From: a phage
Length of the DNA stretch: 64,000 bases
Sequence record: PZ171035.1
Reading direction: 5' to 3' (one strand)
Shown here: positions 1 through 64,000 of the stretch, piece by piece
Layout of the letters: the number at the start of each line of letters is the position of its first letter
How positions within the stretch are numbered: the first letter of the stretch is position 1
Program-made: the position numbers and the translations under genes
Notes under the pieces: model-generated
The model's database searches: none
Told to the model about the DNA's origin: nothing
Seen by the model: the letters and a program-made list of their open reading frames with translations, nothing else

Positions 1-11
1 AGGAAATTGAT

Positions 12-242
12 ATGCCAACTTTAAAAGTAGGTTTTAACAAAACCACTAATGTTGCAACTGTACTGGATGCCAGTGGCTCTATCCCAGGTGGTTCCGTAGA
101 AGTAGGAACCTTTGTACATCCAGATGCCACTTATCCAGATAGCTTAGTTATTTTTCATGGTGTTCGTGACCTGCTGTATAAACGTTCTGCTAAAGACCCA
201 AGTAAAGCAGGCTTCTGGCCTAACAACATCGTGGATATGTAG
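12..242 (+). CDS. hypothetical protein
   Basis: 76-aa ORF; ATG at 12 preceded by AGGAA; reading frame is open to the window edge so the true start could lie upstream. Confidence 0.35.
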   Translation: MPTLKVGFNKTTNVATVLDASGSIPGGSVEVGTFVHPDATYPDSLVIFHGVRDLLYKRSAKDPSKAGFWPNNIVDM

Positions 243-257
243 TCTATCTCTATTGAT

Positions 258-845
258 ATGAAAGCTACTCCACGACTGACTATTGCTACCAAACTGTCTC
301 GTGTAGTCTCTGCTATCGAAGGTGAAGACATTAACTGGCATGTTGATGTAGCAGGTGGTAAAGCACCATTTACTTATAAATGGCAATTCAAAGCTAATAC
401 TGCTGGTGCAGCATTCGCTGATATTAGCTCCAGTACTAACCCATCTGCTGCTACTGCAACATTGACCCTTAATAATGTAACAGCTGCTTCTGCTGGCACT
501 TATAAGGTGATTGTTACTGATGCTAATGGAACCACTGTAGAAGATACGTCTTTGCTGGCTGTAGGCTACTACGAAGCAAGTTCACTGGTAGCTACTCCTG
601 CTTCACTGGCTCTGTCTGTTGCTGCTGATACTACTGATGGCAAGAGCGTAACAATTGCTGCTATGCCTGTTGGTTCTTCTGCTGGTGCTTTATCTATCAA
701 GACTGCTCCAGATTCTGCTCGTGCTACGGCTACCATTGCTGGTAATGTACTTACAGTTAAGCCAGTAGCTGCTGGTAATGCTACTTCTGTAGTAGTTACC
801 AACGGTACGGTCGATGTAACCATCGCCATTACTGTTGCAGAATAA
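258..845 (+). CDS. Ig-like domain protein (I-set-like plus BIG2-like repeats), probable capsid decoration or virion surface protein
   Basis: 195 aa; motifs FTYKWQF and AGTYKVIVTD typical of Ig folds; Ala/Thr/Val-rich second half resembles bacterial Ig-like group 2; followed by a strong intrinsic terminator. Confidence 0.55.
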   Translation: MKATPRLTIATKLSRVVSAIEGEDINWHVDVAGGKAPFTYKWQFKANTAGAAFADISSSTNPSAATATLTLNNVTAASAGTYKVIVTDANGTTVEDTSLLAVGYYEASSLVATPASLALSVAADTTDGKSVTIAAMPVGSSAGALSIKTAPDSARATATIAGNVLTVKPVAAGNATSVVVTNGTVDVTIAITVAE

Positions 846-895
846 GAGTATCCTTTGTTTGGGGTTATAAACCCCAATATGAAACTCCCAAGTTT

Positions 896-926
896 GACCT
901 CCCCATCGAAGGGAGGTCTTTTTTTG
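896..926 (+). terminator. rho-independent terminator
   Basis: GACCTCCC-N7-GGGAGGTC stem followed by a T7 run. Confidence 0.7.
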
Positions 927-950
927 GTTTAAACATCCTGGAGCCAGAAA

Positions 951-1139
951 ATGTATAAAGAGATTGCATTTTTCTCATTCTTACTGGGTGGTTTAATAGG
1001 TGCAGGATTTGTAGCTATTTCCAATACCTACTTTGGTTCTACTCCAAACTCTGTAACACAAACTCTCAAGCATGAATGTGAATTAAATATCCCTCGTAAT
1101 CAAAACTGTGTAATGCAGTTCGTACCGGAGAAGAAATGA
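951..1139 (+). CDS. small membrane protein
   Basis: 62 aa with hydrophobic segment FFSFLLGGLIGAGFVAI. Confidence 0.4.
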   Translation: MYKEIAFFSFLLGGLIGAGFVAISNTYFGSTPNSVTQTLKHECELNIPRNQNCVMQFVPEKK

Positions 1140-1345
1140 AAGTAATAAATCGTTCTGAGAACAATGAGGTAACTTTCGGTGATGTACAACCTGCTAATGG
1201 TTTTATTTATAACCAGACAGTGTGCTTAAAGATTCACTTACCTGATGGTAAACCTGCTGCTGTTGCTGTAGAGACGGGAAAATCATTCTGTCTATCTGCA
1301 AGTACATTCGTAACACCAATAAACCTGGAAGGATATTACCTTTGA
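1136..1345 (+). CDS. hypothetical protein
   Basis: 69-aa ORF, ATGA overlap with upstream gene. Confidence 0.4.
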   Translation: MKVINRSENNEVTFGDVQPANGFIYNQTVCLKIHLPDGKPAAVAVETGKSFCLSASTFVTPINLEGYYL

Positions 1346-1527
1346 AATTAACCCAGTCCCAAGCAATCTTCCTTCGTATGGTTCAAGGTGGTTCTGCCAC
1401 CAGCAACCGTAATAACAAAACCGCACAGTCTCTTAAGAAACTGGGCTTAGTTCAGTTCAATACTGGTCTTGGGTGGTCATTAACCCCTATCGGTGTACTT
1501 CAACTCAATGAAATGAAAGGTAACTAA
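1342..1527 (+). CDS. hypothetical protein (TTG start)
   Basis: 61-aa ORF; TTGA overlap with upstream stop; GGAAGGA 8 nt upstream. Confidence 0.35.
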   Translation: MKLTQSQAIFLRMVQGGSATSNRNNKTAQSLKKLGLVQFNTGLGWSLTPIGVLQLNEMKGN

Positions 1528-1857
1528 ATGAAAACTTTACTTAAAGGTATTGCAGTAGCTGCACTGATAGCTTTGGTTTCAAATGCACAGGCAATTGAAC
1601 CTGAACCAATTCTGGAAGGTGCTCAGGCTTACCTGGATGACACCCGTGATGCGTTCGGGCAAGGATTCTTCATGGGCAGTATGATCTCTTATATCGAGAG
1701 TATAAATAATTGCGTTCCCGAAGGTGTTAAGTATTCAGTCATTCTGCCTAAGATTGCCAAAGTAGTTATTTATGATTCTGCAATCCTCAAGATGAAGAAT
1801 ACATCTCAAATTGTTGTGTACTCAGTACACAAGGCATATCCCTGCACTAAATCTTAA
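1528..1857 (+). CDS. secreted/periplasmic protein with N-terminal signal peptide
   Basis: MKTLLKGIAVAALIALVSNAQA signal-peptide-like N-terminus; RBS GAAAGG. Confidence 0.5.
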   Translation: MKTLLKGIAVAALIALVSNAQAIEPEPILEGAQAYLDDTRDAFGQGFFMGSMISYIESINNCVPEGVKYSVILPKIAKVVIYDSAILKMKNTSQIVVYSVHKAYPCTKS

Positions 1858-1891
1858 TCAGCAATCCCATTAGCTTTAGGAGAGTAAGTAA

Positions 1892-2205
1892 ATGGCAAGC
1901 ATCGACTCCTTGACTGTATGTAATTCACGTCAAGCTCGTAACTTTATTATCCGTGCCCTGAAAGCAGGTAACGTACCGTTCCTGACTTCATCACCTGGCA
2001 TGGGTAAATCTGCAATCATTCGTTCTATTGCAGAAGAATTTGGTATGAAGTTAATTGACCACCGTCTATCTACTTCTGCCCCGGAAGACCTGTCTGGCTT
2101 ACCTTTCCGTAATGGTGACCGTGCAGAGTTTATTCCATTCGCTGACTTATTCCCCATTGAGGGAGACGAAGTACCAGAAGGCTATAATGGCTGGCTCTTA
2201 TTCCT
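1892..2205 (+). CDS. AAA+ ATPase (MoxR/AAA_5-like), exon 1
   Basis: Walker A SPGMGKS; ORF ends in LLFL followed by stop; joining to 3088 restores Walker B LLFLDEFN. Confidence 0.6.
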
Positions 2206-3087
2206 TAACTAACGGGGCTTCATGAGAGCAATCTCATGTCGAAAGTTACCTAAACAGGGAACCTCTTCTAAACTGGTTGGCTCAAGTGTATACTTGAGTT
2301 TTAATCAATTGGAGACAATCCTGTGCTAAATAATGAAATTTGGAAAGATGTGCCCGGCTTACCGTATGAAGTTTCCAACTTTGGCGTAGTACGCCGAAAG
2401 GAAGGAAAGTATAAATACAAAAACAGGACACATATAAAACCGTATCTTAATAACAAAGGATACTACTGCGTGAACCTGTACATGAATAGTAAAGTGTACA
2501 AATACCAAGTTCACCGTCTGGTAGGATTAGCCTTTGTACCAAACCCTAATAACTATCCTGTTATTAATCATATAGATGGAAACCCTCTTAATAACCACGA
2601 GAGTAACCTGGAATGGTGTACCCAGTCTCATAACATGAAACATGCTTGGGATACTGGACTGCAAACAAACAGGCACGCTAATGCTAGTAATAAAAATCGT
2701 GGAGGCTCCTCCAAATATGTAGGCGTATCCTGGAGTGAGCAAAGACAAAGATGGTGTGCCCATATAAGGGTTAACAAGAAATCTATTGGTTTGGGACGTT
2801 ACAAAACAGAGGAAGAAGCTGCTAAAGCTTACGACTCCTACGTAACTAATAACAATCTTACACAGATTGGGTACAGTACCAATTTCATTTAAACGCCAAA
2901 CGACTATCGAAAACACACAGAAATGTGGAAGTGAGTAGAGTAGGGTGCAAGCCAATGGCACTCGAAACGGTAACAGCCCTAGCAATAGGGCTTTGATATA
3001 GTCTCCTCTGCATGGTGACATGCAGCAGTCAGTATTCACTGAGTGTACTGACGGCATTAGTAGTTGCGAACTAATGTGAAGATAATG
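2206..3087 (+). mobile_element. group I intron with embedded HNH homing endonuclease gene
   Basis: Interrupts the ATPase ORF inside Walker B; exon 1 ends in U (2205) able to G-U pair with GGGG at 2214-2217 (P1); intron ends in G (3087); P7-like pairing GACTAT(2902-2907)/ATAGTC(2998-3003); GATATAGTCTCC resembles the S element; several stem-loops incl. CTGCATG-GTGA-CATGCAG (GNRA loop). Confidence 0.6.
2323..2892 (+). CDS. HNH homing endonuclease with NUMOD4-like N-terminus and AP2-like DNA-binding domain
   Basis: GTG start with GGAGA RBS; EIWKDVPGLPYEVSNFGVVRR (NUMOD4-like); HIDGNPLNNHESNLEW (HNH); YVGVSW...RWCAHIRV...GRYKTEEEAAKAYD (AP2-like). Confidence 0.75.
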   Translation: MLNNEIWKDVPGLPYEVSNFGVVRRKEGKYKYKNRTHIKPYLNNKGYYCVNLYMNSKVYKYQVHRLVGLAFVPNPNNYPVINHIDGNPLNNHESNLEWCTQSHNMKHAWDTGLQTNRHANASNKNRGGSSKYVGVSWSEQRQRWCAHIRVNKKSIGLGRYKTEEEAAKAYDSYVTNNNLTQIGYSTNFI

Positions 3088-3826
3088 CGATGAGTTTAAC
3101 TCAGCTAAGAAAGAAGTAGTAGCTGCTGCATACAAACTAATTCTCGACCGTATGACTGGTCAGAAAAAACTCCATCCTAATGTGATGATTGTCTGTGCTG
3201 GTAACAAAGCTACCGACCGTGCCATTGTTAACCCACTGGGTACTGCAATGCAGTCTCGTGTGATTCACTTCGAGATGGAACTCAACTTCGACATCTTTGT
3301 TGAAGACGTAATGATTCCTCAGCAATGGGATGAACGTCTGGTTGCATTCTTACATGCTAACCCAGGTTATCTGCATGACTTCGACCCAGCCCATAAGAAC
3401 AAAACATTCTGTTGTCCACGTACTTGGGACTTTGTTAACAAAGACCTCAAGAATCAGCCGGAAGGTGCTCTGCCTGATGAAGATTCTATCTACTATGCAG
3501 GTCACGTTACTGCCGGTAAAGCTACAGAATTTGTTCAGTTTACTCAGGTATATAATCGTATCATTACGATTGAGAAGGTAGTCAAAGACCCACTGGGCTG
3601 TGCATTACCGGAAGATAACAACCTGTGCTGGGCTACCGTTAACCATCTGGCTAACAAAACTACTGAAGAGAATTTCGCTGAAGTTCTTCAGTACATTGAA
3701 CGCTTTAAAACGTTCACCCATAAGATTCTGTACTTCCGCACAGTAGGCAAAGCATTACCAGAAATTCAGGCTACACCTGAATGGCGTAAGGCTGCTGCTA
3801 ATGTCTCTCGTTACATTCACGGGTAA
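3088..3826 (+). CDS. AAA+ ATPase, exon 2
   Basis: Frame open from 3086; reads DEFNSAKKEVVAAAYKL...VMIVCAGN (sensor-1-like); the ORF-track start at 3152 is an internal Met. Confidence 0.6.
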
Positions 3827-5009
3827 TCACAAAATGAACCAATTTCCTCAGCACACACTTAGTGATGAACAACTCATGCGTGAGTATGACCGTATTCAGG
3901 CCCAAGCCTTCCTGGGCAAGTCTGCTGCGTTCTTTGGTTCATTACTGTGTAGCCTTAAATTCTCATGGAAACGTGAGGATTGTCCCACTGCATGTACCGA
4001 TGGGATAGAACTCCATTTCAACCCAGATTTCTTTATCTGGATGTGTCCAGATGCAAGAGAAACAGTGTTAATGCACGAATTATGGCATGTGGCATATCTA
4101 CATGACATCCGTCGTGGAAGCCGTGACCCAGAAGTCTGGAACCAGGCATGTGACCACTTCATTAACCTTCAGTTAGAAGAGGATGGTTATAAGTTCACTG
4201 GTATTGATGAAGGCATTTGCAAAGACCCCCAATATAAAGGATGGGTCGAAGAAGACATCTACGATGACCTGATGAAGAACCCTCAGAAAAGGCAGAAGCC
4301 GTCAGGGGGTGCTGGAGCAGGTCTTGCTGGCGACATGAAATCCCCCACTTCGGGGCAGTCCCAGGGTGCTGTTGTCAACAACGTAGTACGTGCAATGCAG
4401 AGCCAGAAGATGGCAGGTGGAACAATGCCCGGTAAAGGTGCTGGTCGTATGGAAGAGGTTATTACCCAATTCCTTAAACCAGTGGTTCCATGGCAGGAAG
4501 TCCTTATGAACTTCTTTACCGACATTGATGACACTCATTATACGTGGGCCAGACCTAACCGTCGTTACACTGACATCTATCTACCTTCTTTAGAAGATGA
4601 TGAAGGGCGTTTACGACACTTAGCCTACTTTGAGGATGTATCTGGTTCCATCAGTAGTGCTGACTCTCTGCGTTTTAACTCAGAGGTTGCCTACGTTAAG
4701 AGCCAGTTTAATCCTAAGAAGATGTCATTAATTACCTTCGACGATATTATCCAAGAAGAGATAGACATCACTGAAGAAGATACTTTTGAGGAGATTAAGA
4801 TTACTGGTCGTGGTGGTACAAACCTGGAACCAGTGCGTGATTGGATTATTAAGAATAAGCCAACCGCTGCAATCATATTCTCCGATATGTATGTTCGTCC
4901 AATGGAAGAATTGCCATTTGATATTCCTATCATCTGGTGTGTTCTGAATAATCCCAATGCTACCGTACCTTTTGGGGAGGTAGTTCATATCCCTAAAGGA
5001 ATGAAATAA
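3801..5009 (+). CDS. vWA-domain protein with metallopeptidase-like HExxH motif
   Basis: 402 aa; HELWH motif in N-terminal half; C-terminal half vWA-like; alternative in-frame start at 3834 just after ATPase stop. Confidence 0.55.
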   Translation: MSLVTFTGNHKMNQFPQHTLSDEQLMREYDRIQAQAFLGKSAAFFGSLLCSLKFSWKREDCPTACTDGIELHFNPDFFIWMCPDARETVLMHELWHVAYLHDIRRGSRDPEVWNQACDHFINLQLEEDGYKFTGIDEGICKDPQYKGWVEEDIYDDLMKNPQKRQKPSGGAGAGLAGDMKSPTSGQSQGAVVNNVVRAMQSQKMAGGTMPGKGAGRMEEVITQFLKPVVPWQEVLMNFFTDIDDTHYTWARPNRRYTDIYLPSLEDDEGRLRHLAYFEDVSGSISSADSLRFNSEVAYVKSQFNPKKMSLITFDDIIQEEIDITEEDTFEEIKITGRGGTNLEPVRDWIIKNKPTAAIIFSDMYVRPMEELPFDIPIIWCVLNNPNATVPFGEVVHIPKGMK

Positions 5010-5515
5010 TGGTTGTTAATGGTAATTCTCTATATCGCTCATCTCAGTTGCTGGATGTACCAGACCGTAAGGTATCCAAGCATGGTGTAAGCTATGGGTT
5101 GGGTGAAGCTGGTTATGATATTCGTATCAAACAGGATATTACCTTCTATCGCTTATTTGGGTTGATTCCAATGGTGAAGGTCGTTGATGGAAATCAAGTA
5201 TCACGCCATCTCGGTAAGTTCACATTGGCTTCGGCAATCGAGAAGTTCAACATGTCTCCTTCCTGTGTAGCAATCGTTCACGATAAATCTACATGGGCAA
5301 GACGTGCATTATCAGTGTTCAATACCGTAATAGAACCAGGATGGAAAGGGTATCTCACCCTTGAACTGGTCTACCATGGTCGTAAGAAATTGCATATCCC
5401 GGCTGGTTCTGGGATAGCTCAAGTATTATTTCATCTGGTTCAAGAACCTGCTAATTACAATGGCAAGTATCAGAACCAGGAAAACCAACCAGTAGCTGCT
5501 AGACCTTCAAAATAA
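5009..5515 (+). CDS. dcd: dCTP deaminase / dUTPase-fold protein
   Basis: 168 aa; GYDIR and PGWKGYLTLEL motifs resemble the dCTP deaminase family. Confidence 0.55.
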   Translation: MVVNGNSLYRSSQLLDVPDRKVSKHGVSYGLGEAGYDIRIKQDITFYRLFGLIPMVKVVDGNQVSRHLGKFTLASAIEKFNMSPSCVAIVHDKSTWARRALSVFNTVIEPGWKGYLTLELVYHGRKKLHIPAGSGIAQVLFHLVQEPANYNGKYQNQENQPVAARPSK

Positions 5516-5545
5516 AAGGCTATCCGGCTTAATTAAGGAAACAAC

Positions 5546-5755
5546 ATGTCAGTATTTCAAGTAACTCATGCAACCTCAGATGTACGCTTAACCATTAATG
5601 CTGTAAATGTAATTGCAGTAGAACAGATTCCACAGTCTGACCATGCACGCGTAATATTTGTAGATAAGAACTATATAGAAACCAAAGAAACCTATCGTTC
5701 TGTACGTAATTACCTGAAAAAAGCTCTTGCTCCTGCAAATAAAGATGCTGAGTAA
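5546..5755 (+). CDS. hypothetical protein
   Basis: 69-aa ORF followed by a 12-bp perfect hairpin. Confidence 0.4.
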   Translation: MSVFQVTHATSDVRLTINAVNVIAVEQIPQSDHARVIFVDKNYIETKETYRSVRNYLKKALAPANKDAE

Positions 5756-5766
5756 GTAGCTGCCTA

Positions 5767-5793
5767 AATAGCCCAACATAGTTGGGCTATTTG
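5767..5793 (+). terminator. hairpin, terminator-like
   Basis: AAATAGCCCAAC-ATA-GTTGGGCTATTT perfect 12-bp stem; weak T tract. Confidence 0.4.
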
Positions 5794-5828
5794 TGAAGAA
5801 ACTAACTCAACCTCACATAGGAACCATC

Positions 5829-6071
5829 ATGGAATCTTTAGCAGCAATCCTTGTTATGTTGTTTGTATTAGCGGTATACCTTATCCCTACTATCATTGCT
5901 TTTTCACGAGGCCATGCCTCTAAGTGGGGCATTGGTGTGCTCAATATCGTATTAGGCTGGTCACTAGTATTTTGGGTAGTAGCACTGATTTGGTCACTGT
6001 CCAACAAAGGTCAGAACCAGGTTACGAATGTAACTGTTGTTCAAACCAATGGTGGCAGTAAAGCAGAGTAA
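5829..6071 (+). CDS. superinfection-immunity-like small membrane protein (Imm-family-like)
   Basis: PTIIAFSRGHASKWGIGVLNIVLGWSLVFWVVALIWSL; ORF-track GTG start at 5793 lies inside the upstream hairpin, so ATG 5829 with AGGA RBS is preferred. Confidence 0.45.
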   Translation: MESLAAILVMLFVLAVYLIPTIIAFSRGHASKWGIGVLNIVLGWSLVFWVVALIWSLSNKGQNQVTNVTVVQTNGGSKAE

Positions 6072-6145
6072 CTAATCTAAGCATCATTACATAGTGGTGC
6101 TTGTGGAAGTTGCTTCCAGCTCATTGCTTATCCATCTCCTAACCC

Positions 6146-6172
6146 AAGCCCACCTAACCCGTGGGCTTTTTT
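6146..6172 (+). terminator. rho-independent terminator
   Basis: AGCCCAC-CTAACCC-GTGGGCT followed by T6. Confidence 0.7.
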
Positions 6173-6188
6173 AATTATAGGTACTCTT

Positions 6189-6569
6189 ATGACAAACAGA
6201 CAAAATGGTAAGTCTATCCTACAAGGACTGGACTTCGGTAAGCTGGAACAAACTGCAATGCTTGCTTTGGGTAAAGCTATACATGACCAAGTGGATAATG
6301 AAATTGAAGCAGATCTTTATGCAACAATGCAGGCTCTTATTCAGAAAAAATGGACTACTACCAGAGCTTTTCCTTCATACATTCCTTCAGAACCCCATCT
6401 GAAATCTAAGGTAGACAGAATCATAGATAAGTTCTGGCTTAGCCCCCATTATGACGAAATGCATCTTTACTTGGCTCAAATACAAAAGAATCCTTATACC
6501 AAGGATGTGTTCAAAGGAAAGAGCACTACCCACCACTACCCCTGGTATAGAAGAGGTAGTAAATACTAA
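6189..6569 (+). CDS. hypothetical protein
   Basis: 126-aa ORF. Confidence 0.45.
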   Translation: MTNRQNGKSILQGLDFGKLEQTAMLALGKAIHDQVDNEIEADLYATMQALIQKKWTTTRAFPSYIPSEPHLKSKVDRIIDKFWLSPHYDEMHLYLAQIQKNPYTKDVFKGKSTTHHYPWYRRGSKY

Positions 6570-7012
6570 TGCGTATCCCATTCCTAAGAAAAAGAGAGCA
6601 AAGGCGTGTTCTTTATAAGAAGGACATAGAGGATGAGTATGAACTCAACCGTAAAGCCCGTTCCTACACAGCAAAATTATTCATGGGGACTAGCAACCCT
6701 GATAGATTACTGGACTTTGTTTTCGAACAAGTCTTTATAATATACAGCTTAGCTATGTCTGCTGGTTCACAAGAAGTAAGTGATAAGGCAAGAGATGCTC
6801 TCTGTATGCTCCGTAAAGAGTATGAAGCCCTCATGTATGAAGACTTGTACTCCTTTAAAAAAGAAACCGCTGTAGCGTGTTCTGTGGCTCTTACTGAAGG
6901 TATAGCAGTATTACAGGAACTACCCCGTAGTGAGTTTAAGCTGGTATATGTTCAGGCCAAGAAGATTACAGAAAGCCGTAGTGGTATCACCAACTATCTA
7001 AGGTCATTCTAA
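6569..7012 (+). CDS. hypothetical protein
   Basis: 147-aa ORF; start/stop overlaps with both neighbours. Confidence 0.45.
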   Translation: MRIPFLRKREQRRVLYKKDIEDEYELNRKARSYTAKLFMGTSNPDRLLDFVFEQVFIIYSLAMSAGSQEVSDKARDALCMLRKEYEALMYEDLYSFKKETAVACSVALTEGIAVLQELPRSEFKLVYVQAKKITESRSGITNYLRSF

Positions 7013-7956
7013 TGATTAAGGCAACTGTCATTGCAGATTCCGTGCATCATGCAACAGGTACTCGTATTACTACCTTTGAATTGGTTTACCCCCGATTCAT
7101 TCACAGTGAATTTATGACCCACCGTGTATTCAACCGTAATGCTTCAAGTAGCCGTGCTATTCCCACTGCTAAGTTCATCGAACAGGTTCGTAATGAACCA
7201 GTGATGCCAAGTCACTGGGGCAAGAACCAGAAAGGTATGCAAGCAGAGGAAGAACTCACTCCTATGGAGATTGAGGATGCTAAGTTTATCTGGGATAACG
7301 CTGCTTCTGCTGCTGCTGTGTATGCTGAACAACTACGTCGTGGGCAAGTACATAAGCAGATTGTTAACCGTATCTTGGAACCATTCACACATATTCGTGT
7401 AGTGGTAACTTCAACTAGCTGGGCTAACTTCTATGGACTGCGTGACCACAAAGATGCACAACCAGAGATTCGTGAACTGGCTCAAGCAATGCGTAAGGCA
7501 CAGGAAGAAAGTACACCAAGAGCATTACCATATGGGCAATGGCATATGCCGTACATTACTCATATTGACCGTGTTGGGGCTTACAATTTCTGCAAACGCA
7601 ATCGAATTACACGCGATGAACCAAGTGATGCAGAAGTGCATGGATTACTTCTCAAGATAAGTGCTGCACGCTGTGCTCGTGCTTCCTATAACAACTTTGA
7701 AGGACGTCCATCTACTATCGAAGAAGACCTTGGCTTATTCGCTAAGTTAGTGGAAAACCAACCTATACATGCTTCGCCAACGGAACATCAGGCTACACCT
7801 ATGAACCTTGGTGAGAAGTATGTAAATAACATGAACCCAGTTACTTGGGAACAAGGTGTTACATCCATGGATAAAGAAGGGAATCTGTACTCAGGCAACC
7901 TACTTCACTTTATCCAATTACGTAAATTAATCCCTGGTGAGACTATTACTGAATGA
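7012..7956 (+). CDS. thyX: flavin-dependent thymidylate synthase (ThyX-like)
   Basis: 314 aa; THRVFNRNASSSR resembles the ThyX RHR-x7-S signature. Confidence 0.5.
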   Translation: MIKATVIADSVHHATGTRITTFELVYPRFIHSEFMTHRVFNRNASSSRAIPTAKFIEQVRNEPVMPSHWGKNQKGMQAEEELTPMEIEDAKFIWDNAASAAAVYAEQLRRGQVHKQIVNRILEPFTHIRVVVTSTSWANFYGLRDHKDAQPEIRELAQAMRKAQEESTPRALPYGQWHMPYITHIDRVGAYNFCKRNRITRDEPSDAEVHGLLLKISAARCARASYNNFEGRPSTIEEDLGLFAKLVENQPIHASPTEHQATPMNLGEKYVNNMNPVTWEQGVTSMDKEGNLYSGNLLHFIQLRKLIPGETITE

Positions 7957-8192
7957 AAAAACTAGCTCTATATGCAATGCTAACTAGTGGCTTACTCACA
8001 TTAATCTTCGCATACAAAGTCGCCTTTGTATTAGAAACAGATATGCAGTTCATTCGAGCCAGTATTCTGTTCTTCGTAAGTGAGATTGGTTTGTGGTGTC
8101 TTTATTATATTGCTCGCGACTATGAAGCAATTCGAGAACACGATGAAGCAAAGGAACGTATGAGACGCTTCATTGAAGAAAATAGTAAGTAA
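7953..8192 (+). CDS. small membrane protein
   Basis: 79 aa, two hydrophobic segments; followed by terminator. Confidence 0.45.
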   Translation: MKKLALYAMLTSGLLTLIFAYKVAFVLETDMQFIRASILFFVSEIGLWCLYYIARDYEAIREHDEAKERMRRFIEENSK

Positions 8193-8198
8193 ACCTAA

Positions 8199-8223
8199 GA
8201 CCTCCTCCGGGAGGTCTTTTTTT
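8199..8223 (+). terminator. rho-independent terminator
   Basis: GACCTCC-TCCG-GGAGGTC followed by T7. Confidence 0.7.
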
Positions 8224-8252
8224 GGTTTCAACTAACTCTTTTAGGAGGGTTT

Positions 8253-8465
8253 ATGCCTGCTAAATACCGTATCAAAGACACCCCAGTAATGTGTGAGGGT
8301 GAGAAGGGTGACATTGTATATGCCTGTGTTCAGGATGATTTCAATGCTGCCCAAATGCTAACCCAAATGACAAATACACTGCATGTATCAGTAACACTGG
8401 ACCCTACCGGTGACTATCCATGCTTCCCTATTCCTGCCCATAACCTGGAGCAAATTCATGATTAA
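8253..8465 (+). CDS. hypothetical protein
   Basis: 70-aa ORF with upstream GGAGGG. Confidence 0.4.
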   Translation: MPAKYRIKDTPVMCEGEKGDIVYACVQDDFNAAQMLTQMTNTLHVSVTLDPTGDYPCFPIPAHNLEQIHD

Positions 8466-8772
8466 CCCTGAAGTAATACATAGTAAAACCGGTAAGGCTG
8501 TCCCACTTAGTGAGATTGCAGTTACAGGTGATATTGCTACTTGTCCAGCAAACATTGCCTCCCTGTGTATGTGCATTGCTGCACTAGCAGAAGAACGTAA
8601 GTTATGGTTGGAGCCAAGTAAAGAAATGGTACTGGCTGGTATGGCTGAACTGAATGCACTATTGAAAGAAATGTATGACGAAAATGGTCAATTAGTTGAA
8701 CCAACTGATGAACAAATTTCAGACGCTGTAGTATTTGTACTACAAGCAATGGCGGAGAAACGAAATGGCTAA
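8458..8772 (+). CDS. hypothetical protein
   Basis: ATGA overlap with upstream stop; ORF-track start at 8410 judged too far upstream. Confidence 0.4.
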   Translation: MINPEVIHSKTGKAVPLSEIAVTGDIATCPANIASLCMCIAALAEERKLWLEPSKEMVLAGMAELNALLKEMYDENGQLVEPTDEQISDAVVFVLQAMAEKRNG

Positions 8773-8959
8773 TGCTACAGTAAAAAGCAAAAACCAATAC
8801 TCCATCTCTATTGATGGCCTATCTAAAGAAGATTTACTAATTCTAGCTAGTTTTATGCAAAACAGTCCTTTTGGTTACAGTCCCCATGAGGAACCAGAAA
8901 AAGAACGAGAATTGCGTAAAGAAATCTTTGAAGCCTGTAAATCAGCATTAGATTCTTAA
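8765..8959 (+). CDS. hypothetical protein
   Basis: ATGGCTAA overlap start; 64 aa. Confidence 0.3.
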   Translation: MANATVKSKNQYSISIDGLSKEDLLILASFMQNSPFGYSPHEEPEKERELRKEIFEACKSALDS

Positions 8960-9002
8960 TAGTCATAACCAAGAAGCAACATTTAATCTGGAGAGTAAAT
9001 AA

Positions 9003-11570
9003 ATGTTAGTTGCAGATACCAATGAAGTAGCTACCTCAGCGACACTGGGTGGCAAAGAAACAATTGCCTTTGGCATCTCTGATGACCCGGCATTCTTCCA
9101 TGTATTAAGTACTTCCCTGTATAACAATCCTACTCTGGCAGTAGTCCGTGAGACTATCTGTAATAGTTGGGATGCTCACATTGAAGCAGGTAAGACTGAT
9201 ACTTCTATTCGTATCACTATTGATACAGACAACTTTATTACCTTCCGTGACTACGGTAATGGAATCCCGGATGAACTCATTGGTTCCATTTATGGTGTCT
9301 ATGGTGCATCTACTAAAAAGTCTAACAGTAGTGTTACCGGTGGCTTTGGTCTGGGATGTAAATCCCCATTCGCTTATACAGATAGCTTCCAGGTTACTTC
9401 GTGGAACCAGGGAAAGATGTCAGTGTATAACGTAGCCAAAGCTGCGATTGAGAATGACGGTAAGCCGGGCATTGTTCCTATTGTTACTGGTATTCCTACT
9501 GAGGAATCTGGTCTGGAAGTTAAATTCCAGTTAGGCAAACATGATTTAAATACCTTTATTCATTACATCACATCAATCGTATTTAACGGTGAGATTAAAG
9601 CCGAGCTTAGTATCCCTAAACTCGTTAAAACGGAAGAAGGTAATAGTATTCAACAAGGTGACTACACCCTACTGAGTACACTAGGTATGTCATTTGAACC
9701 TGGTTCATATGATATGTCTGATAGCTGGTATAAAGGCTATATGGGCAACAGTAACATATTCGTTCGTTACGGTAACGTAATGTACCCAATTGTAACCAGC
9801 CCAGCTAGTGAAGAGGCTGTAGGTCTTATCCTCAATTTTATGAATATCATTGATGCTGACAATTTAGTAGTTCAGGCTGCACCGGATACTCTAGCTATTG
9901 CTCCTAGTCGTGAAACGCTGTCTAACCAGAAGTTAACAGACGACGGTATTACTACTCTATGCGTAGATTTAGTAGACCGTATGGAGAAAGAGATTAAGGC
10001 TAAGATTCCTGAAGCTATTAAGCAGGTTGAAGAATACGCCTCTAAATCCTCTACTTGCTTTTGGACCTATCCGTCTTTCTTGCTTGCTGTTACAGACCCA
10101 ATTGTTCAACGCTATATGTCCTCTAGTTTGTGGGCTAAGCAGCGTAAGCATCACATCAAGCATTGGCGTAATCTATCCAATAAAGCATTGTTAGCTCGTC
10201 CTGAATATGCAGGTCTTAAAAAACTGTATGGTAAGGCTATGCGTGCTCTTAAGGATACTCGTGAAGAAAGTACATACTCCCCATTCCATGAATTAGTATA
10301 TCGCCATCTGCACTTGCCTCAGCTTGCTGCTTTAAAAGCCTCTGGTGTTAAGTGGTCTGGTTACATAATGAACCAAGGTAATTCTGTAGACTTGGTGAAA
10401 GGTAAACTTACAGACTACTTTAAGATGTACCATACCTCACATCAGGGTATCGGCATATTCACTACCAAGAACGTTGTAGTTACTCGACGTTTATCTGATT
10501 GTGCAGACTCTTTCTCATACTTCCCTGAATACAACCGAGGTGACCTGGAGCGTACAGCTTTTGTTCACGTCGTTGGACCTAAAAAGGGGGCAGCAGAGGA
10601 AGCTGTAGCTAAGTTCACTGCCATGGGCTATCGGGTAATTGACCTTACTCAATATAATGAGTGGGACAAACCAACCAACTACCGTAGAGAACAAACTAAG
10701 ATAGCTGCCGAGAAACGTGCTAAGACAATAGCTGCCAATAAAACCAAAGCAGGAGGTAAAACTAATGCACTGGTTTCATTGAATGCAGTTATTGATACTA
10801 CCCGGGTACGGTATAAAAATGGTGATTGGGAACTCAAGCCATATATCCAGAAGGAATTTGCTGACCCAAGTCGCCATGAGAAGTACGGTTTCGTCGAAGT
10901 GGAGCAACCTAAGTACTACGTACTGGCTAATCAGATTAGTTCTGGTAGTCCTGTGACTGCTCGAATTGGAACCATGTGGAAATGGTATGAGTTATCTGAT
11001 GAGATGAAAGCAGAGACTGTTGTCTGCCGTAATCAAATAGAAGCTAACAAGGCCAAACGACGTGGTGCTATCCACATTGATGATGTTCGCTTTATGGAAC
11101 TGATGTCTGTTATTACCAGCAAAGGATTCAAGAAATATGTTACTGAACATCGCATCGGTATTCTGGAATATATAGAACTGGATGACAGAGAATACTGGGA
11201 AATTCTAGACATACTGGGTCTAACATTCAAACCATTACAGAATCTGATTTTTAAACCAGAGTATGAATGGGCATATGACTTTTTACGAAATCGACCACAT
11301 GACAACAAAGAAAAACTTGTTGAAATGGGTTGTATTAAGTCAGTGGATGACTTAGAGCCATATACAATGATGGTTAATCCCCGTAACCATAAGTACTTTA
11401 AAATACTTAATGATTACAAAGGATTATTCAGTTATAGCTGGGATAAGAATGACATTCTACAGACGCTGGACTTAGGTAGTTTGGTCAAACACCTTAAGAA
11501 GAATCCAGAGGATATTCCTGGGTTTAAGTCCCTCTACCGTAATCGTCTAAATAAACTGAAAGGTAACTAA
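9003..11570 (+). CDS. rIIA: rIIA-like protein with N-terminal GHKL (histidine-kinase-like) ATPase domain
   Basis: 855 aa; N-box ETICNSWDAH, G1 RDYGNGIP, G2 TGGFGLGCKS; size and position match the rIIA/rIIB pair of N4-like phages. Confidence 0.5.
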   Translation: MLVADTNEVATSATLGGKETIAFGISDDPAFFHVLSTSLYNNPTLAVVRETICNSWDAHIEAGKTDTSIRITIDTDNFITFRDYGNGIPDELIGSIYGVYGASTKKSNSSVTGGFGLGCKSPFAYTDSFQVTSWNQGKMSVYNVAKAAIENDGKPGIVPIVTGIPTEESGLEVKFQLGKHDLNTFIHYITSIVFNGEIKAELSIPKLVKTEEGNSIQQGDYTLLSTLGMSFEPGSYDMSDSWYKGYMGNSNIFVRYGNVMYPIVTSPASEEAVGLILNFMNIIDADNLVVQAAPDTLAIAPSRETLSNQKLTDDGITTLCVDLVDRMEKEIKAKIPEAIKQVEEYASKSSTCFWTYPSFLLAVTDPIVQRYMSSSLWAKQRKHHIKHWRNLSNKALLARPEYAGLKKLYGKAMRALKDTREESTYSPFHELVYRHLHLPQLAALKASGVKWSGYIMNQGNSVDLVKGKLTDYFKMYHTSHQGIGIFTTKNVVVTRRLSDCADSFSYFPEYNRGDLERTAFVHVVGPKKGAAEEAVAKFTAMGYRVIDLTQYNEWDKPTNYRREQTKIAAEKRAKTIAANKTKAGGKTNALVSLNAVIDTTRVRYKNGDWELKPYIQKEFADPSRHEKYGFVEVEQPKYYVLANQISSGSPVTARIGTMWKWYELSDEMKAETVVCRNQIEANKAKRRGAIHIDDVRFMELMSVITSKGFKKYVTEHRIGILEYIELDDREYWEILDILGLTFKPLQNLIFKPEYEWAYDFLRNRPHDNKEKLVEMGCIKSVDDLEPYTMMVNPRNHKYFKILNDYKGLFSYSWDKNDILQTLDLGSLVKHLKKNPEDIPGFKSLYRNRLNKLKGN

Positions 11571-11574
11571 TCTG

Positions 11575-13626
11575 ATGAAAATCGAACTGATTTCTATCAT
11601 CGCACTGGCAGTTGACAGTCGTAACCTTACACTGTGGAAGCCTGATGGCTCCACAATTGTATATCCACAGAGCGACCCACGGGTTGCTCGTATTGTATCT
11701 GAAGCACAAACCAAAGGTCTGGGAACTACCAAAGATCAAATAGAAGTAAACATTGCACCAGAAGTAAACCTGCGTACTGAATATCTGGAAGCAGAGAAGA
11801 ACACTAACGGATTCGTCCGTTTCTTCAAGGTAGCTAAAGCTAAACTTAAAGAGTTCTTCCAGGATGGCACGGGTACTCAACCTAACCGTATTATTTCTGA
11901 TATTAAGCTAGGCAACCCTACTAAAACATTAGTATCTAAAGCTATGGATACCTTCCTGGCTGTACAGGCTAATGAACCAGAAGTAACTGTAACAGATGGT
12001 TGTTATGACAGACGTGACAACCTGATGTGGGTTACTGGCTGGGACAAAGACCATAACCATCCTGCACTGGTTCGTTTTATCAATGACGTATTGCGTTGTG
12101 GTTATGACCATACCAACCGTACTCTTGCACAAGAATGGCCTATTGCAATTCGTGCGGTATCCGATGATGAAATGGGTGAGTTTGTTAAACAAGCTCAGCA
12201 CATCAAAGGGGTACACGTTGTATTTACCAGTCGTGATGTAACGCCATTTCCTTACATAGAAGTGGCTAAAACTACGAACCAGGATAAGCTGGCTGCTGCT
12301 TCTGAGAAGTTAGCTGCATTGGGTGCTATTAGTACTGATGATGCTAACTTCCACACTGAAGTGAAAGAAGATGAAGTGGTTGTTGCCGTTACCAACAATG
12401 GGGTTATCCCTGGAGTTGAGAACCTGCAGCGTCACCTGCGTCAGTCTGCCAAGCTGAAAGACTACAAGGGCTTTACCAAGTTCCTTGAGCGTCTGGCTCC
12501 AGTTATTAAAGACCGTCTGCACTCAGTGGAAGACCTGATGAAGTTCATGGAAACTGCTGAACTGCCTATCGCTGATGATGGCTCTATTCTATTCCTGAAA
12601 CGCCTTAAGTTCCATGGCACAGAAGATGGAAAACGTGTATTCGTTGACTGTCACTCAGGTAACATCCGTCAGTGGGTAGGCTGTAAAGTACAGGTACGAG
12701 AAGACCTGGTAGACCCTGACCGTCGTCAGGACTGCTCTAATGGTCTACACGTAGCATCCATGAGTTACATTCGTCACTTCGGTGGTAACGTAACTATCCT
12801 TGGTAAAGTAGCACCAGAAGATGTATTTGCTGTTCCTGAGTACAACACTAATAAGATGCGTGTAGCTGCGTATCACATTATTGCTGAACTACCAGAAGAG
12901 GAACGTTGCAACGTTAACAGTGGTATCTACCTGTCTAAGACAGAAGTAGGTAAAAAGTTACTTAATGATGCCATCGTTGGGAACCATAGTTCACCTACCA
13001 CACTTGTTATGGTTGGCGGTCACTATGGTACTAACCTCAAATACACTAATCTCTCATCTGGTTCTGTAGAACAATTCCGTACAGTTGCTAATAAAGAAGC
13101 ACTGAACATGGAAGAGTCACTGAATGAAGCTGTAGCTGCTGAACCAGTAAAAGCTACTGACCTTAAACCTGTTATTAAGAAGGCTCCTACTGTGAAAGAA
13201 CAAATCCAGGAACTGGTTAAAGAGTTCCTCAATGCAACAACACCAGAAGATAAGTTAGCTGCTGCTGATTTACTTGTGGAAATGCGAGGTAAGGCTCGTA
13301 AGCCATGGGCTGCTTTAGGTGTTGGATCCGATGTGGTGGCTAAGATTGCTGATGTACGTACAACTTACACAGCTAAACCTATCGGCAAACCAAAATCAGT
13401 GAAGCAGACTAAGGTTCACCGTTCGGCTACTGCCACTAAGGTAGCACCGTCTGGTAAACACGCTGATAATCTGCGTAGCATCCTGAATGATACGACGTAC
13501 TCCGACTATCAGAAAGGCCATGCTCTGCAAGACTATAAGCGTTATGCTAAGAAGTCATTCACTGCAATGGGTCTGACTGAGGAAGAAGCTAAGTTAGCTA
13601 CCAAGCTGGTCAAGGCTGCTAAGTAA
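11575..13626 (+). CDS. rIIB: rIIB-like protein
   Basis: 683-aa ORF immediately downstream of the rIIA-like gene; assigned by synteny only. Confidence 0.35.
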   Translation: MKIELISIIALAVDSRNLTLWKPDGSTIVYPQSDPRVARIVSEAQTKGLGTTKDQIEVNIAPEVNLRTEYLEAEKNTNGFVRFFKVAKAKLKEFFQDGTGTQPNRIISDIKLGNPTKTLVSKAMDTFLAVQANEPEVTVTDGCYDRRDNLMWVTGWDKDHNHPALVRFINDVLRCGYDHTNRTLAQEWPIAIRAVSDDEMGEFVKQAQHIKGVHVVFTSRDVTPFPYIEVAKTTNQDKLAAASEKLAALGAISTDDANFHTEVKEDEVVVAVTNNGVIPGVENLQRHLRQSAKLKDYKGFTKFLERLAPVIKDRLHSVEDLMKFMETAELPIADDGSILFLKRLKFHGTEDGKRVFVDCHSGNIRQWVGCKVQVREDLVDPDRRQDCSNGLHVASMSYIRHFGGNVTILGKVAPEDVFAVPEYNTNKMRVAAYHIIAELPEEERCNVNSGIYLSKTEVGKKLLNDAIVGNHSSPTTLVMVGGHYGTNLKYTNLSSGSVEQFRTVANKEALNMEESLNEAVAAEPVKATDLKPVIKKAPTVKEQIQELVKEFLNATTPEDKLAAADLLVEMRGKARKPWAALGVGSDVVAKIADVRTTYTAKPIGKPKSVKQTKVHRSATATKVAPSGKHADNLRSILNDTTYSDYQKGHALQDYKRYAKKSFTAMGLTEEEAKLATKLVKAAK

Positions 13627-13641
13627 TAGCCTGTTCAAATG

Positions 13642-13672
13642 CCCTCACTTGTAATAAAGTGAGGGTAAATTT
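13642..13672 (+). terminator. hairpin, weak terminator
   Basis: CCCTCACTT-GTAATA-AAGTGAGGG 9-bp stem followed by TAAATTT. Confidence 0.4.
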
Positions 13673-13688
13673 GAAGAGGAAATGTACT

Positions 13689-14084
13689 ATGAGTAAAGTT
13701 TACAGAGTTAATCGCAAAGCAACTGATGAAGACATCATTCGTATGAATGCTGTTGGTTTGTCCCTCGCAACTATCGCTAAGACGCTGGGGGTTCACCCCA
13801 CTACGGTTACTTTGCGATTGCGTTCTTTAAACATTGAACCAGCCGACACACGTCGGACGTTCATGGAGAGTGTACTCCGTCCATTACCAACCCATGTGGC
13901 AGATTGGCTATCAGAGCAAGTTGGTCCTGCTTATGAGATTCGTTCATATGTAAGGGACTTGATTCTGGAGGCATATAATAATCGCCACCTTAACCAAGAG
14001 AGTGAACATGACAAGTTCATCCGTTTGTACGCTGGCAAATACGGAAGCCTGGTTCCGGAAAGCAGTACCAAATCCAACGAGTAA
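13689..14084 (+). CDS. putative DNA-binding protein (HTH)
   Basis: ATG 13689 with GAGGAA RBS; HTH-like LSLATIAKTLGVHPTTVTLRL. Confidence 0.4.
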   Translation: MSKVYRVNRKATDEDIIRMNAVGLSLATIAKTLGVHPTTVTLRLRSLNIEPADTRRTFMESVLRPLPTHVADWLSEQVGPAYEIRSYVRDLILEAYNNRHLNQESEHDKFIRLYAGKYGSLVPESSTKSNE

Positions 14085-14463
14085 GAACATTAGTACCCAG
14101 ATGGGTTGCCATCTGGAAGAAGTAGAAGAAATGCTTCAAACCATTTACCCAAATGGTAACTACGATGCAGAATTGCTACAACGTGCACAAGATGCTCTTA
14201 CAAATCTGGCTAACCATATGAAACGTAATGACGATGCCTATCGCATTGACGTTAGTACCAACTTGTTGGATTCACTGGCAGACCAGATTGTTACAGCAAC
14301 TGGCGTCGGTACTTTCCTTGGGATGAATGTCCCTGGAGCATTGGCTGAAGTCAATCGCTCAAACTATTCTAAGTTTGAAGATGGTGAACCCGTCTTCAAT
14401 GAGAATATGAAAGTTATGAAAGGGAAAGACTATACTCCCCCAGATTTAACCCCATACATCTAA
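14002..14463 (+). CDS. MazG-like nucleotide pyrophosphohydrolase (putative)
   Basis: EEVEEM...LLDSLADQIV resembles the MazG EExxE/helical pattern; overlaps upstream ORF by 83 nt so the start is uncertain. Confidence 0.35.
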   Translation: MNMTSSSVCTLANTEAWFRKAVPNPTSKNISTQMGCHLEEVEEMLQTIYPNGNYDAELLQRAQDALTNLANHMKRNDDAYRIDVSTNLLDSLADQIVTATGVGTFLGMNVPGALAEVNRSNYSKFEDGEPVFNENMKVMKGKDYTPPDLTPYI

Positions 14464-14485
14464 CCCTCTACGGAGGGGTTTTTTA
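14464..14485 (+). terminator. rho-independent terminator
   Basis: CCCTC-TACG-GAGGG followed by GTTTTTT. Confidence 0.6.
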
Positions 14486-14497
14486 CTGGAGATTTTA

Positions 14498-15808
14498 ATG
14501 TTTTCCAAACCTACCAAAGCCCCACTGAACAAGGGGCAAGAAGCGGTTGCGAAGGAGTTCTTCGACTTCCTGCTCAACCCTAATGCTACCGAATTCAATA
14601 TTAGTGGCCCAGGGGGAACTGGCAAGACATTCCTGATGTCGCACCTCATTGATGACACAATGCCTGCATATATGGAAACTTGCTCCCTTATGGGAACCAA
14701 GCCCCTGTATAACGAAGTTGTTATGACTGCGACCACGAACAAAGCTGCTGAAGTTCTGGCTCAAGCCACAGGTCGTCCAACATCTACCTATCATTCCTTC
14801 CAGGGATTGATTGTTAAGAATGACTTTAAGACAGGTGAGGCTAACGTCGTACCATCTAAATCATTCAATATTAAGAAGAATAAAATCATCTTCGTAGATG
14901 AAGCATCCATGATTGACCGTCAGTTACTTAAGTATGCTCGTGAAGGTACTCACCAGTGCAAACTGGTATTCGTAGGGGATGCTTCTCAGCTTCTGCCTGT
15001 TAAAGAGAATAAATCTCCGGTATATGCAGGTAATATCCCAACACACTATCTGACTGAACAGATGCGTACCGATGCACCGGAACTCAAAGCATTGCACCAG
15101 CAATTGCGTGATACGGTAGAAGGTAAGACGGGCTTCCTGCCTATTAAGTGTATTCCAGGCATCATTGACTGGGTACAAGAGGAGGAGATGGAGAAACTGG
15201 TTCTCAGTCACTTCACTCAACCTACCAACAGCCGTATTGTTGCTTACACAAATGACCGGGTTATTAATTACAATAACTACATTCGTGAAGCTAATGGCTA
15301 TGTAGGTGAATACTCTATTGGTGAACAGCTAGTCTCTAACTCTGCCGTTCGCTTGGGTGTGGATAATCGTCTGTCTATCGAGCAGGACGTAAAGCTCATC
15401 GACCAGGATAACAGTACTCGCATGATTAAGGTTACAGGTGACCTGGAACTGGAAGTTCGTGATAGTACTCTGGACCTTGGTTATGGTGGTATTGTAAGTG
15501 AAGTTCCAGTACCTACTGACCCAGACTACTTCAACCGTTTGGTTAAGTGGCTTGGTAAAGAAAAGAACTGGGAACCTTACTTCCGTCTTAAAGAAACCAT
15601 TCCAGACCTGCGTGCTACTCATGCATGTACTGTCCATAAATCACAAGGCTCTACTTACGACACAATCTTCATTGATGCAAATGACCTCTCAAGCTGTCGC
15701 CAACCTGATATGGTTGCCCGTCTGCTTTACGTCGCTGTGTCTCGTGCCCGTAAGCGAGTAGTGTTCTATGGCAATCTTGCCAGTAAGTATGGTGGTCTAA
15801 CTTTCTAA
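14498..15808 (+). CDS. SF1 DNA helicase (Dda/RecD-like)
   Basis: Walker A GPGGTGKT, Walker B FVDEASMI, C-terminal TVHKSQGSTYD motif. Confidence 0.7.
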   Translation: MFSKPTKAPLNKGQEAVAKEFFDFLLNPNATEFNISGPGGTGKTFLMSHLIDDTMPAYMETCSLMGTKPLYNEVVMTATTNKAAEVLAQATGRPTSTYHSFQGLIVKNDFKTGEANVVPSKSFNIKKNKIIFVDEASMIDRQLLKYAREGTHQCKLVFVGDASQLLPVKENKSPVYAGNIPTHYLTEQMRTDAPELKALHQQLRDTVEGKTGFLPIKCIPGIIDWVQEEEMEKLVLSHFTQPTNSRIVAYTNDRVINYNNYIREANGYVGEYSIGEQLVSNSAVRLGVDNRLSIEQDVKLIDQDNSTRMIKVTGDLELEVRDSTLDLGYGGIVSEVPVPTDPDYFNRLVKWLGKEKNWEPYFRLKETIPDLRATHACTVHKSQGSTYDTIFIDANDLSSCRQPDMVARLLYVAVSRARKRVVFYGNLASKYGGLTF

Positions 15809-15818
15809 GGGAGGATAT

Positions 15819-16349
15819 ATGCCTCAGATTGGTTCAGCGACTATTGGTCAAGTTGCCAATAGCAGTGAGATAGTCAAGCATCTGTTCTTAGCAGAACTGG
15901 TTCGTCTTGATAGTGTGTTAAACGGTATCATTGATAAGAACGACCGTATCAATGGTATTGATGTATCGGCTGGATTCCTTTATCAGGGTGAGTTCTATCA
16001 GCGTTCTAATGCTGCCAGACCTCCAACCTACGGTGAACGATTAACACTTAATCCAGAACTTTGGCCTGCAATGGACAAGTATCTGAAAGCCTCCAGTCGT
16101 TTGATTATGGAAGTACACCTAGTGAACCAGACTGTATATCGCCTGGTTCGTGGTTGTATGTCCTATCAGGATGTACGTGATGCTTTGCCTGAGTGCCTGG
16201 TAGCCCAAGACCAGACTGGTAAGTATAAGGAACTGCCACGTACTCGTGAAGCAGCCTGGACACTTGCTGGTGATCCCATGGCAATAAAACAGTATGAGAA
16301 GATTCTTCCCTCTATTGAGTATTATGCAGCTTCCCATCTGATTTTCTAA
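15819..16349 (+). CDS. hypothetical protein
   Basis: 176-aa ORF with GGGAGG RBS. Confidence 0.45.
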   Translation: MPQIGSATIGQVANSSEIVKHLFLAELVRLDSVLNGIIDKNDRINGIDVSAGFLYQGEFYQRSNAARPPTYGERLTLNPELWPAMDKYLKASSRLIMEVHLVNQTVYRLVRGCMSYQDVRDALPECLVAQDQTGKYKELPRTREAAWTLAGDPMAIKQYEKILPSIEYYAASHLIF

Positions 16350-16358
16350 GGTAAAGCT

Positions 16359-18938
16359 ATGCGTTACATCACCTCTCAAAATACGGGTAAGTATCCTATT
16401 GCTATCCTCGGTCATCAAATCCGAAGGGAGGAGATGATTAAAACCTACCTGCTGCCTAATGACCTAAGCATGGAAGATTTTATCTTCATTGAACTTCATT
16501 CTGCCCCGGGCAAGAAGAAGACTCCTGCAAGGGAGATTAAAGAGTTCATACAGCAGGAACTGCAACAGGTACTGGATGATGCAGAGACTCAGTACATCAT
16601 TTGTACCGATTCTGACTACTTCAAGATACTGACTAAAGAAGCTAAAGCAGAGGCTAACCTCGGCTATGTTTGCGACTCAGTATGGGGTAAGCAGAAGGTT
16701 ATCTATGCACCTAGCTACAGACAGGTCTTTTATGACCCACCTGTAGTGAAATCCAAGATTGCTCAGGGTATGGATGCATTACTTAACCACATACGTGGGC
16801 AGTATGCTGAACCAGGTCATGGAATCATTGAGTTTGAAGCCTACCCAGATACTCCAGAAAAGATTAAAGCCTGGCTAGACCAGTTGCTTGAGATGAATAA
16901 GCCCCTGGCTATAGACATTGAAGCATTCGGTTTAAAGCACTATAACGCCGGTATAGGGACAATTACATTCTGTTGGAGTAAGACACAGGGCATAGCCTTT
17001 AATGTGGACTACGAGCCGATTCCTGGAGCTACTGAAGCACCTTACGGGCGTATCAACAGAAATGATATTGTTCGAAATCTTCTGCGTGAGTTCTTCATTA
17101 AGTACACTCAACGGCAGATGTATCACAACATTAGCTATGACGTGTATGTGCTTATCTATCAGTTATTCATGGATAACCTGATTGATACAAAAGGCTTACT
17201 GCACGGCATGGAAATCATGCTGCGTAATTGGGATTGCACTAAGTTAATCACCTACTTAGCTACTAACAGTTGTGCTGGCAATCACCTTAGTCTGAAAGAC
17301 CAGGCCCAGGAGTATGCTGGTAACTATGCCCAGGATGATATTAAAGACATTCGTCTTATTCCTAATGAGCAACTGTTACGCTACAACCTCATTGATGGTT
17401 TGTGTACGTGGTACACCTACGAGAAGCACTGGGATACTCTCATTGCTGACGACCAACTGGATGTTTACAACAATATCTTTAAACCAGCTTGTGAAGATAT
17501 TATCCAGATGCAGTTAACCGGTATGCCCATGAATATGGATACCGTTAACCAAGTAGCTAAGGAGATGGAAACTGACAGGAACCAGGCTCTGAAAACTATT
17601 CGTGAGTCTAAGCTCATGAAGAACTTCACCCTGATGCTTCGTCAGGAATGGGTAGATGATAAGAATGCTAAGCTCAAGAAGAAGCAAGTAACACTTGCTG
17701 ATTGTGACATAGAGTTTAATCCTAACTCTGGTCCACAACTACAGAAGCTGTTATTTGACTATATTGGCTTACCGGTTCTTGGTCTTACTAAGAGCAAGCA
17801 ACCTGCTACTGACGGTGACACTATTAAAGCACTGCGTACACATACGCAGAGTGAAGATGTTAAGGAACTGCTCAATGCACTTATCGACTATAAGCTCGTG
17901 GATAAGATTATCACTAGCTTTATACCAGCTTTCAGGAATGCCCAACCGGGACCGGATGGCTGGCACTACCTGTTCGGCAACCTCAATCTGGGAGGCACAG
18001 TCTCCGGTAGGCTATCGGCTTCAGAGCCAAATCTACAAACAATTCCATCCGGCTCTAAATATGCCAAGAAGATTAAGAAGTGCTTCGAAGCCCCTCCAGG
18101 CTGGGTATTTTGCGGCTTGGATTTCGCCTCGCTGGAAGACAGAATATCTGCACTGACTACTAAAGACCCTCAGAAGCTTAAGGTATATACCGATGGTTAT
18201 GATGGTCACAGTCTCCGTGCATATGCTTATTTTGGTGAGCAGATGCCAGACATAGAAGACACAGTAGAATCCATTAACTCCATTCAGCATAAGTACAAAT
18301 CATTGCGTAGTGACTCAAAGGCTCCAACCTTCTTGCTTACCTATGGTGGTACGTATATGGGCTTAATGAAAAACTGTGGCTTCTCTGAAGAGAAGGCTAA
18401 AACTACAGAGAAACGTTATCACGACCTCTACGTAGTTAGTGACAGATGGGTTCAGGCTAAGCTGGACGAAGCTGCCAAAACTGGCTATGTTACTGCCGCA
18501 TTCGGATTGAGAGTGCGTACTCCTTTACTGGCTCAGGTATTACGTGGGACATGTAAGACTCCGTATGAAGCAGAAGCAGAAGGCAGAACTGCTGGTAATG
18601 CTTTAGGGCAAAGCTGGTGTCTACTGAATAACCGTGCTGGTTCAGAGTTTATGCGTAAAGTCAGAGCCAGTGAGTTCAGGTTAGATATTCGTCCTAGTAT
18701 TCACATTCATGATGCTCAGTACTTCATGATTCGTGACAACATGGATACCTTACAGTTTACGAACAAGCACTTGGTTGAAGCCGTTAACTGGCAAGATCAT
18801 CCTGATATTGCCCATCCAGAAGTTGGTTTGGGTGGGGAACTATCCTTGTTCTACCCAACGTGGGCTAACGAGATTGAAATTCCAAATCACGCTACCCCAG
18901 AAGAAGTTCATCAAATAATTCAAAAGGCATTCGCATGA
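16359..18938 (+). CDS. family A DNA polymerase with 3'-5' exonuclease domain
   Basis: 859 aa; exo I DIEAFGL; motif B-like RSDSKAPTFLLTYGG; motif C-like IHIHDAQY. Confidence 0.8.
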   Translation: MRYITSQNTGKYPIAILGHQIRREEMIKTYLLPNDLSMEDFIFIELHSAPGKKKTPAREIKEFIQQELQQVLDDAETQYIICTDSDYFKILTKEAKAEANLGYVCDSVWGKQKVIYAPSYRQVFYDPPVVKSKIAQGMDALLNHIRGQYAEPGHGIIEFEAYPDTPEKIKAWLDQLLEMNKPLAIDIEAFGLKHYNAGIGTITFCWSKTQGIAFNVDYEPIPGATEAPYGRINRNDIVRNLLREFFIKYTQRQMYHNISYDVYVLIYQLFMDNLIDTKGLLHGMEIMLRNWDCTKLITYLATNSCAGNHLSLKDQAQEYAGNYAQDDIKDIRLIPNEQLLRYNLIDGLCTWYTYEKHWDTLIADDQLDVYNNIFKPACEDIIQMQLTGMPMNMDTVNQVAKEMETDRNQALKTIRESKLMKNFTLMLRQEWVDDKNAKLKKKQVTLADCDIEFNPNSGPQLQKLLFDYIGLPVLGLTKSKQPATDGDTIKALRTHTQSEDVKELLNALIDYKLVDKIITSFIPAFRNAQPGPDGWHYLFGNLNLGGTVSGRLSASEPNLQTIPSGSKYAKKIKKCFEAPPGWVFCGLDFASLEDRISALTTKDPQKLKVYTDGYDGHSLRAYAYFGEQMPDIEDTVESINSIQHKYKSLRSDSKAPTFLLTYGGTYMGLMKNCGFSEEKAKTTEKRYHDLYVVSDRWVQAKLDEAAKTGYVTAAFGLRVRTPLLAQVLRGTCKTPYEAEAEGRTAGNALGQSWCLLNNRAGSEFMRKVRASEFRLDIRPSIHIHDAQYFMIRDNMDTLQFTNKHLVEAVNWQDHPDIAHPEVGLGGELSLFYPTWANEIEIPNHATPEEVHQIIQKAFA

Positions 18939-19240
18939 CCAAAAGTACTAAAGAAACTGTAGTCAGAAAATATCATTGGATGGTAGCAGCACAGGTAGTA
19001 TTCCAACTTCCTAAAGTGGATGATGGTTCCCTGCTTACCATGAACACAATGCTGCTCACTGATGAACCTTATGTGACCTATAAAGATTTGGCTCGTGCCA
19101 ATCACTCCCTGAAGATTAGTCTGGACCAACGTTTCGATACCTCGGTTGACCTGAAAGACATTGTTTACCTATCTATTAACAACCTGGGTCTAATGTCTGA
19201 ACCAGAGTTCCAGGCAAACATGATTCCCAAGGGGGAATAA
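18935..19240 (+). CDS. hypothetical protein
   Basis: 101-aa ORF, ATGA overlap with polymerase stop. Confidence 0.4.
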   Translation: MTKSTKETVVRKYHWMVAAQVVFQLPKVDDGSLLTMNTMLLTDEPYVTYKDLARANHSLKISLDQRFDTSVDLKDIVYLSINNLGLMSEPEFQANMIPKGE

Positions 19241-19524
19241 TGACTAAGCTCTCCGGTGGCCTTAATAACTACTATGTAGTTTCAATTAAGAATCCCCAAC
19301 GGAAAGAGCAAGAGCCATATCAAGCAGAGTGTGAGGATATTATCCAAGCACTGGGCATGACCTTCGATGAAGGTTGTGCCTTTAAAGCCCTATGGCGAAA
19401 TGCTGCTGCCCGTATGGGTAATGGTAAACCTGGAAACTCTTCAGTGTACGATGCAGAGAAGATTGTGCACTACGCCAATCGCATATTGAAAAAGGCTTAT
19501 AATGAAGATAACCAACAATCATGA
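19240..19524 (+). CDS. hypothetical protein
   Basis: 94-aa ORF. Confidence 0.4.
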   Translation: MTKLSGGLNNYYVVSIKNPQRKEQEPYQAECEDIIQALGMTFDEGCAFKALWRNAAARMGNGKPGNSSVYDAEKIVHYANRILKKAYNEDNQQS

Positions 19525-20482
19525 TGTCTCACTGGCTCTGGCTGTATGGCTACTACATGACGAGTATGATTACGTAGACAATTCTAAGTACCTGTCTGTT
19601 ACTACATTGCTTAAGCCAATTAAGCAAATCGTCATGAAACATCGTGTAGATCTTAGTGACCAGTCAATTGATGTTATGGATTTTGTCTCCACATCAATGG
19701 GCACTGGTTTACATGATTCTATCGAGAAAGCCTGGAAGCTAGGTCATAAGACTGCATTGAAGAAGCTAGGTTATCCTCAGCGTGTAATTGATGCAGTAGT
19801 CATTAACCCAACCAAAGCAGACTTTGATGCTAACCCTGACCTTATCCCAATCTACATTGAACAGCGTGGAACCAGGGTAGTTAAGGGTTGGACTATCGGT
19901 GGTAAGTTCGACATCGTAATAGAAGGTCTGTTACAAGACTTCAAGTCTACCTCAACCTATTCTTGGGTTGCTGGTTCCCGTGATGATGAACACAAGATGC
20001 AAGGTAGCTTGTACCGTTGGATTCACAACGACATCATTACCGAGGATGTAATCCGTATTAACTACATCTTCACTGACTTCATGAAGCACATGGCTAATAG
20101 CAATCCCAACTATCCTTCTAATCGTATTATGCATAAGGATATTCCACTGCTATCCGTCGAGAAGACTGAGCGTTGGGTAGAAGAGAAGATTCACCACATT
20201 GAGAAGTACTGGAATGCACCAGAAGAGGAAATTCCTGAATGTACTGACGAGGAGTTGTGGCGAACAGAACCACAGTTCAAATACTTCTCTGATGCTTCTA
20301 AGGTAGATGTACCTGGAGCCAGAAGTACTAAAAACTTTGACGATATGGCATCTGCTCGTATCTTCATGGCTGAAAAAGGTGGCAAGGGTGCTATCAAGGT
20401 CGTGGAGGGGCAGGTTAAGCGTTGTCTGTACTGCCCTGTCGCATCCATTTGCAAACAAAGAGAGAGATATTTTCCATCATGA
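19502..20482 (+). CDS. PD-(D/E)xK family exonuclease (Cas4/RecB-like) with C-terminal Cys cluster
   Basis: GKFDIVIEG...DFK motif; C-terminal CLYCPVASIC. Confidence 0.45.
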   Translation: MKITNNHDVSLALAVWLLHDEYDYVDNSKYLSVTTLLKPIKQIVMKHRVDLSDQSIDVMDFVSTSMGTGLHDSIEKAWKLGHKTALKKLGYPQRVIDAVVINPTKADFDANPDLIPIYIEQRGTRVVKGWTIGGKFDIVIEGLLQDFKSTSTYSWVAGSRDDEHKMQGSLYRWIHNDIITEDVIRINYIFTDFMKHMANSNPNYPSNRIMHKDIPLLSVEKTERWVEEKIHHIEKYWNAPEEEIPECTDEELWRTEPQFKYFSDASKVDVPGARSTKNFDDMASARIFMAEKGGKGAIKVVEGQVKRCLYCPVASICKQRERYFPS

Positions 20483-22632
20483 GTATTGACCTGACCGGAG
20501 TCACTCACCACCCTGCAATTGAAGAAATTGTAGACGTGCTGTGTAACAAGACACAAAACAACGACAGAGGATTCTTCCGTGTCGAAGTAGCCTACTTCCT
20601 GGCTAAAATGGCATCCTGCATGGGTGCAACCATTGTCACTAAAGACCGTGGTGACTTACCAGTCAACATTTACGCTATGGCATTAGCAACGTCTGGCTTC
20701 GGTAAAGGTCACTCGGTAAATATTATTGAAGATGGGTTCATGACTGGCTTCCGTAAACGTTTTATGGAAGACACCATGCCCGTCATTGCAAATGACCGTT
20801 TATGGAAGATTGCTAACGAACGTGCTGCTCGTCAGGGTACAGACCAGAATGATGAGTTTGATAAAGTCGAAGCAGAGTATAAACGTGCCGGGGCATATCC
20901 GTTTACGTTTGACTCTGGTACTCCACCAGCAGTTAAACAGCTACGTCATAAGCTGTTAATGGCTGGGTGTGGTTCAATCAACCTTCAGATTGATGAGATT
21001 GGTTCAAACCTGTTGGCTAACACAGATGTATTAACTCTGTTCCTGGAGCTGTATGACCAGGGTAAGGTTAAGCAGAAGCTAACCAAGAACACTGCTGAAA
21101 GTGTTCGTGGTGAAGAACTGGATGGTAAGACTCCAGCTAACCTGTTGCTGTTTGGTACACCAAGTAAGCTACTGGATGGTGGTCAGACCGAAGACCAGTT
21201 CTATGACTTCCTCGATACAGGGTATGCACGTCGCTGTCTGTTTGCCATTGGTCACTTGGACAAACGAGCACATGCAACAATGTCTCCGGAAGAAATCTAC
21301 CGTAACCTGATTAAGCAGGATAACGTACAGTCTCTGGGTAAGTGGGCTAATCATTTCCATAGTCTGGCTGACCCAAACCTGTTTGGCTTTAAGATGGTTG
21401 TGGAAGATGCAGTGGGTATTGCTTTGATTACTTACAAGATTGATTGTGAGAAACAAGCAGAAGCTATGGCTGACCACGAAGAGATTCGTAAGGCTGAAAT
21501 TTCCCACCGTTATTTCAAAGCACTTAAACTGGCTGGAGCACTGGCATTTGTTGACCAGAGTTCATTCATTGAGATGTCTCACCTCAAACAAGCAATCCTG
21601 CTTGTAGAGGAATCTGGGGCAGCATTCCAGGGTATTCTCAATCGTGAGAAAGCCTATGTGAAGCTGGCTAAGTATATCGCTTCTGTAGGTAAAGAAGTGA
21701 CTCATGCTGACTTATTGGAATCATTGCCGTTCTATAAGAGTGGTAATGCAGCTCGTAATGAGATGATGACCCTGGCTACAGCATGGGGCTACAAACAGCA
21801 CATCATCATTAAGAAAACCTTCAACGAAGGCATTGAGTTCTTCCGTGGGGAAACTCTGAAAGAAACTGACATCAATGAGATGATAGTGGCATATAGTGAT
21901 AGCTTTGCTTATGACTACATTGGTGAACGTGTACCGTTCGACCAGTTGCATGTATTAACCCAAGCTCCCGGTATGCACTGGGTAAACCATCACATGAAGA
22001 ATGGACATCGTTCTGAAGAGAACGTTATTCCAGGATTTAACATGATTGTTATCGACTGTGATGGTGGAGTACCACTGCATACGTGCCATGAACTGATGAA
22101 GGAATATAAGTTCATGACTTATACCACTAAGCGTCATTCTGATGAACAGAATCGCTTCCGTCTGATTATTCCAATGAACTATGAGTTACACCTCGATACT
22201 GAGGAATACAAAGAGTTCATGAATAACGTTATGTCCTGGCTACCATTCGAAACGGATGAATCTGCTAACCAACGAGCCAAGAAGTGGATGTCCTGCGAGA
22301 CTGGTTCCTATCATTACAATCTTGAAGCAAATCTGTTGGACGTGCGTGACTTTATTCCTCGTACTAGTAAGAACGAGCAGTTCCAGAACCAGATGAAGGA
22401 AGTACAGTCGTTGGATAATCTGGAGCGTTGGTTCGCTAGTCGTATTGCTACCGGTAATCGTAATAATCAAATGATTAAGTACGCACTGGCATTGGTTGAT
22501 AGTGGTTGGGATTTTGCCCAAATACAGCAAGCCGTCCACTCATTCAATAAGAAACTGGCTAACCCATTGCCAGATGATGAGTTGAATGCAACCGTAATGG
22601 TCACCGTGGCTAAACGCTTCGCTGGCAAGTAA
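20479..22632 (+). CDS. DNA primase (N4-type, with primase C-terminal domain)
   Basis: ATGA overlap start at 20479; MIVIDCDGG acidic motif; C-terminal PriCT-like NKKLANPLPDDELNATV. Confidence 0.45.
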   Translation: MSIDLTGVTHHPAIEEIVDVLCNKTQNNDRGFFRVEVAYFLAKMASCMGATIVTKDRGDLPVNIYAMALATSGFGKGHSVNIIEDGFMTGFRKRFMEDTMPVIANDRLWKIANERAARQGTDQNDEFDKVEAEYKRAGAYPFTFDSGTPPAVKQLRHKLLMAGCGSINLQIDEIGSNLLANTDVLTLFLELYDQGKVKQKLTKNTAESVRGEELDGKTPANLLLFGTPSKLLDGGQTEDQFYDFLDTGYARRCLFAIGHLDKRAHATMSPEEIYRNLIKQDNVQSLGKWANHFHSLADPNLFGFKMVVEDAVGIALITYKIDCEKQAEAMADHEEIRKAEISHRYFKALKLAGALAFVDQSSFIEMSHLKQAILLVEESGAAFQGILNREKAYVKLAKYIASVGKEVTHADLLESLPFYKSGNAARNEMMTLATAWGYKQHIIIKKTFNEGIEFFRGETLKETDINEMIVAYSDSFAYDYIGERVPFDQLHVLTQAPGMHWVNHHMKNGHRSEENVIPGFNMIVIDCDGGVPLHTCHELMKEYKFMTYTTKRHSDEQNRFRLIIPMNYELHLDTEEYKEFMNNVMSWLPFETDESANQRAKKWMSCETGSYHYNLEANLLDVRDFIPRTSKNEQFQNQMKEVQSLDNLERWFASRIATGNRNNQMIKYALALVDSGWDFAQIQQAVHSFNKKLANPLPDDELNATVMVTVAKRFAGK

Positions 22633-22688
22633 GCAAACAGGAGTCTTTCTTTGGTTTGAAGGACTCCTAAATTAAATGAGGAAAAATA

Positions 22689-23441
22689 ATGTCCGAAGTA
22701 ATTCCCAATGATATGAACACTCAGCTGATCCTGATTGCAGGATTCTCAGCGAGTGGTAAATCAGCATCACTGCGTAACATCCGGAACCAGGAACGCTGGC
22801 TCTATCTGAATACTGAAGCAGGTAAACGTCTGCCTTTCCGTAACAAGTTCAATACCTACAACATTGAAGACCCATACCAGATTTGGGAAGCATTTGATGT
22901 TGCATCTCCTGGTGGAGAAATGGCAGATGATGTTGATGGTATCATCATTGACTCAGCAACCTTTATGATGGATATGCTGGAATCCCAGTACGTATTGCCT
23001 TCTGCAAATACGCAAAAGGCATGGGGTGACTTTGCACAGTTCTTTAAGATACTGCTGCAACAAAAAGTCGTTAAGTTTGGTAAGCCAGTAATCATTACTG
23101 CACATGCTAAAGACGAACTTGATGAAGCTGCTGGTGTGATGAAAACATTCATCCCAGTGAAAGGCTCTCTTAAGAATAACGGGCTTGAAGCCTACTTCTC
23201 TACAGTTGTTTACGCAGAACGTGTAGACATTAAAGAACTGGAGAAGTATGGGAACAAGATGTTAGAAATTACGGAGGAAGAACGTGATTTAGGCTATAAA
23301 CACGTATTCCAGACCCGTCCAACCAAGAAGTCAGTTGGTAAACGACTTCGTTCCCCAATGGGTATGTTCGATAAGTCCGAGACTTACATTGATAACGATG
23401 CCCAGAAACTCTTAGACCATCTGGCTGAATACTACGCTTAA
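22689..23441 (+). CDS. P-loop NTPase, RecA-like (Sak4/AAA_24-like)
   Basis: Walker A GFSASGKS, Walker B IIIDS; 250 aa. Confidence 0.4.
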   Translation: MSEVIPNDMNTQLILIAGFSASGKSASLRNIRNQERWLYLNTEAGKRLPFRNKFNTYNIEDPYQIWEAFDVASPGGEMADDVDGIIIDSATFMMDMLESQYVLPSANTQKAWGDFAQFFKILLQQKVVKFGKPVIITAHAKDELDEAAGVMKTFIPVKGSLKNNGLEAYFSTVVYAERVDIKELEKYGNKMLEITEEERDLGYKHVFQTRPTKKSVGKRLRSPMGMFDKSETYIDNDAQKLLDHLAEYYA

Positions 23442-23480
23442 GCGTTTGCCTGGTTGTTAATCACTTGTTAGGAAAATCAT

Positions 23481-24284
23481 ATGTCATTGTTCAGTAATCT
23501 GAAAGAAAAAACCAAAAACGTTGAAGCTGTTAAAGACTCCCTTGGTGGCGGTGGCTTCGGTGCAAAAGAGTCCGATATCTACACTGGTACTGTAAAAGTA
23601 GCCTATGTAGGTAAAGCTGACTCTGGTGCAGACTGGATGCAGTTAATCATTGAAGACCTGAAGAATTCTGATGGAGTACCTGCTGGTGAGTTCCGTGCTC
23701 AGGTGTACTTCACTTCTGGTAATGCTAAAGGCAATAAGCCGACTTACGAGAAGAACGGTAAAGAATACTTCCTGCCTGGCTACACTGTCATTAATGACAT
23801 GATGCTGATGGCTACCGGTACGGAACTGCCTGAAGCTGACTTCGAAGAGAAGATCGTTAAAGTCTATGACTTCGATACTAAAGCAGAAGTTAATAAATCT
23901 GTCATGGTTCCAGTTGACCTGGTAGGCCAGACTGTTACCTTCGCTCTGGAAAAAGTTCTGGAAAACAAGCAGGTTAAAGGTGACAACGGTTACGTTGACT
24001 CCGGCGAAACTCGTGAAGTAAACGAGATTCAGAAAGTGTTTCATCCGGAACTGCTGGTCACAGTTGTCGAGGCTCAGGAAGCAGAGAAGGCTGAGAAAGA
24101 ACTGACTCCGGAACTAGCTGTATTCTATGCAGCATGGTTGGAAAAGAACAAAGGTAAAACCCGTGATAAGACCAAGGGTTCTGCTGGTGGTAATGGTAAA
24201 GGTGGCTTGCCTCCTAAACCAGGTGCAGGTGCTGGCACAGGTACTACTCCAGCCGGTGGTAAATCTCTGTTCGGTAAACGTTAA
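23481..24284 (+). CDS. ssb: single-stranded DNA-binding protein (N4-type SSB)
   Basis: 267 aa, close to the 265 aa recalled for N4 SSB; Gly-rich C-terminal tail; position between primase region and resolvase. Confidence 0.5.
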   Translation: MSLFSNLKEKTKNVEAVKDSLGGGGFGAKESDIYTGTVKVAYVGKADSGADWMQLIIEDLKNSDGVPAGEFRAQVYFTSGNAKGNKPTYEKNGKEYFLPGYTVINDMMLMATGTELPEADFEEKIVKVYDFDTKAEVNKSVMVPVDLVGQTVTFALEKVLENKQVKGDNGYVDSGETREVNEIQKVFHPELLVTVVEAQEAEKAEKELTPELAVFYAAWLEKNKGKTRDKTKGSAGGNGKGGLPPKPGAGAGTGTTPAGGKSLFGKR

Positions 24285-24838
24285 TGAAAATCCCAATTGT
24301 TGGTGCAGACATTAGCCTCCGCAATTGGGGATTAGCTCGTGGGATGCTGGACATTGAGTCCGGCGTCTTCGAGCAGGTCGAACTTAAACTGGTTCAAACT
24401 GAAGTTGACCACAACAAACAAGTTCGAACCAACTCCAAAGATATACAAGCTGCCCATGATTTGTTTCTTGGTTGTGAGGAATGGTTACGGCCTGCTAAAG
24501 CAGTATTCGTAGAAGTACCAGTAGGCTCTCAGTCTGCTAATGGTATGAAATCCTATGGAGTATGCGTAGGATTAATAGGTGCATTTCGTGCATTGGGTTG
24601 TCCAATCTTTGAAGTATCCCCAATTGAAAACAAACTTGCACTGGTCGGTGATAAAACTGCATCTAAAGACACGATGATTCGTGCTGCTCATGCCATCTAT
24701 CCCGAAGCCAACTGGCTCACGGATAAGAAAGGCAAACTTCTGAATAAGAATGAGCACTTAGCAGATGCAATCGGTGCAATCCATGCTGGTGTAAATCTCC
24801 CAGCTTTCCAGAACCTCATTAAGTTATTAAAGGCGTAA
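24284..24838 (+). CDS. RuvC-like Holliday junction resolvase
   Basis: N-terminal IVGADIS, FVEVP, C-terminal EHLADAIGAIHA matching the RuvC D/E/D/D layout. Confidence 0.5.
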   Translation: MKIPIVGADISLRNWGLARGMLDIESGVFEQVELKLVQTEVDHNKQVRTNSKDIQAAHDLFLGCEEWLRPAKAVFVEVPVGSQSANGMKSYGVCVGLIGAFRALGCPIFEVSPIENKLALVGDKTASKDTMIRAAHAIYPEANWLTDKKGKLLNKNEHLADAIGAIHAGVNLPAFQNLIKLLKA

Positions 24839-24839
24839 T

Positions 24840-25292
24840 ATGCAAATCATTTTGAACCAGTCCGAAGTAGAAGCTGCTGTACAGGCTTATGTTGATGATC
24901 AAATCAATCTTGCTGGTGACATTAATATTGTCATCAATGCAGATGGTACTGCCTCCGTTGGTATCAACGAAGAGGTGAGTCATGAAGATGACACTCCACC
25001 CTTGGTAGAGAAGAAAACTCGTCGTTCCCGTAAAAACCCTCAAGAAGCTAAGCATCGTCCGGTAGAACCGGAGCCAGAAGAAGTAGTTGAAGAGGCAAAG
25101 GTAGAAGAAACCCAGACCTCTACTGGTGGTCCGAACGGGAATTCTACGCCGGAACCTGAAGAAGCAGTAGCTGAACCAGAAGCACAAGAAGAAGTTGTGC
25201 AGGAAGAGGATATGAAAGAAGACCGTGAGCTTCCTCCGGAAGAACGACCGGTAACGAAGCCTTCACTGTTCGCTGGCCTTAAACGTAGTTAA
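24840..25292 (+). CDS. acidic hypothetical protein
   Basis: 150 aa, Glu-rich C-terminal half. Confidence 0.45.
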   Translation: MQIILNQSEVEAAVQAYVDDQINLAGDINIVINADGTASVGINEEVSHEDDTPPLVEKKTRRSRKNPQEAKHRPVEPEPEEVVEEAKVEETQTSTGGPNGNSTPEPEEAVAEPEAQEEVVQEEDMKEDRELPPEERPVTKPSLFAGLKRS

Positions 25293-25300
25293 TCTGGTAG

Positions 25301-25462
25301 GTGGCTCAGAAGCTGCTGCTATTTGTGGTAGTGTTCGTAATTCTGATGCTATTGCTTATCAGGATTCTGGACGTGTCGGCTCCATACATAGCATTTATCA
25401 TCACTGTGCTTATACTTTGGAAACTCAGTGATAAAAACGGTGGTGACAAGCCGCCAGAGTAA
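25301..25462 (+). CDS. candidate small hydrophobic membrane peptide (below ORF-track length cut-off)
   Basis: GTG 25301 (or ATG 25346) to TAA 25460-25462; predicted ...LLLFVVVFVILMLLLIRILDVSAPYIAFIITVLILWKLSDKNGGDKPPE; followed 12 nt later by a 14-bp perfect hairpin. Confidence 0.3.
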   Translation: MAQKLLLFVVVFVILMLLLIRILDVSAPYIAFIITVLILWKLSDKNGGDKPPE

Positions 25463-25473
25463 CAACAACAACC

Positions 25474-25513
25474 GAACCAGTGGACTTTATTACTCCCCGA
25501 AGTCCACTGGTTC
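25474..25513 (+). repeat. 14-bp perfect inverted repeat (hairpin), 12-nt loop
   Basis: GAACCAGTGGACTT-TATTACTCCCCG-AAGTCCACTGGTTC. Confidence 0.8.
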
Positions 25514-26557
25514 AATCTAAACTAAGCGGAAAAGTTAGCTTTTTCTTGGGTGTAGAACCTGTTGAAGGAAACAAAGAATTTCACATTGAATAGTTAATAT
25601 CGTGAAGGGTTCTGTTAGAATCCTTTGAGATAGGAACTCCTATCATAACTATTCTTAACTTAATCATTGCCGTATGGCACTGACGCTAGGGGTGGCCCCC
25701 CCATCCGTCAGGTAGACTATTTTAAGAATGGATTATCACAGCAAATGTAAAGCAACATTCGGGTTAATCAATGGCCTCTCCCTATAGGGGCCATTTCTGA
25801 ATCTTAGGCTATATCCCAAAGGTTAGTATCTTTGGGATAAGGCTTCAGATCCCTTATCAACTAACGCTCGTGTTGAGCATTTTAATCACATAAGCCCCTA
25901 TATGGGCTGGGTTAAATGTCGGATAGCAAAGCTACCTACAGCATCGAATTGTTAGGTCTTACATGTAATATAGGGTATAAAGGGAGGACTCGTCCCCTCC
26001 CTCCTATTATGACATCCTATCAATGAGTACATTAAGCTAACGTGCGGAGGTTTACACTGTAGCCGGTGTAGGTGGAGAAGACGGCAGGGTAGCTACCTGT
26101 GCTTAGTGTACTCTTTGATAGTTTTCGTAAGCGATTATGCGGTTTTTTAGAAACGAACCAATAACATAAATGCAAACGATGATGTTGTTCTGATGGCGGC
26201 GTAATAGCCTGTAAGTCAGCAAGGTCTTCCGACTCCTTGTAAGCAAATTCGGCGCAGTGGCCCGCTGTGATTAATAATGGGCACACAACAGGTAAGAGCA
26301 TTTAGGCTACTGAGAAATCATCCGAGGCAATCAGACCTATCTTCTGTTAAGTGCTCTTTCCGTTGTGGTGAATGCGCAGGCTGATGCGCAGTGGGACGTG
26401 GCTGACTCACGAGGATGGCTCAAGCGAATAAGCAAGCTCGACGCCGCCGAATAAGCGCCTTATGCCGGAGATCAGCACCGGCCACCACAACAAGTCCAGA
26501 CGATATCTGAGTGACTATAAAAACAGATGGAGCCAGGTGGAATCCCTGGCAACTAAT

Positions 26558-26623
26558 TCCGGTGTAGGTACTAGTGTCGTGCACGGCATGAGCATTCTGG
26601 TTCGAGTCCAGACGCCGGAACCA
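26558..26623 (+). ncRNA. tRNA-like element (T-arm plus acceptor minihelix with encoded CCA)
   Basis: Acceptor TCCGGTG/CGCCGGA, T-arm TCTGG-TTCGAGT-CCAGA, discriminator A, CCA; only 63 nt before CCA and no canonical D/anticodon arms found. Confidence 0.3.
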
Positions 26624-26625
26624 AT

Positions 26626-26749
26626 TACCAGTTGCACGAGATGGCTTGACATGTTCAAGTTTGGACTAAGTGTGACACCGCTAGATTGGAGGGCTGCTGC
26701 GGTAAGCTATAGACTCCAACCGGAGGTTCGAATCCTTCACTGGTAACCA
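26626..26749 (+). ncRNA. tRNA-like element with ~48-nt extra internal sequence
   Basis: Perfect 7-bp acceptor TACCAGT/ACTGGTA, T-arm GGAGG-TTCGAAT-CCTTC, discriminator A, CCA; 121 nt between acceptor strands. Confidence 0.3.
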
Positions 26750-27332
26750 ATTCAAAGTAGCACTCGTTTATACTTCCCGGTATTCAAAGACACATTCTTG
26801 TGTGAGTGTTACTCTGAATTGTAAGAATTATGGGGGTAAGTCGTAAATACGACAGCGTAAGTACCAGATGAAACCTCTGGACGCCCCTACCATATTTGAG
26901 ATGTAACAGTTAAATCCGTACCCGGAAGTGCTATTCTAGATACGCTGCCAATGTGGAGACGGTAAGGCTGTACAGGACTCGGACTCCCACCTCAAACCAA
27001 AGTCGCCAGATACTTATGGCAAACGGGTAGTAACGAACTAGTCATTCGTCAAACGCCCACCCTATTATGAGTCAGCAAGAACGCCTTCACTTAAACTTAA
27101 ACAAAAAAGCTTAACGCAATAATTATGTAGGGGTATGTAAGGATTGCGAAGAAGGAGCCAGTTAAAGTCTGGCATGACTCACCTAATTGAGGCTGTACTT
27201 ATGTTCTACAGTAGGTGCACAACACTGGGCTGCTACACCCAGAGGTACAGCCTCACCCTATTATGGGTAGCCTATACTAGTTATAGGGCAGATAATCTGT
27301 GGCAGTGTAAGGCTGCACTACCCTTTCATTAA

Positions 27333-27408
27333 TACCCGGTAGGCTTAGTGGTAAAGCCCCACTAGTAAACCAACTAGGACGCAGGTTCGAATCCTGTCCG
27401 GGTAGCCA
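27333..27408 (+). tRNA. tRNA (anticodon not resolved)
   Basis: Acceptor TACCCGG/CCGGGTA, D-arm GGCT-TAGTGGTAA-AGCC, T-arm GCAGG-TTCGAAT-CCTGT, discriminator G plus CCA; anticodon arm pairs only with a shifted, non-canonical register. Confidence 0.55.
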
Positions 27409-27413
27409 TTTAT

Positions 27414-27498
27414 GCCCACTTAGCTCAGTGGTAGAGCGCAGGAAAGCTTCGAGAGAACAAGGTGTCTGTGGTCACTGGTTCAAATCCAGTAGTGGGTA
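27414..27498 (+). tRNA. tRNA, 85 nt, probably long-variable-arm type (anticodon not resolved)
   Basis: Acceptor GCCCACT/AGTGGGT, D-arm GCTC-AGTGGTA-GAGC, T-arm ACTGG-TTCAAAT-CCAGT; no CCA encoded; no canonical anticodon stem found by eye. Confidence 0.5.
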
Positions 27499-27813
27499 CT
27501 TATTTGCTGCAATATTCCCATAGGGAATGGTGTCGTATACGCCACCTAGTTTCTGGTGAAACTCCAGATGCAGCAATCCATTCAGCAGTAACATAGTCCT
27601 GATTGCATTGCACTCTAAAGACAACACTGGTAAGACAGTCCAGTGGCTGCTATTGTATTGATATTCCCCTCGACGGGAATTTCGCTAGTGAAGGTAACAC
27701 TTAAAAATCCAAACCCACGTCTTACTGCTATCGGGCTATCAACCCACAGTCGCTTAACACACTAGTGGTAGTAGTTTGACGACCTAGCCTCGTTAGCTGC
27801 GTTAAAGCTACTA

Positions 27814-27850
27814 AGTCCCCTAGAGCCGCCCCTCTAGGGGACTTTTTTAT
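27814..27850 (+). terminator. rho-independent terminator (12-bp perfect stem)
   Basis: AGTCCCCTAGAG-CCGCCC-CTCTAGGGGACT followed by T6. Confidence 0.75.
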
Positions 27851-27877
27851 TTGAGTATTAATAACCGGATAATCAAT

Positions 27878-28036
27878 ATGATTGACCTAATCTCAACCCC
27901 GTATGCCTATGAGGTAACGGACAACCGAGGGCATAAGTACTTGGTATTTGTAGGTAGCGTAGCCTATAACAACGCAGTCATGTTTAAGTACAAACTCAAA
28001 CCACTCTATGAGGCTAATAATGGCAACAGTAAGTAA
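27878..28036 (+). CDS. hypothetical small protein
   Basis: ATG 27878; ORF-track start at 27851 is TTG inside the terminator tail. Confidence 0.35.
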   Translation: MIDLISTPYAYEVTDNRGHKYLVFVGSVAYNNAVMFKYKLKPLYEANNGNSK

Positions 28037-28400
28037 AGAAGCAATCGAAGCTAAGATTAAGAGCGTCTACTATTTCAATGGATCGGATGCAGTGAAGTCT
28101 GCATTCGTTGACCCATCTGCACTTCCAGCAGATGATTTGGCTAACCTGGGTCTGACAACCCATTGTGTAATCATTCTGGAAAACAACTTTAAAGTTGAAG
28201 GTGTATCTGCTTGCGTAGACCCAACTATCTATGATGAACAGAAGGGTCGTCAATATGCATATGAAAATGCATTCAATAAGATTTGGGAATTAGAGGGTTA
28301 CCTACTACGTCAGGCACTGCACGAGAAAGAAGAGACCGCTAAAGCTCTGGCTTCCTTTGCAGAAAACAATACCTGTGATGGTGGTGGTTGTACAATCTGA
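28020..28400 (+). CDS. hypothetical protein
   Basis: ATG 28020 with GAGG RBS (ORF-track 28008 also possible); 126 aa. Confidence 0.45.
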   Translation: MATVSKEAIEAKIKSVYYFNGSDAVKSAFVDPSALPADDLANLGLTTHCVIILENNFKVEGVSACVDPTIYDEQKGRQYAYENAFNKIWELEGYLLRQALHEKEETAKALASFAENNTCDGGGCTI

Positions 28401-28482
28401 TCCAAAGGTGTAAGGTAGTTTTTACCGAAAGGTACTGAACTACCCGACAAAGTAGTAAGGCTCTAGAAGCCGAAACAAAACA

Positions 28483-28510
28483 AGCCCTCCTAGCGAGGGC
28501 TTTATCATTT
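28483..28510 (+). terminator. rho-independent terminator
   Basis: AGCCCTC-CTAGC-GAGGGCT followed by TTATCATTT. Confidence 0.55.
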
Positions 28511-28519
28511 GAGGTAGTT

Positions 28520-29008
28520 ATGTCAGAAGAAATTAAAGTCCATTTCACCAACTACATTGGAACCAAGTGTGTAAATGGTTTCCGAATGAACAAAGAAACA
28601 TACTGCAAACTTCGTGGCTGGGATGTACCAGCAAATGAAGACCCGCTAGAAGTAGGTTACTTAGTCGAGTACCCAGACTCTAAGTCCAACCAACCTCAAT
28701 TCCGTGGCTATATTAGCTGGTCACCTAAAGCTGCATTTGAAGCTGCATATCGTGACGTAGAAAAGGGTTGTACCTTTGGTCATGCAGTAGAACTTATGAA
28801 AACAGGCTTCAGAATGACCCGTAAAGGTTGGAACGGAAAAGGAATGTATATCACCTTAGTATCCGGTGAAAATTGGGCCATGGATAAACATGAAAATACC
28901 GTTTGTGAGAAACGGGATTGGCTAGGCATTAAAACCGTTGATAACCAGTTTATGCCTTGGGTTCCATCCCAATCGGATGTATTAGCCGAAGACTGGGTAA
29001 TTCTATAG
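28520..29008 (+). CDS. DUF2829-like protein, possible Tad2-type anti-Thoeris sponge with N-terminal extension
   Basis: C-terminal half carries RKGWNGKGMYITLV and PWVPSQSDVLAEDWVI, which match my recollection of DUF2829/Tad2 hallmarks; not verified by search. Confidence 0.35.
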   Translation: MSEEIKVHFTNYIGTKCVNGFRMNKETYCKLRGWDVPANEDPLEVGYLVEYPDSKSNQPQFRGYISWSPKAAFEAAYRDVEKGCTFGHAVELMKTGFRMTRKGWNGKGMYITLVSGENWAMDKHENTVCEKRDWLGIKTVDNQFMPWVPSQSDVLAEDWVIL

Positions 29009-29016
29009 GAAACTAT

Positions 29017-29310
29017 ATGGAACTCTTTAAGAAGGGTCAGCTTATATCAAAGCGTATTGGTGGTTTATATGTTCATCGTAAAGCCAGACACCGTTTAACC
29101 TTTGGTTGTGATGTACAAATTGATGGTAACAATTGGATTGCTGTGCCAGATACTGGAAATTCAATGGTTCATTGTAAGAAGTTAGGTATTCGCAGAAACA
29201 ACGGTACTTACCAAAAGGTACATGCTGATTTTGTAGATATTTACTTTAATGCCAACAAGATTGATTATGTAATCAAAACTGACCGAAAAGCTCTTGTAGT
29301 TAAGAAATAA
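29017..29310 (+). CDS. hypothetical protein
   Basis: ATG 29017 with AGGAAA RBS preferred over ORF-track 28957; last + strand gene before the convergent late operon. Confidence 0.4.
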   Translation: MELFKKGQLISKRIGGLYVHRKARHRLTFGCDVQIDGNNWIAVPDTGNSMVHCKKLGIRRNNGTYQKVHADFVDIYFNANKIDYVIKTDRKALVVKK

Positions 29311-29315
29311 AATAG

Positions 29316-29345
29316 AAGCCCCTCATTAGAGGGGCTTTTTCATTT
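29316..29345. terminator. bidirectional rho-independent terminator between convergent operons
   Basis: AAGCCCCTC-ATTA-GAGGGGCTT with T-rich tracts on both strands; sits between + strand stop (29310) and vRNAP stop (29344). Confidence 0.7.
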
Positions 29346-32300
29346 AGTTAGTAAGATTGAGCCACGGGTTCAGGGTATGAGCACGTAAGCCTTGACCGAA
29401 ACCGAAGGAGTAACCAAGATTGCCCTGTGCAGCAATACTAAAGATGTTGTCCTGAATAGGCAGGCCAACGTTACCAAACATGGTAGGGGTTGGGGCCAAC
29501 ATAGCCATAGCAGCATGAACTGGGTTATTACGAATCATGGACACTGCAACTTTTGCAGAACGAATCTTAAAGTTGTAGAACCACATCAGACCAACGCTTT
29601 CCATATACCCACGGAAACGACCAGGCAGACGGTCATAGTTAATGAACTCTTCCGTTACACGTCCCAGTGCTTCTTCGCGAGTCTTACCTTTACGCTGAGT
29701 TAGTTCATCATAGATGATTGCTTTAGCAATAAAGTCAGAGTACTCAACCGTCTTCTGGATACTCTGGAACAAAGCAGTATCCTTAGTGATAAGTGCATAA
29801 CGACCTGCGTTACGTACAGACTTAGGCAGCTTATCGGCTAGCTTATCCATATATTCGTGAAGTTTACCTTCAGTAATCAGAATGTCATCACGCCCAATAC
29901 CAGCATCTGCAATTGAAGAGAACTCACCAGCTTCCAATAGAGGCCAGATACTCAAACGCTTATGGCTATCCGTAATGGACTGAATCTCAGCCTTAAGTTT
30001 ACGAATCTGGTTCGGGTTAGTAGCTGCACGTAATTCTGCTTCTGCATCTACCTGACGCAGGCGAGATTTCAGGTACTGGTTAATCTCAGCAGTCTTCTGT
30101 GGAATGCTCTTAGCAATGTTCTTAACCGGTACACCACGAGCAACCATCTGGTAAAGGTTAGCCAGGAAGTTAACAGCAGGTACAACTACTGACTTAACCA
30201 CAATCAGAGTCTTAGCTTCTTTAACTAAGTTTTGAACCAGGTTCTCTCCACCCATTACATATTTATAAGCACGGTTACCGAAGACACCCAACATAGCTTT
30301 CTTGAAGGTATCCAGTGTTTCTGGGGACCAACGAGAATTACCAGACCAGGCATCACCAACGGAAGCTGCACGATAACCTAAGGCATCATTAAGCATGTCA
30401 CGACGTACCCACAACTCACCTGGACCAAACAGACTTTCTGCTTTCTGACGAGTTTCACTATTCATCAGCTTAAGTGCATCGGCAGTTACTGGGTCCAGTT
30501 TAGAACCAAGAAGGTTAACGTACTGGGACTTATTAGAAGCAGACATCTTAATGTCGTTCTCATACATGCTATGCAGGTTCTCAATTAGCATATCGTTGAA
30601 ACGCTGAGCCTTAGCCTCTTCTACCTGACGACCACGCCATACACCGATTGCACGAGCAAGATGGTTCTCACCTTCAATGTGCTTCAGCATGTTAGGGTCA
30701 ATAGATTGCTCGTAAGCAACTACATTACCATTAGCATCATATACAGGCAGCAGAGGTTCATTACCACGTTCACCACGAGCAAGTGCTTTAGTGATACGGT
30801 CTACAGAAGGCTTGTCAGTGATACGACCCGCTACCATGGTTCCCATCGTAAAGCCTGTACCAAGGTCTACACCACCAGCAGTATTTCGAACGTTCTGTAA
30901 GATACCCTGTGAGAATGGGGCCTGTGCCTGTACTGGTGCGAAGTAGTAGCTACGTGCTGGACCACGGTTAGCAGAGCTACCTTGATAAGTACCCAGACGT
31001 ACATAGGACTTCTCAATCAAATCACCAAACTGGCTATCTTCAGCAACAATCAGATTAACACCCTGTTTAGTCTCACTAGGGATATGCCCTTTGTACTGGT
31101 TCAGGGTTGCACGCATATCAGATTTGGCTTTAGCCATTTCATCTTTACGCTGACCAACCAGGTAAGAGGTGGCAAAGTCCATCCCATCAACTTCTGTCTG
31201 AGCCAGTGAAGATAACATCTCACGGTCGGACTTGTTCATTGCTTCCAGTGCATACAGGGTAATCAGTTTATCCAGTTGAGCTACATCTACAGTAGAGCGT
31301 GCAGCCTGACGTTCACCCAGCATACGGGAGATTGCAGTAGCATTACGCAGCAGGTTTTTACCGACAGTACCATTAATCATGTACTGAGCCAGTTGCTTAG
31401 ATTTACGGTTAATCAGAGGCCAGTTACGACCAGCTTGTTTCTGCAAATCTGCTTCCAGCTTATTCACTTCACGGTCAACAATCTTCTGGTCAGTCAGTAA
31501 GTCACGGATTTCAGCCAGTGACATAGTGTCACGCAGGACAGCTAAATCTGTTTTACCCATACCAGTATGCATTACTTTCCACTCATCATTAGTCAGCTTA
31601 CGGCTGAACTTAGATGCGATAGTAGTAGGCAGATGTTCACGGAACTGCTGACGGTCTGCCTGCACCTGTGCACGTACTGCTTTAATCAAATCGTATACAG
31701 AAGCATTGCTCTTAGTACGACCGGTTAAGTCATTAACCAGGTCATGGAAAGGTTGCCATACCTTACCCTGGTTCATTGCAGCCATAACACCTTCAGCTAC
31801 GATTGCACCATTCTTCTCTGTAGCAATAGCAGCTACCAGTTGTGCAGCATGAGCAGCACCTTTAACCAATGGATTATTGGTATTGGCTGCAACTTCACGA
31901 GCACCTTCCAAAGCACGGGTAGATAGTACATCAATAGAATCCACCAGATACTGGTTAGCACGGTCAATAGCATTACCAGTAGGAGTAGCAACGGAATCAT
32001 AGAAGGATTCTGCATTAAGACTGGTCTGCATAATCGTCTGAGCCAGTGCATCCATACCTTCCTGTACGTTAGTAGCTTTAGTATCACCTGCTACACGAGC
32101 ATTCAGACTAGCCATTGCAGCAGTACCAATGTTAGTCAGCATTGCATCAACGGTATTACCTGATTTCTTATCTGCTTTCATGACAGGAATGTCAGCCAGT
32201 ACTTTACGTACTTCTTCACTTACCATTGCCAGACCAACAAAGGTAGGCAGTAAAGAAGATCGACCTTGTGCATCAAACTCAATGTTGTTAGCACCCATGA

Positions 32301-35300
32301 TGGTATCGAACTTCTGCTGTGCATAATAACGATCAGCAGGGTTAGTACTATCTGGGTCAGCCATAAATGCTTCGACGGTCAGATTCTTAGTAACATGCGT
32401 GTAGTATTCCTGTGCACGAGCCATAGCAGCAGGGTTAACAGCAGCCTCGGTAGCCAGTGCAGCAACAATATTGGTAAAGAGACGCTGTTCCTGCATATTC
32501 ATGGTGAAGCCATGAGCCTGAACATCACGAGTTACTTTAGTTGCATTTACTACTGCATCAGAGAACTTACCTTTGCGAATTACTTGCTGTACTGGTTCTG
32601 AACCAATGTAGTTAGTAATTAGCTTATCAAAGGTTTTCCCTAGCTCTTCCAGACGAGTATTTTCACCATACGCTTTGTTATGGAACAGAGTAGTATCTTT
32701 GGCTACAGCAGCAGTAGGAGCTTGCCCACGCATTACTACAGCAGAGTTAAACAGTAAGCCAGAGAACATATCTTCTGCATTAGCAGGAGCTTTCTTACGT
32801 CCAAATACCAGACGTTTGATTGCTTCATATACAGCCTGAACCATAGTTTTAAGTGCAGTGGTTTTCTTCTGCTTACTAATCAGTTCTCGGTTGGTTAAAC
32901 CCCAAGCCATGTACTCGTTCAGTGCAGCAGCTTTAGCCATTGCTGGTTCAATAAAGCCATTGGATAGGTGACCATTAATGGTATTCAGTGCATCAGCATA
33001 TGCTTCTCGTACTGCCGGAGATTCATCCCTAACATCCAGAGCACGGAACTGATTCATCAGGTCTTCGATGTTCTGGACTGCTTCATTAGGAGTGCCTTCA
33101 TAGTGAGCCAGTACAGATTCAAAAGTAGAAGCATGTACCAATTCATGAACCAGAGTCTCTAAGGAAGGGGTAACTAAGTAGATGGTTTTATCTTCAAAGT
33201 TAGTCCAGCCGTATGCATTACCAGCTTCAGCAGCTTCAATATCTTCCGGTGCTGGGCGAGTAATGTTCTTCTCAATAGCATAGGCATCCAATTGAGCAGG
33301 TGTACCGTAAACAACTTTATAGTCTTTAGCAGCAAGGGATTTCTGTATTTCTTTCAATACTTCTTGCTGTTCAGGAGACATCTCTTTAGCCAGTTTAGTA
33401 ATGGCAGTGTTAGACAGCAGACGTACACCAGACTTCAGTACACGACCAACCTGTTCCATCGCCGGTACTTCTTCCACTGGTTCTGCTTTAGTAGCACGTA
33501 CTGCTTCACGACGCTTATTTAATTCAGCATCAAACAGTTCGTTCAGCTTAGCTACTTGCTGGTCTACAGTAAGACCTTCCAGAGAGATTTTACCGTTGTT
33601 CACATAAGGAGCACCTACGGCAGCCATCTGGTCAACAGTGACTTGTACCTGGTCCATTACCTTGTGACGAATATCTACACCCAGAGCAATGTTACGCAGG
33701 TTACGTTCAATCTGCTCAGCACCGACACGTAACAGGTCATCAGTAGCACCCTCACGTTGGTCATACTCCAGAGCAGACTTAGCGATAGCCTGTTTGGTTT
33801 CATCAGACAGTTTACTGAAGTCTACGTTCTTCATGAACTTAGCGTAGGAGTCATAAACATTCTTGATAGGGTTACCCTGCCAGGAAGTATATACAGCCTC
33901 ATTAGCTTTGCGACTTGCATCAGTGATGTCATTGATACCAATGTTCATACCATCAAAGATTTTCAGGGTATTCTTCGGAGCACCTTTCATAGTAGAAAGT
34001 GTCTGCATCATCATGCCATCACCAGTACCGATGGTCATAAATGGAATACCTGCAACACCTGCCTGTGAAGGAGCATAAATGCTCATTGGCACACGCATAC
34101 GGTCATCTAAGTTAGTAGCCAGTACTTGGTTAGCAACATCAGTATTCTCACTACCAGCAATGTAGAAAGTCTGTGAACCAGTCTCAATCATTGGAGCCAG
34201 TGAAGATAATGATTCCTGGATTTCATTCAGTTCTTTCTGCGTTAAGAAATCACCTTTCTTCCAGGTTGGGTCTTTTTCTTTTTCTGCCAGCTTAGCCTGT
34301 ACTGCTTGCTGGAACATATCCTGCAATACCAGAGATTGAATCTGGGTAGCCTTCTGCAAGTTCTCGGTAGAGTGCATCAGACCTTCACCAACAGTATTAC
34401 GGATACCAGTACGCATTGGTTCAACGAACAGGTGGAGCATGTTCTCTTGTAAGTTCTTCAGGGCATTACCGGATACGGTAAATTTCTGGGGGTCTAACTT
34501 ACCAGTCAGAGCACCATCTACTTGCTGAATAGACAACTCACCTTTACGCATAACTGGAACATTACCAGTCAGTGCTTCCATAGAAGTAAGGAAAGTATCC
34601 AACATAGCCTGAGCATCAGCTTCAGACGCAGCCTCCTTACCAAACATTGCCATAGCTGGGGAAATGCTAGGGTCAGCAGCTCGTGCTTGCAGAACGTCAC
34701 TGAAGCGTTCGTAGATGGTATCAGTAATTGCACTGACCATCTTGCCAGCAATACCACGAGCACCAGAACCATAGATGGTAATGGTCAGTGGGTTTTTAGC
34801 AATACCACGTTTCAGGTCCAGAGTACCGTCTTCATTCAGGTTAAAGTCTTTAATGAACAAGTCCATTAACTTCTGGAGATGATTCATCTGGCTCATAACT
34901 GGAACGTTGTTACGGTAAGTAGTACGTAACTCATTCAGTGCTTGTTGAAGACCATTGGTAGATGCTTCATACAAGTCAACATTATCGTCGATAGAACAAT
35001 GTTCGTTCATCGTTTTACCAGCACGACCAAAGAACAAACCACCTTTGGCAGTGTTCTTAATCCAGTCTGGAGTGAACTTACCACCAGTCATTAATACCAT
35101 TGCGTTGATTGGGCCGTTGGTTACACCATCAGCTTCAACGTACAGTGGAGTAGTAAAATTAGCACGGTCATCACTGTTCAGGTAACGGGCATATTCCATC
35201 AGAGCCATGAGAGCTACGAAGGATTTATCACTACCCAGAGAGGTCTTCAGGATGTCTACTGCATCTGTCGGTAAGTGACCAGACTTATCAAACTCAACCA

Positions 35301-38300
35301 TCATATCAACAGCAGGTTTCAGTTTACCTTCCAGAGCTTTAGTTAACTCTTCAGACATAACTTCACGGGACATTTTATGTACCTTGATGCCTAATGCCTG
35401 AGCCAGACCTAACTGGAAGTCAGAGAACGCTTGGCTGTTTTCATTACTCAAGTCGATAGTAGAGAAGGTTGGTAGGATTGCTTCACGAACCAGCTTACTG
35501 GATTGTGGGTTGTTCTTACCAAGCATCTGCATACGACCTACACGGGTCATGTTATAACCGTAGTGGATAGGTGTATCCAGACCATTCTCTTGTTCTCGTA
35601 TCTGATTAATTACACCGAACAGAGAATCATATGCCATAGACACGGACAGGTTTTTACCTTCCAAAGATTTAGCAGTGTTCGCGTTCAGTAATTCTGGATT
35701 AAGAGTACCAGCACCCATCAGTTCCAGAATGTTGTCACGCCCCAATGCTTCATAGAAGTTAACCATTGGCATATGTACACGGAACTCGGTAGCCTGTTCA
35801 GCTTTCAGTGCAGCTTTCTGTTCAGGGGTATTCTTAACAGCAGGGTTACGCAACTGAGTCTGAGCCACAGAAGGAATGTCATCACCAAAGTACATTTTCT
35901 CTTCTGGTTCTAAGAGGACAGCTTCCTCAATAGCAGTAGGGAATTTATTAATGGCATCATTGTCATCCAACTTCTCAATGGTATACAGACCAACAGTCTT
36001 ATTGGAGTCTGGGTCAATCTCAGACACATCCAACATAGACTCTTTAACTTCACCCATCTCAATGAGAGAAGACAGAATCTCTGTAGCCATTGCCATTGGG
36101 ATACCTTTGGTATAACCCAGCGGTGCATTAGGATTACGATTCAAACCCCAGTAGGATTCAATCTTCTGAGCCAGTGAGTTAGTAGCTTCAACCAGGGTCT
36201 GGGCATTCTCGAACTCAGCCAGAATACCTTCTGGTAACAGAGATGCTTCTACGCCTGTAATAGCAGCTACGTCTTTCATATCTTTAATGGCAGCATTCTG
36301 TGTAGTAGTCAGTCGCCATTGCAAACCAGCAAGCACAGCAGTCTCTAACAACTGGTCGTTGAACTTAAAGGTATCCCCATCTTGTTCAACTATATTCAGC
36401 AGTTTGCCACCTACCCAACGGTTAGCTTCAGTACCTTCTGCAAAACGTTTACCAACGTTCTTATTAGCAAGGAACTTAGCCAGACGTTCAGACAAAGTAG
36501 TCTTCAGAGTTTCACCAAAGTCCATTAAGTCCTGATAACGCTTAATCACATCACTAGTGAGAGCGTTATTTTCTTTTTGAGTGAATGCCTCAAAGCGAGC
36601 AGCAGAAGACAGTGCTTGCTTAATATCAGTCAAAGGAGATTCTGAACCAATGGTACGGGACTTAGGTTCTTCCGGTAAGGTAAATGCTTTCAGGAACTGG
36701 TTCGGTGTCTTTTCATTGTTATAGACAGGGAACACTGTTTCCATTTCTGTTTTGGTTTCAGCTACTTCCTGGATGGTATCCTCATTCTTGAGAATAGCAT
36801 CTACTGTTTCAGGCTTAGTAGTAGAGACTTCTTCTGTTTTTGGACTAGTCTCCTTAGTAGGAGCAGTCTTATTTTCTACCACAGGTTTAGCTTTAGGCTG
36901 TACAGTAGTAGTGTCCTCTTGCACTGGTGCAGGAGATTCATCAACCTGATTCACTGGTTCATTAGTCTGTTGAGACTGAGTGGCATCAAGACCACCTTGA
37001 CGGAACTCTTTAACTACCTGGGCAGCAGGCTTGTTCAGACGTGAATCCAACGAGGTAACTTTCACATGAGAAACATTAAGCTCCGGGTAAGCCGTAGCAA
37101 GTGCATTAGCAATATCAGCTACGGTTTTGGCTTCCAGTCCTACTTGCTGGGCAAACTTAACAGACTTGGTATCGTAAGGATTGACACCGAGGCCAGTACG
37201 ACTACGTACCCATTCACGGGAAGGCGAGAGAGCCTGATAATGAACAGACTTATTCTTATCCGCATTCCCCGAAATCAGATGCTCATTCAACGCTCCGACC
37301 TTATTCTGCATGTGCTGGGCGAACTTCATAAAGTCGCTCAGATAAGCGGAGGCCAAATCGAAGTTACCAGAGTTATACGCAGAACGAATGCGTTTCGCAT
37401 GTTGCAACGCAGAGTACTGTCCTTCATTAGAACGAGACTCGTCGGTTTTAATCTGTTTACTAACAATGTCTTGAGGACGTAAGCCTAGTTCTTCTGCTTT
37501 AGCGTCGAACTCACGTGCACCCTGTAACAAGGCAGCAGCAGATTGCAGGGCAGCACGTTGACGATTACCCAATGTAATCTTACCTTCACTTGCATGTTTC
37601 AGAACCATGTTCACTGAATCCGCATCCAGTACTTCTGGAGATACATCAGCAGCCATAGCAATATTGTTTGCTTGGGCTTGGTTAGCTTCTTCAGTAGCTT
37701 TCAGCTTACCTGCTTCAGCCTGTTCCTGAATCATGGAATGGATAGCACGGAATGCACGAAGTACTTTCGGGGTATTCTGTACGTTAGCCATCAGGCCGGA
37801 GAATTGGTCTACGATTGCAGCAGCAGGAGAACCCTGTTCAAGATTAGCCAGAGCACCTGGGTCACGGTTAATGAAGCTATCCATAGACATGATGTTGTCA
37901 TACATCTGGATTGCAGCTTCCATTTGAACGTTAGGGTCTTCGGCAGTATTAACCAGGTCAGCCATCTTCTGAATAGCTTCAACACGGTTAGTGGAACCAG
38001 AAACAGCTTCACGGATTGCCGGGTTAGCTTGTTCCAATTCTACCGGGTCAAACTTCATTGCCTGAGTTAAGTCAGCAGCATACTGGGTAGCAGCAGCTTT
38101 CTCTTCTGGAGTGATGTCCATTGCATCCACTGCTTCTTGTACAGTTGCCTGTGCTTGTTCTGCCTGAGCAGCAGCTTCCTGTGCAGCAGCATTAACCGTA
38201 GCATCAGCTACAGGGGATGCTTGTTCATTACGCTTAGCAACTTCTTCACCACGTTGAATCAGGATGTTAGTAAGAGGGGATGCAGCTTTTGCTAATGTTT

Positions 38301-39714
38301 TGCCAACCAGAGAAGCACCAGCCATGGTAGTACGAAGAGCAGGGCCAGCAGAAGCACCAACTGCTTTAACAGTTGTACCAGGAGCTTGAGCAACCCCAGC
38401 ACTACCGAATCCATAAAGTGCACCCAGACCTGCTTGCTCACCAACCCCTTTGAGGGTGTCACGGGATGCATCAACGTTTTCTTTGATTGCAGTATTCTGT
38501 GCGAACTGACCAAAGCCGGATTGAATACCTTCTTCGACTGTTTCACGTAGCATATTAGAACCAGCACCTGCCAGTGAACCTACCTTAAGTGGGTTAAGTT
38601 CAAAGCGAGATACCAGTGGACCGGTAGCAGCAGCAACTGGAGCAGTTAAGCCAGCAGCAATGATACCTGTTTCAGATGCAGTCTGACGACGTGCTTCATC
38701 AGGAGATAAACCATCAGCAATATGTTGTTGGTAAACAGGAGACTTACTTGCCAATTCTTGATGGGACATCTTCATGATTTCAGAAGCAGTCTGTTGGTAT
38801 GCACCACCAGCTTCCATACCACCGATTGCAATAGCAGGTGCAGCAACACGACCGGCAGACAATGCAACCTGTGCAGGACGTGAACCTAACCCAGCAGCTA
38901 AGGTAATACCCTTAACAGCTTTATCACCACCTACCATTACTTTACCAAGTGCAGATACACCACGAATAAGAGGACCACCAGTAAAGAGAGAACCAACACC
39001 TTCACTCAGTCCGTCAGAGGCAGCCATACCATTATCAAGTGTGTTAGCAACAGAATCGAAAGCGTCACGACCAATACGAGACAGGGAGGCAACCAAATCG
39101 CTGTCCCCATTTTTGATATCTTGTTCATAAAGTTTCTGGTTCTTTTGAGCAGAAATCTGGTTCTGATTCTGAACAACTTTACGGGTAGCATTCAGTGCAT
39201 CAGACTGTAGATTGTGTACACCTTCATTCAACCAATCCATCCCGGAAGCAATGGATGCCCCGGCATTATCATTGACCAGACCTGTGCCAAGAGCAGCAAT
39301 GCCCCCAAGGGTATTAGCAACACCAAGACCAACACCAGAAAGAGTATCGCCAAATGCTTCTGCGTTAGTACGCTGTTTAGATAAGTCCTGACGTACAACA
39401 TCAGCAGCATTAGCTCGGCTATTAATAATCTGTAGACCTTGTTCATTACCGTACTTATTAATGATTTCTAAAGGGGAGGCTTGAGTGAAATCTGCCTGAA
39501 GTGAACCTGGTTCGAATGCACCGATTCCAAGATTACCTACTCGTCCGGTCTGGAGATTGTAAGCATTCTCTGGGGTTAATTGGAAAGGGCTTTGCCCTTG
39601 TGCAGCTTGCTTCTGAGAGGTTGCAGTAGAGACATCGACTTGCTTAGCATTAGTGATGCTGTCTGCGAAACCTGCCAGACGGTCAAATGTTGACATAGCA
39701 TGTTTCCTGTTCAA
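29344..39714 (-). CDS. virion-encapsidated giant RNA polymerase (N4 vRNAP-like)
   Basis: Single 3456-aa ORF at the distal end of the late operon; size and position are the hallmark of N4-like phages (N4 vRNAP is ~3500 aa). Confidence 0.8.
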   Translation of the reverse strand: MNRKHAMSTFDRLAGFADSITNAKQVDVSTATSQKQAAQGQSPFQLTPENAYNLQTGRVGNLGIGAFEPGSLQADFTQASPLEIINKYGNEQGLQIINSRANAADVVRQDLSKQRTNAEAFGDTLSGVGLGVANTLGGIAALGTGLVNDNAGASIASGMDWLNEGVHNLQSDALNATRKVVQNQNQISAQKNQKLYEQDIKNGDSDLVASLSRIGRDAFDSVANTLDNGMAASDGLSEGVGSLFTGGPLIRGVSALGKVMVGGDKAVKGITLAAGLGSRPAQVALSAGRVAAPAIAIGGMEAGGAYQQTASEIMKMSHQELASKSPVYQQHIADGLSPDEARRQTASETGIIAAGLTAPVAAATGPLVSRFELNPLKVGSLAGAGSNMLRETVEEGIQSGFGQFAQNTAIKENVDASRDTLKGVGEQAGLGALYGFGSAGVAQAPGTTVKAVGASAGPALRTTMAGASLVGKTLAKAASPLTNILIQRGEEVAKRNEQASPVADATVNAAAQEAAAQAEQAQATVQEAVDAMDITPEEKAAATQYAADLTQAMKFDPVELEQANPAIREAVSGSTNRVEAIQKMADLVNTAEDPNVQMEAAIQMYDNIMSMDSFINRDPGALANLEQGSPAAAIVDQFSGLMANVQNTPKVLRAFRAIHSMIQEQAEAGKLKATEEANQAQANNIAMAADVSPEVLDADSVNMVLKHASEGKITLGNRQRAALQSAAALLQGAREFDAKAEELGLRPQDIVSKQIKTDESRSNEGQYSALQHAKRIRSAYNSGNFDLASAYLSDFMKFAQHMQNKVGALNEHLISGNADKNKSVHYQALSPSREWVRSRTGLGVNPYDTKSVKFAQQVGLEAKTVADIANALATAYPELNVSHVKVTSLDSRLNKPAAQVVKEFRQGGLDATQSQQTNEPVNQVDESPAPVQEDTTTVQPKAKPVVENKTAPTKETSPKTEEVSTTKPETVDAILKNEDTIQEVAETKTEMETVFPVYNNEKTPNQFLKAFTLPEEPKSRTIGSESPLTDIKQALSSAARFEAFTQKENNALTSDVIKRYQDLMDFGETLKTTLSERLAKFLANKNVGKRFAEGTEANRWVGGKLLNIVEQDGDTFKFNDQLLETAVLAGLQWRLTTTQNAAIKDMKDVAAITGVEASLLPEGILAEFENAQTLVEATNSLAQKIESYWGLNRNPNAPLGYTKGIPMAMATEILSSLIEMGEVKESMLDVSEIDPDSNKTVGLYTIEKLDDNDAINKFPTAIEEAVLLEPEEKMYFGDDIPSVAQTQLRNPAVKNTPEQKAALKAEQATEFRVHMPMVNFYEALGRDNILELMGAGTLNPELLNANTAKSLEGKNLSVSMAYDSLFGVINQIREQENGLDTPIHYGYNMTRVGRMQMLGKNNPQSSKLVREAILPTFSTIDLSNENSQAFSDFQLGLAQALGIKVHKMSREVMSEELTKALEGKLKPAVDMMVEFDKSGHLPTDAVDILKTSLGSDKSFVALMALMEYARYLNSDDRANFTTPLYVEADGVTNGPINAMVLMTGGKFTPDWIKNTAKGGLFFGRAGKTMNEHCSIDDNVDLYEASTNGLQQALNELRTTYRNNVPVMSQMNHLQKLMDLFIKDFNLNEDGTLDLKRGIAKNPLTITIYGSGARGIAGKMVSAITDTIYERFSDVLQARAADPSISPAMAMFGKEAASEADAQAMLDTFLTSMEALTGNVPVMRKGELSIQQVDGALTGKLDPQKFTVSGNALKNLQENMLHLFVEPMRTGIRNTVGEGLMHSTENLQKATQIQSLVLQDMFQQAVQAKLAEKEKDPTWKKGDFLTQKELNEIQESLSSLAPMIETGSQTFYIAGSENTDVANQVLATNLDDRMRVPMSIYAPSQAGVAGIPFMTIGTGDGMMMQTLSTMKGAPKNTLKIFDGMNIGINDITDASRKANEAVYTSWQGNPIKNVYDSYAKFMKNVDFSKLSDETKQAIAKSALEYDQREGATDDLLRVGAEQIERNLRNIALGVDIRHKVMDQVQVTVDQMAAVGAPYVNNGKISLEGLTVDQQVAKLNELFDAELNKRREAVRATKAEPVEEVPAMEQVGRVLKSGVRLLSNTAITKLAKEMSPEQQEVLKEIQKSLAAKDYKVVYGTPAQLDAYAIEKNITRPAPEDIEAAEAGNAYGWTNFEDKTIYLVTPSLETLVHELVHASTFESVLAHYEGTPNEAVQNIEDLMNQFRALDVRDESPAVREAYADALNTINGHLSNGFIEPAMAKAAALNEYMAWGLTNRELISKQKKTTALKTMVQAVYEAIKRLVFGRKKAPANAEDMFSGLLFNSAVVMRGQAPTAAVAKDTTLFHNKAYGENTRLEELGKTFDKLITNYIGSEPVQQVIRKGKFSDAVVNATKVTRDVQAHGFTMNMQEQRLFTNIVAALATEAAVNPAAMARAQEYYTHVTKNLTVEAFMADPDSTNPADRYYAQQKFDTIMGANNIEFDAQGRSSLLPTFVGLAMVSEEVRKVLADIPVMKADKKSGNTVDAMLTNIGTAAMASLNARVAGDTKATNVQEGMDALAQTIMQTSLNAESFYDSVATPTGNAIDRANQYLVDSIDVLSTRALEGAREVAANTNNPLVKGAAHAAQLVAAIATEKNGAIVAEGVMAAMNQGKVWQPFHDLVNDLTGRTKSNASVYDLIKAVRAQVQADRQQFREHLPTTIASKFSRKLTNDEWKVMHTGMGKTDLAVLRDTMSLAEIRDLLTDQKIVDREVNKLEADLQKQAGRNWPLINRKSKQLAQYMINGTVGKNLLRNATAISRMLGERQAARSTVDVAQLDKLITLYALEAMNKSDREMLSSLAQTEVDGMDFATSYLVGQRKDEMAKAKSDMRATLNQYKGHIPSETKQGVNLIVAEDSQFGDLIEKSYVRLGTYQGSSANRGPARSYYFAPVQAQAPFSQGILQNVRNTAGGVDLGTGFTMGTMVAGRITDKPSVDRITKALARGERGNEPLLPVYDANGNVVAYEQSIDPNMLKHIEGENHLARAIGVWRGRQVEEAKAQRFNDMLIENLHSMYENDIKMSASNKSQYVNLLGSKLDPVTADALKLMNSETRQKAESLFGPGELWVRRDMLNDALGYRAASVGDAWSGNSRWSPETLDTFKKAMLGVFGNRAYKYVMGGENLVQNLVKEAKTLIVVKSVVVPAVNFLANLYQMVARGVPVKNIAKSIPQKTAEINQYLKSRLRQVDAEAELRAATNPNQIRKLKAEIQSITDSHKRLSIWPLLEAGEFSSIADAGIGRDDILITEGKLHEYMDKLADKLPKSVRNAGRYALITKDTALFQSIQKTVEYSDFIAKAIIYDELTQRKGKTREEALGRVTEEFINYDRLPGRFRGYMESVGLMWFYNFKIRSAKVAVSMIRNNPVHAAMAMLAPTPTMFGNVGLPIQDNIFSIAAQGNLGYSFGFGQGLRAHTLNPWLNLTN

Positions 39715-39790
39715 ACTTATATCGTATATAGGTAACTTACTCTACAGTAAGCCAGTTAAAGAAAAAAGCCCCGTAGGGCTTTTATTAGTA

Positions 39791-41755
39791 TTACCGATTT
39801 TGTCTTGGTTGCATATACTCAGGCAGTCCTTGTGCCTGACGTAAGTACCGTGCAGCACGTTCTTCATCTTCCTTGGCTCGTGCCCTGTCCACACTAGCCT
39901 GTGACTGAAAACCTCTTGGAGCCAGGTTAGCTGGGTCAGCTTGTACTTGTGCCTGTGCAGCTTGGAGCATTGCAGCAGCTTTAGTAACAGCCTCCTGTCG
40001 TGCAGGTAACAGTGCAGTAAGACCACTTTGTCCGGTGTTAATCTTATTCTGGGTATTTGCCAGTGCAGCTACAGCAGCATCATATGCAGTCTGTGCTGCC
40101 TGAATGTTCTGCATAGCCTGAGCACGACCTAGGTTACGAACACTACCTTCTAATGGTTCACCTCGTTTTACACCCTCAATTAACTGTTCTACCTGACGGT
40201 CATTAAGACGCATACCATTACCGGCTTCATTGGTAATGAATGGGTTAACTGCATCAATAGCACGACTAATATAACCTTCCGGTACACCAGTCTGTGCACG
40301 TTGCATAACAGCAGCAGCCATAGCTGGTGACATATTCCCACGTTGGGAAATATCATTCAGTCGGTTCAGTACCCAGTTACGGTCAGCACCTTTAAAGTCA
40401 CCCTCCAACAGACGGTTAGCAATCTCACCTACTGGGGTATTATCGGTGACAGTACCAAGGAAGTCAGTGTTAAGACTACCGGTGTTATCCTGCATAGAGC
40501 GAGTACCAATCATACCTTGAGCCAGAGTAGATACTGCCTGATTGCCCTGATTATTCTGAACCATAGCGAGAGGGTCAGCCCCCACTTCTGCTTGAGCAAT
40601 AACAGGTTTAATCTGTTCCCAAGTCATATCCTTATAAGCACCTGGAGCAGAGTTAGGGAGTGCAGCCCAAGTATCTTTAAGGTTACCGTTCTTACGGGCC
40701 TCGAAGATAGCCTTACCAATCTTATCCTGGTTCTCAGGAGAAAGAGGCTGGCTTTGCCAATCTGAACCAAGAACTTTAGGAGCGAAGTCTTTCAGAGTAG
40801 CTTGGTTAATCTGGAATGCACCAACAGGTGAAGCACCTTGGTTCTTCTTCATACCATCCTGGTGTTTAATTACATCACCAATACTCATTTGAGTAATAGG
40901 AGTAGATGTACTGGCAAACTGGTAAGTAACATCATAAGGAGAACCCTGACGAGTACCAGCAGTACCTGGAGCAGATGTAGCACCAACATTATTACCGTAA
41001 ACACCCGGGTATGCTCGTGCAAGCATTTCCTGCAAACGTGCCTGTGCAACCGGGGACAGGTTCTTACTATATGCTTCTGCCAACAGACGGGCATCATTAG
41101 GGTTCTCAGCACCACGAGTAATCTGTGACATTACACCCATAGCTGCCTGACTATCAGCATCATTACGTTGGGCAACACCTAAATCAAAACGGTTCTGTGC
41201 CTGATTAATAGCCTGACCACCCTGACCTTGAAGACGACCCAACATGTCCAATTGTTGGTCAGCAGGGAGTGCAGACAGTGCATCACGGGTCTGACTTAAT
41301 GCAGCATTAATACGGTTCTGGTCGCCGGACTGATAAGCCTCAGACAGCAAACGAATAGCTGGGGAAGCATTATCTAATGCAGTGTTAGTATCCTGTAAAC
41401 GACCAAAGCGATATGCATTGTAGTCATTGGTTCCCTGCTGACCTTGTTGGGTCAGTAATGTACCTGCTCGCTCATCCAGATTCTGGAGAGTACGTTGGTT
41501 TACCAATGAGGGGTCAACCCCCTGAAACAGTGCACCGGATGCTAAAGCATTACGGTACTCATTCGGGTCTTGATACTGCATAGCATTCATCATGACGGCA
41601 TTGCCAGCCTCCTGCTTGGCAGCGTTCTGGAAATTACCCAGTGCATCACTTAAGCCGGAGGTGGCGTTACCAATCATGCTGCCAAATGTGCGAATGCTGT
41701 CACCAACTCCAGAGAAGTTAGGTGCATCAACATTTCTCCACGTTATCTGAGCCAT
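39791..41755 (-). CDS. virion structural / internal protein
   Basis: 654-aa ORF adjacent to vRNAP in the late operon. Confidence 0.45.
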   Translation of the reverse strand: MAQITWRNVDAPNFSGVGDSIRTFGSMIGNATSGLSDALGNFQNAAKQEAGNAVMMNAMQYQDPNEYRNALASGALFQGVDPSLVNQRTLQNLDERAGTLLTQQGQQGTNDYNAYRFGRLQDTNTALDNASPAIRLLSEAYQSGDQNRINAALSQTRDALSALPADQQLDMLGRLQGQGGQAINQAQNRFDLGVAQRNDADSQAAMGVMSQITRGAENPNDARLLAEAYSKNLSPVAQARLQEMLARAYPGVYGNNVGATSAPGTAGTRQGSPYDVTYQFASTSTPITQMSIGDVIKHQDGMKKNQGASPVGAFQINQATLKDFAPKVLGSDWQSQPLSPENQDKIGKAIFEARKNGNLKDTWAALPNSAPGAYKDMTWEQIKPVIAQAEVGADPLAMVQNNQGNQAVSTLAQGMIGTRSMQDNTGSLNTDFLGTVTDNTPVGEIANRLLEGDFKGADRNWVLNRLNDISQRGNMSPAMAAAVMQRAQTGVPEGYISRAIDAVNPFITNEAGNGMRLNDRQVEQLIEGVKRGEPLEGSVRNLGRAQAMQNIQAAQTAYDAAVAALANTQNKINTGQSGLTALLPARQEAVTKAAAMLQAAQAQVQADPANLAPRGFQSQASVDRARAKEDEERAARYLRQAQGLPEYMQPRQNR

Positions 41756-41767
41756 GATGGTTTCCTA

Positions 41768-42232
41768 TTAACGAGTTAGTTTATTAGCAGCAATGTAAGC
41801 ATCAGCCGAAGACTGGTCACGGTTCTCTGCTGTAGCACGGCTACGAGCACGGTCTTCCAGTGCAGTGTTATAAGACTTAATCTGGTTATTCAGGTTAGTG
41901 TTAGTAACACTCTTAGTAAAGTTCAACTGGTCTTTGGCTAACTTGTTAGCCTGGAAACCACTATAGATACCAGCTAAGGAACCAAGTGCACCAAGTCCTA
42001 GTTGAAAGGTGGGTACGTTCATACCCAACTGATTAGCTGAACCAGATAAGAAGGAAGTTGGGGAAGCCACTCCTGTACCTGCATTCATACCAATAGCTGC
42101 ACCAGGGGTATAGTTCATAGCTGGGGTATTAAAGTTCTGATTGTTATTAGACATCCAAGACATAGCAGCTGGCTGTGGGGTTTGGTTGCCTGTTAAGAAT
42201 GACAAATCCATGAGGATTCTCCTGTTAAACAA
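41768..42232 (-). CDS. virion structural protein
   Basis: 154-aa ORF in the late operon. Confidence 0.4.
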   Translation of the reverse strand: MFNRRILMDLSFLTGNQTPQPAAMSWMSNNNQNFNTPAMNYTPGAAIGMNAGTGVASPTSFLSGSANQLGMNVPTFQLGLGALGSLAGIYSGFQANKLAKDQLNFTKSVTNTNLNNQIKSYNTALEDRARSRATAENRDQSSADAYIAANKLTR

Positions 42233-44879
42233 GGTCTGTATTAAGAGTCATATCAGAGTAGCTTCCAATCATGTTTAAAGACATGTCAGCTATATCTGAA
42301 CCAGTCATGAGAGTACGTGAGAGGAAAGAATCCATCGACTCCATTGACACAAATTGCATAGGGTCAATTACACCCTGCCCAGCAGTACCAAACATTTCTT
42401 CATACTGCTTATTGATTGCCATCATATCAGTATTGTACTGCTGCATTACATTCTCTGCTTTCTGAATAGTAGCAGCCGTAGATGCATTAATATACTGACT
42501 AATACCATTACCCACTGAACTGGTAAGTTGCATTATGTTCTGAGCATTCATCATTTCACTGGCTAAGGTAGATAAAGATGTACCAGTAGATAAAGCAGTA
42601 CCAACATTCATAGCTACCATTGAAGCAACAGCAGCAATGATAAAACCTAGCTTATCACCAAACAGTGAAGTAGATACTTTAGTGACAATAGATATCATAA
42701 TCATTGCAGCAATGGCGTTTGCTACAGCACCCACTATTACAGCAGCTAATCCAACAAAACCAAGTGATGCGCCAACTGCACTGTAAGCCCCAAGAATACC
42801 TGCACCACCAGCACCCATAGTGAATACAGATACAACGACAGCAACTACAACGACCACTATCTTAAAGACAGAAGTTTGATACCACTTCTTCTTAACCTTC
42901 TTATACGAGTTCATTACTAAGTAGGAACAGGCAGTAGACAGTTGAGTACTACGAGTCAGTGACATTGAACGGTAGATGTTAGTGTGTAGTGGAATAATGA
43001 ATCCACTCTCTTCTGCATCACCCATTGCTTCAGCAACATCAATGTTCACTGATTTATTTTTATATACTCTATTGTTGTGGTTTAGGCCCAATACCCTAAG
43101 TTTACGATAAGTGTTATTACCATCCTGCCAAAGCAACTCATACTCCTGCATGGAATAAAACGTAGTGGTAACTTCCAGTTTCTTAGTAGAACCAGAGTTA
43201 CTGGCAGTACGTATGTTCTTACGGGTAAGAGTTATATCCCCTGCATATCTGGCTCGAAGTTGTCCTTGTTTAGCACCAGTCCATGCTTCACCTGAATGGG
43301 TAGTTTCAGACACATAGTTCCAACCAATAGTCATGTCATACTTATATTGCTTATTACTATGTACCCTAAACTCTCGCTTAGGTATGACAGGGTATTCTGG
43401 CAAGGGTGGAGGTGTTCCAACAGTTTGTCCTTCATACCTGTTCCACCATTCCACATATGCATCAACTGCATCATTTGCTGCCTGATAACCTGCAATCACT
43501 GCTTCCAGTGTAGGGTAGGTTGGATCAGGTGGGAATGCTTCAGTAGCCATCTGAAAGAAACGGTAGATGTATTCCTTAGCAGTATCTTCTGGAGTATTAA
43601 GAGATACACCGAATGTGCCATAGATGTATTGAATATCACCTATGTCGTCATTCTTCTTAAGCTCAGTCACTACTTTATCAAGCTTACCACCAGTAGCTTT
43701 ATAGAGTGCCTTCTTACAGTGAGGGTAGATTGGGTCATTCTCTACCCATTGTTTATCATTCCTGATTGGAATGAATGGATAGAATCGGTTATCGGTAGCT
43801 TCAGTCTCAAACAGTGAATCAAGTACAACGTTACCTGAGTTATGCTTATAGATAAGCATCTTAGGTGTACCAACAGCAGTCATCTCAGTATCAGTGCGAG
43901 TAGTCTGGGATGAGTACTTACGAACCAGTGTCTCTGTAGTTGTAGTGATTGTATCTGTGCGAGTAACACCACCACCTAAATCAACAACATTGGTAGTTAC
44001 AGTAGTACTGGATTGAACCTCACCAAACTTTGTATGAGTCATTACCCTATCAGATACAACCACAGTTACATCATCAGGTTTCTCAGTAAATCCTCTACGG
44101 TAAACCTTAACGTAAGAGTTCCAGTTATCCACACTTGGTTCAGTAACAGTACTGTCTTCATCCGGCCTACCATCAGAGTAAACAGAATGAGTCTGTATAG
44201 TCTTAGTAAGATTGGTTGTATTAGCTGTCGTATCACTTGAGATGGTAGTCCATAGCAGGGTAGATGGTAAGTCATCCTCGTCATCGTAGACAGTAGTCGG
44301 CCCTACTACAGGTGGATTAGTAGTAGGGGACTTATAGAATGTGTAATCAGCATAGAGATACAAAGCACCTGGTTCAAAGTTAGTAGGTGTGAATGTAATA
44401 GTAGAACCTCCATCCAGGGAGGTCATAGTAATTTCATTGGTATCTTCATCAATGTCTACGTCGAATCGTTCCATGATTCGACTTGGGGCATTCTCATAAA
44501 GATACTGGTCACACCATTGCTCAAAATCAGCAAAGCCAATCTCTGCTGCCTGAACATAGACTGATTCTCCAGCAGGTGGGATAATTTGACCCTCTATAAC
44601 AGTAGGGTCAATCTTAGCCAGTACACCTAATGAAGAACCTGCCATACCAACTTCTGAATCATAGTGATTCTTACTCCAGCTAGAGAACAGTCGCATACGA
44701 ATACCCGGTCCGTTCAGATAACTATCAGAGATAGTGTCTGCCATAGTGAAGCCTGTATCAGCAACAATCTTACCGATGACTACAGTCTTCATATAGTTTG
44801 GACGTTTGTGTATATCCCCTGCCATGTTATAGACAGAAGATGCTACGTATACTTTGGTCTTCCCACTGAATAAGCCCAT
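42225..44879 (-). CDS. large virion protein with C-terminal multi-pass hydrophobic region
   Basis: 884 aa; segment VVVVVAVVVSVFTMGAGGAGILGAYSAVGASLGFVGLAAVIVGAVANAIAAMIMISIV. Confidence 0.45.
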   Translation of the reverse strand: MGLFSGKTKVYVASSVYNMAGDIHKRPNYMKTVVIGKIVADTGFTMADTISDSYLNGPGIRMRLFSSWSKNHYDSEVGMAGSSLGVLAKIDPTVIEGQIIPPAGESVYVQAAEIGFADFEQWCDQYLYENAPSRIMERFDVDIDEDTNEITMTSLDGGSTITFTPTNFEPGALYLYADYTFYKSPTTNPPVVGPTTVYDDEDDLPSTLLWTTISSDTTANTTNLTKTIQTHSVYSDGRPDEDSTVTEPSVDNWNSYVKVYRRGFTEKPDDVTVVVSDRVMTHTKFGEVQSSTTVTTNVVDLGGGVTRTDTITTTTETLVRKYSSQTTRTDTEMTAVGTPKMLIYKHNSGNVVLDSLFETEATDNRFYPFIPIRNDKQWVENDPIYPHCKKALYKATGGKLDKVVTELKKNDDIGDIQYIYGTFGVSLNTPEDTAKEYIYRFFQMATEAFPPDPTYPTLEAVIAGYQAANDAVDAYVEWWNRYEGQTVGTPPPLPEYPVIPKREFRVHSNKQYKYDMTIGWNYVSETTHSGEAWTGAKQGQLRARYAGDITLTRKNIRTASNSGSTKKLEVTTTFYSMQEYELLWQDGNNTYRKLRVLGLNHNNRVYKNKSVNIDVAEAMGDAEESGFIIPLHTNIYRSMSLTRSTQLSTACSYLVMNSYKKVKKKWYQTSVFKIVVVVVAVVVSVFTMGAGGAGILGAYSAVGASLGFVGLAAVIVGAVANAIAAMIMISIVTKVSTSLFGDKLGFIIAAVASMVAMNVGTALSTGTSLSTLASEMMNAQNIMQLTSSVGNGISQYINASTAATIQKAENVMQQYNTDMMAINKQYEEMFGTAGQGVIDPMQFVSMESMDSFLSRTLMTGSDIADMSLNMIGSYSDMTLNTDLV

Positions 44880-44880
44880 A

Positions 44881-45723
44881 TTAGTTCAGCCCGTTGTTAG
44901 TCTTCAGCTTGGTCAGAATGGTATCAATACTTGCATTAGTAAAACCATTAGGTGGGTTCAAGCCTTCATCAATAGTTTTCTGTGTAATCCATGCATCAGT
45001 GAACAGCTTAGCTGCTTTAACCTCTGCATCACGCTGGTAAGAAGTAATCTGTTGGGAATACAATTCTTTCTGCTTACCAATAGATCCAAGAATAGGTAAT
45101 GCATCAGAACGGGTTTCTTGGGTCTGTGCACGTTGTACTTCATATTGTTCCTGTATCAAACGTTCTTGTGCAGGAAGAATTTTTTCTGAAGTATATAGTG
45201 CAGCACAGTATGTTTCAGACTCAGTAGCAATCTTCATCTTAGTGAGAGCATATTCACTCTTAGCAGCCAGTGCCTGAATCTTAGCCAGTACAAACTGTGC
45301 CTTAGAGGTTGCCAGTTGAACACGTGCAGTAACTGCCTGAATCTGTGCCATAGCAGCAGCCCAGTATGCTTGGTCACGACCAAGTAAGAACTGAACAGCA
45401 TTACTCATGCACGATTCCATCATAGCAATGTATGCTTTGGTGTATTCACCACCGGTAATACGGTTAGCTTTAAACTCAGCTTTAAGGTGATTGTGTGCAG
45501 ATTCCATTAATGCATCAAACGTACCACTACCACCTACTTCACGCGTAGTAAGTGATTCATTTGTTACTTTAGTAATAGCATCAAAGATTAGGGAATTATC
45601 ACCACCAGGGATATCCCATTCAGGGCCAGACATATCAATGTCAGGAAGGGTAAAGTCATCACCCTTAGTTAACTCTTCTAGGAGTCGGTTAGCTTCTACC
45701 TCAGCAGAACAAGACATAATCAT
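44881..45723 (-). CDS. virion structural protein
   Basis: 280-aa ORF in the late operon. Confidence 0.4.
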
Positions 45724-45793
45724 TCCTCTTGGTTCAAAAAGAAACGGCCCACGGAGTTACCCCAGTGAGCCGTGTTGAACTGTAGCTTATACG

Positions 45794-46432
45794 TTAATCG
45801 TTAAGGCTACCAGCAGCAATCTGTGCTTGAGCCAGTTGAGCCAATTCAGCTTCCGTCAACGGAGGCAGTACTTCAATGGAGAACTCACGTGCTTCTGTTG
45901 CACGGATGTCTGGTAAGCCATTCTTACCTTTACGAGTCGTAATGTTGATGAACTTACGCTCTTTAAGAAACTCATAGATACAATACGGAATATGATAACC
46001 ATTGTCGGTTACTTCACCGAACGGAACAAACTTACGTACAGTACCCATATATTCGTTAGCTACGGTGATAATCTCACCCGGCAGGTCTTTCTTCTTAGGG
46101 TCAAGGTTCTGGATACGTACACGAATCAGTCGAGTCTGTTCTGCACGAATCTTCTGACCCAGGGTCATCTTCTTAACACCAGCTTCTTGTTTTTCACCAA
46201 GCGGGTTAACAGTAGCTTCTACTACTGGTTCATCTTTTACTTGTGCAGCTTCAATCTTCTCACGAAGCTTCTCAACGGAAATGTTGTTAGAGAACTTGAT
46301 ATTCATCAACGTTGCACGTTGCTTAAGAACTTCAAGTTCGCTAGGCATTGCAATATCGTTAACGGTATCTTCGTTGCCCTGTACGTTCACTTCTACGTCA
46401 GTGGTCGGTTTATCGTTAATGCTCATGTTCAT
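45794..46432 (-). CDS. structural protein
   Basis: 212-aa ORF immediately downstream of the capsid gene. Confidence 0.4.
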   Translation of the reverse strand: MNMSINDKPTTDVEVNVQGNEDTVNDIAMPSELEVLKQRATLMNIKFSNNISVEKLREKIEAAQVKDEPVVEATVNPLGEKQEAGVKKMTLGQKIRAEQTRLIRVRIQNLDPKKKDLPGEIITVANEYMGTVRKFVPFGEVTDNGYHIPYCIYEFLKERKFINITTRKGKNGLPDIRATEAREFSIEVLPPLTEAELAQLAQAQIAAGSLND

Positions 46433-46462
46433 ATTTCCTGTGGTTCATTTAGTTTTATTAAG

Positions 46463-46490
46463 AGGGGGACATAAGTCCCCCTTGTTTTAT
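46463..46490 (+). terminator. hairpin with T-run on the + strand, inside the – strand operon
   Basis: AGGGGGAC-ATAA-GTCCCCCT followed by TGTTTTATTT on +; A-rich on the – strand side. Confidence 0.4.
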
Positions 46491-46499
46491 TTCGGACTA

Positions 46500-47702
46500 T
46501 TACAGAGGAGCAACAGTCTTAATCAGAGCCAGACGTTCTGGGCGTTTAACCAGGATACCATAGTACCACTTGATAGAACTGAATCCAGTTTCACCATACG
46601 GGTCATTACGGTCAGCAGTTTCTTTACCAGGCATCTTAGTCATGATGGTGAACTTAACAGACTTACCATCAGTCTGGAAGCCAATGGTAGAGAAGGAATC
46701 ATCACCAACTACCAGCATCGGGAATACGTCGTAGTGCTCCTGACCAGATACCATAGAGGTACGATAACCTGGGTTAGTACCAACCTGAGCACCAGCACCT
46801 GCCCAATGCAGCATCTCAGGAACCTGGATAATACGGAACTTATCAATACAACCGATTTCACCATTCATCAGTGTACCAGCATCAGCATAGTGCTGAACTT
46901 CGATGAATGCTTTGTTACCAAACAGGTCCTTCATCGCTTTCAGTTCTGGAACCAGTTCAGAACCAACGTACATTACACGAGTACCACCGAGCACTTTGGT
47001 ATCAGTAAGTTTAGAACCAGTGATGATAGTAGTCTGAGTCGGAGTACGGTTCTCAGTAAGAATCTGGTCAAGACGCATCAGGTTCTTATAAGAAACTACA
47101 GACGGGGTAGCACCTTCACCAGTGATGGTAGCATCGGAGGTAGCAGCACCTGCATACAGTACAGTACCAGCAGCAGCCAACAGGTCTTTCTGGAGAACAG
47201 CTTCAGTCAACTGTACAGCACCGTTCATCAGTTCACGAGACAGGTGTTCTTTCAGTTGATCATCAGAATCAAAGTCCAGAGACTCTTGAGTAAATTCATA
47301 GAAGAAACCGAACTTATGGATGGAACCTTCACGAGACAGACGGGTAAAGCCTACACGGTTAACACGACCACCGTTCTCTGTCAGCAGAGGCAGTTTAGAG
47401 GTGATATTACCAACGTCTCTGGAAGAACCATACAGGTTACCGTTAACGATGGTAGCACCATTAGCATCAATACCCTGGTCGTTGATGTTCTTATAGTCAA
47501 GCAGCGGAACGTACTCATACACCTTAACAGTCTTACCGTAGTTCTTCGGCATGTTAATGGTGTTGGCCAGTGGCATGAAGTACTGGTCTTTACGGGACTG
47601 AATAATAGCTTTCTTCAGCCAGTAATAGGTATTCATCTGGTCGGAACCAGCACCATCAATGCTAGATTTCTGGCCGTCAATTGGGGCGTTATAGTTTAAC
47701 AT
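46500..47702 (-). CDS. major capsid protein
   Basis: 400 aa (N4 major capsid protein is ~401 aa); position between portal and vRNAP block. Confidence 0.6.
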
Positions 47703-47718
47703 ATCATCTTATTCCTGT

Positions 47719-48939
47719 TTAAAGACTACCCGGTACTGGGAGTTTAGCGAAATCTTCATCACTCATAGCGAGTGGGTTTACAATAGGCGTTGCTTTACGT
47801 GTAGCAGCCCGATTAAGGGAAGCTGCTTTAGCTTGCTCACTATTAGCCAGAGTCTGCTTAGGTTGTGCTACACGCACTACCGGCTGAACTACTGGTTTAA
47901 CTGCTTGTACCGGTTCTGGCTTAGCCACTCGGTTAAATGCCCCTTGTTGTGCAAGGAGGTTACCGACGTGGTTATATGCCTGAATGAACGGAGTACCTAC
48001 CGGAATCTGGCCTAACATCTGAAGACGGTTCACTTCGTTTGCAATGGTGTCATAAATACCATTCTCACGTTGTTCGTGAATAGTCTGGAGTAGGCCACGA
48101 TTCTGGTAAAGAGCATCTTTACTGGCAGCATCCCATGTCGAGCCGATAACACCTAATGTAGCTTGTCCTTCTTGAGTAGACTTTAAGTCGTCAATTTCGG
48201 TTGCAAAATCTGCTTCGGTGTCGGTAACACGGTGATTGCCACCCTGGTAGTTAATTTCCTCATCTGGGTTAAAGTCCAGAGGATCTGTACCAGAGTCTTT
48301 GAGCAACTTCTTAATGGCTTCAGGATTCTTTTTATCCAGGTCAATCAGGAAAGAAAGTTTGTCCTCATCCATTAAACCGTTGTTCTGTAACATCAGCATT
48401 ACCTTACGGTAAGGCTTTAGTTCTTGCATCTTACGAGTATAGTTAGCACCCATCTGCATCAGGCTAATGGCCTCCTCCGGTGAACGGGGAGTAATCACTT
48501 TGCCGTTAGCTTTAAAAGGAGCCATCAACTTTTCGTAACTTTCCTTATAGTTGAAGTCAGCAGGCAGACCTTCAGACTGTTTGCCTTCTTCTTCCTGTTC
48601 CTGGCCTGGTTCAGTAGTAGAAGGTTCAGCTTTAGTAATCGGCTCGCCGTTACTATCAACTTCTGTGTCAACAACTTTATCATCAACTTTATCAGAAGTT
48701 AAAGGATTTGCTGAATCTTCTTCGTCAGGTTCGGCTTCTGGGGAGGTTTCTTCGGTTGGTAGGTCTTCAACAGCAGGGGTGTTAACTTCTTCATCAGGAG
48801 TCTGTACGCCGTTGGTTTCTGGGTTGTTCTGAGTGGAAGTATCTTCCTCAGCAATAATAGCTGGGGCTTCCATATTCAGAATCTCATCATCCGACATTGC
48901 GAGAATGTCGGAAGCTGTGGTTGCAGCTTCCGTAGTCAT
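47719..48939 (-). CDS. assembly/scaffold-like protein with acidic N-terminal region
   Basis: 406 aa; highly acidic, Glu/Pro/Thr-rich N-terminal third. Confidence 0.4.
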   Translation of the reverse strand: MTTEAATTASDILAMSDDEILNMEAPAIIAEEDTSTQNNPETNGVQTPDEEVNTPAVEDLPTEETSPEAEPDEEDSANPLTSDKVDDKVVDTEVDSNGEPITKAEPSTTEPGQEQEEEGKQSEGLPADFNYKESYEKLMAPFKANGKVITPRSPEEAISLMQMGANYTRKMQELKPYRKVMLMLQNNGLMDEDKLSFLIDLDKKNPEAIKKLLKDSGTDPLDFNPDEEINYQGGNHRVTDTEADFATEIDDLKSTQEGQATLGVIGSTWDAASKDALYQNRGLLQTIHEQRENGIYDTIANEVNRLQMLGQIPVGTPFIQAYNHVGNLLAQQGAFNRVAKPEPVQAVKPVVQPVVRVAQPKQTLANSEQAKAASLNRAATRKATPIVNPLAMSDEDFAKLPVPGSL

Positions 48940-48958
48940 AGGAAATATCTCCGGTTAA

Positions 48959-49303
48959 TTATTCGTCTTCAGGTTCAGCACGAACTGCGTCGAGTTCTTC
49001 TTCCACCTGTAGAATAACGTCAGCTTCGTTTTCGCCCATACGAATAGCGAGATCGAGCCAACGACGTAAGTGACCAGCAGCTTGAGCCATGTTCAATGCA
49101 TCTGCACGGTTATTGGCTTCAAGCAGTGGGTCACCAGACTCCTGCACGTAACGTGCACAATCTTCCGTACAGAACTGGCGAAGGATTACTTTACGGAACA
49201 GTGGATTCTCCAGAAGTTTACGTACATCTTCTGCGTGTGCAACTGCACCTTTAGCAGCTTCCAGTCGATGTTCCAGTCCAGCGATTGTTGATTCTTTACT
49301 CAT
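48959..49303 (-). CDS. hypothetical structural-module protein
   Basis: 114-aa ORF between scaffold-like and portal genes. Confidence 0.4.
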   Translation of the reverse strand: MSKESTIAGLEHRLEAAKGAVAHAEDVRKLLENPLFRKVILRQFCTEDCARYVQESGDPLLEANNRADALNMAQAAGHLRRWLDLAIRMGENEADVILQVEEELDAVRAEPEDE

Positions 49304-49316
49304 GTGAAGGTCTGCC

Positions 49317-51587
49317 TTACAGGTTCATGCCAAGAGCCGATGCTGGGTCTTGGCTAGGGTCATAGTATTGAGAACTGAGTGAATAAGCCGGGTCTTGCTG
49401 AGCAGCTAAATCACGTTCTGGTATAGAGTTCCCGTTAGTCAAAGTATTATATCCAACAGCTGCAGATATGTTGGGGGTAGTTTCCCCTTCTTTAATAGGT
49501 GTTGTCAATGCCTTAGTTATCTGAAGGTTCTGGTTTCCTTGAGATTGTGCTTTTTGTTTTTCCATATCACGAGCATGTTTAGTACCAGATTCCTGTTCCA
49601 GATAATCCAGGTCTTTAAGGTCACCAGCAGAAGCAGCCTCTTTAGCCTTAGCCATATTGAGTGTAATCTTGCTTTGTAACTCTTCATTCTCAAGCTGTGC
49701 TTTCTGAATCGCCAATTGTTTAAGCTGTTCTTCCATAGGGTCCGGTTGTGGTTGCCAAGTACGTAACTCATGAGCCAGGTCAGGCATACGTTTAAGTTCT
49801 GCAATTTTAGCTACGAGAGATAACGTAATAGTCTGGTCAACCGTATTACCAAGTGTTTGAACCATGAAGCTCAAGTCCTGAGACTTCTGGTTATCAATTT
49901 CAGCAGTGTTAATATCAACCTCAATATCGAAGTTACCTTTAAGGTCTTCTCGGTTAATTTCTACATACTGCTCGTTAGTAATACGTACTACTTCCTTCTC
50001 AGATAAGAACACAGCATTCATTGCACAAATCTTAGTACCAATGTCTGCCATGCCTTTAGCTAATCGACGAAGGATTGCCATCTCACGTTTGGATGCTGCA
50101 TCAAGTGCACCACGAATACCAGCAGCCACATCTCCATAAGCTGAACCAGTTACACCACCTGAGAATGCTTTAACACCAGTTAGTGATTCTGCTTCCTGGT
50201 TTTGCATCTGGGTCATTACTATTGCCGACTGAGGTAATTCAGGGAACTTATGTTCCATAATGGCCTGACTAGGATTGCCCTGCATTGGGTTGTATTCATA
50301 GTCCTGCCCATCATCGTATCGACGACGGTTCAGTGTATCCAGCATTCCTTTAGGATAACCACGTTGACCATTTGCACTTCGACCCAACAGGTCAATCATC
50401 CCACGCATAGTTGCACCAAGAATTGCTTGGTTATCCCCTAACAGTTCAGCATCAGCTTCACCAAAGAGTTCACGTTTACGTGGCATGTAAGGAACAACTA
50501 CCAAAGGCAACTTACCATCCGGGAATGGGTTCTTCTCCATACGAATAAGGGTAGAACCAATCCAGGTAGCAACAATTGGTTCCAGAGAACCATCATCATT
50601 GATGTCGTAAAATCCCCAGTATTCATAGGCAACAACTTTCTTACGAAGTGCATCCTTAAACTGGAAGTCACTTGGAGTTTTACTTTCATGGTCTGGGTCA
50701 GTCATAGGACTGGAACTTTCCCAGTCAATCTTATCTAAATTGTGATAACGGTCCTTGTTCTTCATGAGGTCTGCTTTACATGTCTCAAAGGAGATAACTG
50801 CATACAGAGCCTTATCCAAATCACCATTACAACTTGGGTCAATGACTACGTTATTAGGGTTAAGCATTTCAACAGTAGGTCTGTTAACCAGTGCTTTCTC
50901 TACTTCTACTTCTGTAACTCCAGTCTGGATTGCATAGGTAGCTTCTCCAGTTTCATTGAAGTAGTTAACAGCTTCCTTAATATCTTCCGGCATTGTTTCA
51001 TCGTACTCACGAGGATTCTCTGCCTGAAGCTGTAAAGCTTGTTGGAGAACATCTGCCTGTTCCTGGTTCTCAATTGGATACAACTGGAAGACTGGTGTTT
51101 CTGTTTTAATCTTAACAGTCTTACGTTCCCAACCAATACGAGCGATACCAGTACCGTCATCTACGACACTGTGTACGTAATCATCTATCAGTTTCACTTT
51201 ATTAAGCTGGGTACGGAATTGGTAGTTAAGAACTAATTCATTCTGACGTGCAGCTAACTCATCTTCATAAGTAACAGGAGTTACTTTAAAGAGCTTATTA
51301 GACGATAGGAATGGTTCAGACAATGGAGCATATCGCCACTCTGCCTGACGGCGAACCAGTCTGGGTTGGACTTGTGAACGTCCCTTAACCTTTGGGGGTT
51401 TAGCCTTACCTTTGACTTCCATCAGGTCATTCCACTCACGAATCTGAGCCATGATTGCATCATGAGCAGGTTTAGCTGATTCCAAATCACCTTTCAGTAA
51501 TTGGATACTTGGTTCCTTCTTCCAGTCCGTTAATTTCTCTGATTGAGCCGGGTCTGGTAAAGGCTTAAAAGTGTCTTGGTGTTCCAT
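49317..51587 (-). CDS. portal protein
   Basis: 756 aa (N4 portal ~763 aa); synteny. Confidence 0.6.
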
Positions 51588-51589
51588 AG

Positions 51590-52096
51590 TTATTCCTGTT
51601 CAAAAAGTTTACGGTCAGCCTGAATCTGTTTACCCAACTCAATTAGTTGGCTGTCACGGAGTCTAACAGTTGCCCGGAGTTCTTCAACCAAACGTCTGCC
51701 TTCTTCAAGACTGTTGTCGAGTCTGGCTGCATGGCTTGCAAGACTTCTGCACTCAAAGGTTCCGGCTTCGGCTTGACGTTTATATACCGATGCTCGTCTT
51801 TCAGACTGTTGCATCCGGCTGTCGTAATCACTGCTAACGCGAGCAAGCTCGCTTGCGTAATTACTCTCAGCCGTCTGCAACCGGGAAGTGAGTAACCCGA
51901 CTTCATAACTATGGTTTCTTTGGAGAGCATTGTATTTGTCCTGTAATTTTTGTGTTGCCTTTTGGTCTTCAATCTTTTGGTCATCCCATTTCTTTTGAAC
52001 AGTAGACTGTCCATTGGAGTTACCCCAAAAGTAAATGGTGGCCCCGAGGACCACCACCAGAAGATAAGGCCAACCCTTAGAGATTAGCATCTTCAT
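51590..52096 (-). CDS. i-spanin (Rz-like)
   Basis: N-terminal [18 protein letters not shown] followed by a long coiled-coil-like region; overlaps endolysin 3' end. Confidence 0.5.
51643..51906 (-). CDS. o-spanin (Rz1-like lipoprotein) embedded in the i-spanin gene in another frame
   Basis: [32 protein letters not shown] lipoprotein signal; short Pro-rich mature region CNSLK...PKPEP. Confidence 0.45.
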   Translation of the reverse strand: MKSGYSLPGCRRLRVITQASLLALAVITTAGCNSLKDEHRYINVKPKPEPLSAEVLQAMQPDSTTVLKKADVWLKNSGQLLDSVTAN

Positions 52097-52697
52097 TACA
52101 TGCCTCCAGTGGCACATTGCCTATTCGGTTAGCTACCCAACCATACGTAAAGTCTGGCATGTTTAATGAGGTGTAGTGGTTCAGTTGTTTGGCATCAAGT
52201 AGCTTAATCATTACCTGACATGCTGCAACTTTGCCTCGTTTTTTCTGTAATGCTTTATATGCATTAACAGTACTTACACCGACTTTACCATCAACCTGTA
52301 TTTTAGGGTAGTCTTTGCCATTGCGAGACATCTGCAACCACTTAGCCGGGCGAGTTACACCAGTGTTAACACCAGCGTCAACCAGCTTATGTGTTACAGC
52401 AGGAGATATATCAGCGAAGGCTACGAAGTTAGGCTTAAGAACGTAGTCATCAATGTATATCTCAGCAGCCATCTCTTTGGATAAACCTTTCATAGAACCA
52501 TCCCAACCATACTCAGTAGCCAAAACTTCTTTATGAGATTTAGCTACCGATTGGGTAATACCATGATTGGTTTCGCCACCTGGGTCACGGGGATTGTTTA
52601 CATAACCCCCTTCCATATAGAACACTGCCCCCAGGATAGCAGCGATAACCCCTCCCACTGCACCACCTTTCGCAGCAAGTTTCTGTTTAGCTTTCAT
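52077..52697 (-). CDS. N-acetylmuramidase endolysin (GH108 plus peptidoglycan-binding domain), SAR-type N-terminus
   Basis: MEGGYVNNPRDPGGETNHGIT (GH108 signature); N-terminal Gly/Ala-rich weakly hydrophobic segment; 206 aa. Confidence 0.7.
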   Translation of the reverse strand: MKAKQKLAAKGGAVGGVIAAILGAVFYMEGGYVNNPRDPGGETNHGITQSVAKSHKEVLATEYGWDGSMKGLSKEMAAEIYIDDYVLKPNFVAFADISPAVTHKLVDAGVNTGVTRPAKWLQMSRNGKDYPKIQVDGKVGVSTVNAYKALQKKRGKVAACQVMIKLLDAKQLNHYTSLNMPDFTYGWVANRIGNVPLEACNEDANL

Positions 52698-52947
52698 GTG
52701 AATCTTCCTTTGGTCGGAATCGTACCAATCTGCCTACGATGTTTAAGGCAAACAGTGCAATTGCAATATTGGAACCATGGGGAATATCTTCCAGGATGTG
52801 ACGGGGTAATCCTGTCAGCATTGGTTGGATAATATCTATAGCAGAAAACAAAATTAAACCTAATGTACTAATCTGAACGGATGCCCACTTCCAGCATCTT
52901 TTCCAGTTAGGTACTAACTCTACTTTTCTTTTTAGCCTGCGAACCAT
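52687..52947 (-). CDS. holin-like membrane protein
   Basis: Two hydrophobic segments (ISTLGLILFSAIDII, IAIALFALNIVGRLV); start uncertain (ORF track extends to 53013). Confidence 0.4.
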   Translation of the reverse strand: MVRRLKRKVELVPNWKRCWKWASVQISTLGLILFSAIDIIQPMLTGLPRHILEDIPHGSNIAIALFALNIVGRLVRFRPKEDSHES

Positions 52948-53261
52948 GCGAATATCTCCCGTCTTGCAGCAGCTAATACACCAATAATTGCACCTGTCCC
53001 AGCCCACACCCACTTACCGAAAATTCCAGCACCAACAACTTTATGCTTAATGGTGATGAACTCTTCAATAGTAGGTTCATTCTTAGCTAAGCTATCCTCC
53101 ACATTTTTTAGTCTATTACCTATGTCATTGATTGAATCCCGTAGTTCTGACAGAGTCTCCTCCAGTTTCTCACGGTCTTGTCTGTCTCTTGTCTGGTTCT
53201 CAAACAGAGTCTTCAATCGTTCCTCCAGTCTGACTAGGAGCAGTTCACCCGATTCATTCAT
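52932..53261 (-). CDS. lysis-cassette membrane protein (coiled coil plus C-terminal TM)
   Basis: 109 aa; C-terminal GAGIFGKWVWAGTGAIIGVLAA. Confidence 0.35.
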   Translation of the reverse strand: MNESGELLLVRLEERLKTLFENQTRDRQDREKLEETLSELRDSINDIGNRLKNVEDSLAKNEPTIEEFITIKHKVVGAGIFGKWVWAGTGAIIGVLAAARREIFAWFAG

Positions 53262-53469
53262 AATATTACCGTAGTTGTGTAGTTAGAATCCCCAATAGGG
53301 TCATATCATAAGATGACTCTTAGATAATACTTAGTAAGATGAGGTACATCCAGACATAGTGTCTGATATCAGCTCATGGTGGGTGGTATTCAGTTGGGTA
53401 TGTTTAATATATCCGAGTAAGTAATTACCCTAACAGCAGTATCAATTAGGGTAATGCAAACAGTAAACT

Positions 53470-53497
53470 CTATATAAGAAAAGGCCCGTTCGGGCCT
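53470..53497 (-). terminator. rho-independent terminator after tailspike 1
   Basis: AGGCCCG/CGGGCCT hairpin followed on the – strand by TTTTCTTATATA. Confidence 0.55.
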
Positions 53498-53502
53498 TTG
53501 TT

Positions 53503-55413
53503 TTAGTTAGAAATCTGATACGGAATGGTAACCCGCACACCAAACGTTGCTGCCTGGCTCCATGTGTTCGTCAAATGGACTCGCAGTTTATTGCTTGATA
53601 TTTGTTCTAATTGTATCTGGCATTGAGCTGTAGCAGCACTTCTTGTTGTAACAAAGGCCAGTGCTTCTGATATTTTTACAGGGTCAGTATACGTTATATC
53701 TTGGTAGGTATTCACACCAGCTACTACCGATGAAAACGTCAATGTATCGTTTTTAACGTTATTAAACGCCACAGACCGCTTACCCGGAACCACCATAAAC
53801 CCGGATGCCACGGTAGACGTTATTTCAGTGTTATTTGGAGTCAGAAAAGGGCAGCTCAATACACCGGAACCAGCAGTAGTATTATAATGAGTATCTATGA
53901 TCGAAATCGTAGTTATACGAAGAACAGATAATGGAACTTGATGTGATAACCAGTCAGACTCCATCAGCTTCGCTTTGAACTCAAGGTGATTAACAGCCCA
54001 CGCATCAATGGCGATGACGACGTTTTCTAAACCTTTCAGGTATATAGTACATGACGAATCGAAAAGTAAAGACCAGGCTGTTCCGGATACGATACGAGCG
54101 TAAGCGTACTTATTGTAATACGGATCACTTGGGGTTGCAGCATTTCCGCGTGGAGTTAAACCGTCGTATATTGACTGCGTATCAAAGTTCTCAAAGTAAC
54201 ACCCGTGGAACCCAAAGTTCTGATACCGCATATATGCAGCAGTATCTGAACCTACAATATAGTTCGTGAAGTTCTCGAAAGCGCAACCAAAGAAATTAAT
54301 TGGCCCATTACCAGCAGAGCCAGTCATCGGGAAAAATCTATTAAACGCTGCGGCACGACAACCAAAGAAGGAGGCGTTATAAGCTTGGTCAATTCCAACA
54401 CAATCTTTACATGCCAGCCATTCCGTCTGATGGAATTTACTATAAAAACCTCCTGCGACAGAAAATGGTAGGGCCAACCCCATAAATGTTACAAACGACG
54501 TCTGGATTGAACCGCCTGCACTGTATAACCCTTTTTGGGTTCCTATAACCCCCATAGAATAGGCTGGGATGCCTTTTACCAGTACATCCTTAAGGACAAT
54601 ATCCGCCTGTGTGCAAGAGATAGCATAATCATCGGCAACGTTACAGTATAATTGACTATGCGTGCTGGTGGGCACTTTGTTTGTCATGATTCCGGAATAA
54701 CCACGTATCTCTAACCGACGCCCTGTGAATGTGACTTGATTGTCAAGGCGCACAATACTTCCTGGTGGTATGGTTATGATAACGTGGGTAGCATCCGAGT
54801 TTAGTATTTGCTGGATGGCGGCGGAATCGTCTGCCACCCCGTCGCAAACTGCCCCGTACATTTGCGGGGTAACGGTAAAAATTCCATCCTGAACCGTTCC
54901 GCCCTGCGAAATACTAACCATAGACGCACCGGTGGAGGAAGCCAATTCATCTCTCAAATTGGGGTCGGTCTGTGGCTTCCAGTCCACATTACCAACAGGG
55001 TTGATTCCTGAGGTAATTGTTACAGGTAAAGAACCTAAGTAGGTGTAACCTATGCCATTATGGAACAATAACTCATTTCGTGTATTCACTACCAAACCAG
55101 TAGCAAACGAGTCGGATAGGCTCACGAACTCTCTACGTGTAGCAGCCAGTTCACCCAAATCAATTGTGCCTGCTGAATGATCCAGGACTGCATGTTCATT
55201 GAGGCTTACAGCAGTAGTTCCTGCCGGAAGTACAGGTAATGAGTAAGCACGCTGGGTAGATTTATCATAGATTACTTTGTAACCACCTAAGTCTACACCT
55301 ACAGAAAAGTAGACCACCTCATTCTGCTTAACACCAAACTTACGGGCAATTGCTTGCTTGTTGGTAAGAATACCAGTAGAGCCTTTACCACCTTGTGAGA
55401 ATAACTCGTTCAT
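53503..55413 (-). CDS. tailspike / depolymerase 1 (pectate-lyase-like beta-helix)
   Basis: 636 aa; MYGAVCDGVADDSAAIQQIL (pectate-lyase-type start); N-terminal attachment motif shared with the 1046-aa protein. Confidence 0.55.
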   Translation of the reverse strand: MNELFSQGGKGSTGILTNKQAIARKFGVKQNEVVYFSVGVDLGGYKVIYDKSTQRAYSLPVLPAGTTAVSLNEHAVLDHSAGTIDLGELAATRREFVSLSDSFATGLVVNTRNELLFHNGIGYTYLGSLPVTITSGINPVGNVDWKPQTDPNLRDELASSTGASMVSISQGGTVQDGIFTVTPQMYGAVCDGVADDSAAIQQILNSDATHVIITIPPGSIVRLDNQVTFTGRRLEIRGYSGIMTNKVPTSTHSQLYCNVADDYAISCTQADIVLKDVLVKGIPAYSMGVIGTQKGLYSAGGSIQTSFVTFMGLALPFSVAGGFYSKFHQTEWLACKDCVGIDQAYNASFFGCRAAAFNRFFPMTGSAGNGPINFFGCAFENFTNYIVGSDTAAYMRYQNFGFHGCYFENFDTQSIYDGLTPRGNAATPSDPYYNKYAYARIVSGTAWSLLFDSSCTIYLKGLENVVIAIDAWAVNHLEFKAKLMESDWLSHQVPLSVLRITTISIIDTHYNTTAGSGVLSCPFLTPNNTEITSTVASGFMVVPGKRSVAFNNVKNDTLTFSSVVAGVNTYQDITYTDPVKISEALAFVTTRSAATAQCQIQLEQISSNKLRVHLTNTWSQAATFGVRVTIPYQISN

Positions 55414-55433
55414 AAATACCTCTTTGTTTTTCT

Positions 55434-55457
55434 AGTAAAAACCCCTCCGGAGAGGGG
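55434..55457 (-). terminator. rho-independent terminator between the two tailspike genes
   Basis: CCCCTC-CGGA-GAGGGG followed on the – strand by TTTTACTAG. Confidence 0.5.
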
Positions 55458-55466
55458 AATATTTAA

Positions 55467-58400
55467 TTAGCTTGCAATATACACGCCTGCATTAGTATAT
55501 CCACTCAGTACTCTTGTTTTGAAAGTTGTATCAACAGTACTCGATGCAGGAGTAGTTCCAAGAACACAGGATTGAATTCGACCGACAACCTGAACACCGG
55601 AACCAAAGTCAGTACCCATAGTAGTATCAGGGGAAGCGATAGGTTTATCAGAATGCGAGTCCCAACGAAAAACACATCCAACAAAGTCAAACAAACCAGA
55701 TCGGTATGTAGCCCCTGATCCTCCCACACCAAATAACTCACAAGATGTGAATGTTATTTTATTGTACGAGGTGTTACCTGTACGTGTAACAGCATTATCA
55801 AAAAAACCCTTGTTCATACGTTGGTTACTAACAGCAATAGTCATATCAGTCCAAGCAGAAGTACATGGAATTACATGAGCACTGCGTTCAATATGAATTT
55901 CCTGTTTAGTACCATACGAAGTAAACTTGAATCCATCCACACGAGCAGCATTCAACGAATCCTGGTTAATACGTCCAAGACGTTCCAGCTCAATATTACT
56001 GACCTTCACAATATACCGGGAACCTGAACGGTTAATTGCGTTCATTTGAGCAGAAGTAATGCTGGTATAGTTGCGTTCGTTGTAGACAACACGATAATTA
56101 GTATTACCTAAATAGCGATTACTACCACCACCAAAAGTGACACCATCTACGGTATGGAACTGAGGAAGAACCTGATACTGCTCAAAATTACTTCCCCCAG
56201 ACACACCAAGGTTAATGGTGCGAATGTCCATGTTGGGATTGGTATTCGCAATATCGTACTCTACATTGTTTATAAAGATGTCCGGGCAATATCCCAGCAT
56301 TGCATGGTCTGCCTTAGGCTCCATGGCAGTAACAACACTGTGACCAGTACAACCAGAGTGTAGAGTTACCTTAAGGTTTTTAACAATAACCTTACCATCC
56401 CAGGAGTTATTATAATCATACTTAGTAGACCAGAAATCTTCCGATGCCTTATCTAAACTAAGGTTATGATGACAATCCAGGGCAGTCCATGTTCCCCAGC
56501 CCATACCATTACAATGGTTGGTTATAGTGCATCCTTGGATAAATACATCAGATACACCGCAGTGACCACCAACACTACGCAGTTTACTATCGCGTACGGT
56601 AAGCCCACGATAATAATTACCATCTATACCGGACCAACCAGACAGTGAGTTTATGCGTTCAGCTGTTACACTAGAGGCTTGGGTAAGCATTACGGTATAG
56701 CCTCCCCCATACGTTTCAGGGAAGTTTGCATCCAAACTATAATCAGTAATATAAGACCGAGCACAACGGTTAAATTCAATAAAGCTCATAGCAAAGCCAT
56801 TATTCTTAGAAGCAACATTATTACCAAGAATATTAACGTTATTGCGTTCGCAGAATATAACCCAACCAATACCAGCACCATCCAGGATAATGTTTGGAGC
56901 TTTAAATGTAAGTTCTTTAACAAATGGTTTGTAACTTACAGTTGGTGCAGAAGTAAAAGAATGGTAATGATTATAGCTTAATGCCCCTTTCTGGTCAGTC
57001 TCGTTAACCTCAATTTTGTATTGAGGTGAACCTGCTGCTGACGCATTTGCCTTACGCTGCAACCAAACATCTGTGGATTCAAAAGAAAGCCACCCGGATA
57101 GCCCAGTTACATCTATAGATTTTTTACCACGAGAAAAAGTTTCAGATGCAAACTGTGCGGTTACATCCCGAGATTCCTGAGGAATACGGAAAAGAATACT
57201 GGTATTGTTCCAGTTCTCACTATTGCCATCATTGGTAGTACAGATAATGGTTGCTGCACTAAAGTCAGCAGGTACTTCTATATCAATAGGGTCAGTAGGA
57301 TGAGCATCCAGTACATAAGTACCAGAGGCGCTAACGGAAAGTCCTTTGGCCTTAGCCTCTGCAAGCATAGCCTTAAAAACTGCTGTGTGGTTGGTTTCTG
57401 TACCATTACTAAACATTTCAGGGGTAAGAATAACACCCTTATTATTTAATAATTCATCGACTGAACCAGGTAACGGAACCAGGTCTACGGTGATGCTACC
57501 CGGATTGTAAGTAAGTTTCCCATTGGATACCGAACCAATGTAAATGTTGGTTGGTAATGGTGGCAAACCATAAGCCTTCTGGGCAGCTACGTCATAAATA
57601 ATCTTCTTGTCATTAAGGTACTGGGTAGTGTTAGTACTCAGAATGACGTCAGTATCTTTGACATTAGACGAGCGTGCCACTTCCTGAATGGTTCGGTCTG
57701 ACATAATTAATGTCTCAGACTCGCCACCAATAGTAATAATAAGACGATCATTGGTTGCCAATGGCTCGGTCAACATAATACGTTGGTTATCAGCATCAAC
57801 GGTATAAGAGTTTTCTGACAGACCAGCATAGTAACGAGCACCATTCTTATAAATAGCAGGTATAGACTGGAAGGTATAAGGAATCTGAATTACCTGTTCG
57901 CCCCCGGAAGCATAACCACCATTGTATAACCAGTTAATCTGAACCCAGTCATTAACATTAGGATTATCAGGTACAGCAGGAGTTCCAGTTAAAAGGATTA
58001 TTACTTCATCACCTTCCTCAAGAGGTTGAGCCAGGGTTACTGACAGACTATCCACGTTAAACTCAAAACCACGCCCTACATACTGCATATTGCCGTTAAT
58101 GACGATAAAAGGTACACCTACTGTTCCATCCGGTACGTTAATGGAAGTTTCACCACCAGTAGCAGAACCGTTTGCGTATACCCAAGGAATATAAGCACCC
58201 CCACCAGAGGAAGTATCACCACTATTGGAACCAGATGTAGCAACAGTGATCCATGAACCAGTTGCAGTAGTATCGTTAGGTATAATGCCGGTACGGTCAT
58301 CTTCTACATAAAGATAGTCAGTTACCTGACGGTCACTCGCACGGGAGAACCCGTAGATACGAGCATACTTAGCATTAGTAGTGAGGGCTTTAAGTTCTGT

Positions 58401-58607
58401 CTCAGACTGTACACCAATAACCATTCCATACTGATTCAGAAGATCATACAGAAGTTTAAGGTTACCCAAGTTACAGTAAACAGTACGAACCACATGGTAA
58501 GCATTACCAAGCAGTGCATCTACCATTGGATCATTAGAACTGTTCTGACAGTAAGGATTGGACCAATCCTGACTTGCATCAAAGGGGGTATGTGCGTTCA
58601 TCGCCAT
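55467..58607 (-). CDS. tailspike / receptor-binding protein 2 (virion-anchored, beta-helix)
   Basis: 1046 aa; internal KIIYDVAAQKAYGLPPLP motif shared with tailspike 1; repeated Asn/Gly-rich beta-strand pattern. Confidence 0.55.
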   Translation of the reverse strand: MAMNAHTPFDASQDWSNPYCQNSSNDPMVDALLGNAYHVVRTVYCNLGNLKLLYDLLNQYGMVIGVQSETELKALTTNAKYARIYGFSRASDRQVTDYLYVEDDRTGIIPNDTTATGSWITVATSGSNSGDTSSGGGAYIPWVYANGSATGGETSINVPDGTVGVPFIVINGNMQYVGRGFEFNVDSLSVTLAQPLEEGDEVIILLTGTPAVPDNPNVNDWVQINWLYNGGYASGGEQVIQIPYTFQSIPAIYKNGARYYAGLSENSYTVDADNQRIMLTEPLATNDRLIITIGGESETLIMSDRTIQEVARSSNVKDTDVILSTNTTQYLNDKKIIYDVAAQKAYGLPPLPTNIYIGSVSNGKLTYNPGSITVDLVPLPGSVDELLNNKGVILTPEMFSNGTETNHTAVFKAMLAEAKAKGLSVSASGTYVLDAHPTDPIDIEVPADFSAATIICTTNDGNSENWNNTSILFRIPQESRDVTAQFASETFSRGKKSIDVTGLSGWLSFESTDVWLQRKANASAAGSPQYKIEVNETDQKGALSYNHYHSFTSAPTVSYKPFVKELTFKAPNIILDGAGIGWVIFCERNNVNILGNNVASKNNGFAMSFIEFNRCARSYITDYSLDANFPETYGGGYTVMLTQASSVTAERINSLSGWSGIDGNYYRGLTVRDSKLRSVGGHCGVSDVFIQGCTITNHCNGMGWGTWTALDCHHNLSLDKASEDFWSTKYDYNNSWDGKVIVKNLKVTLHSGCTGHSVVTAMEPKADHAMLGYCPDIFINNVEYDIANTNPNMDIRTINLGVSGGSNFEQYQVLPQFHTVDGVTFGGGSNRYLGNTNYRVVYNERNYTSITSAQMNAINRSGSRYIVKVSNIELERLGRINQDSLNAARVDGFKFTSYGTKQEIHIERSAHVIPCTSAWTDMTIAVSNQRMNKGFFDNAVTRTGNTSYNKITFTSCELFGVGGSGATYRSGLFDFVGCVFRWDSHSDKPIASPDTTMGTDFGSGVQVVGRIQSCVLGTTPASSTVDTTFKTRVLSGYTNAGVYIAS

Positions 58608-59308
58608 CCTCGTTGTTCAAATTTAGTTTCGGTAATTGAAATACTTCCATTAGCCAGGTCGTAATCAACAACCTCACCACAGATGCTTTCATATGTTTGC
58701 AGATACTCTGCTGCTTTAGCGTTAGCTTCGGGAGTATTCAAACCAGTGTGGTAACGGTAACCCACCCAGTTATGAAGTGCCGTCATTAGCGTATCAGCTA
58801 AATCAACTTCCTGTTCTTCATCACCCGTAAGAACTGGGTGCTTAGCTTGATACGTTACGTTAAGTGCCTCAAAGTGTCGAGGTCGCATACACTGAATAGT
58901 ATCAGGCCGTGGAGTGAAAATAGCACGAGGGTCTGAGTCGTCGTTCAGTCTACGTCGATTCCCAGAGTTATCAAACACATTTAGGATTTTAATAACATCA
59001 TCCTGGAAAGGCTTCATGAACCCATCCATGATGTACGGATATTGAACCTCAAGGGTAGGCTTAGTAAATCTGGAGTAAGCATATTTGGATTGAAGAGGAT
59101 AATCAGTACGACCTTCCTTCATCTCCACAATGCAGCTATTTGTCTTAAGAGGGAAACGACTATACAGTCGTACCAGTCCTTCATTAATAGCTGCCAGTAT
59201 CTCCGGCTTACTATCTGGTTCAATATCCAGTCTGTCATCCGTGACTGAACCAGTACCTTTTAAGGTACTTAGTGCCAAGCCACGGTATACTTCCGATAAT
59301 TTCTGCAT
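58598..59308 (-). CDS. tail/structural protein
   Basis: 236-aa ORF between terminase and tailspike genes. Confidence 0.4.
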   Translation of the reverse strand: MQKLSEVYRGLALSTLKGTGSVTDDRLDIEPDSKPEILAAINEGLVRLYSRFPLKTNSCIVEMKEGRTDYPLQSKYAYSRFTKPTLEVQYPYIMDGFMKPFQDDVIKILNVFDNSGNRRRLNDDSDPRAIFTPRPDTIQCMRPRHFEALNVTYQAKHPVLTGDEEQEVDLADTLMTALHNWVGYRYHTGLNTPEANAKAAEYLQTYESICGEVVDYDLANGSISITETKFEQRGWR

Positions 59309-59314
59309 GGTTCC

Positions 59315-60925
59315 TCACACAATGTATGAACGTAGTGGATTAACACTATCTTCTTCTTCCTCATCCCACATTGGGTCACCCTTGTTATCCACCAAAGTCA
59401 TACCTGCTTGTGGTTTCCAAGGATTGAGATAACCCAGCATGGAGATAGTATCAATACAGTCATCCTTACCTTTAATCCCATTAATGGTAGCTAGTTTAAT
59501 CTGGCCCATGAACAGACCCATAATAGTCGTATCTCTCAACTCTTCTGGGAAGTACATCTTACCAGCTTTGAACCATGGAACTACCAGGTTAAAGCGTGAC
59601 AGTTTAGAGGTTACAGGACGGATGCCTGGCTTACCACCCTCAGAGGATGCAAAGTTAAAGAAGACATTACGGTTAATCATTTCTTTCTGAAGGAGTGAGA
59701 TAAATCCATTTTGTTGTCCTGTAATTTCGACACCAACGTTTTGTGGTTGGTATTCCTGAACCAGACGGAAGAGGTCGTCAAAGTTCTTATCCATAAGCTG
59801 ACGATTAGCCACACCATCAACCCAGAACCAATCTCCATTAGAACTATAAGCCCAAACTGATATGACACTGTAGTCACTGGTCTGTTTCTCCGAAGTAGCA
59901 AAGTCAGTTGTAATATAATAGTTGTAGCAGGACTTCATCCTTAACAGTTGCTGTCTGCTGTACCATTTAATCTCACTATCCTGAACAAGGCGTTCATCTT
60001 CAGAACTAATACGAAGCATAAGTTCCTGGTAGAAGCCAGCCAGCTTACCAGTCTTAACTGCCATGTCATATTGGGCTTTGATGTAGTCGTAGGAGAAACG
60101 GTCATCCCATGCACCCTGAAATTCTTCTCTACTACAGGGGAACTTCTCACATACAGGCCATACGTTTACATCCCATGCACCAGACTCTACTGCTTCAATG
60201 ATAATGTCTTCCTTATTAAAGGGAGTACCATTGAAGATTACTTTACGACGAGTAGGGTCAAGAGCATGGTTCACACCTTTATAAACAGTATCTTTAATAG
60301 CTTCCATGCTAGTCTTAGAGTTAGCATCACCATCACTAATCAAGTCATCCAGTACACAGAGTGTTGGACGTTTACCATATATCTTCGTACCACGAAGACC
60401 TGTCTTAGCACCAAACAACTTAACACCAAGTCGATGTCCTTCTACATTACGGAACTCCAGTAGGTTATCCGTAAAGGTAGCTTCAGGTATCCATTGCTGA
60501 AGGAACTCACTATTCTTGTAACGAAATTCAATGTTCTTACGTGCAGACTTAGCACCGTTATCCATTGAGTCAGATACGTAAATCATTCCTTCTACTTTAC
60601 CCAGGCTAGGTAAGTGACCAAACACTGCCAGAAACAAAGTAAAGTATTCCATGAATACAGCAGTCTTACCTGCACCACGGAAGCACAGGTTAACTACATA
60701 CTGGTTCGGACTAATCATCTTATCCAGCATCTTCAGGTGAACTGGAGGTGTTTTGTTGGATTCACCTTCTTTGCCATTAACCAACTTAATAAAGTTGGCA
60801 AAGGTAAGAGCAAACTGACTAGGAACATAGTTAGATGAATTAAGGTGGGAGTAATCCACCTGGTCCAGCCATTCATCTAGTTCCTGTTTAATTAACTCAG
60901 ACATCTGTAATGTCCTCATCTGCAC
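59315..60925 (-). CDS. terminase large subunit
   Basis: 536 aa; Walker A CFRGAGKT, Walker B LCVLDDL; first large gene of the late operon. Confidence 0.65.
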   Translation of the reverse strand: MQMRTLQMSELIKQELDEWLDQVDYSHLNSSNYVPSQFALTFANFIKLVNGKEGESNKTPPVHLKMLDKMISPNQYVVNLCFRGAGKTAVFMEYFTLFLAVFGHLPSLGKVEGMIYVSDSMDNGAKSARKNIEFRYKNSEFLQQWIPEATFTDNLLEFRNVEGHRLGVKLFGAKTGLRGTKIYGKRPTLCVLDDLISDGDANSKTSMEAIKDTVYKGVNHALDPTRRKVIFNGTPFNKEDIIIEAVESGAWDVNVWPVCEKFPCSREEFQGAWDDRFSYDYIKAQYDMAVKTGKLAGFYQELMLRISSEDERLVQDSEIKWYSRQQLLRMKSCYNYYITTDFATSEKQTSDYSVISVWAYSSNGDWFWVDGVANRQLMDKNFDDLFRLVQEYQPQNVGVEITGQQNGFISLLQKEMINRNVFFNFASSEGGKPGIRPVTSKLSRFNLVVPWFKAGKMYFPEELRDTTIMGLFMGQIKLATINGIKGKDDCIDTISMLGYLNPWKPQAGMTLVDNKGDPMWDEEEEDSVNPLRSYIV

Positions 60926-61586
60926 GAACTAGTTTAGAACCAGCAACCTCTTTGGTAGGTACACCACTATTGATTGCATTGATTTGCTGCTCAGCTAATG
61001 CAGCAAGTGTTGCCTTGAGGTCAGTTAATCCAGAGTTCTCTCTCAAGTCCAGATTGATATTTGTTACCTGGTCTTTCGGTTTAGCTAAGTGAGTAAGGAT
61101 AGAGTTAGCTGCATCACATCTTACTTTCTCACTCGCTGCTGTAGTCATTAGTTCAACCTGAACGTTGATAGCCTTCTGATAATTATCTTGGTTCACAATC
61201 CACACTGGAACCAAACTTTGTTCCATGATGAGGTTAACTAGCTTACCCCTGTGGTAAGCAGATACATAAGCACTAATATCTTTCTCACTGGTTCCTCGTG
61301 CTACGAGTTCTGCTTGTCGGTTGGGGAATGTCTTGAAGTAGGCTTCCTTATTTGAGTAGCCCATGTGCTTGTAAGTCACATACTGAACTGCATTCATGTA
61401 GTCCTGTGTCTTAAACTTACCTTCCTTCATTACACCAGAGTAGGAGATAAAGTTTTCACGGAAGGACTCAGCAACCAGTTGGTCTTGGGTTATGTTGTTA
61501 ATCGTGTCTACCAACTCCTGGGTCACACTGTTTTTGAAGTTAGCAGGTAGTGCATTAATAATCTGCTGCTTAGTTAGTTCACTCAT
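60897..61586 (-). CDS. putative terminase small subunit (by position)
   Basis: 229-aa ORF immediately upstream of, and overlapping, the large terminase gene. Confidence 0.3.
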   Translation of the reverse strand: MSELTKQQIINALPANFKNSVTQELVDTINNITQDQLVAESFRENFISYSGVMKEGKFKTQDYMNAVQYVTYKHMGYSNKEAYFKTFPNRQAELVARGTSEKDISAYVSAYHRGKLVNLIMEQSLVPVWIVNQDNYQKAINVQVELMTTAASEKVRCDAANSILTHLAKPKDQVTNINLDLRENSGLTDLKATLAALAEQQINAINSGVPTKEVAGSKLVRADEDITDV

Positions 61587-61633
61587 ACTTATCTCGCTAC
61601 AAAGTTATGTCTATTAAAGAAGATTCTTTTCTT

Positions 61634-61648
61634 GGGGTGAGTTACCCC
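61634..61648 (+). promoter_or_regulatory. short GC hairpin in divergent intergenic region (candidate hairpin promoter or regulatory element)
   Basis: GGGGT-GAGTT-ACCCC; no U-tract on either strand, so unlikely to be a terminator. Confidence 0.3.
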
Positions 61649-61757
61649 TTGAAGAAACGATACCATACAGTTACACTTTAGTCATGATATAGAAAAAGTT
61701 CATGATACTAAATAGTATGTAATGTTCCGATGACCCTATTCCCAAAAGGAGTAACAT

Positions 61758-62048
61758 TTGAGAATCTATATGAGAGTCCATGACTCTAAAGATGAATACG
61801 CAGAGGTAGACCACACCGAAGCTGGTATTCTTTCAGATGATATTATCATCACACATGATGAAGATACCTATCATGAATTAGCTGGGATGATGCTTTTAGA
61901 GAATCGTCCGGGCATTAACATCCTGGAACCAAGAGAAACTTACTCTTTAGAAAAACGTTTTTCAGCTCTCGTGTTCTTCACAAAATTACCTCATAGTGTC
62001 TCCGTCAGGCGAAGCAAAGACAGTGTTCGGATGACGGTGACGATGTGA
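61758..62048 (+). CDS. small protein, paralog family member A
   Basis: TTG start with AAGGAG RBS; YHELAGMMLLEN...INILEP core motif. Confidence 0.45.
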   Translation: MRIYMRVHDSKDEYAEVDHTEAGILSDDIIITHDEDTYHELAGMMLLENRPGINILEPRETYSLEKRFSALVFFTKLPHSVSVRRSKDSVRMTVTM

Positions 62049-62187
62049 TTAGTCATGCCGCCTAGTAGACAGTGGCGGTACTCGTAAAGAGTTAATAACT
62101 TCTACAGTCAGGGTTGCCCGGCTCCTTTCCTACCTAGTAGGCTAACGATACACATGTATCTAGGGTGATGAACTGGCCCGTGATAGA

Positions 62188-62230
62188 AAACGGTAAGGGG
62201 TAGAGTCGAGAGGCTCTACCCCATTTCTTT
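62188..62230 (+). terminator. rho-independent terminator
   Basis: GGGGTAGAG-TCGAGAGG-CTCTACCCC followed by ATTTCTTTTTT. Confidence 0.55.
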
Positions 62231-62248
62231 TTTAGGAGGTATGCAAAT

Positions 62249-62644
62249 ATGAGCATCTACGCTTTTGATATTGATATTACCGGTGTACTTCGTAAGCAGG
62301 AACCCTACTACCTAGGGGAACCAGAGATGGTAAGTAAGTTCTTATCTAAACATGCAGTCTTCCTACCAGACTGTGAAGAATCCCATGAGATAGTTGGTTC
62401 ATTCTTCTTAAGTAACCTGCAAATCAATACACGTATACTTACTGAACCAGTTGTGTATGACCTTACTGAGTATGCAGACTTCGAAACATTCTTCCCAGGA
62501 GTTAGGTTCTATAAAGTACCTGGCTGGGAAATGATTGTTGAACATAACCTCTTTAATAAAACACTTTCCATTTACTTCAGACCTATCCCTAAAGGAAGGA
62601 AAATCCATCATGAAATTCATACTGACCGCCCCCAGTTTTATTAA
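62249..62644 (+). CDS. small protein, paralog family member B
   Basis: AGGAGG RBS; AVFLPDCEESHEIVGSFFLSN...RILTEP. Confidence 0.5.
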   Translation: MSIYAFDIDITGVLRKQEPYYLGEPEMVSKFLSKHAVFLPDCEESHEIVGSFFLSNLQINTRILTEPVVYDLTEYADFETFFPGVRFYKVPGWEMIVEHNLFNKTLSIYFRPIPKGRKIHHEIHTDRPQFY

Positions 62645-62924
62645 AGGGGAATCCTTATACACAACAGACTTTACTTTAGAAGAAGTCATAGACAGCAACC
62701 CTCAGCATGTAATTCTGGTTCCTACCCTAGAGGACTACCATGAAGTAAGGGGTCAACTCTTCTTAGCAGGTAATGATCGTAAGGTTGTGTGTATCATTCC
62801 TCCTTCTGTCTATACCAATAGTGGTGCGTATGATGCTCTACCTTTTATGTTGGTATCCGAGGACTACCAATGGGATAGTCGCTACGAGAATGAGGAATAC
62901 CGCTACTACTATGTAAGGAAGTAA
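62610..62924 (+). CDS. small protein, paralog family member C
   Basis: ATG 62610 with GGAAGGA RBS; VILVPTLEDYHEVRGQLFLAGN...VVCIIPP. Confidence 0.5.
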   Translation: MKFILTAPSFIKGESLYTTDFTLEEVIDSNPQHVILVPTLEDYHEVRGQLFLAGNDRKVVCIIPPSVYTNSGAYDALPFMLVSEDYQWDSRYENEEYRYYYVRK

Positions 62925-62927
62925 GAT

Positions 62928-63245
62928 ATGCACTTCTATGGTTTGAGCTATCGTAGTACCAACCCCCTTAATCTGGGGGTAGGTAAATCCCATTGGATGA
63001 GAATAAGCACGCCTATGACCATGTACTACGAACAATGTGAAAAAGCGGATGAGTTCATCGGAACCTGTCTATTATTAGGCGTACCTATTACCTTTATTAA
63101 AATAGATACTTCCATTGAAGTTCCAGAGAATGTAGTTGTATACATCTACTCTTCCTGTGAACCTCTGATAGAAACTACCCTTACGGGTAGACTTATTACC
63201 CTCTACCCTTCTACCTCATATTTATCTAGCGACGAGAGTCTCTAA
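62928..63245 (+). CDS. small protein, divergent paralog D
   Basis: AAGGAAG RBS; EFIGTCLLLGVP weakly matches the family core. Confidence 0.4.
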   Translation: MHFYGLSYRSTNPLNLGVGKSHWMRISTPMTMYYEQCEKADEFIGTCLLLGVPITFIKIDTSIEVPENVVVYIYSSCEPLIETTLTGRLITLYPSTSYLSSDESL

Positions 63246-63529
63246 TGGTTATCAGTAAAATTTATCCAGAGCCTAATGAGGAAAATTACATCCTCCATAA
63301 AGAAATAGCTGACCTGAATGCTGATGTACTTATCCTGGTTCCAGATGAACAGTCTCTACATGTGATACAAGGATTACTCTTCCTATACAATAAGAATTCG
63401 GTAGTACATCTACTTGAACCAGAAACACCTATGTCCTGGCAGGGTAGCTTTAGTCCTTGGCATCTTAATACAGACAAGTACATCCTTTCATTCGAGGGTA
63501 ACACTCCCATCTATAAGGAAAGGAACTAA
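63245..63529 (+). CDS. small protein, paralog family member E
   Basis: LILVPDEQSLHVIQGLLFLYN...VVHLLEP. Confidence 0.5.
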   Translation: MVISKIYPEPNEENYILHKEIADLNADVLILVPDEQSLHVIQGLLFLYNKNSVVHLLEPETPMSWQGSFSPWHLNTDKYILSFEGNTPIYKERN

Positions 63530-63532
63530 AAC

Positions 63533-63871
63533 ATGAACGTTAAGCTCTTGGGAATGAGTGGTACTGACTTACTGCATTATTCCTCTGTACCAGAAAAAGC
63601 AATCATCCATATTATGACCTATGGGAGTTCTACACTAATAATGGAACCAGGAGAGTTAGCAGACTTTGCACAGGGGCATAAACTTATTACTAACAGTAAT
63701 GCAGAGATAGTTATCCTGCAAAACGGTGAGTCAGTCTCCATACCATTGGGAGATTATGCTCATGTGTTTATCAAAGATGCTACCGTAAGGAATAGTAGTG
63801 GTAACCCTAACCATCCTGACTATTACTCTGGCATAGCACGTATCATCACCAGAACCTCCCCTCCTATTTAA
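63533..63871 (+). CDS. small protein, possible distant paralog F
   Basis: AAGGAA RBS; 112 aa. Confidence 0.4.
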   Translation: MNVKLLGMSGTDLLHYSSVPEKAIIHIMTYGSSTLIMEPGELADFAQGHKLITNSNAEIVILQNGESVSIPLGDYAHVFIKDATVRNSSGNPNHPDYYSGIARIITRTSPPI

Positions 63872-63885
63872 CTGCTTATAAGTGA

Positions 63886-63928
63886 GATAGCTATGATATT
63901 TTTGCATGTCAAAATGTTGATAGCTATG
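63886..63928 (+). promoter_or_regulatory. paired palindromic operator-like sites flanking a promoter-like AT-rich segment
   Basis: GATAGCTATG at 63886-63895 and 63919-63928 (core ATAGCTAT is a perfect palindrome), 33 bp start-to-start; TTGCAT-N17-TATGTA between them. Confidence 0.35.
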
Positions 63929-63940
63929 TATGGCTACAGT

Positions 63941-63960
63941 GGTGTGGCTGGGGCTACACC
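63941..63960 (+). promoter_or_regulatory. 8-bp stem hairpin near window end
   Basis: GGTGTGGC-TGGG-GCTACACC (one G-U pair). Confidence 0.3.
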
Positions 63961-64000
63961 CTTACACTCAACCATCCCCCCCGGTATGTTGACGGTGTAG

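What the first reader, a model, noticed from the sequence alone, without database searches (positions are those of the whole stretch)
27878..29310. Small-gene accessory island between the RNA region and the late operon, each gene with its own terminator
Four small genes lie between two strong terminators (27814 and 29316) with an internal terminator at 28483. This position, just before the vRNAP stop, is a typical variable hotspot for anti-defence or host-takeover genes.
Basis: inference. Interest (0 to 1): 0.45.

Follow-up and report, generated by a model that had tools for sequence, protein, structure and literature searches.

The report
Anti-immune-signal sponge island before vRNAP
This 1.4-kb stretch of an N4-like E. 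coli phage carries two genes for proteins that soak up the bacterial alarm molecules of the CBASS and Thoeris defences, plus two mobile genes of unknown role; the hotspot itself is already described for N4-like phages.

Summary
The four + strand ORFs and three terminator hairpins are real, but they form two two-gene units, not one terminator per gene. The window is a Gamaleyavirus (N4-like, E. coli).

- **g2** (28020-28400) belongs to the Acb4 family (PF13876). It is the positional counterpart of N4 gp48, a tested cyclic-nucleotide sponge.
- **g3** (28520-29008) is the N4 gp49 counterpart. Its C-terminal half is a Tad2 domain that keeps 8 of 10 gcADPR-contact residues of SPO1 Tad2.
- **The g3 N-terminal "X" domain** has no Pfam model. 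It is homologous to the N-terminal, strand-swapping dimerisation domain of the published RyR Tad. At least 101 of 147 sampled X proteins are fused to a known sponge domain.
- **g1 and g4** are small mobile genes shared with unrelated phages; their function is unknown.

Across 31 relatives anchored on the vRNAP C-terminus, this slot shuffles Acb4, X-Tad2, Sequestin and unknown cassettes. Distant relatives have none of the four genes.

A 2026 preprint already describes this anti-signalling hotspot in N4-like phages. I rate it a new member of a known kind. The residual leads are X, g1 and g4.

The parts
27813..27844 (+). Terminator T1 closing the upstream RNA region: 13-bp stem followed by a T-run
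   Evidence: Pattern scan. Folds at -22.8 kcal/mol, z -5.0. Annotated as a terminator at the same place in PhAPEC5. Conserved in relatives.
27878..28036 (+). g1: 52-aa mobile small protein of unknown function (phrog_34266); weak ribosome-binding site; overlaps the start of g2
   Evidence: ORF list. phrog_34266 E 3.3e-21. No Pfam match. Protein-level homologs at 55-80% identity in 190 phage records, mostly unrelated 47-50 kb Klebsiella phages. Present in 10 of 31 related loci, and its 5' part is deleted in ECBP1/L006.
28020..28400 (+). g2: Acb4-family protein (predicted CBASS cyclic-nucleotide sponge), counterpart of N4 gp48. 126 aa from the ATG at 28020 preceded by GAGG; an alternative ATG at 28008 gives 130 aa. 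It has a C-terminal extension ending CDGGGCTI
   Evidence: PF13876 E 8.1e-25, 87.6 bits against a cut-off of 27. A profile of the locus family matches PDB 9e4w Acb4 at E 2.9e-6. The PhAPEC5 record maps it to N4 gp48. N4 gp48 is called Acb4 and is necessary and sufficient to trigger Panoptes (PMC12657230).
28401..28519 (+). Conserved g2-g3 intergenic module: hairpin at 28414-28444, terminator T2 at 28482-28502, then the GAGG ribosome-binding site of g3
   Evidence: Pattern scan. Folding: the 125-nt stretch 28398-28522 gives -37 kcal/mol, z -3.4; T2 alone gives -13.8 kcal/mol, z -2.9. Nearly invariant across Gamaleyavirus loci, even where the flanking genes differ.
28520..28768 (+). g3 N-terminal 'X' domain (aa 1-83): module with no Pfam model, homologous to the N-terminal dimerisation domain of RyR Tad
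28769..29008 (+). g3 C-terminal Tad2 domain (aa 84-162): predicted gcADPR sponge of the short-insertion SPO1 type. The whole of g3 is the counterpart of N4 gp49
   Evidence: PF11195 E 1e-23. PDB Tad2, ModTad2 and SPO1 gp34.65 match at E 1e-17 to 1e-15 over the full domain. 8 of 10 SPO1 gcADPR-contact residues are identical. N4 carries an 88-91% identical copy.
29017..29310 (+). g4: 97-aa basic protein of unknown function (phrog_29107); the most recently acquired and most variable slot
   Evidence: phrog_29107 E 1.7e-43. No Pfam or PDB match. 52 homologs, all at least 74% identical. Present in 10 Gamaleyavirus records, in roughly 40-48 kb Salmonella/E. coli/Shigella phages such as Skate, swi2 and DS8, and at 35-40% identity in Lastavirus and EcP1. 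Lowest GC content of the neighbourhood. AlphaFold2 pLDDT 52, not usable.
29314..29339 (.). Bidirectional terminator T3, shared by the island and the convergent vRNAP (late) gene
   Evidence: Scores on both strands. Folds at -18.6 kcal/mol on + and -19.8 on -, z about -5. The stem is conserved down to N4 (L018), with loop changes.
29344..39714 (-). Virion RNA polymerase gene (3,456 aa): the right-hand boundary of the hotspot
   Evidence: ORF list. Annotated as virion RNA polymerase in relatives.

Best explanation
The locus is this Gamaleyavirus's copy of the 'anti-signalling' gene-acquisition hotspot that N4-like phages carry just upstream of the convergent vRNAP gene.

Shown here:
- g2 is an Acb4-family protein and the positional counterpart of N4 gp48.
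- g3 is a two-domain protein and the counterpart of N4 gp49. Its C-terminal Tad2 domain keeps the gcADPR pocket. Its N-terminal X domain is homologous to the strand-swapping dimerisation domain of RyR Tad.
- The slot turns over between relatives by cassette and by domain.

Inferred from published work on family members:
- g2 forms a tetramer that sequesters CBASS cyclic dinucleotides such as 3'3'-cGAMP and cAA, so the CBASS effector is never switched on.
- The Tad2 domain of g3 forms a tetramer that sequesters 1''-3'/1''-2' gcADPR made by Thoeris ThsB, so ThsA stays inactive.
- Its short beta2-beta5 insertion suggests gcADPR only, without a second cyclic-dinucleotide site.
- X most likely pairs protomers, cross-linking or stabilising the assembly.

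The genes are read rightward, as the tail of the replication-gene block, in two terminator-bounded units (g1-g2 and g3-g4). Reading this as N4 middle-class transcription rests on my own knowledge of N4, not on a test here.

g1 and g4 are mobile small genes found in moron clusters of unrelated phages. They are anti-defence candidates by association only.
For: - **Taxon and synteny:**
- **Acb4:** Pfam at 87.6 bits; profile match to PDB 9e4w at E 2.9e-6. PF13876 is the Acb4 family, and all eight tested homologs bound 3'3'-cGAMP. N4 gp48 is Acb4 and triggers Panoptes.
- **Tad2:** Pfam at 84.1 bits; end-to-end alignment to solved Tad2 structures. The SPO1 contact residues W25, N26, I63, T65, D67, W73, S76 and D79 are identical in g3 (W104, N105, I137, T139, D141, W147, S150, D153); T78 becomes S and H71 becomes M.
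- **Second site:** cyclic-dinucleotide binding in Tad2 depends on a long insertion that SPO1-type proteins lack.
- **X domain:** hhalign probability 97.2% to CB1 gp68 N-terminus. The gp68 crystal structure is described as a domain-swapped dimer, and the N-domain alone showed no anti-Thoeris-I activity. Among 147 representatives, 41 are fused to Tad2, 39 to Sequestin, 15 to Acb4 and 6 to Acb2/Tad1.
- **Turnover:**. Sequestin (PF21825, E about 1e-18) occupies the g4 slot in 8 relatives.
- **Mosaicism:** N4's g3 copy is 88-91% identical, while g2 is 46% and the vRNAP C-terminus 79%. In L005 and L013 the X domain is 91-95% identical but the Tad2 domain only 65%.
- **Published hotspot:**
Against: - No binding or infection experiment exists for these exact proteins.
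- Only 1 of 10 SPO1 Acb4 pocket residues (F48, equivalent to g2 F57) is conserved in a low-identity alignment, so g2's ligand range cannot be read from the sequence.
- g1 and g4 have no functional evidence at all. The g4 model is unusable (pLDDT 52), and g1 has a weak ribosome-binding site and too few substitutions to test for coding selection.
- The timing and promoter of expression were not established. No promoter-like motif is enriched after the terminators.
- The oligomeric states are inferred, not modelled.
Confidence: 0.8

Rival explanations
1. The X domain of g3 is not just a dimerisation scaffold. It is itself a signal-binding or otherwise inhibitory anti-defence domain, aimed at a molecule or system not yet tested, which would make g3 a dual inhibitor.
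For: - X is an autonomous module. It is N-terminal in 154 of 186 sampled proteins, C-terminal in 11 and stand-alone in 10.
- A stand-alone X gene sits next to vRNAP in Erwinia-type locus L030.
- Its polar and aromatic motifs (GYLVEY, SWSPK, K16, N57, Y64) are invariant across sequences that are otherwise only 43-64% identical to the window's X domain.
- At least 101 of 147 partners are known sponge domains, and the same guilt-by-fusion logic led to Sequestin. That search covered only Pfam families, and X has no Pfam model.
Against: - The homologous gp68 N-domain showed no activity against type I Thoeris, and in the crystal structure it mediates strand-swapped dimerisation.
- No ligand or pocket is shown.
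Confidence: 0.25
2. g2 and g3 are anti-CRISPR proteins, as some GenBank records annotate them (Mimir124, 24-32N).
For: - The 'anti-CRISPR protein' labels appear.
- DUF2829 was first linked to AcrIIA7, and PDB 9kzr AcrIIA7 matches g3 residues 81-114 at E 1.8e-9.
Against: - Only about 30 residues align to AcrIIA7/HgmTad2, whereas the full domain aligns to SPO1-type Tad2.
- Cas9 inhibition by HgmTad2/AcrIIA7 could not be reproduced, and the family binds gcADPR.
- From my own knowledge, E. coli lacks type II CRISPR-Cas.
- No anti-CRISPR evidence for PF13876 turned up in the papers read.
Confidence: 0.04
3. The four genes are conserved housekeeping accessories of the replication/recombination module rather than an accessory island.
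For: They lie downstream of, and in the same orientation as, the replication genes: an AAA_24 protein and an N4 gp46-like protein that relatives annotate as a RuvC-like resolvase. g2 and g3 homologs are present in N4 itself.
Against: - Presence and absence vary widely, alleles are replaced, and all four genes are absent in 9 distant N4-like loci.
- g1 and g4 are shared with unrelated phage types.
- The family assignments point to immune-signal sponges.
Confidence: 0.03
4. g1 and/or g4 are not anti-defence genes. They would be unrelated morons, for example small nucleic-acid-binding regulators, superinfection-exclusion factors or selfish cargo, that happen to ride in a recombination-prone slot.
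For: - No family, structural or contextual link to any defence pathway.
- In other phages they sit in generic clusters of small hypothetical genes near head or terminase genes.
- g4 is very basic in its conserved N-terminal half.
Against: Their neighbours at this slot in relatives are validated sponges (Sequestin, Tad2, Acb4). The published screen of this hotspot also yielded new inhibitors.
Confidence: 0.45

Closest known systems
Anti-signalling gene-acquisition hotspot of N4-like phages (Fedorova et al. 2026, bioRxiv 10.64898/2026.06.04.730250)
   Same: The same genomic interval, bounded on the right by the virion RNA polymerase. The same kind of content (Tad2, Acb4 and Sequestin in relatives), the same variability between relatives, and an N4 gp46-like gene (annotated RuvC-like in relatives) upstream at 24284-24838.
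   Different: - That work centres on Pseudomonas Migulavirinae (Ab09 Acb4-Sequestin fusion, Bes1, Bes2) and Pectobacterium CB1 RyR Tad.
- Here Acb4 and Tad2 are separate genes, and Tad2 is fused to X.
- A block of about 2 kb of tRNA and non-coding RNA separates the island from the gp46-like gene.
- g1 and g4 do not appear in the parts of that paper I read.
Acb4 (SPO1 Acb4, PDB 9e4w; N4 gp48)
   Same: PF13876 membership; a profile match to the solved structure; the same position as N4 gp48.
   Different: - Only 46% identical to N4 gp48, and only a profile-level match to SPO1 Acb4.
- The SPO1 pocket residues are largely not conserved.
- It carries a C-terminal extension of about 30 aa ending C-x-G-G-G-C-x-I, which SPO1 Acb4 lacks.
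Tad2 (SPO1 gp34.65, PDB 8sme/8smg; ModTad2, 9eib)
   Same: Full-length domain alignment; 8 of 10 gcADPR contacts identical, including both tryptophans and N26/D79; short beta2-beta5 insertion.
   Different: Tad2 is a single-domain protein of 89 aa. g3 adds an 83-aa N-terminal X domain. H71 becomes M and T78 becomes S.
RyR Tad (Pectobacterium phage vB_PatP_CB1 gp68)
   Same: Its N-terminal domain is homologous to X (hhalign probability 97.2%). Both are two-domain proteins made of X plus a sponge domain, and both are encoded in the N4-like hotspot.
   Different: The C-terminal sponge domain is RyR-repeat-like in gp68 and Tad2 in g3. gp68 sits next to the primase, not next to vRNAP.
Sequestin (PF21825; T4 Y16O)
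   Same: It occupies the g4 slot in 8 related loci and is the second most frequent fusion partner of X.
   Different: None of the four window genes is a Sequestin. The X domain gives no PF21825 match even at E <= 10, and its predicted fold is mixed beta/alpha, not all-helical.

Membership tests
Acb4 (PF13876) | Sequence match to the family model above the curated threshold | tested here: met
   g2: 87.6 bits against a cut-off of 27, E 8.1e-25, covering model positions 2-82 of 82.
Acb4 (PF13876) | Homology to the solved founding member (SPO1 Acb4, PDB 9e4w) | tested here: met
   A profile of six locus homologs matches 9e4w_A at E 2.9e-6 over the beta-sheet core. The single sequence alone gives no match.
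Acb4 (PF13876) | Conservation of the 3'3'-cGAMP-contacting residues of SPO1 Acb4 | tested here: inconclusive
   By my mapping of the alignment onto the residues listed, only F48 (g2 F57) is identical and F62 becomes Y. The alignment has low identity, and pocket residues are known to vary with specificity.
Acb4 (PF13876) | Homotetramer that binds cyclic dinucleotides | not testable with these tools
   No multimer modelling or biochemistry was available. This is inferred from SPO1 Acb4, the eight tested homologs and N4 gp48.
Tad2 (PF11195 / DUF2829) | Sequence match to the family model and to solved Tad2 structures | tested here: met
   g3 aa 85-161: 84.1 bits against a cut-off of 25. PDB 8v3e, 9eib and 8sme match at E 3e-17 to 2e-15 over the whole domain.
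Tad2 (PF11195 / DUF2829) | gcADPR-binding pocket residues (SPO1 W25, N26, I63, T65, D67, H71, W73, S76, T78, D79) | tested here: met
   8 of 10 are identical (W104, N105, I137, T139, D141, W147, S150, D153), with T78 to S152 and H71 to M145. Residue list, alignment.
Tad2 (PF11195 / DUF2829) | Long beta2-beta5 insertion that creates the second (cyclic-dinucleotide) site, as in HgmTad2/SptTad2 | tested here: not met
   g3 aligns to HgmTad2, SptTad2 and AcrIIA7 only over the first 30-37 residues of the domain, but end to end with the short-insertion SPO1 type. This is a sub-type feature, not a family-defining one.
Tad2 (PF11195 / DUF2829) | Homotetramer that sequesters gcADPR and inhibits type I Thoeris | not testable with these tools
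AcrIIA7-type anti-CRISPR | Full-length similarity to AcrIIA7 and inhibition of Cas9 | tested here: not met
   Only g3 residues 81-114 align to PDB 9kzr. The published Cas9 inhibition was not reproducible.
Sequestin (PF21825) | Match of any island protein, in particular the g3 N-domain, to PF21825 | tested here: not met
   No match at E <= 0.1 for the whole proteins or at E <= 10 for g1, g4 and the g3 N-domain. In contrast, the 67-aa ORFs at the g4 slot in L014, L031 and L002 score E 1e-17 to 5e-19.
X domain = N-terminal domain of RyR Tad (no Pfam model) | Profile-level homology to CB1 gp68 residues 1-86 | tested here: met
   hhalign probability 97.2%, E 3.9e-11, aligning X 8-81 to gp68 3-69.
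X domain = N-terminal domain of RyR Tad (no Pfam model) | Strand-swapped homodimer | not testable with these tools
   Only a monomer model was possible (pLDDT 92.3). The dimer is taken from the description. The structure is not in the PDB copy searched.
N4-like anti-signalling hotspot | Located between the primase/replication genes and the vRNAP gene, with variable content that includes known signal inhibitors | tested here: met
   Position. Turnover across 31 loci. Acb4, Tad2 and Sequestin identified. Definition of the hotspot.
Intrinsic (rho-independent) terminators | GC-rich hairpin followed by a U-tract, more stable than shuffled sequence | tested here: met
   T1 and T3 have z about -5 and clean T-runs. 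T2 is weaker (z -2.9, interrupted U-tract). Whether they terminate the phage RNA polymerase II is not testable here.

The most novel reading that the evidence does not exclude
The X domain (g3 aa 1-83) is itself a new family of immune-signal binders or inhibitors, not merely a dimeriser. It has no Pfam model and about 2,800 cluster representatives at 50% identity, and in most sampled members it is fused to Tad2, Sequestin, Acb4 or Acb2/Tad1 domains. In addition, or alternatively, g4 or g1 is a new anti-defence protein. If so, the Gamaleyavirus island would encode three to five distinct countermeasures in 1.4 kb, and the roughly 30% of X-fusion partners with no Pfam match would be a ready list of further undiscovered sponge domains.
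Probability: 0.25. Interest if true: 0.6.

Novelty: new member of a known kind. Interest (0 to 1): 0.35.

Why it matters
For this phage and other Gamaleyaviruses, some of them studied for use against pathogenic E. coli, the island predicts resistance to CBASS and type I Thoeris. It also predicts sensitivity to guard systems such as Panoptes that detect sponges, which bears on host-range prediction.

The broader value lies in the leads:
- The X domain, widespread and without a Pfam model, marks multi-domain sponge proteins and could serve as a search handle for new sponge domains.
- g1, g4 and the 76-, 82- and 51-aa cassettes seen in relatives are short-listed anti-defence candidates at a validated hotspot.

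The hotspot concept and the Acb4 and Tad2 assignments are already published.

Tried and rejected
1. **X as a divergent Sequestin (PF21825).** Rejected: no match even at E <= 10, and the predicted fold is beta-beta-alpha-beta-beta-alpha, not all-helical.
3. **g2 and the g3 N-domain as paralogs.** BLASTP found nothing.
4. **g4 structure.** AlphaFold2 with 24 homologs gave pLDDT 52, so no fold search was run. Profile searches against the PDB and Pfam found nothing.
5. **Codon-position test for g1.** There are too few independent substitutions, and the pattern [1, 33, 52] is uninterpretable. The coding status of g1 rests instead on distant protein-level homologs.
6. **A shared promoter-like motif after the terminators (TWTYATTTGAG).** Not enriched: 7 matches against 6.35 expected. 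Sigma-70-like sites are not enriched either: 10 against 11.2.
7. **Neighbourhoods of g1 and g4 homologs in unrelated phages.** Only anonymous clusters of small genes, no functional clue.
8. **Clustering of X-fusion partners by BLAST.** Single linkage merged everything through multi-domain proteins, so only the architecture counts were kept.
9. **Upstream genes.** The N4 gp46-like gene and the 150-aa gene after it gave no Pfam match. Their equivalence to Bes1/Bes2 is positional only.
Full report
**What the window is.** The 1.9 kb around the finding matches 68 phage records at 80-95% DNA identity. Almost all are Escherichia or Shigella phages of the genus Gamaleyavirus (Schitoviridae, N4-like). 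A 3,456-aa ORF on the minus strand (29344-39714) is the virion RNA polymerase, vRNAP.

**Check of the observation.**
- Four + strand ORFs fill 27878-29310:
  - g1, 27878-28036, 52 aa.
  - g2, 126 aa from the ATG at 28020, which is preceded by GAGG. The longer ORF starts at 28008.
  - g3, 28520-29008, 162 aa, preceded by GAGG.
  - g4, 29017-29310, 97 aa, preceded by AGGAAA.
- Terminator-like hairpins lie at 27813-27844, 28482-28502 and 29314-29339. The last scores on both strands and is shared with vRNAP.
- The region 25000-32000 holds 16 terminator-like sites against 5.5 +/- 2.3 in shuffles.
- T1 and T3 fold with z about -5. T2 is weaker, with z -2.9 and an interrupted U-tract.
- PhAPEC5's authors annotated terminators at the same three places, and the hairpins are conserved in relatives.
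- The title's "each gene with its own terminator" is wrong. g1 overlaps g2, and g3 and g4 are 8 nt apart. The layout is two bicistronic units.

**g2 is an Acb4-family protein.**
- It matches PF13876 at 87.6 bits against a cut-off of 27.
- Chang et al. identify PF13876 as the Acb4 family. SPO1 Acb4 is a tetrameric sponge for 3'3'-cGAMP, and all eight homologs they tested bound cGAMP. Only those from phages of Gram-negative hosts also bound cAA.
- A profile of six locus homologs matches the solved SPO1 Acb4 (PDB 9e4w) at E 2.9e-6.
- The PhAPEC5 record equates this gene with N4 gp48. Sullivan et al. call N4 gp48 Acb4 and show it is necessary and sufficient to trigger the Panoptes guard system.
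- g2 is 46% identical to the N4 protein.
- The SPO1 pocket residues are mostly not conserved; only F48 is identical (my mapping). Ligand range therefore cannot be inferred from sequence.

**g3 has two domains.**
- Residues 84-162 match Tad2 (PF11195, 84.1 bits). They align end to end with the solved Tad2, ModTad2 and SPO1 gp34.65 structures at E 3e-17 to 2e-15.
- Eight of the ten SPO1 Tad2 residues that contact 1''-3' gcADPR or its waters are identical in g3. T78 becomes S and H71 becomes M.
- g3 aligns with HgmTad2/AcrIIA7 only over the first ~30 residues of the domain. It lacks the long insertion that creates the second, cyclic-dinucleotide site. I therefore predict a gcADPR-only sponge.
- The "anti-CRISPR" labels in some records trace back to AcrIIA7, whose Cas9 inhibition could not be reproduced.

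**The N-terminal X domain of g3 (residues 1-83).**
- It has no Pfam match and no PDB sequence match, whether searched as a single sequence or as a profile.
- Its homologs are X plus Sequestin, X plus Tad2, or X alone. X is usually N-terminal but sometimes C-terminal.
- AlphaFold2 gives a confident model (pLDDT 92.3) with a beta-beta-alpha-beta-beta-alpha layout.
- A profile search of 1.84 billion cluster representatives finds 2,813 members at E <= 0.001.
- Of the top 147 members, 41 carry Tad2, 39 Sequestin, 15 Acb4 and 6 the Acb2/Tad1 hairpin domain.
- tblastn finds X in 123 phage records infecting Escherichia, Vibrio, Klebsiella, Pseudomonas, Clostridium and other hosts.
- X is homologous to the N-terminal domain of RyR Tad, gp68 of Pectobacterium phage CB1 (hhalign probability 97.2%, E 3.9e-11).
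[quoted passage not shown] It was inactive alone against type I Thoeris, and it forms a strand-swapped dimer in their crystal structure.
- The best-supported role for X is therefore dimerisation or assembly. An independent inhibitory role is not excluded.

**g1 and g4.**
- g1 (phrog_34266) has protein-level homologs at 55-80% identity in 190 phage records. Most are unrelated 47-50 kb Klebsiella phages, so it is a real and mobile gene.
- The local alignment of g1 has too few substitutions to test for selection.
- g4 (phrog_29107) has 52 homologs, all at least 74% identical.
- g4 occurs in 10 Gamaleyavirus records, in roughly 40-48 kb Salmonella, E. coli and Shigella phages such as Skate, swi2 and DS8, and more distantly in Lastavirus and EcP1.
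- In the ~47.5-48 kb Salmonella contigs inspected, g4 lies among small genes between the terminase and portal genes.
- g4 sits in the lowest-GC stretch of the neighbourhood.
- Its AlphaFold2 model is unusable (pLDDT 52), and nothing matches in Pfam or the PDB.
- The neighbourhoods of both genes in other phages give no functional clue.

I anchored on the vRNAP C-terminus only. This gave 27 IMG/VR loci, to which I added 4 GenBank loci. I then mapped all ORFs between the RNA region and the vRNAP stop. The counts below are over 31 loci, including the window and excluding the truncated L020.

| Cassette | Loci with it |
|---|---|
| g1 | 10 |
| Acb4 | 19 |
| X-Tad2 | 15 |
| g4 | 3 |
| Sequestin (PF21825, E about 1e-18), at the g4 slot | 8 |
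| 76-aa HTH-like ORF | 7 |
| 82-aa ORF | 5 |

- Other occupants in some loci are a 51-aa DUF7279 ORF, a zinc-ribbon ORF and, in Erwinia-type locus L030, a stand-alone X.
- Nine distant N4-like loci have none of the four genes.
- Alleles are also replaced:
  - Two Acb4 types are only about 41-44% identical.
  - L005 and L013 keep X at 91-95% identity but carry a Tad2 domain that is only 65% identical.
  - N4's g3 is 88-91% identical, although g2 is 46% and the vRNAP C-terminus 79%.
- The 120-nt g2-g3 intergenic module is almost invariant even where the flanking genes differ. It is a plausible recombination junction, but that is inference.

**Comparison with the literature.** Fedorova et al. (bioRxiv, June 2026) define an anti-signalling hotspot in Pseudomonas N4-like phages: Ab09 gp59 (an Acb4-Sequestin fusion), Bes1 (RuvC-like) and Bes2. 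[quoted passage not shown] The present island is this hotspot's Gamaleyavirus version. The N4 gp46-like gene at 24284-24838 (annotated RuvC-like in relatives) and the 150-aa gene after it occupy the Bes1/Bes2 positions. I did not test that equivalence, and Pfam gives no match for either.

**Verdict.** The interpretation as a variable anti-defence hotspot is supported. The most likely mechanism is sequestration of CBASS and Thoeris second messengers by g2 and g3; this is inferred from family membership, conserved Tad2 pocket residues and the tested N4 counterpart of g2. It is a new member of a known kind and of moderate-to-low interest. The residual leads are the X domain, g1 and g4.

Noticed in passing
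window 28309-28400 (g2 C-terminal extension); also L005, L009, L010, L014, L018 (N4), L031; L007 5452-5601 and the equivalent ORF in L008 (coordinates in the reoriented loci): Every Acb4-family protein at this locus ends in a conserved tail, C-[ED]-G-G-G-C-[KT]-I (L010 has a shorter C-E-G-C-K-I), that lies outside the Pfam domain. Two phages carry a 49-aa ORF that keeps only the MRLIM start, an acidic helix and the tail (...CTSGGCTI), with the Acb4 core deleted. The tail may have a function of its own, such as metal binding or a disulphide.
   Followed up: partly
window 28401-28519: The g2-g3 intergenic stretch holds a hairpin (28414-28444) and terminator T2. It is almost invariant across Gamaleyavirus loci, even where the genes on either side differ or an extra gene is inserted. 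It could be a recombination junction or a regulatory RNA element. The 125-nt stretch 28398-28522 folds with z -3.4.
   Followed up: partly
window 25500-27800: An ORF-poor, DNA-conserved 'RNA region'. Rfam finds tRNAs at 27333-27405 and 27414-27498; ARAGORN finds only the first, with an undetermined anticodon. Sub-threshold tmRNA-like matches lie at 26101-26253 (31 bits against a gathering score of 47). Most of the 2 kb is unexplained.
   Followed up: no
window 24284-24838 and 24840-25292: The N4 gp46-like gene (annotated RuvC-like in relatives) and the 150-aa gene after it occupy the positions of Bes1 (RuvC-like) and Bes2, the 'broad evasion of signalling' genes described in Pseudomonas phage Ab09. 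Neither gives a Pfam match here, and homology to Bes1/Bes2 was not tested.
   Followed up: no
L002 3312-3560, L005, L014, L015, L017 (82-aa ORF); L002 4204-4437 and six others (76-aa ORF); L015 4848-5003 (51-aa DUF7279): Further recurrent small cassettes of unknown function alternate with Acb4, Tad2 and Sequestin at the same slot in relatives. They are anti-defence candidates by position.
   Followed up: partly
Pfam PF13876 name versus N4 gene numbering: Pfam calls PF13876 the 'N4 Gp49/Sf6 gene 66' family. By the RefSeq numbering quoted in the PhAPEC5 record and in Sullivan et al., the PF13876 protein of N4 is gp48, and gp49 is the DUF2829 (X-Tad2) protein. This naming mismatch could mislead annotation.
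   Followed up: yes
L026 2090-2338 and L029 2452-2694 (reoriented coordinates): Distant N4-like contigs that lack the island next to vRNAP still encode a Tad2-like domain (36-39% identity) elsewhere, upstream of the N4 gp46-like (RuvC-like) gene. The function may be kept while the position moves.
   Followed up: no

Follow-up and report, generated by a model that had tools for sequence, protein, structure and literature searches.

A giant minus-strand reading frame in a Gamaleyavirus-like coliphage encodes an ortholog of the N4 virion RNA polymerase

The window analysed here, a stretch of 64,000 nucleotides of phage DNA (sequence record PZ171035.1), carries one uninterrupted open reading frame (ORF) of 3,456 codons on the minus strand (positions 29344-39714). 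It almost certainly encodes the virion RNA polymerase (vRNAP) of a coliphage in the genus Gamaleyavirus (G7C-like; family Schitoviridae), a DNA-dependent, single-subunit enzyme of the virion-encapsidated type that is orthologous to gp50 of phage N4. The first-pass annotation had placed a single 10.4-kb ORF at this location, naming no strand, and had read it as an N4-like giant virion RNA polymerase; the ORF is there, and phmmer, Pfam, PHROG and the catalytic residues agree on a full-length ortholog of N4 gp50. An intact frame, homology from end to end, a domain order of N-terminal domain (NTD), linker, polymerase domain (Pol), linker and C-terminal domain (CTD), conserved catalytic and promoter-reading residues, and synteny are all observed, and the gene is an ordinary intact copy of a well-known one whose close relatives are already in the databases.

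The length of 3,456 residues given previously is right for the maximal ORF, which opens with the earliest start codon available (a TTG), and less apt for the protein: its translation most likely begins at the ATG at 39696. This yields 3,450 residues, with the coding sequence at 29344-39696 (minus strand) and the stop codon at 29344-29346. An AGGA at 39708-39705 precedes the ATG with an 8-nt spacer, and in all nine Gamaleyavirus relatives examined the equivalent ATG is either annotated as the start or opens a frame of the same length. By our own estimate, a frame this long would stay open by chance with a probability of about 1e-72, that is, (61/64)^3456. The gene matches the DNA of 86 phage records, 61 of which cover at least 80% of it (best identity 94.3%), and ten other translated vRNAPs are collinear with it at 3,443-3,500 residues. 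These matches, together with the purification and solved structure of the full-length N4 protein, already refute the idea of a chance open frame or of several genes joined by an assembly artefact, for which nothing speaks beyond the unusual length and whose probability we consider vanishingly small.

In phmmer searches, the alignment with the solved N4 vRNAP pairs our residues 1-3449 with its residues 1-3499 (5040 bits), and identity to the 3,500-residue N4 gp50 is 67.3% overall. The Pfam families N4_RNAP_helical, vRNAP_dom_2, vRNAP_dom and vRNAP_plug match with E-values from 1e-25, the value for vRNAP_plug, to 7e-101, and PHROG 2206, 'virion RNA polymerase', matches end to end (4136 bits, profile positions 5-3405 of 3406). 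Among the matches listed, the phages are Gamaleyavirus or closely similar coliphages, many of them with the gene annotated as virion RNA polymerase. The closest vRNAPs, from KKP 3715, PhAPEC7, ST4, IME11, phi G17, SP5M and other Gamaleyavirus members, are 95.9-97.1% identical to ours at the protein level and 92-94% at the DNA level; of the nine compared, eight have exactly 3,450 residues, and start codon and flanking terminators are as here. Our sequence departs from nine unanimous Gamaleyavirus relatives at 24 positions, none of them catalytic, and the exact protein was not found in a collection of 15 billion protein sequences.

Several public records mislabel the ortholog as DNA polymerase, IF2 or hypothetical protein. 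Taken at face value, the label 'DNA polymerase' in ST4, PBM-2, PBM-3 and UE-M6 and 'translation initiation factor 2' in phi G17 would make the product some other large protein, such as a DNA polymerase or a protein resembling a translation initiation factor; these labels, however, are the output of automated pipelines. Pfam searches at E-values up to 0.1 bring up neither a DNA polymerase nor an IF2 family, and the real family-A DNA polymerase is encoded by a separate gene at 16359-18938. Such an identity, already refuted by these results and by the end-to-end alignment with an experimentally solved virion RNA polymerase, is extremely improbable.

The vRNAP has the same three domains and two flexible linkers as N4 gp50, for which structures of the mini-vRNAP (PDB 2po4, 3c2p and 3q0a) and of the full-length protein (9pnr, 9pnq and 11gp) are available. 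All parts are given here in minus-strand coordinates. The NTD (residues 1-914, N4 1-919; 36955-39696) is 59% identical to N4 over N4 residues 1-997 and includes two Gly/Ala-rich hydrophobic segments (residues 119-140 and 344-362), with hydrophobic peaks at the matching N4 positions. Linker 1 (residues 915-983; 36748-36954) is of low complexity and rich in P, T, E, K and V, as is consistent with the description of N4 linker 907-1006 as low-complexity (PMC13434306); with 47-56% identity it is the least conserved part of the protein. The Pol domain, equivalent to the mini-vRNAP (residues 984-2071; 33484-36747), is 72% identical to N4 998-2103, scores about 1710 bits against the crystal structures 2po4, 3c2p and 3q0a, and contains the four Pfam vRNAP domains at residues 1292-2025. 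The CTD (residues 2082-3450, N4 2123-3500; 29347-33453) is 69% identical and is covered by structures 9pnr and 11gp. Insertions and deletions relative to N4 are concentrated in the two linkers: our protein is 50 residues shorter, and most of this difference falls in linker 1 (deletions of 17 and 6 residues and a few single residues), with 8 residues in linker 2.

Whether the central domain carries the motifs of single-subunit RNA polymerases was named in the first-pass annotation as the check that could refute the assignment, and all five catalytic residues, known in mini-vRNAP numbering as R424, D559, K670, Y678 and D951 (PMC2784036), are present. They correspond to R1388 in motif T/DxxGR (codon 35533-35535, context NMTRVGRMQMLGK, as in N4), the catalytic aspartate D1523 in motif A (codon 35128-35130, context PLYVEADGVTNGP, as in N4), K1634 and Y1642 bounding motif B (34771-34797, context LKRGIAKNPLTITIYGSGARG, as in N4), and the catalytic aspartate D1915 in motif C (codon 33952-33954, conserved context NTLKIFDGMNIG), all on the minus strand; the 13-residue contexts equal those of N4 for the first four, and around D951 a single flanking position differs. 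R119 and W129, which read the -11G of the hairpin promoter in N4 (PMC13492108), are found as R1084 and W1094 (36415-36447, minus strand), and all seven residues are invariant across the 11 vRNAPs compared. N4 gp50 and the protein described here thus have in common the four motifs (T/DxxGR, A, B and C), the plug domain and the residues that recognise -11G. The palm aspartates of motifs A and C and the Lys and Tyr of motif B are in place, and a right-hand fold is what we would expect from 72% identity to the crystallised mini-vRNAP.

With the catalytic and promoter-contact residues all invariant, and neither frameshift nor stop across 10.35 kb, there is little room for a polymerase-dead or decaying copy kept only as a structural or ejection protein, even if two thirds of the vRNAP (NTD and CTD) play no part in catalysis and the N4 enzyme doubles as a third ejection protein. 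Pol is moreover the best conserved part of the protein, reaching 95% identity in the bin of N4 residues 1901-2000 that contains motif C, and the one otherwise invariant arginine that is now a cysteine has the same replacement in phage KKP 3715, which was isolated independently and is viable. We therefore regard a dead copy as very improbable and continue to treat the protein as a polymerase.

Similarity to T7 RNA polymerase is undetectable by sequence: PF00940 does not match in Pfam searches at E-values up to 0.1, and no T7 or mitochondrial RNA polymerase appears among the PDB sequence matches at E-values up to 10. Nor would N4 gp50 itself be expected to show it, having been placed in the T7-like superfamily through motifs and fold only (PMC13492108). 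The catalytic motifs are nonetheless common to T7-like polymerases (T7 and mitochondrial, PF00940), as is, through the N4 crystal structures, the right-hand fold. Compared with T7 RNA polymerase, the enzyme is about four times larger and, if it behaves as N4-type enzymes do, would be packaged in the virion and use single-stranded hairpin promoters instead of duplex ones. Pseudomonas N4-like polymerases are only 21-28% identical to our Pol domain, most of those listed over only about half of it.

The genomic setting is likewise that of N4, whose gene order is reproduced from gp17 to gp70. As in N4, the gene lies beside gp51 and gp52 and is convergent with gp49; it is the last of the leftward late block, with gp51, gp52 and gp53 directly upstream. 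A gp51-like ejection protein of 654 residues (39791-41755, minus strand; PHROG 6126) is 50% identical to N4 gp51, and a gp52-like one of 147 residues (41768-42211, minus strand; PHROG 2646) is 56% identical to N4 gp52; tblastn with the N4 proteins places gp51 at 41755-39986, gp52 at 42211-41771 and gp53 at 44879-42231. In N4, gp51 builds a complex in the outer membrane, and gp52 makes a periplasmic tunnel (PMC13434306). A comparable arrangement is found in Pseudomonas phage DEV, which also has a giant vRNAP, beside two small alpha-helical ejection proteins in the gp72/gp73 operon (PMC11445570); the DEV polymerase is far more divergent from ours than that of N4.

At the 3' side of the vRNAP gene, where it converges with the rightward gp49-like gene, lies a bidirectional terminator-like hairpin (29314-29339) with an 11-bp stem, T-runs on both strands and a fold energy of -20 kcal/mol; terminators are annotated at the equivalent place in PhAPEC7 and SP5M. 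At the 5' side of the gene, the intergenic region towards gp51 (39697-39790, minus strand) comprises two hairpins, a terminator-like one at 39783-39764 and another at 39754-39733, then an invariant GATATAAGTTTG at 39723-39712 that resembles a -10 element, and the ribosome-binding site AGGA (39708-39705). This layout is kept in nine Gamaleyavirus relatives and in N4, and in the second hairpin the stem differs in sequence between N4 and Gamaleyavirus while its pairing is preserved. The earlier placement of the gene at the end of the late operon accordingly stands in so far as no gene of the leftward late block comes after it, and needs qualifying in that a terminator-like hairpin, itself conserved, stands between it and gp51.

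The vRNAP has a single cysteine, C1567 (TGT, 34996-34998, minus strand), where PhAPEC7 has arginine (CGT) and N4 also has arginine; phage KKP 3715 shares the cysteine. About 30 would be expected in 3,450 residues from the average of 0.87% in the other proteins of the window (P about 2.5e-12), and the gp51-like and gp52-like proteins have none. A cysteine-free composition has been noted as a vRNAP trait (PMC2784036), and the protein described here and N4 gp50 are both cysteine-free or nearly so. The arginine-to-cysteine change at 1567 is a departure from the strictly cysteine-free pattern. A sequencing error was considered and ruled out, since KKP 3715 carries this residue too, with the local context unchanged. 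A cysteine-tolerant sublineage made up of KKP 3715 and the present phage would have a bearing on the proposal that translocation requires the absence of cysteine. Tentatively, and with the odds rather against it, one may propose that the vRNAP gene forms a regulated unit of its own, beyond read-through from gp53-gp51, that the intergenic cassette sets the very low output that about 4 copies per virion would call for, and that cysteine is tolerated within this sublineage.

The N4 enzyme is packaged in the virion, ejected into the host and responsible for rifampicin-resistant early transcription (PMC13492108, PMC11445570), and its CTD acts as an autoinhibitor of the polymerase and is required for encapsidation (PMC13434306, PMC13492108); in phage Moo19, of the same subfamily, the orthologous polymerase was detected in virions by mass spectrometry. 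By analogy with N4, we infer encapsidation, ejection, promoter use and autoinhibition for the phage studied here as well. The vRNAP would be made late in infection and a few copies packed into the capsid, a step that in N4 needs the CTD; upon infection it would be ejected through the tail together with gp51, as the outer-membrane pore, and gp52, as the periplasmic tunnel. The central T7-like domain would then transcribe the early genes from hairpin promoters that extrude on the template strand, with stems of 5-7 bp and a 3-nt loop, and the CTD may keep the active site closed until a promoter is engaged.

Such promoters are not visible in the window because the early region lies outside it. Our scan for N4-type hairpin promoters returned none in the window (shuffle expectation 0.16). 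In N4 it picked out exactly three sites, and in PhAPEC7 three at syntenic positions, CATGC-GGA-GCATG, AGACGC-GGA-GCGTCT and AGCTGC-GGA-GCAGCT, which the left-end hairpins of the phage studied here are predicted to resemble; P1 would be expected about 30 nt beyond the edge of the window. The genes for the RNAPII subunits, which the first-pass annotation had not found in the window and supposed to lie upstream of position 1, behave in the same way: tblastn with the N4 and PhAPEC7 subunits gives no match in the window, and relatives carry these genes just left of the point where it starts. Position 12 of the window is the start of a gp17-like gene, which in PhAPEC7 begins 318 nt past the RNAP2 stop. 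The ORFs at 3152-5009, considered as candidate RNAPII subunits, turned out to be the second exon of a gp24-like ATPase and a gp25-like VWA/DUF2201 protein.

Compared with G7C-like phages, the window is syntenic and 92-94% identical over 82-96% of three window segments, and in the left and right segments no record listed reaches 95% for the product of identity and coverage. With the ICTV species threshold at 95%, the phage probably represents a new species of Gamaleyavirus (Schitoviridae, Enquatrovirinae), as judged from these genome comparisons. The vRNAP gene itself adds no new biology and serves mainly as an annotation anchor, by which the window is recognised as an almost complete Gamaleyavirus genome and its early, middle and late regions are oriented; the missing part, of about 7.5 kb, should contain the hairpin promoters together with gp1, gp2 and the RNAPII genes. 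The sequence could also be added to the material from which conserved and variable surfaces are mapped onto the full-length N4 vRNAP structures of 2026.

Two further observations concern other genes of the window. The gp24-like ATPase gene is interrupted between positions 2205 and 3088 by an insertion of 882 bp, a multiple of three, which is likely a group I intron; an intein was rejected on account of in-frame stops and a free-standing HNH ORF inside the insertion. The gene for the decoration protein contains an amber codon.

Between positions 39714 and 29344, the minus strand carries a single uninterrupted frame, 3456 codons long if read from the earliest potential start (TTG). No overlapping rival ORF of similar size exists in the window, and the chance of a frame staying open for so long is about 1e-72, estimated by (61/64)^3456. 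The first-pass annotation had read this 10.4-kb ORF as the 3456-residue giant virion RNA polymerase (vRNAP) of an N4-like phage; the uninterrupted frame stands, but the length does not. The TTG is merely the mechanical start of the ORF, and an ATG at 39696, six codons past it, has AGGA (39708-39705) ahead of it across an 8-nt spacer and is the start common to all nine Gamaleyavirus relatives examined, whether as annotated or from an equally long reading frame. The vRNAP is therefore 3450 residues long, not 3456. With this small correction, and a second one that qualifies the place of the gene in its operon, the observation is confirmed and the vRNAP interpretation supported.

Among PDB sequences, residues 1-3449 align to residues 1-3499 of the 3500-residue N4 "Virion DNA-directed RNA polymerase" (gp50) with 5040 bits, and the central part aligns to the crystal structures of mini-vRNAP, the central polymerase domain of the N4 enzyme, with about 1710 bits. 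Four vRNAP-specific Pfam domains are recognised, N4_RNAP_helical (7e-101), vRNAP_dom_2 (3e-58), vRNAP_dom (3e-56) and vRNAP_plug (1e-25), and the match to PHROG 2206, "virion RNA polymerase", covers positions 5-3405 of its 3406-position profile. In a MAFFT alignment, identity to N4 gp50 is 67.3% overall; by domain, it is 59% for the N-terminal (NTD), 72% for the polymerase and 69% for the C-terminal domain (CTD). Nearly the whole difference in length from gp50 sits in two inter-domain linkers, the first, of low complexity, with deletions of 17 and 6 residues and the second with a deletion of 8. The domain limits agree with the boundaries in the full-length N4 vRNAP, for which cryo-EM was described in two 2026 papers (PMC13434306, PMC13492108). 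Residues 2652-3397 (29506-31743, minus strand) also match positions 4035-4801 of PHROG 19273 (E 1.6e-23), a 4846-position profile of a family of unknown function, which suggests that the CTD fold is common to another family of still larger phage proteins.

By mini-vRNAP numbering, the catalytic residues of the four T7-like motifs of N4 are R424, D559, K670, Y678 and D951 (PMC2784036, citing Kazmierczak et al. 2002), and their counterparts here are R1388, D1523, K1634, Y1642 and D1915. Around each of the first four, the 13-residue context is the same as in N4, one flanking position is changed around D951, and all five residues are invariant in the 11 vRNAPs aligned. The central domain therefore carries every catalytic motif of a single-subunit RNA polymerase, so that the reading as vRNAP survives the refutation test proposed for it, in which a central domain devoid of such motifs would have counted against it. 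R119 and W129, by which the N4 enzyme recognises the -11G in its hairpin promoter (PMC13492108), are likewise kept, as R1084 and W1094. No similarity to T7 or mitochondrial RNA polymerases is detectable at the sequence level, by PF00940 in Pfam or among PDB sequences at E values up to 10; the link between N4 gp50 and T7 RNA polymerase is itself described as one of motifs and fold, the sequences being otherwise little alike (PMC13492108).

The vRNAP contains a single cysteine, and the window counterparts of N4 gp51 and gp52 contain none; at the average of 0.87% in the window's remaining proteins, about 30 would be expected in vRNAP against the one observed (P about 2.5e-12). This sole cysteine, C1567 (TGT, 34996-34998, minus strand), arose through an Arg-to-Cys transition: the residue is Arg in N4 and in PhAPEC7 (CGT), and the nine further vRNAPs in the comparison are cysteine-free. 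We considered it as an error and rejected this, since phage KKP 3715 has the same cysteine, which makes it a polymorphism of the lineage. In the NTD, Gly/Ala-rich hydrophobic segments lie at the same positions as in N4, and together with the near absence of cysteine they fit a passage through the envelope.

The steps of the infection mechanism have been shown for N4, and for the present phage we infer them by homology. The vRNAP would be packed in the capsid, where N4 has 4 ± 1 copies, and would be ejected ahead of the DNA via a channel about 30-35 Å wide, a passage made possible by the beads-on-a-string layout of its domains. In N4, gp51 makes up a complex in the outer membrane and gp52 a periplasmic tunnel, both co-ejected with vRNAP (PMC13434306). 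The NTD, by its proposed role, would take part in association with the membrane and in injection, and encapsidation would require the CTD. Hairpin promoters would then be extruded by gyrase-driven supercoiling and host SSB, after which vRNAP would transcribe the genes for gp1, gp2 and RNAPII, the second phage RNA polymerase.

Synteny with N4 is complete, as judged by tblastn with N4 proteins, with the counterparts of gp17 to gp49 running rightward (12-29008) and those of vRNAP, gp51 (39791-41755), gp52 (41768-42211) and gp53 on to gp69 running leftward; the GC skew flips sign near 30 kb, where the two sets converge. The vRNAP gene had been placed at the end of the late operon, and it is indeed the last gene of the leftward block, followed by a bidirectional terminator-like hairpin (29314-29339) where terminators are annotated in PhAPEC7 and SP5M, but a structured 94-nt spacer separates it from gp51. 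This spacer (39697-39790, minus strand), whose layout is kept in N4 and in nine of nine Gamaleyavirus relatives, holds on the minus strand a terminator-like hairpin, AAAAGCCC-NNNN-GGGCTTTTTT (39783-39764), a second hairpin (39754-39733) with a stem that still pairs although N4 and Gamaleyavirus have different sequences there, an invariant GATATAAGTTTG (39723-39712) that resembles a -10 element, and the ribosome-binding site to which the AGGA belongs. The gene may be expressed via read-through or from a promoter of its own, and the spacer may act as an attenuator together with a late promoter.

By megablast, the vRNAP gene matches 86 phage records, 61 of which cover at least 80% of it, the best being Escherichia phage KKP 3715 with 94.3% identity. 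The gene is of a kind known before, with close database relatives; the closest records belong to Gamaleyavirus (Schitoviridae, Enquatrovirinae), and many annotate it as virion RNA polymerase. Several GenBank records of orthologs (ST4, phi G17, KKP 3715 and IME11) carry the wrong product name, "DNA polymerase", "translation initiation factor 2" or "hypothetical protein", and such errors could spread to other annotations. An exact copy of the protein does not occur in a collection of 15 billion sequences; the nearest relative is the KKP 3715 vRNAP (97.1% identical). As segments 1-25000 and 39715-64000 are likewise similar to Gamaleyavirus, with 92-94% identity over 82-96% of each, the window represents most of a Gamaleyavirus genome and, given the ICTV species threshold of 95%, probably a new species of this genus. 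Among the N4 receptor-binding genes, the window lacks any match to gp64 and gp65, and that to gp66 is limited to its first 72 residues. Their position is occupied by minus-strand ORFs of 636 (53503-55413) and 1046 residues (55467-58607), the former with a weak pectate-lyase-like match (E 0.0015), which we take to be the tailspike swap typical of G7C-like phages.

The RNAPII genes had been supposed to lie outside the window, probably upstream of position 1, and this is supported: neither N4 gp15 and gp16 nor PhAPEC7 RNAP1 and RNAP2 give a tblastn hit in the window, and the gp17-like gene starts at position 12, its PhAPEC7 counterpart beginning 318 nt past the RNAP2 stop codon. At the other end, the last 56 nt (63945-64000, plus strand) match PhAPEC7 positions 1-55, and the window therefore ends in a terminal repeat or at a permuted left end; the P1 hairpin promoter would be expected about 30 nt further on. 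A scan for perfect stems of at least 5 bp around GC-GNA-GC, a class derived from the N4 P1 sequence (PMC13434306), finds exactly three sites in N4 (90-102, 557-573 and 4546-4562) and three syntenic sites in PhAPEC7 (86-98, 909-923 and 4990-5004); the window has none (0.16 in shuffles). The entire early region would thus fall outside the window, and the comparison supports about 7.5 kb there that would hold the three promoters, gp1, gp2 and RNAPII.

The gp24-like AAA ATPase gene (1892-3826) is split by an 882-nt insertion (2206-3087, plus strand) within its LLFLDEF motif, presumably the Walker B motif. Its removal restores a 350-residue ORF 95% identical to PhAPEC7 gp24. The insertion encodes a NUMOD4-HNH_3-AP2 homing-endonuclease ORF (2323-2892), the last base of the 5' exon is T and that of the insertion G, and the Rfam Intron_gpI match at 2838-3025 scores 22 bits (E 0.005), below the gathering score of 50. 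Only three records of the collection, from two phages (U1G, twice, and Gamaleyavirus NAN33P5), contain it in full, and its 3' part is 72-78% identical to DNA that flanks homing endonucleases of unrelated Dickeya, Pseudomonas, Proteus and Vibrio phages. The most likely identity of the insertion is a mobile group I intron; a group I intron was described earlier in another gene of an N4-like Vibrio phage.

The gp17-like Hoc-like head-decoration gene (12-845), elsewhere 86% identical to its PhAPEC7 ortholog, has an in-frame amber codon at 240-242 (plus strand), where codon 77 is TAG against CAG in PhAPEC7 and the residue is Gln in both PhAPEC7 and N4. The result would be a shortened decoration protein or one that restarts from the ATG at 258. 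In an ORF-poor stretch between the gp46-like and gp48-like genes lie tandem tRNA genes (27333-27405 and 27414-27498, plus strand) with Rfam scores of 39 and 54 bits, of which ARAGORN calls the first only, with its anticodon undetermined; PhAPEC7 annotates a "tRNA-Xle" in the corresponding region.

Follow-up and report, generated by a model that had tools for sequence, protein, structure and literature searches.

How does an N4-like phage time the opening of its host, and which of a handful of small, overlapping genes carries out each step? The phage DNA analyzed here (sequence record PZ171035.1, a stretch of 64,000 nucleotides hereafter called the window) raises this question in compact form, with five tightly overlapping genes on the minus strand between positions 51590 and 53261. 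We sought to determine whether these genes form a complete lysis system, which membrane protein makes the hole, how the endolysin is held in check, and whether a reading frame nested within the i-spanin gene is genuine.

Gene order and genome context

The locus is very probably a complete, late, multi-gene lysis cassette of the N4-like (Gamaleyavirus) type, arranged gp63-gp62-gp61-gp60(gp60a) on the minus strand directly upstream of the portal gene. All five open reading frames that a first-pass annotation had placed here are present on that strand. What can be read directly from the DNA and its relatives is the anatomy of the genes, their domains, sequence signals and orthology, and the conservation of both spanin frames; the features are as follows.

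53480..53499, minus strand: hairpin resembling an intrinsic terminator, immediately past the upstream tail-fibre gene and separating it from the lysis cassette
53262..53390, minus strand: conserved leader (~125 nt) upstream of gp63, kept among Gamaleyavirus loci even where sequence farther upstream diverges
52932-53261, minus strand: gp63-like predicted pinholin, 109 aa (ORF, phrog_5211 and N4 gp63 orthology)
52687-52947, minus strand: gp62-like protein (DUF7940) with two transmembrane domains (TMDs), 86 aa, putative holin-like lysis regulator (Pfam, PHROGs and N4 gp62 orthology)
52077-52697, minus strand: gp61-like predicted SAR endolysin, 206 aa, GH108 then PG_binding_3 (Pfam and N4 gp61 orthology)
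51590-52096, minus strand: gp60-like i-spanin, 168 aa (phrog_6197 and N4 gp60 orthology)
51643-51930, minus strand: gp60a-like o-spanin, 95 aa, in the +1 frame inside the i-spanin gene (lipobox, N4 gp60a orthology and dual-frame conservation)

Judged by its sequence, the window is the genome of a Gamaleyavirus (N4-like, Schitoviridae), an E. coli phage. Its DNA is ~95% identical to that of St11Ph5, ECBP1 and Bp4, in which the lysis genes are already annotated, and this level of identity extends to 50-plus Gamaleyavirus genomes that share the gene order tail fibre-gp63-gp62-gp61-gp60/60.1-portal. The order in N4 is identical, and of the 88 matching phage records most already have the system annotated. 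The overlaps between the gp63-like and gp62-like genes, the gp62-like and endolysin genes, and the endolysin and i-spanin genes measure 16, 11 and 20 nt, respectively, and the ATG of the portal gene lies 2 nt from the i-spanin stop. PHROG families matched across the cassette are holin, endolysin and Rz-like spanin, and identities to N4 gp63, gp62, gp61, gp60 and gp60a are 67, 63, 70, 55 and 63%. An exact-sequence look-up in a public collection of 15 billion proteins matched only the gp62-like protein.

The leader presumably holds a late promoter or translation signals, and this role is putative. A simple sigma-70 scan of the 240-nt leader upstream of gp63 found no sigma-70 promoter on the minus strand.

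The cassette is real but ordinary: dozens of relatives already have it annotated, and experiments have dissected its N4 counterpart. Specifically, experiments on N4 identify gp63 as the pinholin, gp62 as a lysis regulator, gp61 as a SAR endolysin and gp60/gp60a as a two-component spanin, and N4 gp60-63 alone suffice for rapid lysis (Awuah et al., bioRxiv 10.1101/2025.11.12.688109). As a textbook pinholin, SAR-endolysin and embedded-spanin module, the cassette has little significance beyond its correct annotation.

A predicted SAR endolysin of the GH108 family

The proposal that the cassette encodes a GH108 endolysin with a SAR-type, Gly/Ala-rich N-terminus holds up on closer inspection. Pfam GH108 (PF05838) matches residues 24-113 with 72.2 bits (cut-off 21.2), and Pfam PG_binding_3 (PF09374) matches with 29.7 bits (cut-off 24.6) despite the loss of five residues from that domain. 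In addition to its 70% identity to N4 gp61, the protein is 98.5% identical to St11Ph5 gp61, and its best PDB relative is 6v3z (E 6.7e-24). A search of NCBIfam with the cassette returned only a sub-threshold match of the endolysin to NF040573, the equivalog for holin-associated N-acetylmuramidases (53.8 bits versus a cut-off of 240). By this score, the protein is a related GH108 enzyme and not a member of that equivalog.

Two adjoining features define the N-terminus.

52614..52667, minus strand: SAR segment, endolysin residues 11-28, GGAVGGVIAAILGAVFYM, assigned from Gly/Ala composition and flanking charges
52602..52613, minus strand: EGGY motif (residues 29-32), assigned by alignment and contiguous with the SAR segment; Glu29 is its presumed catalytic residue

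The sequence reads MKAKQKLAAK-GGAVGGVIAAILGAVFYM-EGGY, in which an uncharged run of 18 residues, 50% Gly/Ala, is preceded by K2, K4, K6 and K10 and followed by Glu29, which, going by the Pfam description of the GH108 family, we take to be the catalytic residue. N4 gp61 and PDB 6v3z have an EGGY that aligns with this motif, and those relatives that carry EGGE instead retain the Glu. The overall pattern of a Lys flank, a Gly/Ala-rich uncharged run and EGGY is conserved across endolysins of Schitoviridae subfamilies.

The segment reaches a Kyte-Doolittle 19-residue maximum of 1.79. By Hessa-type and Kyte-Doolittle sums, taken over 17-residue windows, the SAR helix does not come out as less hydrophobic than the remaining TMDs of the cassette, and the assignment as SAR is therefore based on Gly/Ala composition, flanking charges and orthology. 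Single-sequence AlphaFold2 yielded an unusable model of the protein (mean pLDDT 35). These data support the designation of the protein as a predicted SAR endolysin and GH108 N-acetylmuramidase.

The experimental record for the N4 orthologue agrees with this designation. N4 gp61 has muramidase activity, is uncleaved, and stays tethered and inactive until depolarisation, with slow lysis occurring independently of a holin; moreover, it works with a pinholin and complements R21 (Awuah et al., bioRxiv 10.1101/2025.11.12.688109). The same preprint cites Stojkovic and Rothman-Denes (2007) for the membrane association of N4 gp61. Mutations that cause rapid lysis in N4 fall in the SAR helix of gp61 and in the Receiver region of gp63 (bioRxiv 10.1101/2025.11.12.688109). 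Among Gamaleyavirus phages, the activity of the UE-M6 endolysin (UE-lysin) has been shown, if crudely (PMC12661215).

Might the N-terminus instead be an ordinary cleavable Sec signal peptide, such that the enzyme is secreted in active form with no regulation by tethering? Its basic n-region followed by a hydrophobic h-region does resemble a signal peptide, and when read by eye, small residues near the end of the segment (L-G-A|V here and V-F-A|V in N4) could provide a weak signal-peptidase site. However, the Gly/Ala-rich run of 18 residues is what one expects of a SAR domain, and it leads straight into the catalytic EGGY. The reported membrane association and pinholin compatibility of N4 gp61 also argue against cleavage, as does the observation that mutations introducing charge into its helix hasten lysis and do not block export (bioRxiv 10.1101/2025.11.12.688109). 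We therefore regard a cleavable signal peptide as very improbable, and favor a SAR domain.

The gp63-like protein as the probable hole-former

Upstream of the endolysin gene, the first-pass annotation had noted two small, overlapping, holin-like membrane proteins. Both are present, but their description as equivalent holin-like genes does not stand, since N4 orthology points to a gp63-like pinholin and a gp62-like regulator.

The gp63-like protein has a long cytoplasmic helical N-domain, a conserved 'Receiver' stretch (PTIEEFITIKHK) and a single Gly-rich C-terminal TMD at approximately residues 75-98 (VVGAGIFGKWVWAGTGAIIGVLAA). It matches phrog_5211 (7.6e-50), is 97% identical to St11Ph5 gp63, and its 67% identity to N4 gp63 rises to near-identity from PTIEEFITIKHK through the C-terminus. 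The sites T65 and T71 of N4 gp63, linked to rapid lysis, are conserved in the window protein as T64 and T70. Because K/H/K precede the TMD and RR follow it, the positive-inside rule leaves the orientation of this helix ambiguous, an ambiguity also noted by the N4 authors (Awuah et al., bioRxiv 10.1101/2025.11.12.688109).

S21-type (class II) pinholins are recognized by two TMDs, of which TMD1 is a SAR domain; the gp63-like protein has one hydrophobic segment, located at its C-terminus. Judged by its orthology to N4 gp63, it should act as a pinholin, yet it falls outside the S21 family. N4 gp63 itself forms holes that are small and lethal, can complement S21 though not lambda S105, and sets the timing of lysis (bioRxiv 10.1101/2025.11.12.688109).

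Conservation identifies ATG1 as the real start of the gp63-like gene. An internal TTG at codon 16 has a strong SD ahead of it and was picked by the gene caller on metagenome scaffold L009. Most relatives lack a start codon at that position, which is why we rejected TTG16 as the principal start. It is further disfavored by the upstream LARLEER motif, which is conserved at the protein level with synonymous changes, and thus the SD-like GGAGGA simply reflects the Glu-Glu codons of this motif.

The gp62-like protein matches Pfam DUF7940 (54.2 bits, cut-off 27) and phrog_1356 'holin' (1.9e-32), and is 63% identical to N4 gp62. Its two hydrophobic segments, at approximately residues 21-37 and 61-77, resemble the helices at 22-37 and 61-71 that DeepTMHMM predicts for the UE-M6 homologue (PMC12661215). 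The exact protein belongs to a 262-member cluster, some members of which are named 'holin'. A strong SD (GGGAG) precedes its ATG at 52947.

The gp62-like reading frame is open farther upstream to a GTG at 53013, and a long isoform of 108 aa starting there is possible. The 22-codon extension is open in 6/6 phages, and its amino-acid sequence is poorly conserved. Its start codon arises as a side effect of the conserved Gly-Lys-Trp codons in gp63, and the GTG here lacks an SD; we retain the isoform as no more than a possibility. The alternative starts of the two genes are both weak codons: a long gp62 isoform would begin at this GTG, and a short gp63 isoform at TTG16, which follows a strong GGAGGA.

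Which of the two proteins makes the hole? According to the classical holin-endolysin scheme, the gp62-like protein would be a true class II holin, and the gp63-like protein would be an accessory protein, an antiholin, or unrelated to lysis. The 'holin' labels given to gp62 homologues in GenBank and PHROG accord with this scheme. Furthermore, the UE-M6 endolysin and its 'holin', a gp62 homologue, each inhibit growth when expressed, and the latter enhances endolysin activity (PMC12661215). Likewise, N4 gp62 forms lethal holes slowly and can be triggered to do so. However, deletion of N4 gp62 leaves plasmid-driven lysis unchanged, and the gene is non-essential in the phage, whereas N4 gp63 complements the S21 pinholin and its deletion is recovered only with suppressor mutations in the SAR domain of gp61 (bioRxiv 10.1101/2025.11.12.688109). 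With the TMD and Receiver region of gp63 nearly identical between the window and N4, we judge the classical scheme improbable. The main hole-former is probably the gp63-like protein and not the protein labelled "holin" in GenBank; by orthology to N4, the latter would be a non-essential lysis regulator with slow holin activity.

These assignments have a practical consequence, in that the gp63-like gene should be annotated as a pinholin and the gp62-like 'holin' as a lysis regulator. In many records gp63 homologues are listed as 'hypothetical' or are mislabelled as tape-measure or tail-needle proteins.

An o-spanin gene nested in the i-spanin gene

The i-spanin has an N-terminal TMD at approximately residues 8-24 (Kyte-Doolittle 1.61), a periplasmic domain that is helical and charged, and one periplasmic Cys, Cys114. 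Its reading frame is open upstream to 52117 (175 aa). The match to phrog_6197 'Rz-like spanin' (1.1e-77) begins at residue 8 of this longer frame, which corresponds to ATG 52096, and an SD (GGAGG) lies upstream of the gene. Identity to the N4 orthologues is 55% for the i-spanin (gp60) and 63% for the o-spanin (gp60a).

The nested o-spanin gene, annotated as gp60.1 in St11Ph5, encodes the lipobox TTAG-C with a predicted lipidated Cys at codon 51811-51813, followed by a Pro-rich KPKPEP stretch in a mature form of 56 aa. Two start codons are available, and the choice between ATG 51930 and ATG 51906 (51643-51906, 87 aa) is uncertain. In the 87-aa form, a PROSITE-type lipobox pattern ends at Cys32, and the next residue is Asn, not Asp. 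Use of the conserved upstream ATG would place the Cys at position 40, behind a signal peptide of 39 residues; in lipoproteins the Cys usually falls at positions 15-35. The upstream ATG is kept in ECBP1, L012 and Klebsiella phages, in which the Met of MKSG, the downstream start, is lost.

Is this frame a gene, or a non-coding by-product of the i-spanin sequence? No model in Pfam, PHROGs or NCBIfam matches the nested frame, and synonymous-codon shuffles of the i-spanin gene produce an alternative-frame ORF of at least 87 aa in 22% of cases, which is what a by-product would predict. Length alone is therefore not evidence, and we used a comparative dual-frame test instead; a lipoprotein-like ORF arises in only 0.7% of shuffles. 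In every one of 17 distinct relatives (17/17), the two spanin frames stay open and the third is closed (17/17). The three codon positions contribute variable columns about equally (19/20/24), none of them being relaxed, and the nested frame retains a mean amino-acid identity of 84%.

Across 22 loci the mature product stays at 56 aa, and this length and the lipobox are kept from E. coli phages to Achromobacter phage JWAlpha. Phages of Erwinia, Stenotrophomonas and Pseudomonas likewise have a nested lipobox, with a mature product of 54-59 aa. Moreover, N4 gp60 and gp60a together complement lambda RzRz1 (bioRxiv 10.1101/2025.11.12.688109). These findings leave almost no room for a non-coding by-product. 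By the comparative evidence the nested o-spanin gene is real, as the initial proposal of a lipoprotein o-spanin in another frame of the i-spanin gene had held. Embedded o-spanins are often missed by gene callers, and this one deserves annotation.

The mature o-spanin is devoid of Cys, such that the sole periplasmic Cys of the pair resides in the i-spanin. Cys114 is conserved in phage N4 and in Klebsiella, Erwinia and Pseudomonas phages, and is absent in Achromobacter and Stenotrophomonas phages. Its position fits a survey of spanin pairs with a lone Cys, in which this residue lies nearer the contact site between i-spanin and o-spanin than the outer membrane (Kongari et al. 2018, PMC6139136).

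Proposed lysis mechanism

Each functional step proposed here is transferred from N4, whose proteins are 55-70% identical to those of the window. After export by Sec, the endolysin would remain attached to the inner membrane through its Gly/Ala-rich N-terminal helix, a weak anchor. That the anchor is weak is suggested by composition and orthology, as simple scales do not rank this helix lower. The tethered enzyme would be inactive, with catalytic Glu29 positioned at the membrane end of the helix. Meanwhile, the gp63-like protein would build up in the inner membrane and trigger on schedule; the small holes that it makes would dissipate the membrane potential. Upon depolarisation, the SAR helix would leave the bilayer and the released muramidase could degrade peptidoglycan around the whole cell.

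The i-spanin in the inner membrane and the lipoprotein o-spanin in the outer membrane would be joined by their C-termini across the periplasm, and after loss of the wall the pair would fuse or disrupt the outer membrane. The two-helix gp62-like protein may serve as an accessory, slower, holin-like regulator of timing.

Comparison with known lysis systems

The N4 cassette resembles that of the window in its five genes, their order and strand, and their location, with tail genes on one side and the portal gene on the other. Also common to both are a SAR helix followed by EGGY, a gp63 with C-terminal TMD and Receiver, a gp62 with two TMDs and an embedded o-spanin whose mature length is 56 aa. The two phages differ in genus, N4 being an Enquatrovirus and the window a Gamaleyavirus. 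The alternative starts are weaker in the window, with TTG16 in place of N4 ATG17 in gp63 and GTG in place of ATG for long gp62. Compared with N4 gp61, the window endolysin has an N-terminal flank four residues longer and a 5-residue deletion in its wall-binding domain. Gamaleyavirus relatives are closer still, at 94-99% amino-acid identity (St11Ph5 gp63-gp60.1, ECBP1, Bp4, pSb-1 and UE-M6 'UE-holin'/'UE-lysin'; PMC12661215). They have identical architecture and overlaps, and their genes are annotated as holin, N-acetylmuramidase and Rz/Rz1 spanins.

The pinholin-SAR paradigm is represented by phage 21, with S21 and the SAR endolysin R21, and by P1 Lyz. The window cassette would share its functional logic, in which a tethered endolysin is freed by depolarisation through small holes. 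There is, however, no sequence relationship, and the window endolysin is of the GH108 family whereas those of phage 21 and P1 are of the T4-lysozyme type. S21 has two TMDs, with TMD1 a SAR domain, in contrast to the single C-terminal TMD and long cytoplasmic domain of the predicted window pinholin.

Lambda Rz/Rz1 likewise carries its o-spanin lipoprotein gene entirely within the i-spanin gene, in the +1 frame (PMC6139136). Both pairs also have a type II i-spanin, a Pro-rich o-spanin and at least one periplasmic Cys. The window o-spanin spans 0.33-0.89 of the i-spanin length, near the typical 0.4-0.5 to 0.9-1.0 (PMC6139136). The two pairs belong to different spanin sequence families, and lambda has three periplasmic Cys in total, whereas the window has one, in the i-spanin. 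Among known structures, PDB 6v3z (Sen1395), 6v40 and 2ikb likewise combine an EGGY-bearing GH108 catalytic domain with PG_binding_3 at the C-terminus. The match to 6v3z starts at window residue 24, at the end of the hydrophobic segment, and does not cover the SAR-type N-terminus.

A five-residue deletion peculiar to the window

Comparison with relatives revealed one departure from the common pattern.

52329..52334, minus strand: junction of a 15-nt in-frame deletion in the endolysin gene, between 52331 and 52332

Where relatives read WLQ(L/M/Q/E)SLNEMSR, the window reads WLQMSR. The deletion removes five residues, including part of the conserved WLQxSLN stretch, from the PG_binding_3 wall-binding domain, such that the endolysin has 206 aa instead of the 211 aa found in all relatives. 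It is unique to the window among 56 close phage records and 22 compared loci. The junction has no match in IMG/VR, and the exact 206-aa protein is absent from the 15-billion-protein collection. By these comparisons, the deletion is the only feature peculiar to the window genome.

This rarity and the loss of conserved residues could indicate that the endolysin gene is damaged, either because the deletion cripples the wall-binding domain or because it is a sequencing or assembly error. Against this reading, the deletion preserves the frame and spares the catalytic domain, and PG_binding_3 still scores above the Pfam cut-off (29.7 bits, compared with 31.9 for St11Ph5 and 36.7 for N4). N4-type proteins have about five residues more than the Pfam profile at this site, and thus the deletion brings the length nearer to the family consensus. 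In the closest relative, L009, an imperfect direct repeat of 7 nt (ATGTCTC...ATGTCCC) flanks the 15 nt lost in the window, which would explain the deletion as natural replication slippage. We consider a damaged gene unlikely and prefer slippage, although full endolysin activity is not guaranteed for a 5-residue deletion found in no relative.

It is similarly doubtful that the lysis timing or wall targeting of this isolate differs from that of its relatives, whether through the slippage-made deletion or the weak alternative starts. If it does, the cassette would be a natural variant informative on the tuning of N4-type lysis and lysis inhibition. Regardless, those who use the window endolysin should be aware of the unique 5-residue deletion in its wall-binding domain.

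Gene organization and relatives of the lysis cassette

ORF calling in the window finds five genes arranged head to tail on the minus strand at 51590-53261, and the first-pass annotation was accurate in both its coordinates and its description of a lysis cassette there. The two small, overlapping membrane proteins that it placed upstream correspond to the gp63-like and gp62-like ORFs (named, like the others, after phage N4 orthologues), both of which carry hydrophobic segments.

Features of the lysis cassette and its surroundings
53480-53499, terminator-like hairpin after the 636-aa tail-fibre gene, upstream of the cassette
52932-53261, minus strand, gp63-like protein, 109 aa
52687-52947, minus strand, gp62-like protein, 86 aa; preceded by a strong GGGAG Shine-Dalgarno; reading frame continues open upstream as far as a GTG at 53013
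52077-52697, minus strand, endolysin (gp61), 206 aa
51590-52096, minus strand, i-spanin (gp60), 168 aa; GGAGG Shine-Dalgarno
51643-51930 or 51643-51906, minus strand, nested o-spanin (gp60a), 95 or 87 aa; +1 frame, entirely within the i-spanin gene
49317-51587, portal gene, 756 aa; ATG 2 nt past the i-spanin stop

Adjacent cassette genes overlap by 16, 11 and 20 nt, and gp63 is preceded by a ~125-nt leader that is kept across the genus. Between the tail-fibre terminator and gp63, the intergenic DNA also carries a perfect 10-bp inverted repeat at 53424-53455 (ATTACCCTAA / TTAGGGTAAT, 12-nt spacer), common to phage ECBP1 and the metagenome scaffold L009, not to St11Ph5.

This lysis system is already known, and close relatives already have it annotated. 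More than 50 Gamaleyavirus phages (Schitoviridae, N4-like) of Escherichia and Shigella match the cassette region at 94-95.5% DNA identity, among them St11Ph5, ECBP1, Bp4, pSb-1, PD205 and UE-M6; the closest relative found is L009 (97.25% DNA identity). In St11Ph5, whose proteins share 94-99% amino-acid identity with those of the window, the five genes sit between tail-fibre gp63.1 and portal gp59 and are annotated as hypothetical (gp63), putative holin (gp62), N-acetylmuramidase (gp61) and Rz/Rz1 spanins (gp60.2 and gp60.1); the picture in ShWW44 is no different. Phage N4 has the identical gene order, gp63-gp62-gp61-gp60 adjoining portal gp59, with amino-acid identities to the window of 67% (gp63), 63% (gp62), 70% (gp61), 55% (gp60) and 63% (gp60a). 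Among GenBank relatives, gp63 homologues go under several inconsistent labels (hypothetical protein, 'tail length tape-measure protein', 'tail needle protein'), and many records lack the embedded o-spanin.

Expected mechanism of lysis

N4 gp60 through gp63 suffice for rapid lysis (Awuah et al., bioRxiv 10.1101/2025.11.12.688109). In the same study, gp61 works with a pinholin and gives slow release alone, like a signal-arrest-release (SAR) endolysin; gp63 complements the phage 21 pinholin, not lambda S105, and its killing is irreversible; gp62, which is not essential, acts as a slow holin that can be triggered and is therefore termed a 'lysis regulator'; and the function of lambda RzRz1 can be supplied by gp60/gp60a. 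Mutations that give rapid lysis map to the SAR helix of gp61 and to the Receiver region, a conserved stretch of gp63.

Given this orthology, the window cassette should work as in N4. The endolysin would be inserted by Sec and held tethered until gp63 pinholes depolarise the membrane, whereupon the SAR helix would free the muramidase and the spanin complex would remove the outer membrane, with timing tuned by gp62. In UE-M6, of the same genus, expression of the endolysin and gp62 homologue inhibits growth, and with EDTA these proteins act on cells from outside (PMC12661215).

The gp63-like and gp62-like membrane proteins

The gp62-like protein belongs to DUF7940 (Pfam, 54.2 bits, cut-off 27) and to phrog_1356 'holin', and has two hydrophobic segments; for the UE-M6 homologue (94% identical), DeepTMHMM places TM helices at 22-37 and 61-71 (PMC12661215). 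In the gp63-like protein, a long, charged, helical N-domain is followed by a single C-terminal TMD rich in Gly; between PTIEEFITIKHK and its C-terminus the protein barely differs from N4 gp63. This part holds the equivalents of T65 and T71, to which N4 rapid-lysis mutations map (bioRxiv 10.1101/2025.11.12.688109). By comparison with N4, the lysis-timing pinholin is probably the gp63-like protein and not the gp62-like 'holin'; this is the main refinement to the first-pass interpretation, which is otherwise supported.

Both genes offer alternative starts. TTG codon 16 of gp63 (window 53216), behind GGAGGA (GGAGGAACGA), matches the N4 alternative start Met17, and a gene caller took this internal TTG as the start in L009 (2732-3016), giving a 94-aa product. 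We reject it in favor of ATG1, because the TTG is not kept across the family, a start codon being absent from this position in most relatives, and the preceding residues are conserved as protein; the Shine-Dalgarno-like stretch is just Glu-Glu codons. For gp62, a 22-codon in-frame extension (52948-53013, minus strand) is open in all six phages compared, with its amino-acid sequence poorly kept. It begins directly after a TAA arising from gp63 GGT-AAR-TGG codons, with GTG in the window and ATG in N4, Klebsiella, Achromobacter and Erwinia phages. The extension start is a by-product of the gp63 Gly-Lys-Trp codons; a 108-aa long gp62 isoform is possible, and amino-acid conservation lends it no support.

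The protein cluster of the gp62-like protein includes WP_161985582.1, 'DUF7940 domain-containing protein [Enterococcus faecium]', which shares at least 90% identity with window gp62 and is probably phage contamination of the assembly.

A predicted SAR-type endolysin with a 15-nt deletion

The endolysin matches Glyco_hydro_108 (72.2 bits, cut-off 21.2) and PG_binding_3 (29.7 bits, cut-off 24.6) in Pfam and the endolysin family in PHROGs, and among solved structures it comes closest to the GH108 proteins 6v3z (E 6.7e-24) and 6v40 (E 3.1e-17). Its N-terminus, MKAKQKLAAK-GGAVGGVIAAILGAVFYM-EGGY, has four lysines and then an 18-residue uncharged run, 50% Gly/Ala, followed directly by the EGGY motif of the GH108 family, in which Glu29 is presumably catalytic. 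Endolysins of N4, Klebsiella, Erwinia and Achromobacter phages share this design, and the Stenotrophomonas phage C121 homologue is already recorded as 'SAR endolysin N-acetylmuramidase'. Simple hydrophobicity sums did not rank the SAR helix weaker than other cassette TMDs, so the basis for the SAR assignment is the composition of the segment, the charges that flank it and orthology. Together with the Pfam match, these features support the earlier proposal of a SAR-type GH108 endolysin with a Gly/Ala-rich N-terminus.

The protein is 206 aa long versus 211 in relatives, owing to a 15-nt in-frame deletion at 52329-52334 (minus strand) that removes (L/M)SLNE and leaves WLQMSR where relatives have WLQ(L/M/Q/E)SLNEMSR. 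The aligned region is five residues longer in 56/56 close phage records. The deletion is absent from every relative examined, its junction was not found in IMG/VR, and the exact 206-aa endolysin was not found in a large protein collection. At this site L009 reads CAG-ATGTCTC-TTAATGAA-ATGTCCC, an imperfect 7-nt direct repeat of which one copy is left in the window, which suggests that the deletion arose by replication slippage. The residues are lost from the beginning of PG_binding_3, a domain that even so scores above its cut-off (29.7 bits versus 31.9 in St11Ph5). A single-sequence AlphaFold model of the endolysin was unusable (pLDDT 35).

The nested spanin pair

The i-spanin matches phrog_6197 'Rz-like spanin' (1.1e-77), with the alignment starting at the residue of ATG 52096. 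The nested ORF had no match among Pfam, PHROGs and NCBIfam models. Its sequence is nevertheless typical of a lipoprotein, with a PROSITE-type lipobox, a lipidated Cys followed by Asn, a KPKPEP stretch rich in Pro and a mature form of 56 residues, the mature length reported for N4 gp60a (bioRxiv 10.1101/2025.11.12.688109). Length alone is not significant, since 22% of synonymous shuffles of the i-spanin gene give an alternative-frame ORF of at least 87 aa; 0.7% are also lipoprotein-like.

A +1-frame lipobox ORF occupies the equivalent place in E. coli, Klebsiella, Achromobacter, Erwinia, Stenotrophomonas and Pseudomonas phages, and 22 loci encode a mature form of 56 aa. Across the 168-nt mature region, both coding frames run without stops in 17/17 distinct sequences (mean amino-acid identity 0.84 each), the third has stops in all 17, and variable columns spread evenly over codon positions (19/20/24), a signature of dual coding. 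This comparative sequence evidence for a nested o-spanin gene is decisive, and bears out the first-pass claim of a lipoprotein o-spanin in another frame of the i-spanin gene.

The upstream ATG 51930, preceded by an AGGA Shine-Dalgarno, is the conserved start, because ECBP1, the relative L012 and Klebsiella phages lack the downstream Met; the mature protein is identical from either start. The o-spanin covers 0.33-0.89 of the i-spanin length, near the typical embedded layout. The sole periplasmic Cys of the pair, i-spanin C114, fits the pattern of a spanin survey in which the Cys of lone-Cys pairs lies nearer the i-/o-spanin contact site than the outer membrane (PMC6139136).

Other features of the window

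A 472-aa antisense ORF at 46281-47699 (plus strand) runs opposite the major capsid gene at 46500-47702 (minus strand), its codons in register with those of the gene. The capsid gene has one TTA/CTA/TCA codon in 400 (0.2%) versus 2.8% in other genes, and this scarcity leaves the antisense frame open. We therefore reject the ORF, whose translation is featureless, as a codon-bias artefact.

Two adjacent tRNA-like genes lie at 27333-27405 and 27414-27498 (plus strand; Rfam, 39.3 and 53.9 bits). ARAGORN calls the first only, with no assigned anticodon; in the predicted fold of this gene the anticodon loop is 6 nt long. The second is 85 nt long and carries an insert of 24 nt in the region of the anticodon arm. 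Relatives carry the annotation 'tRNA-Ile | tRNA-OTHER' at the same variable spot.
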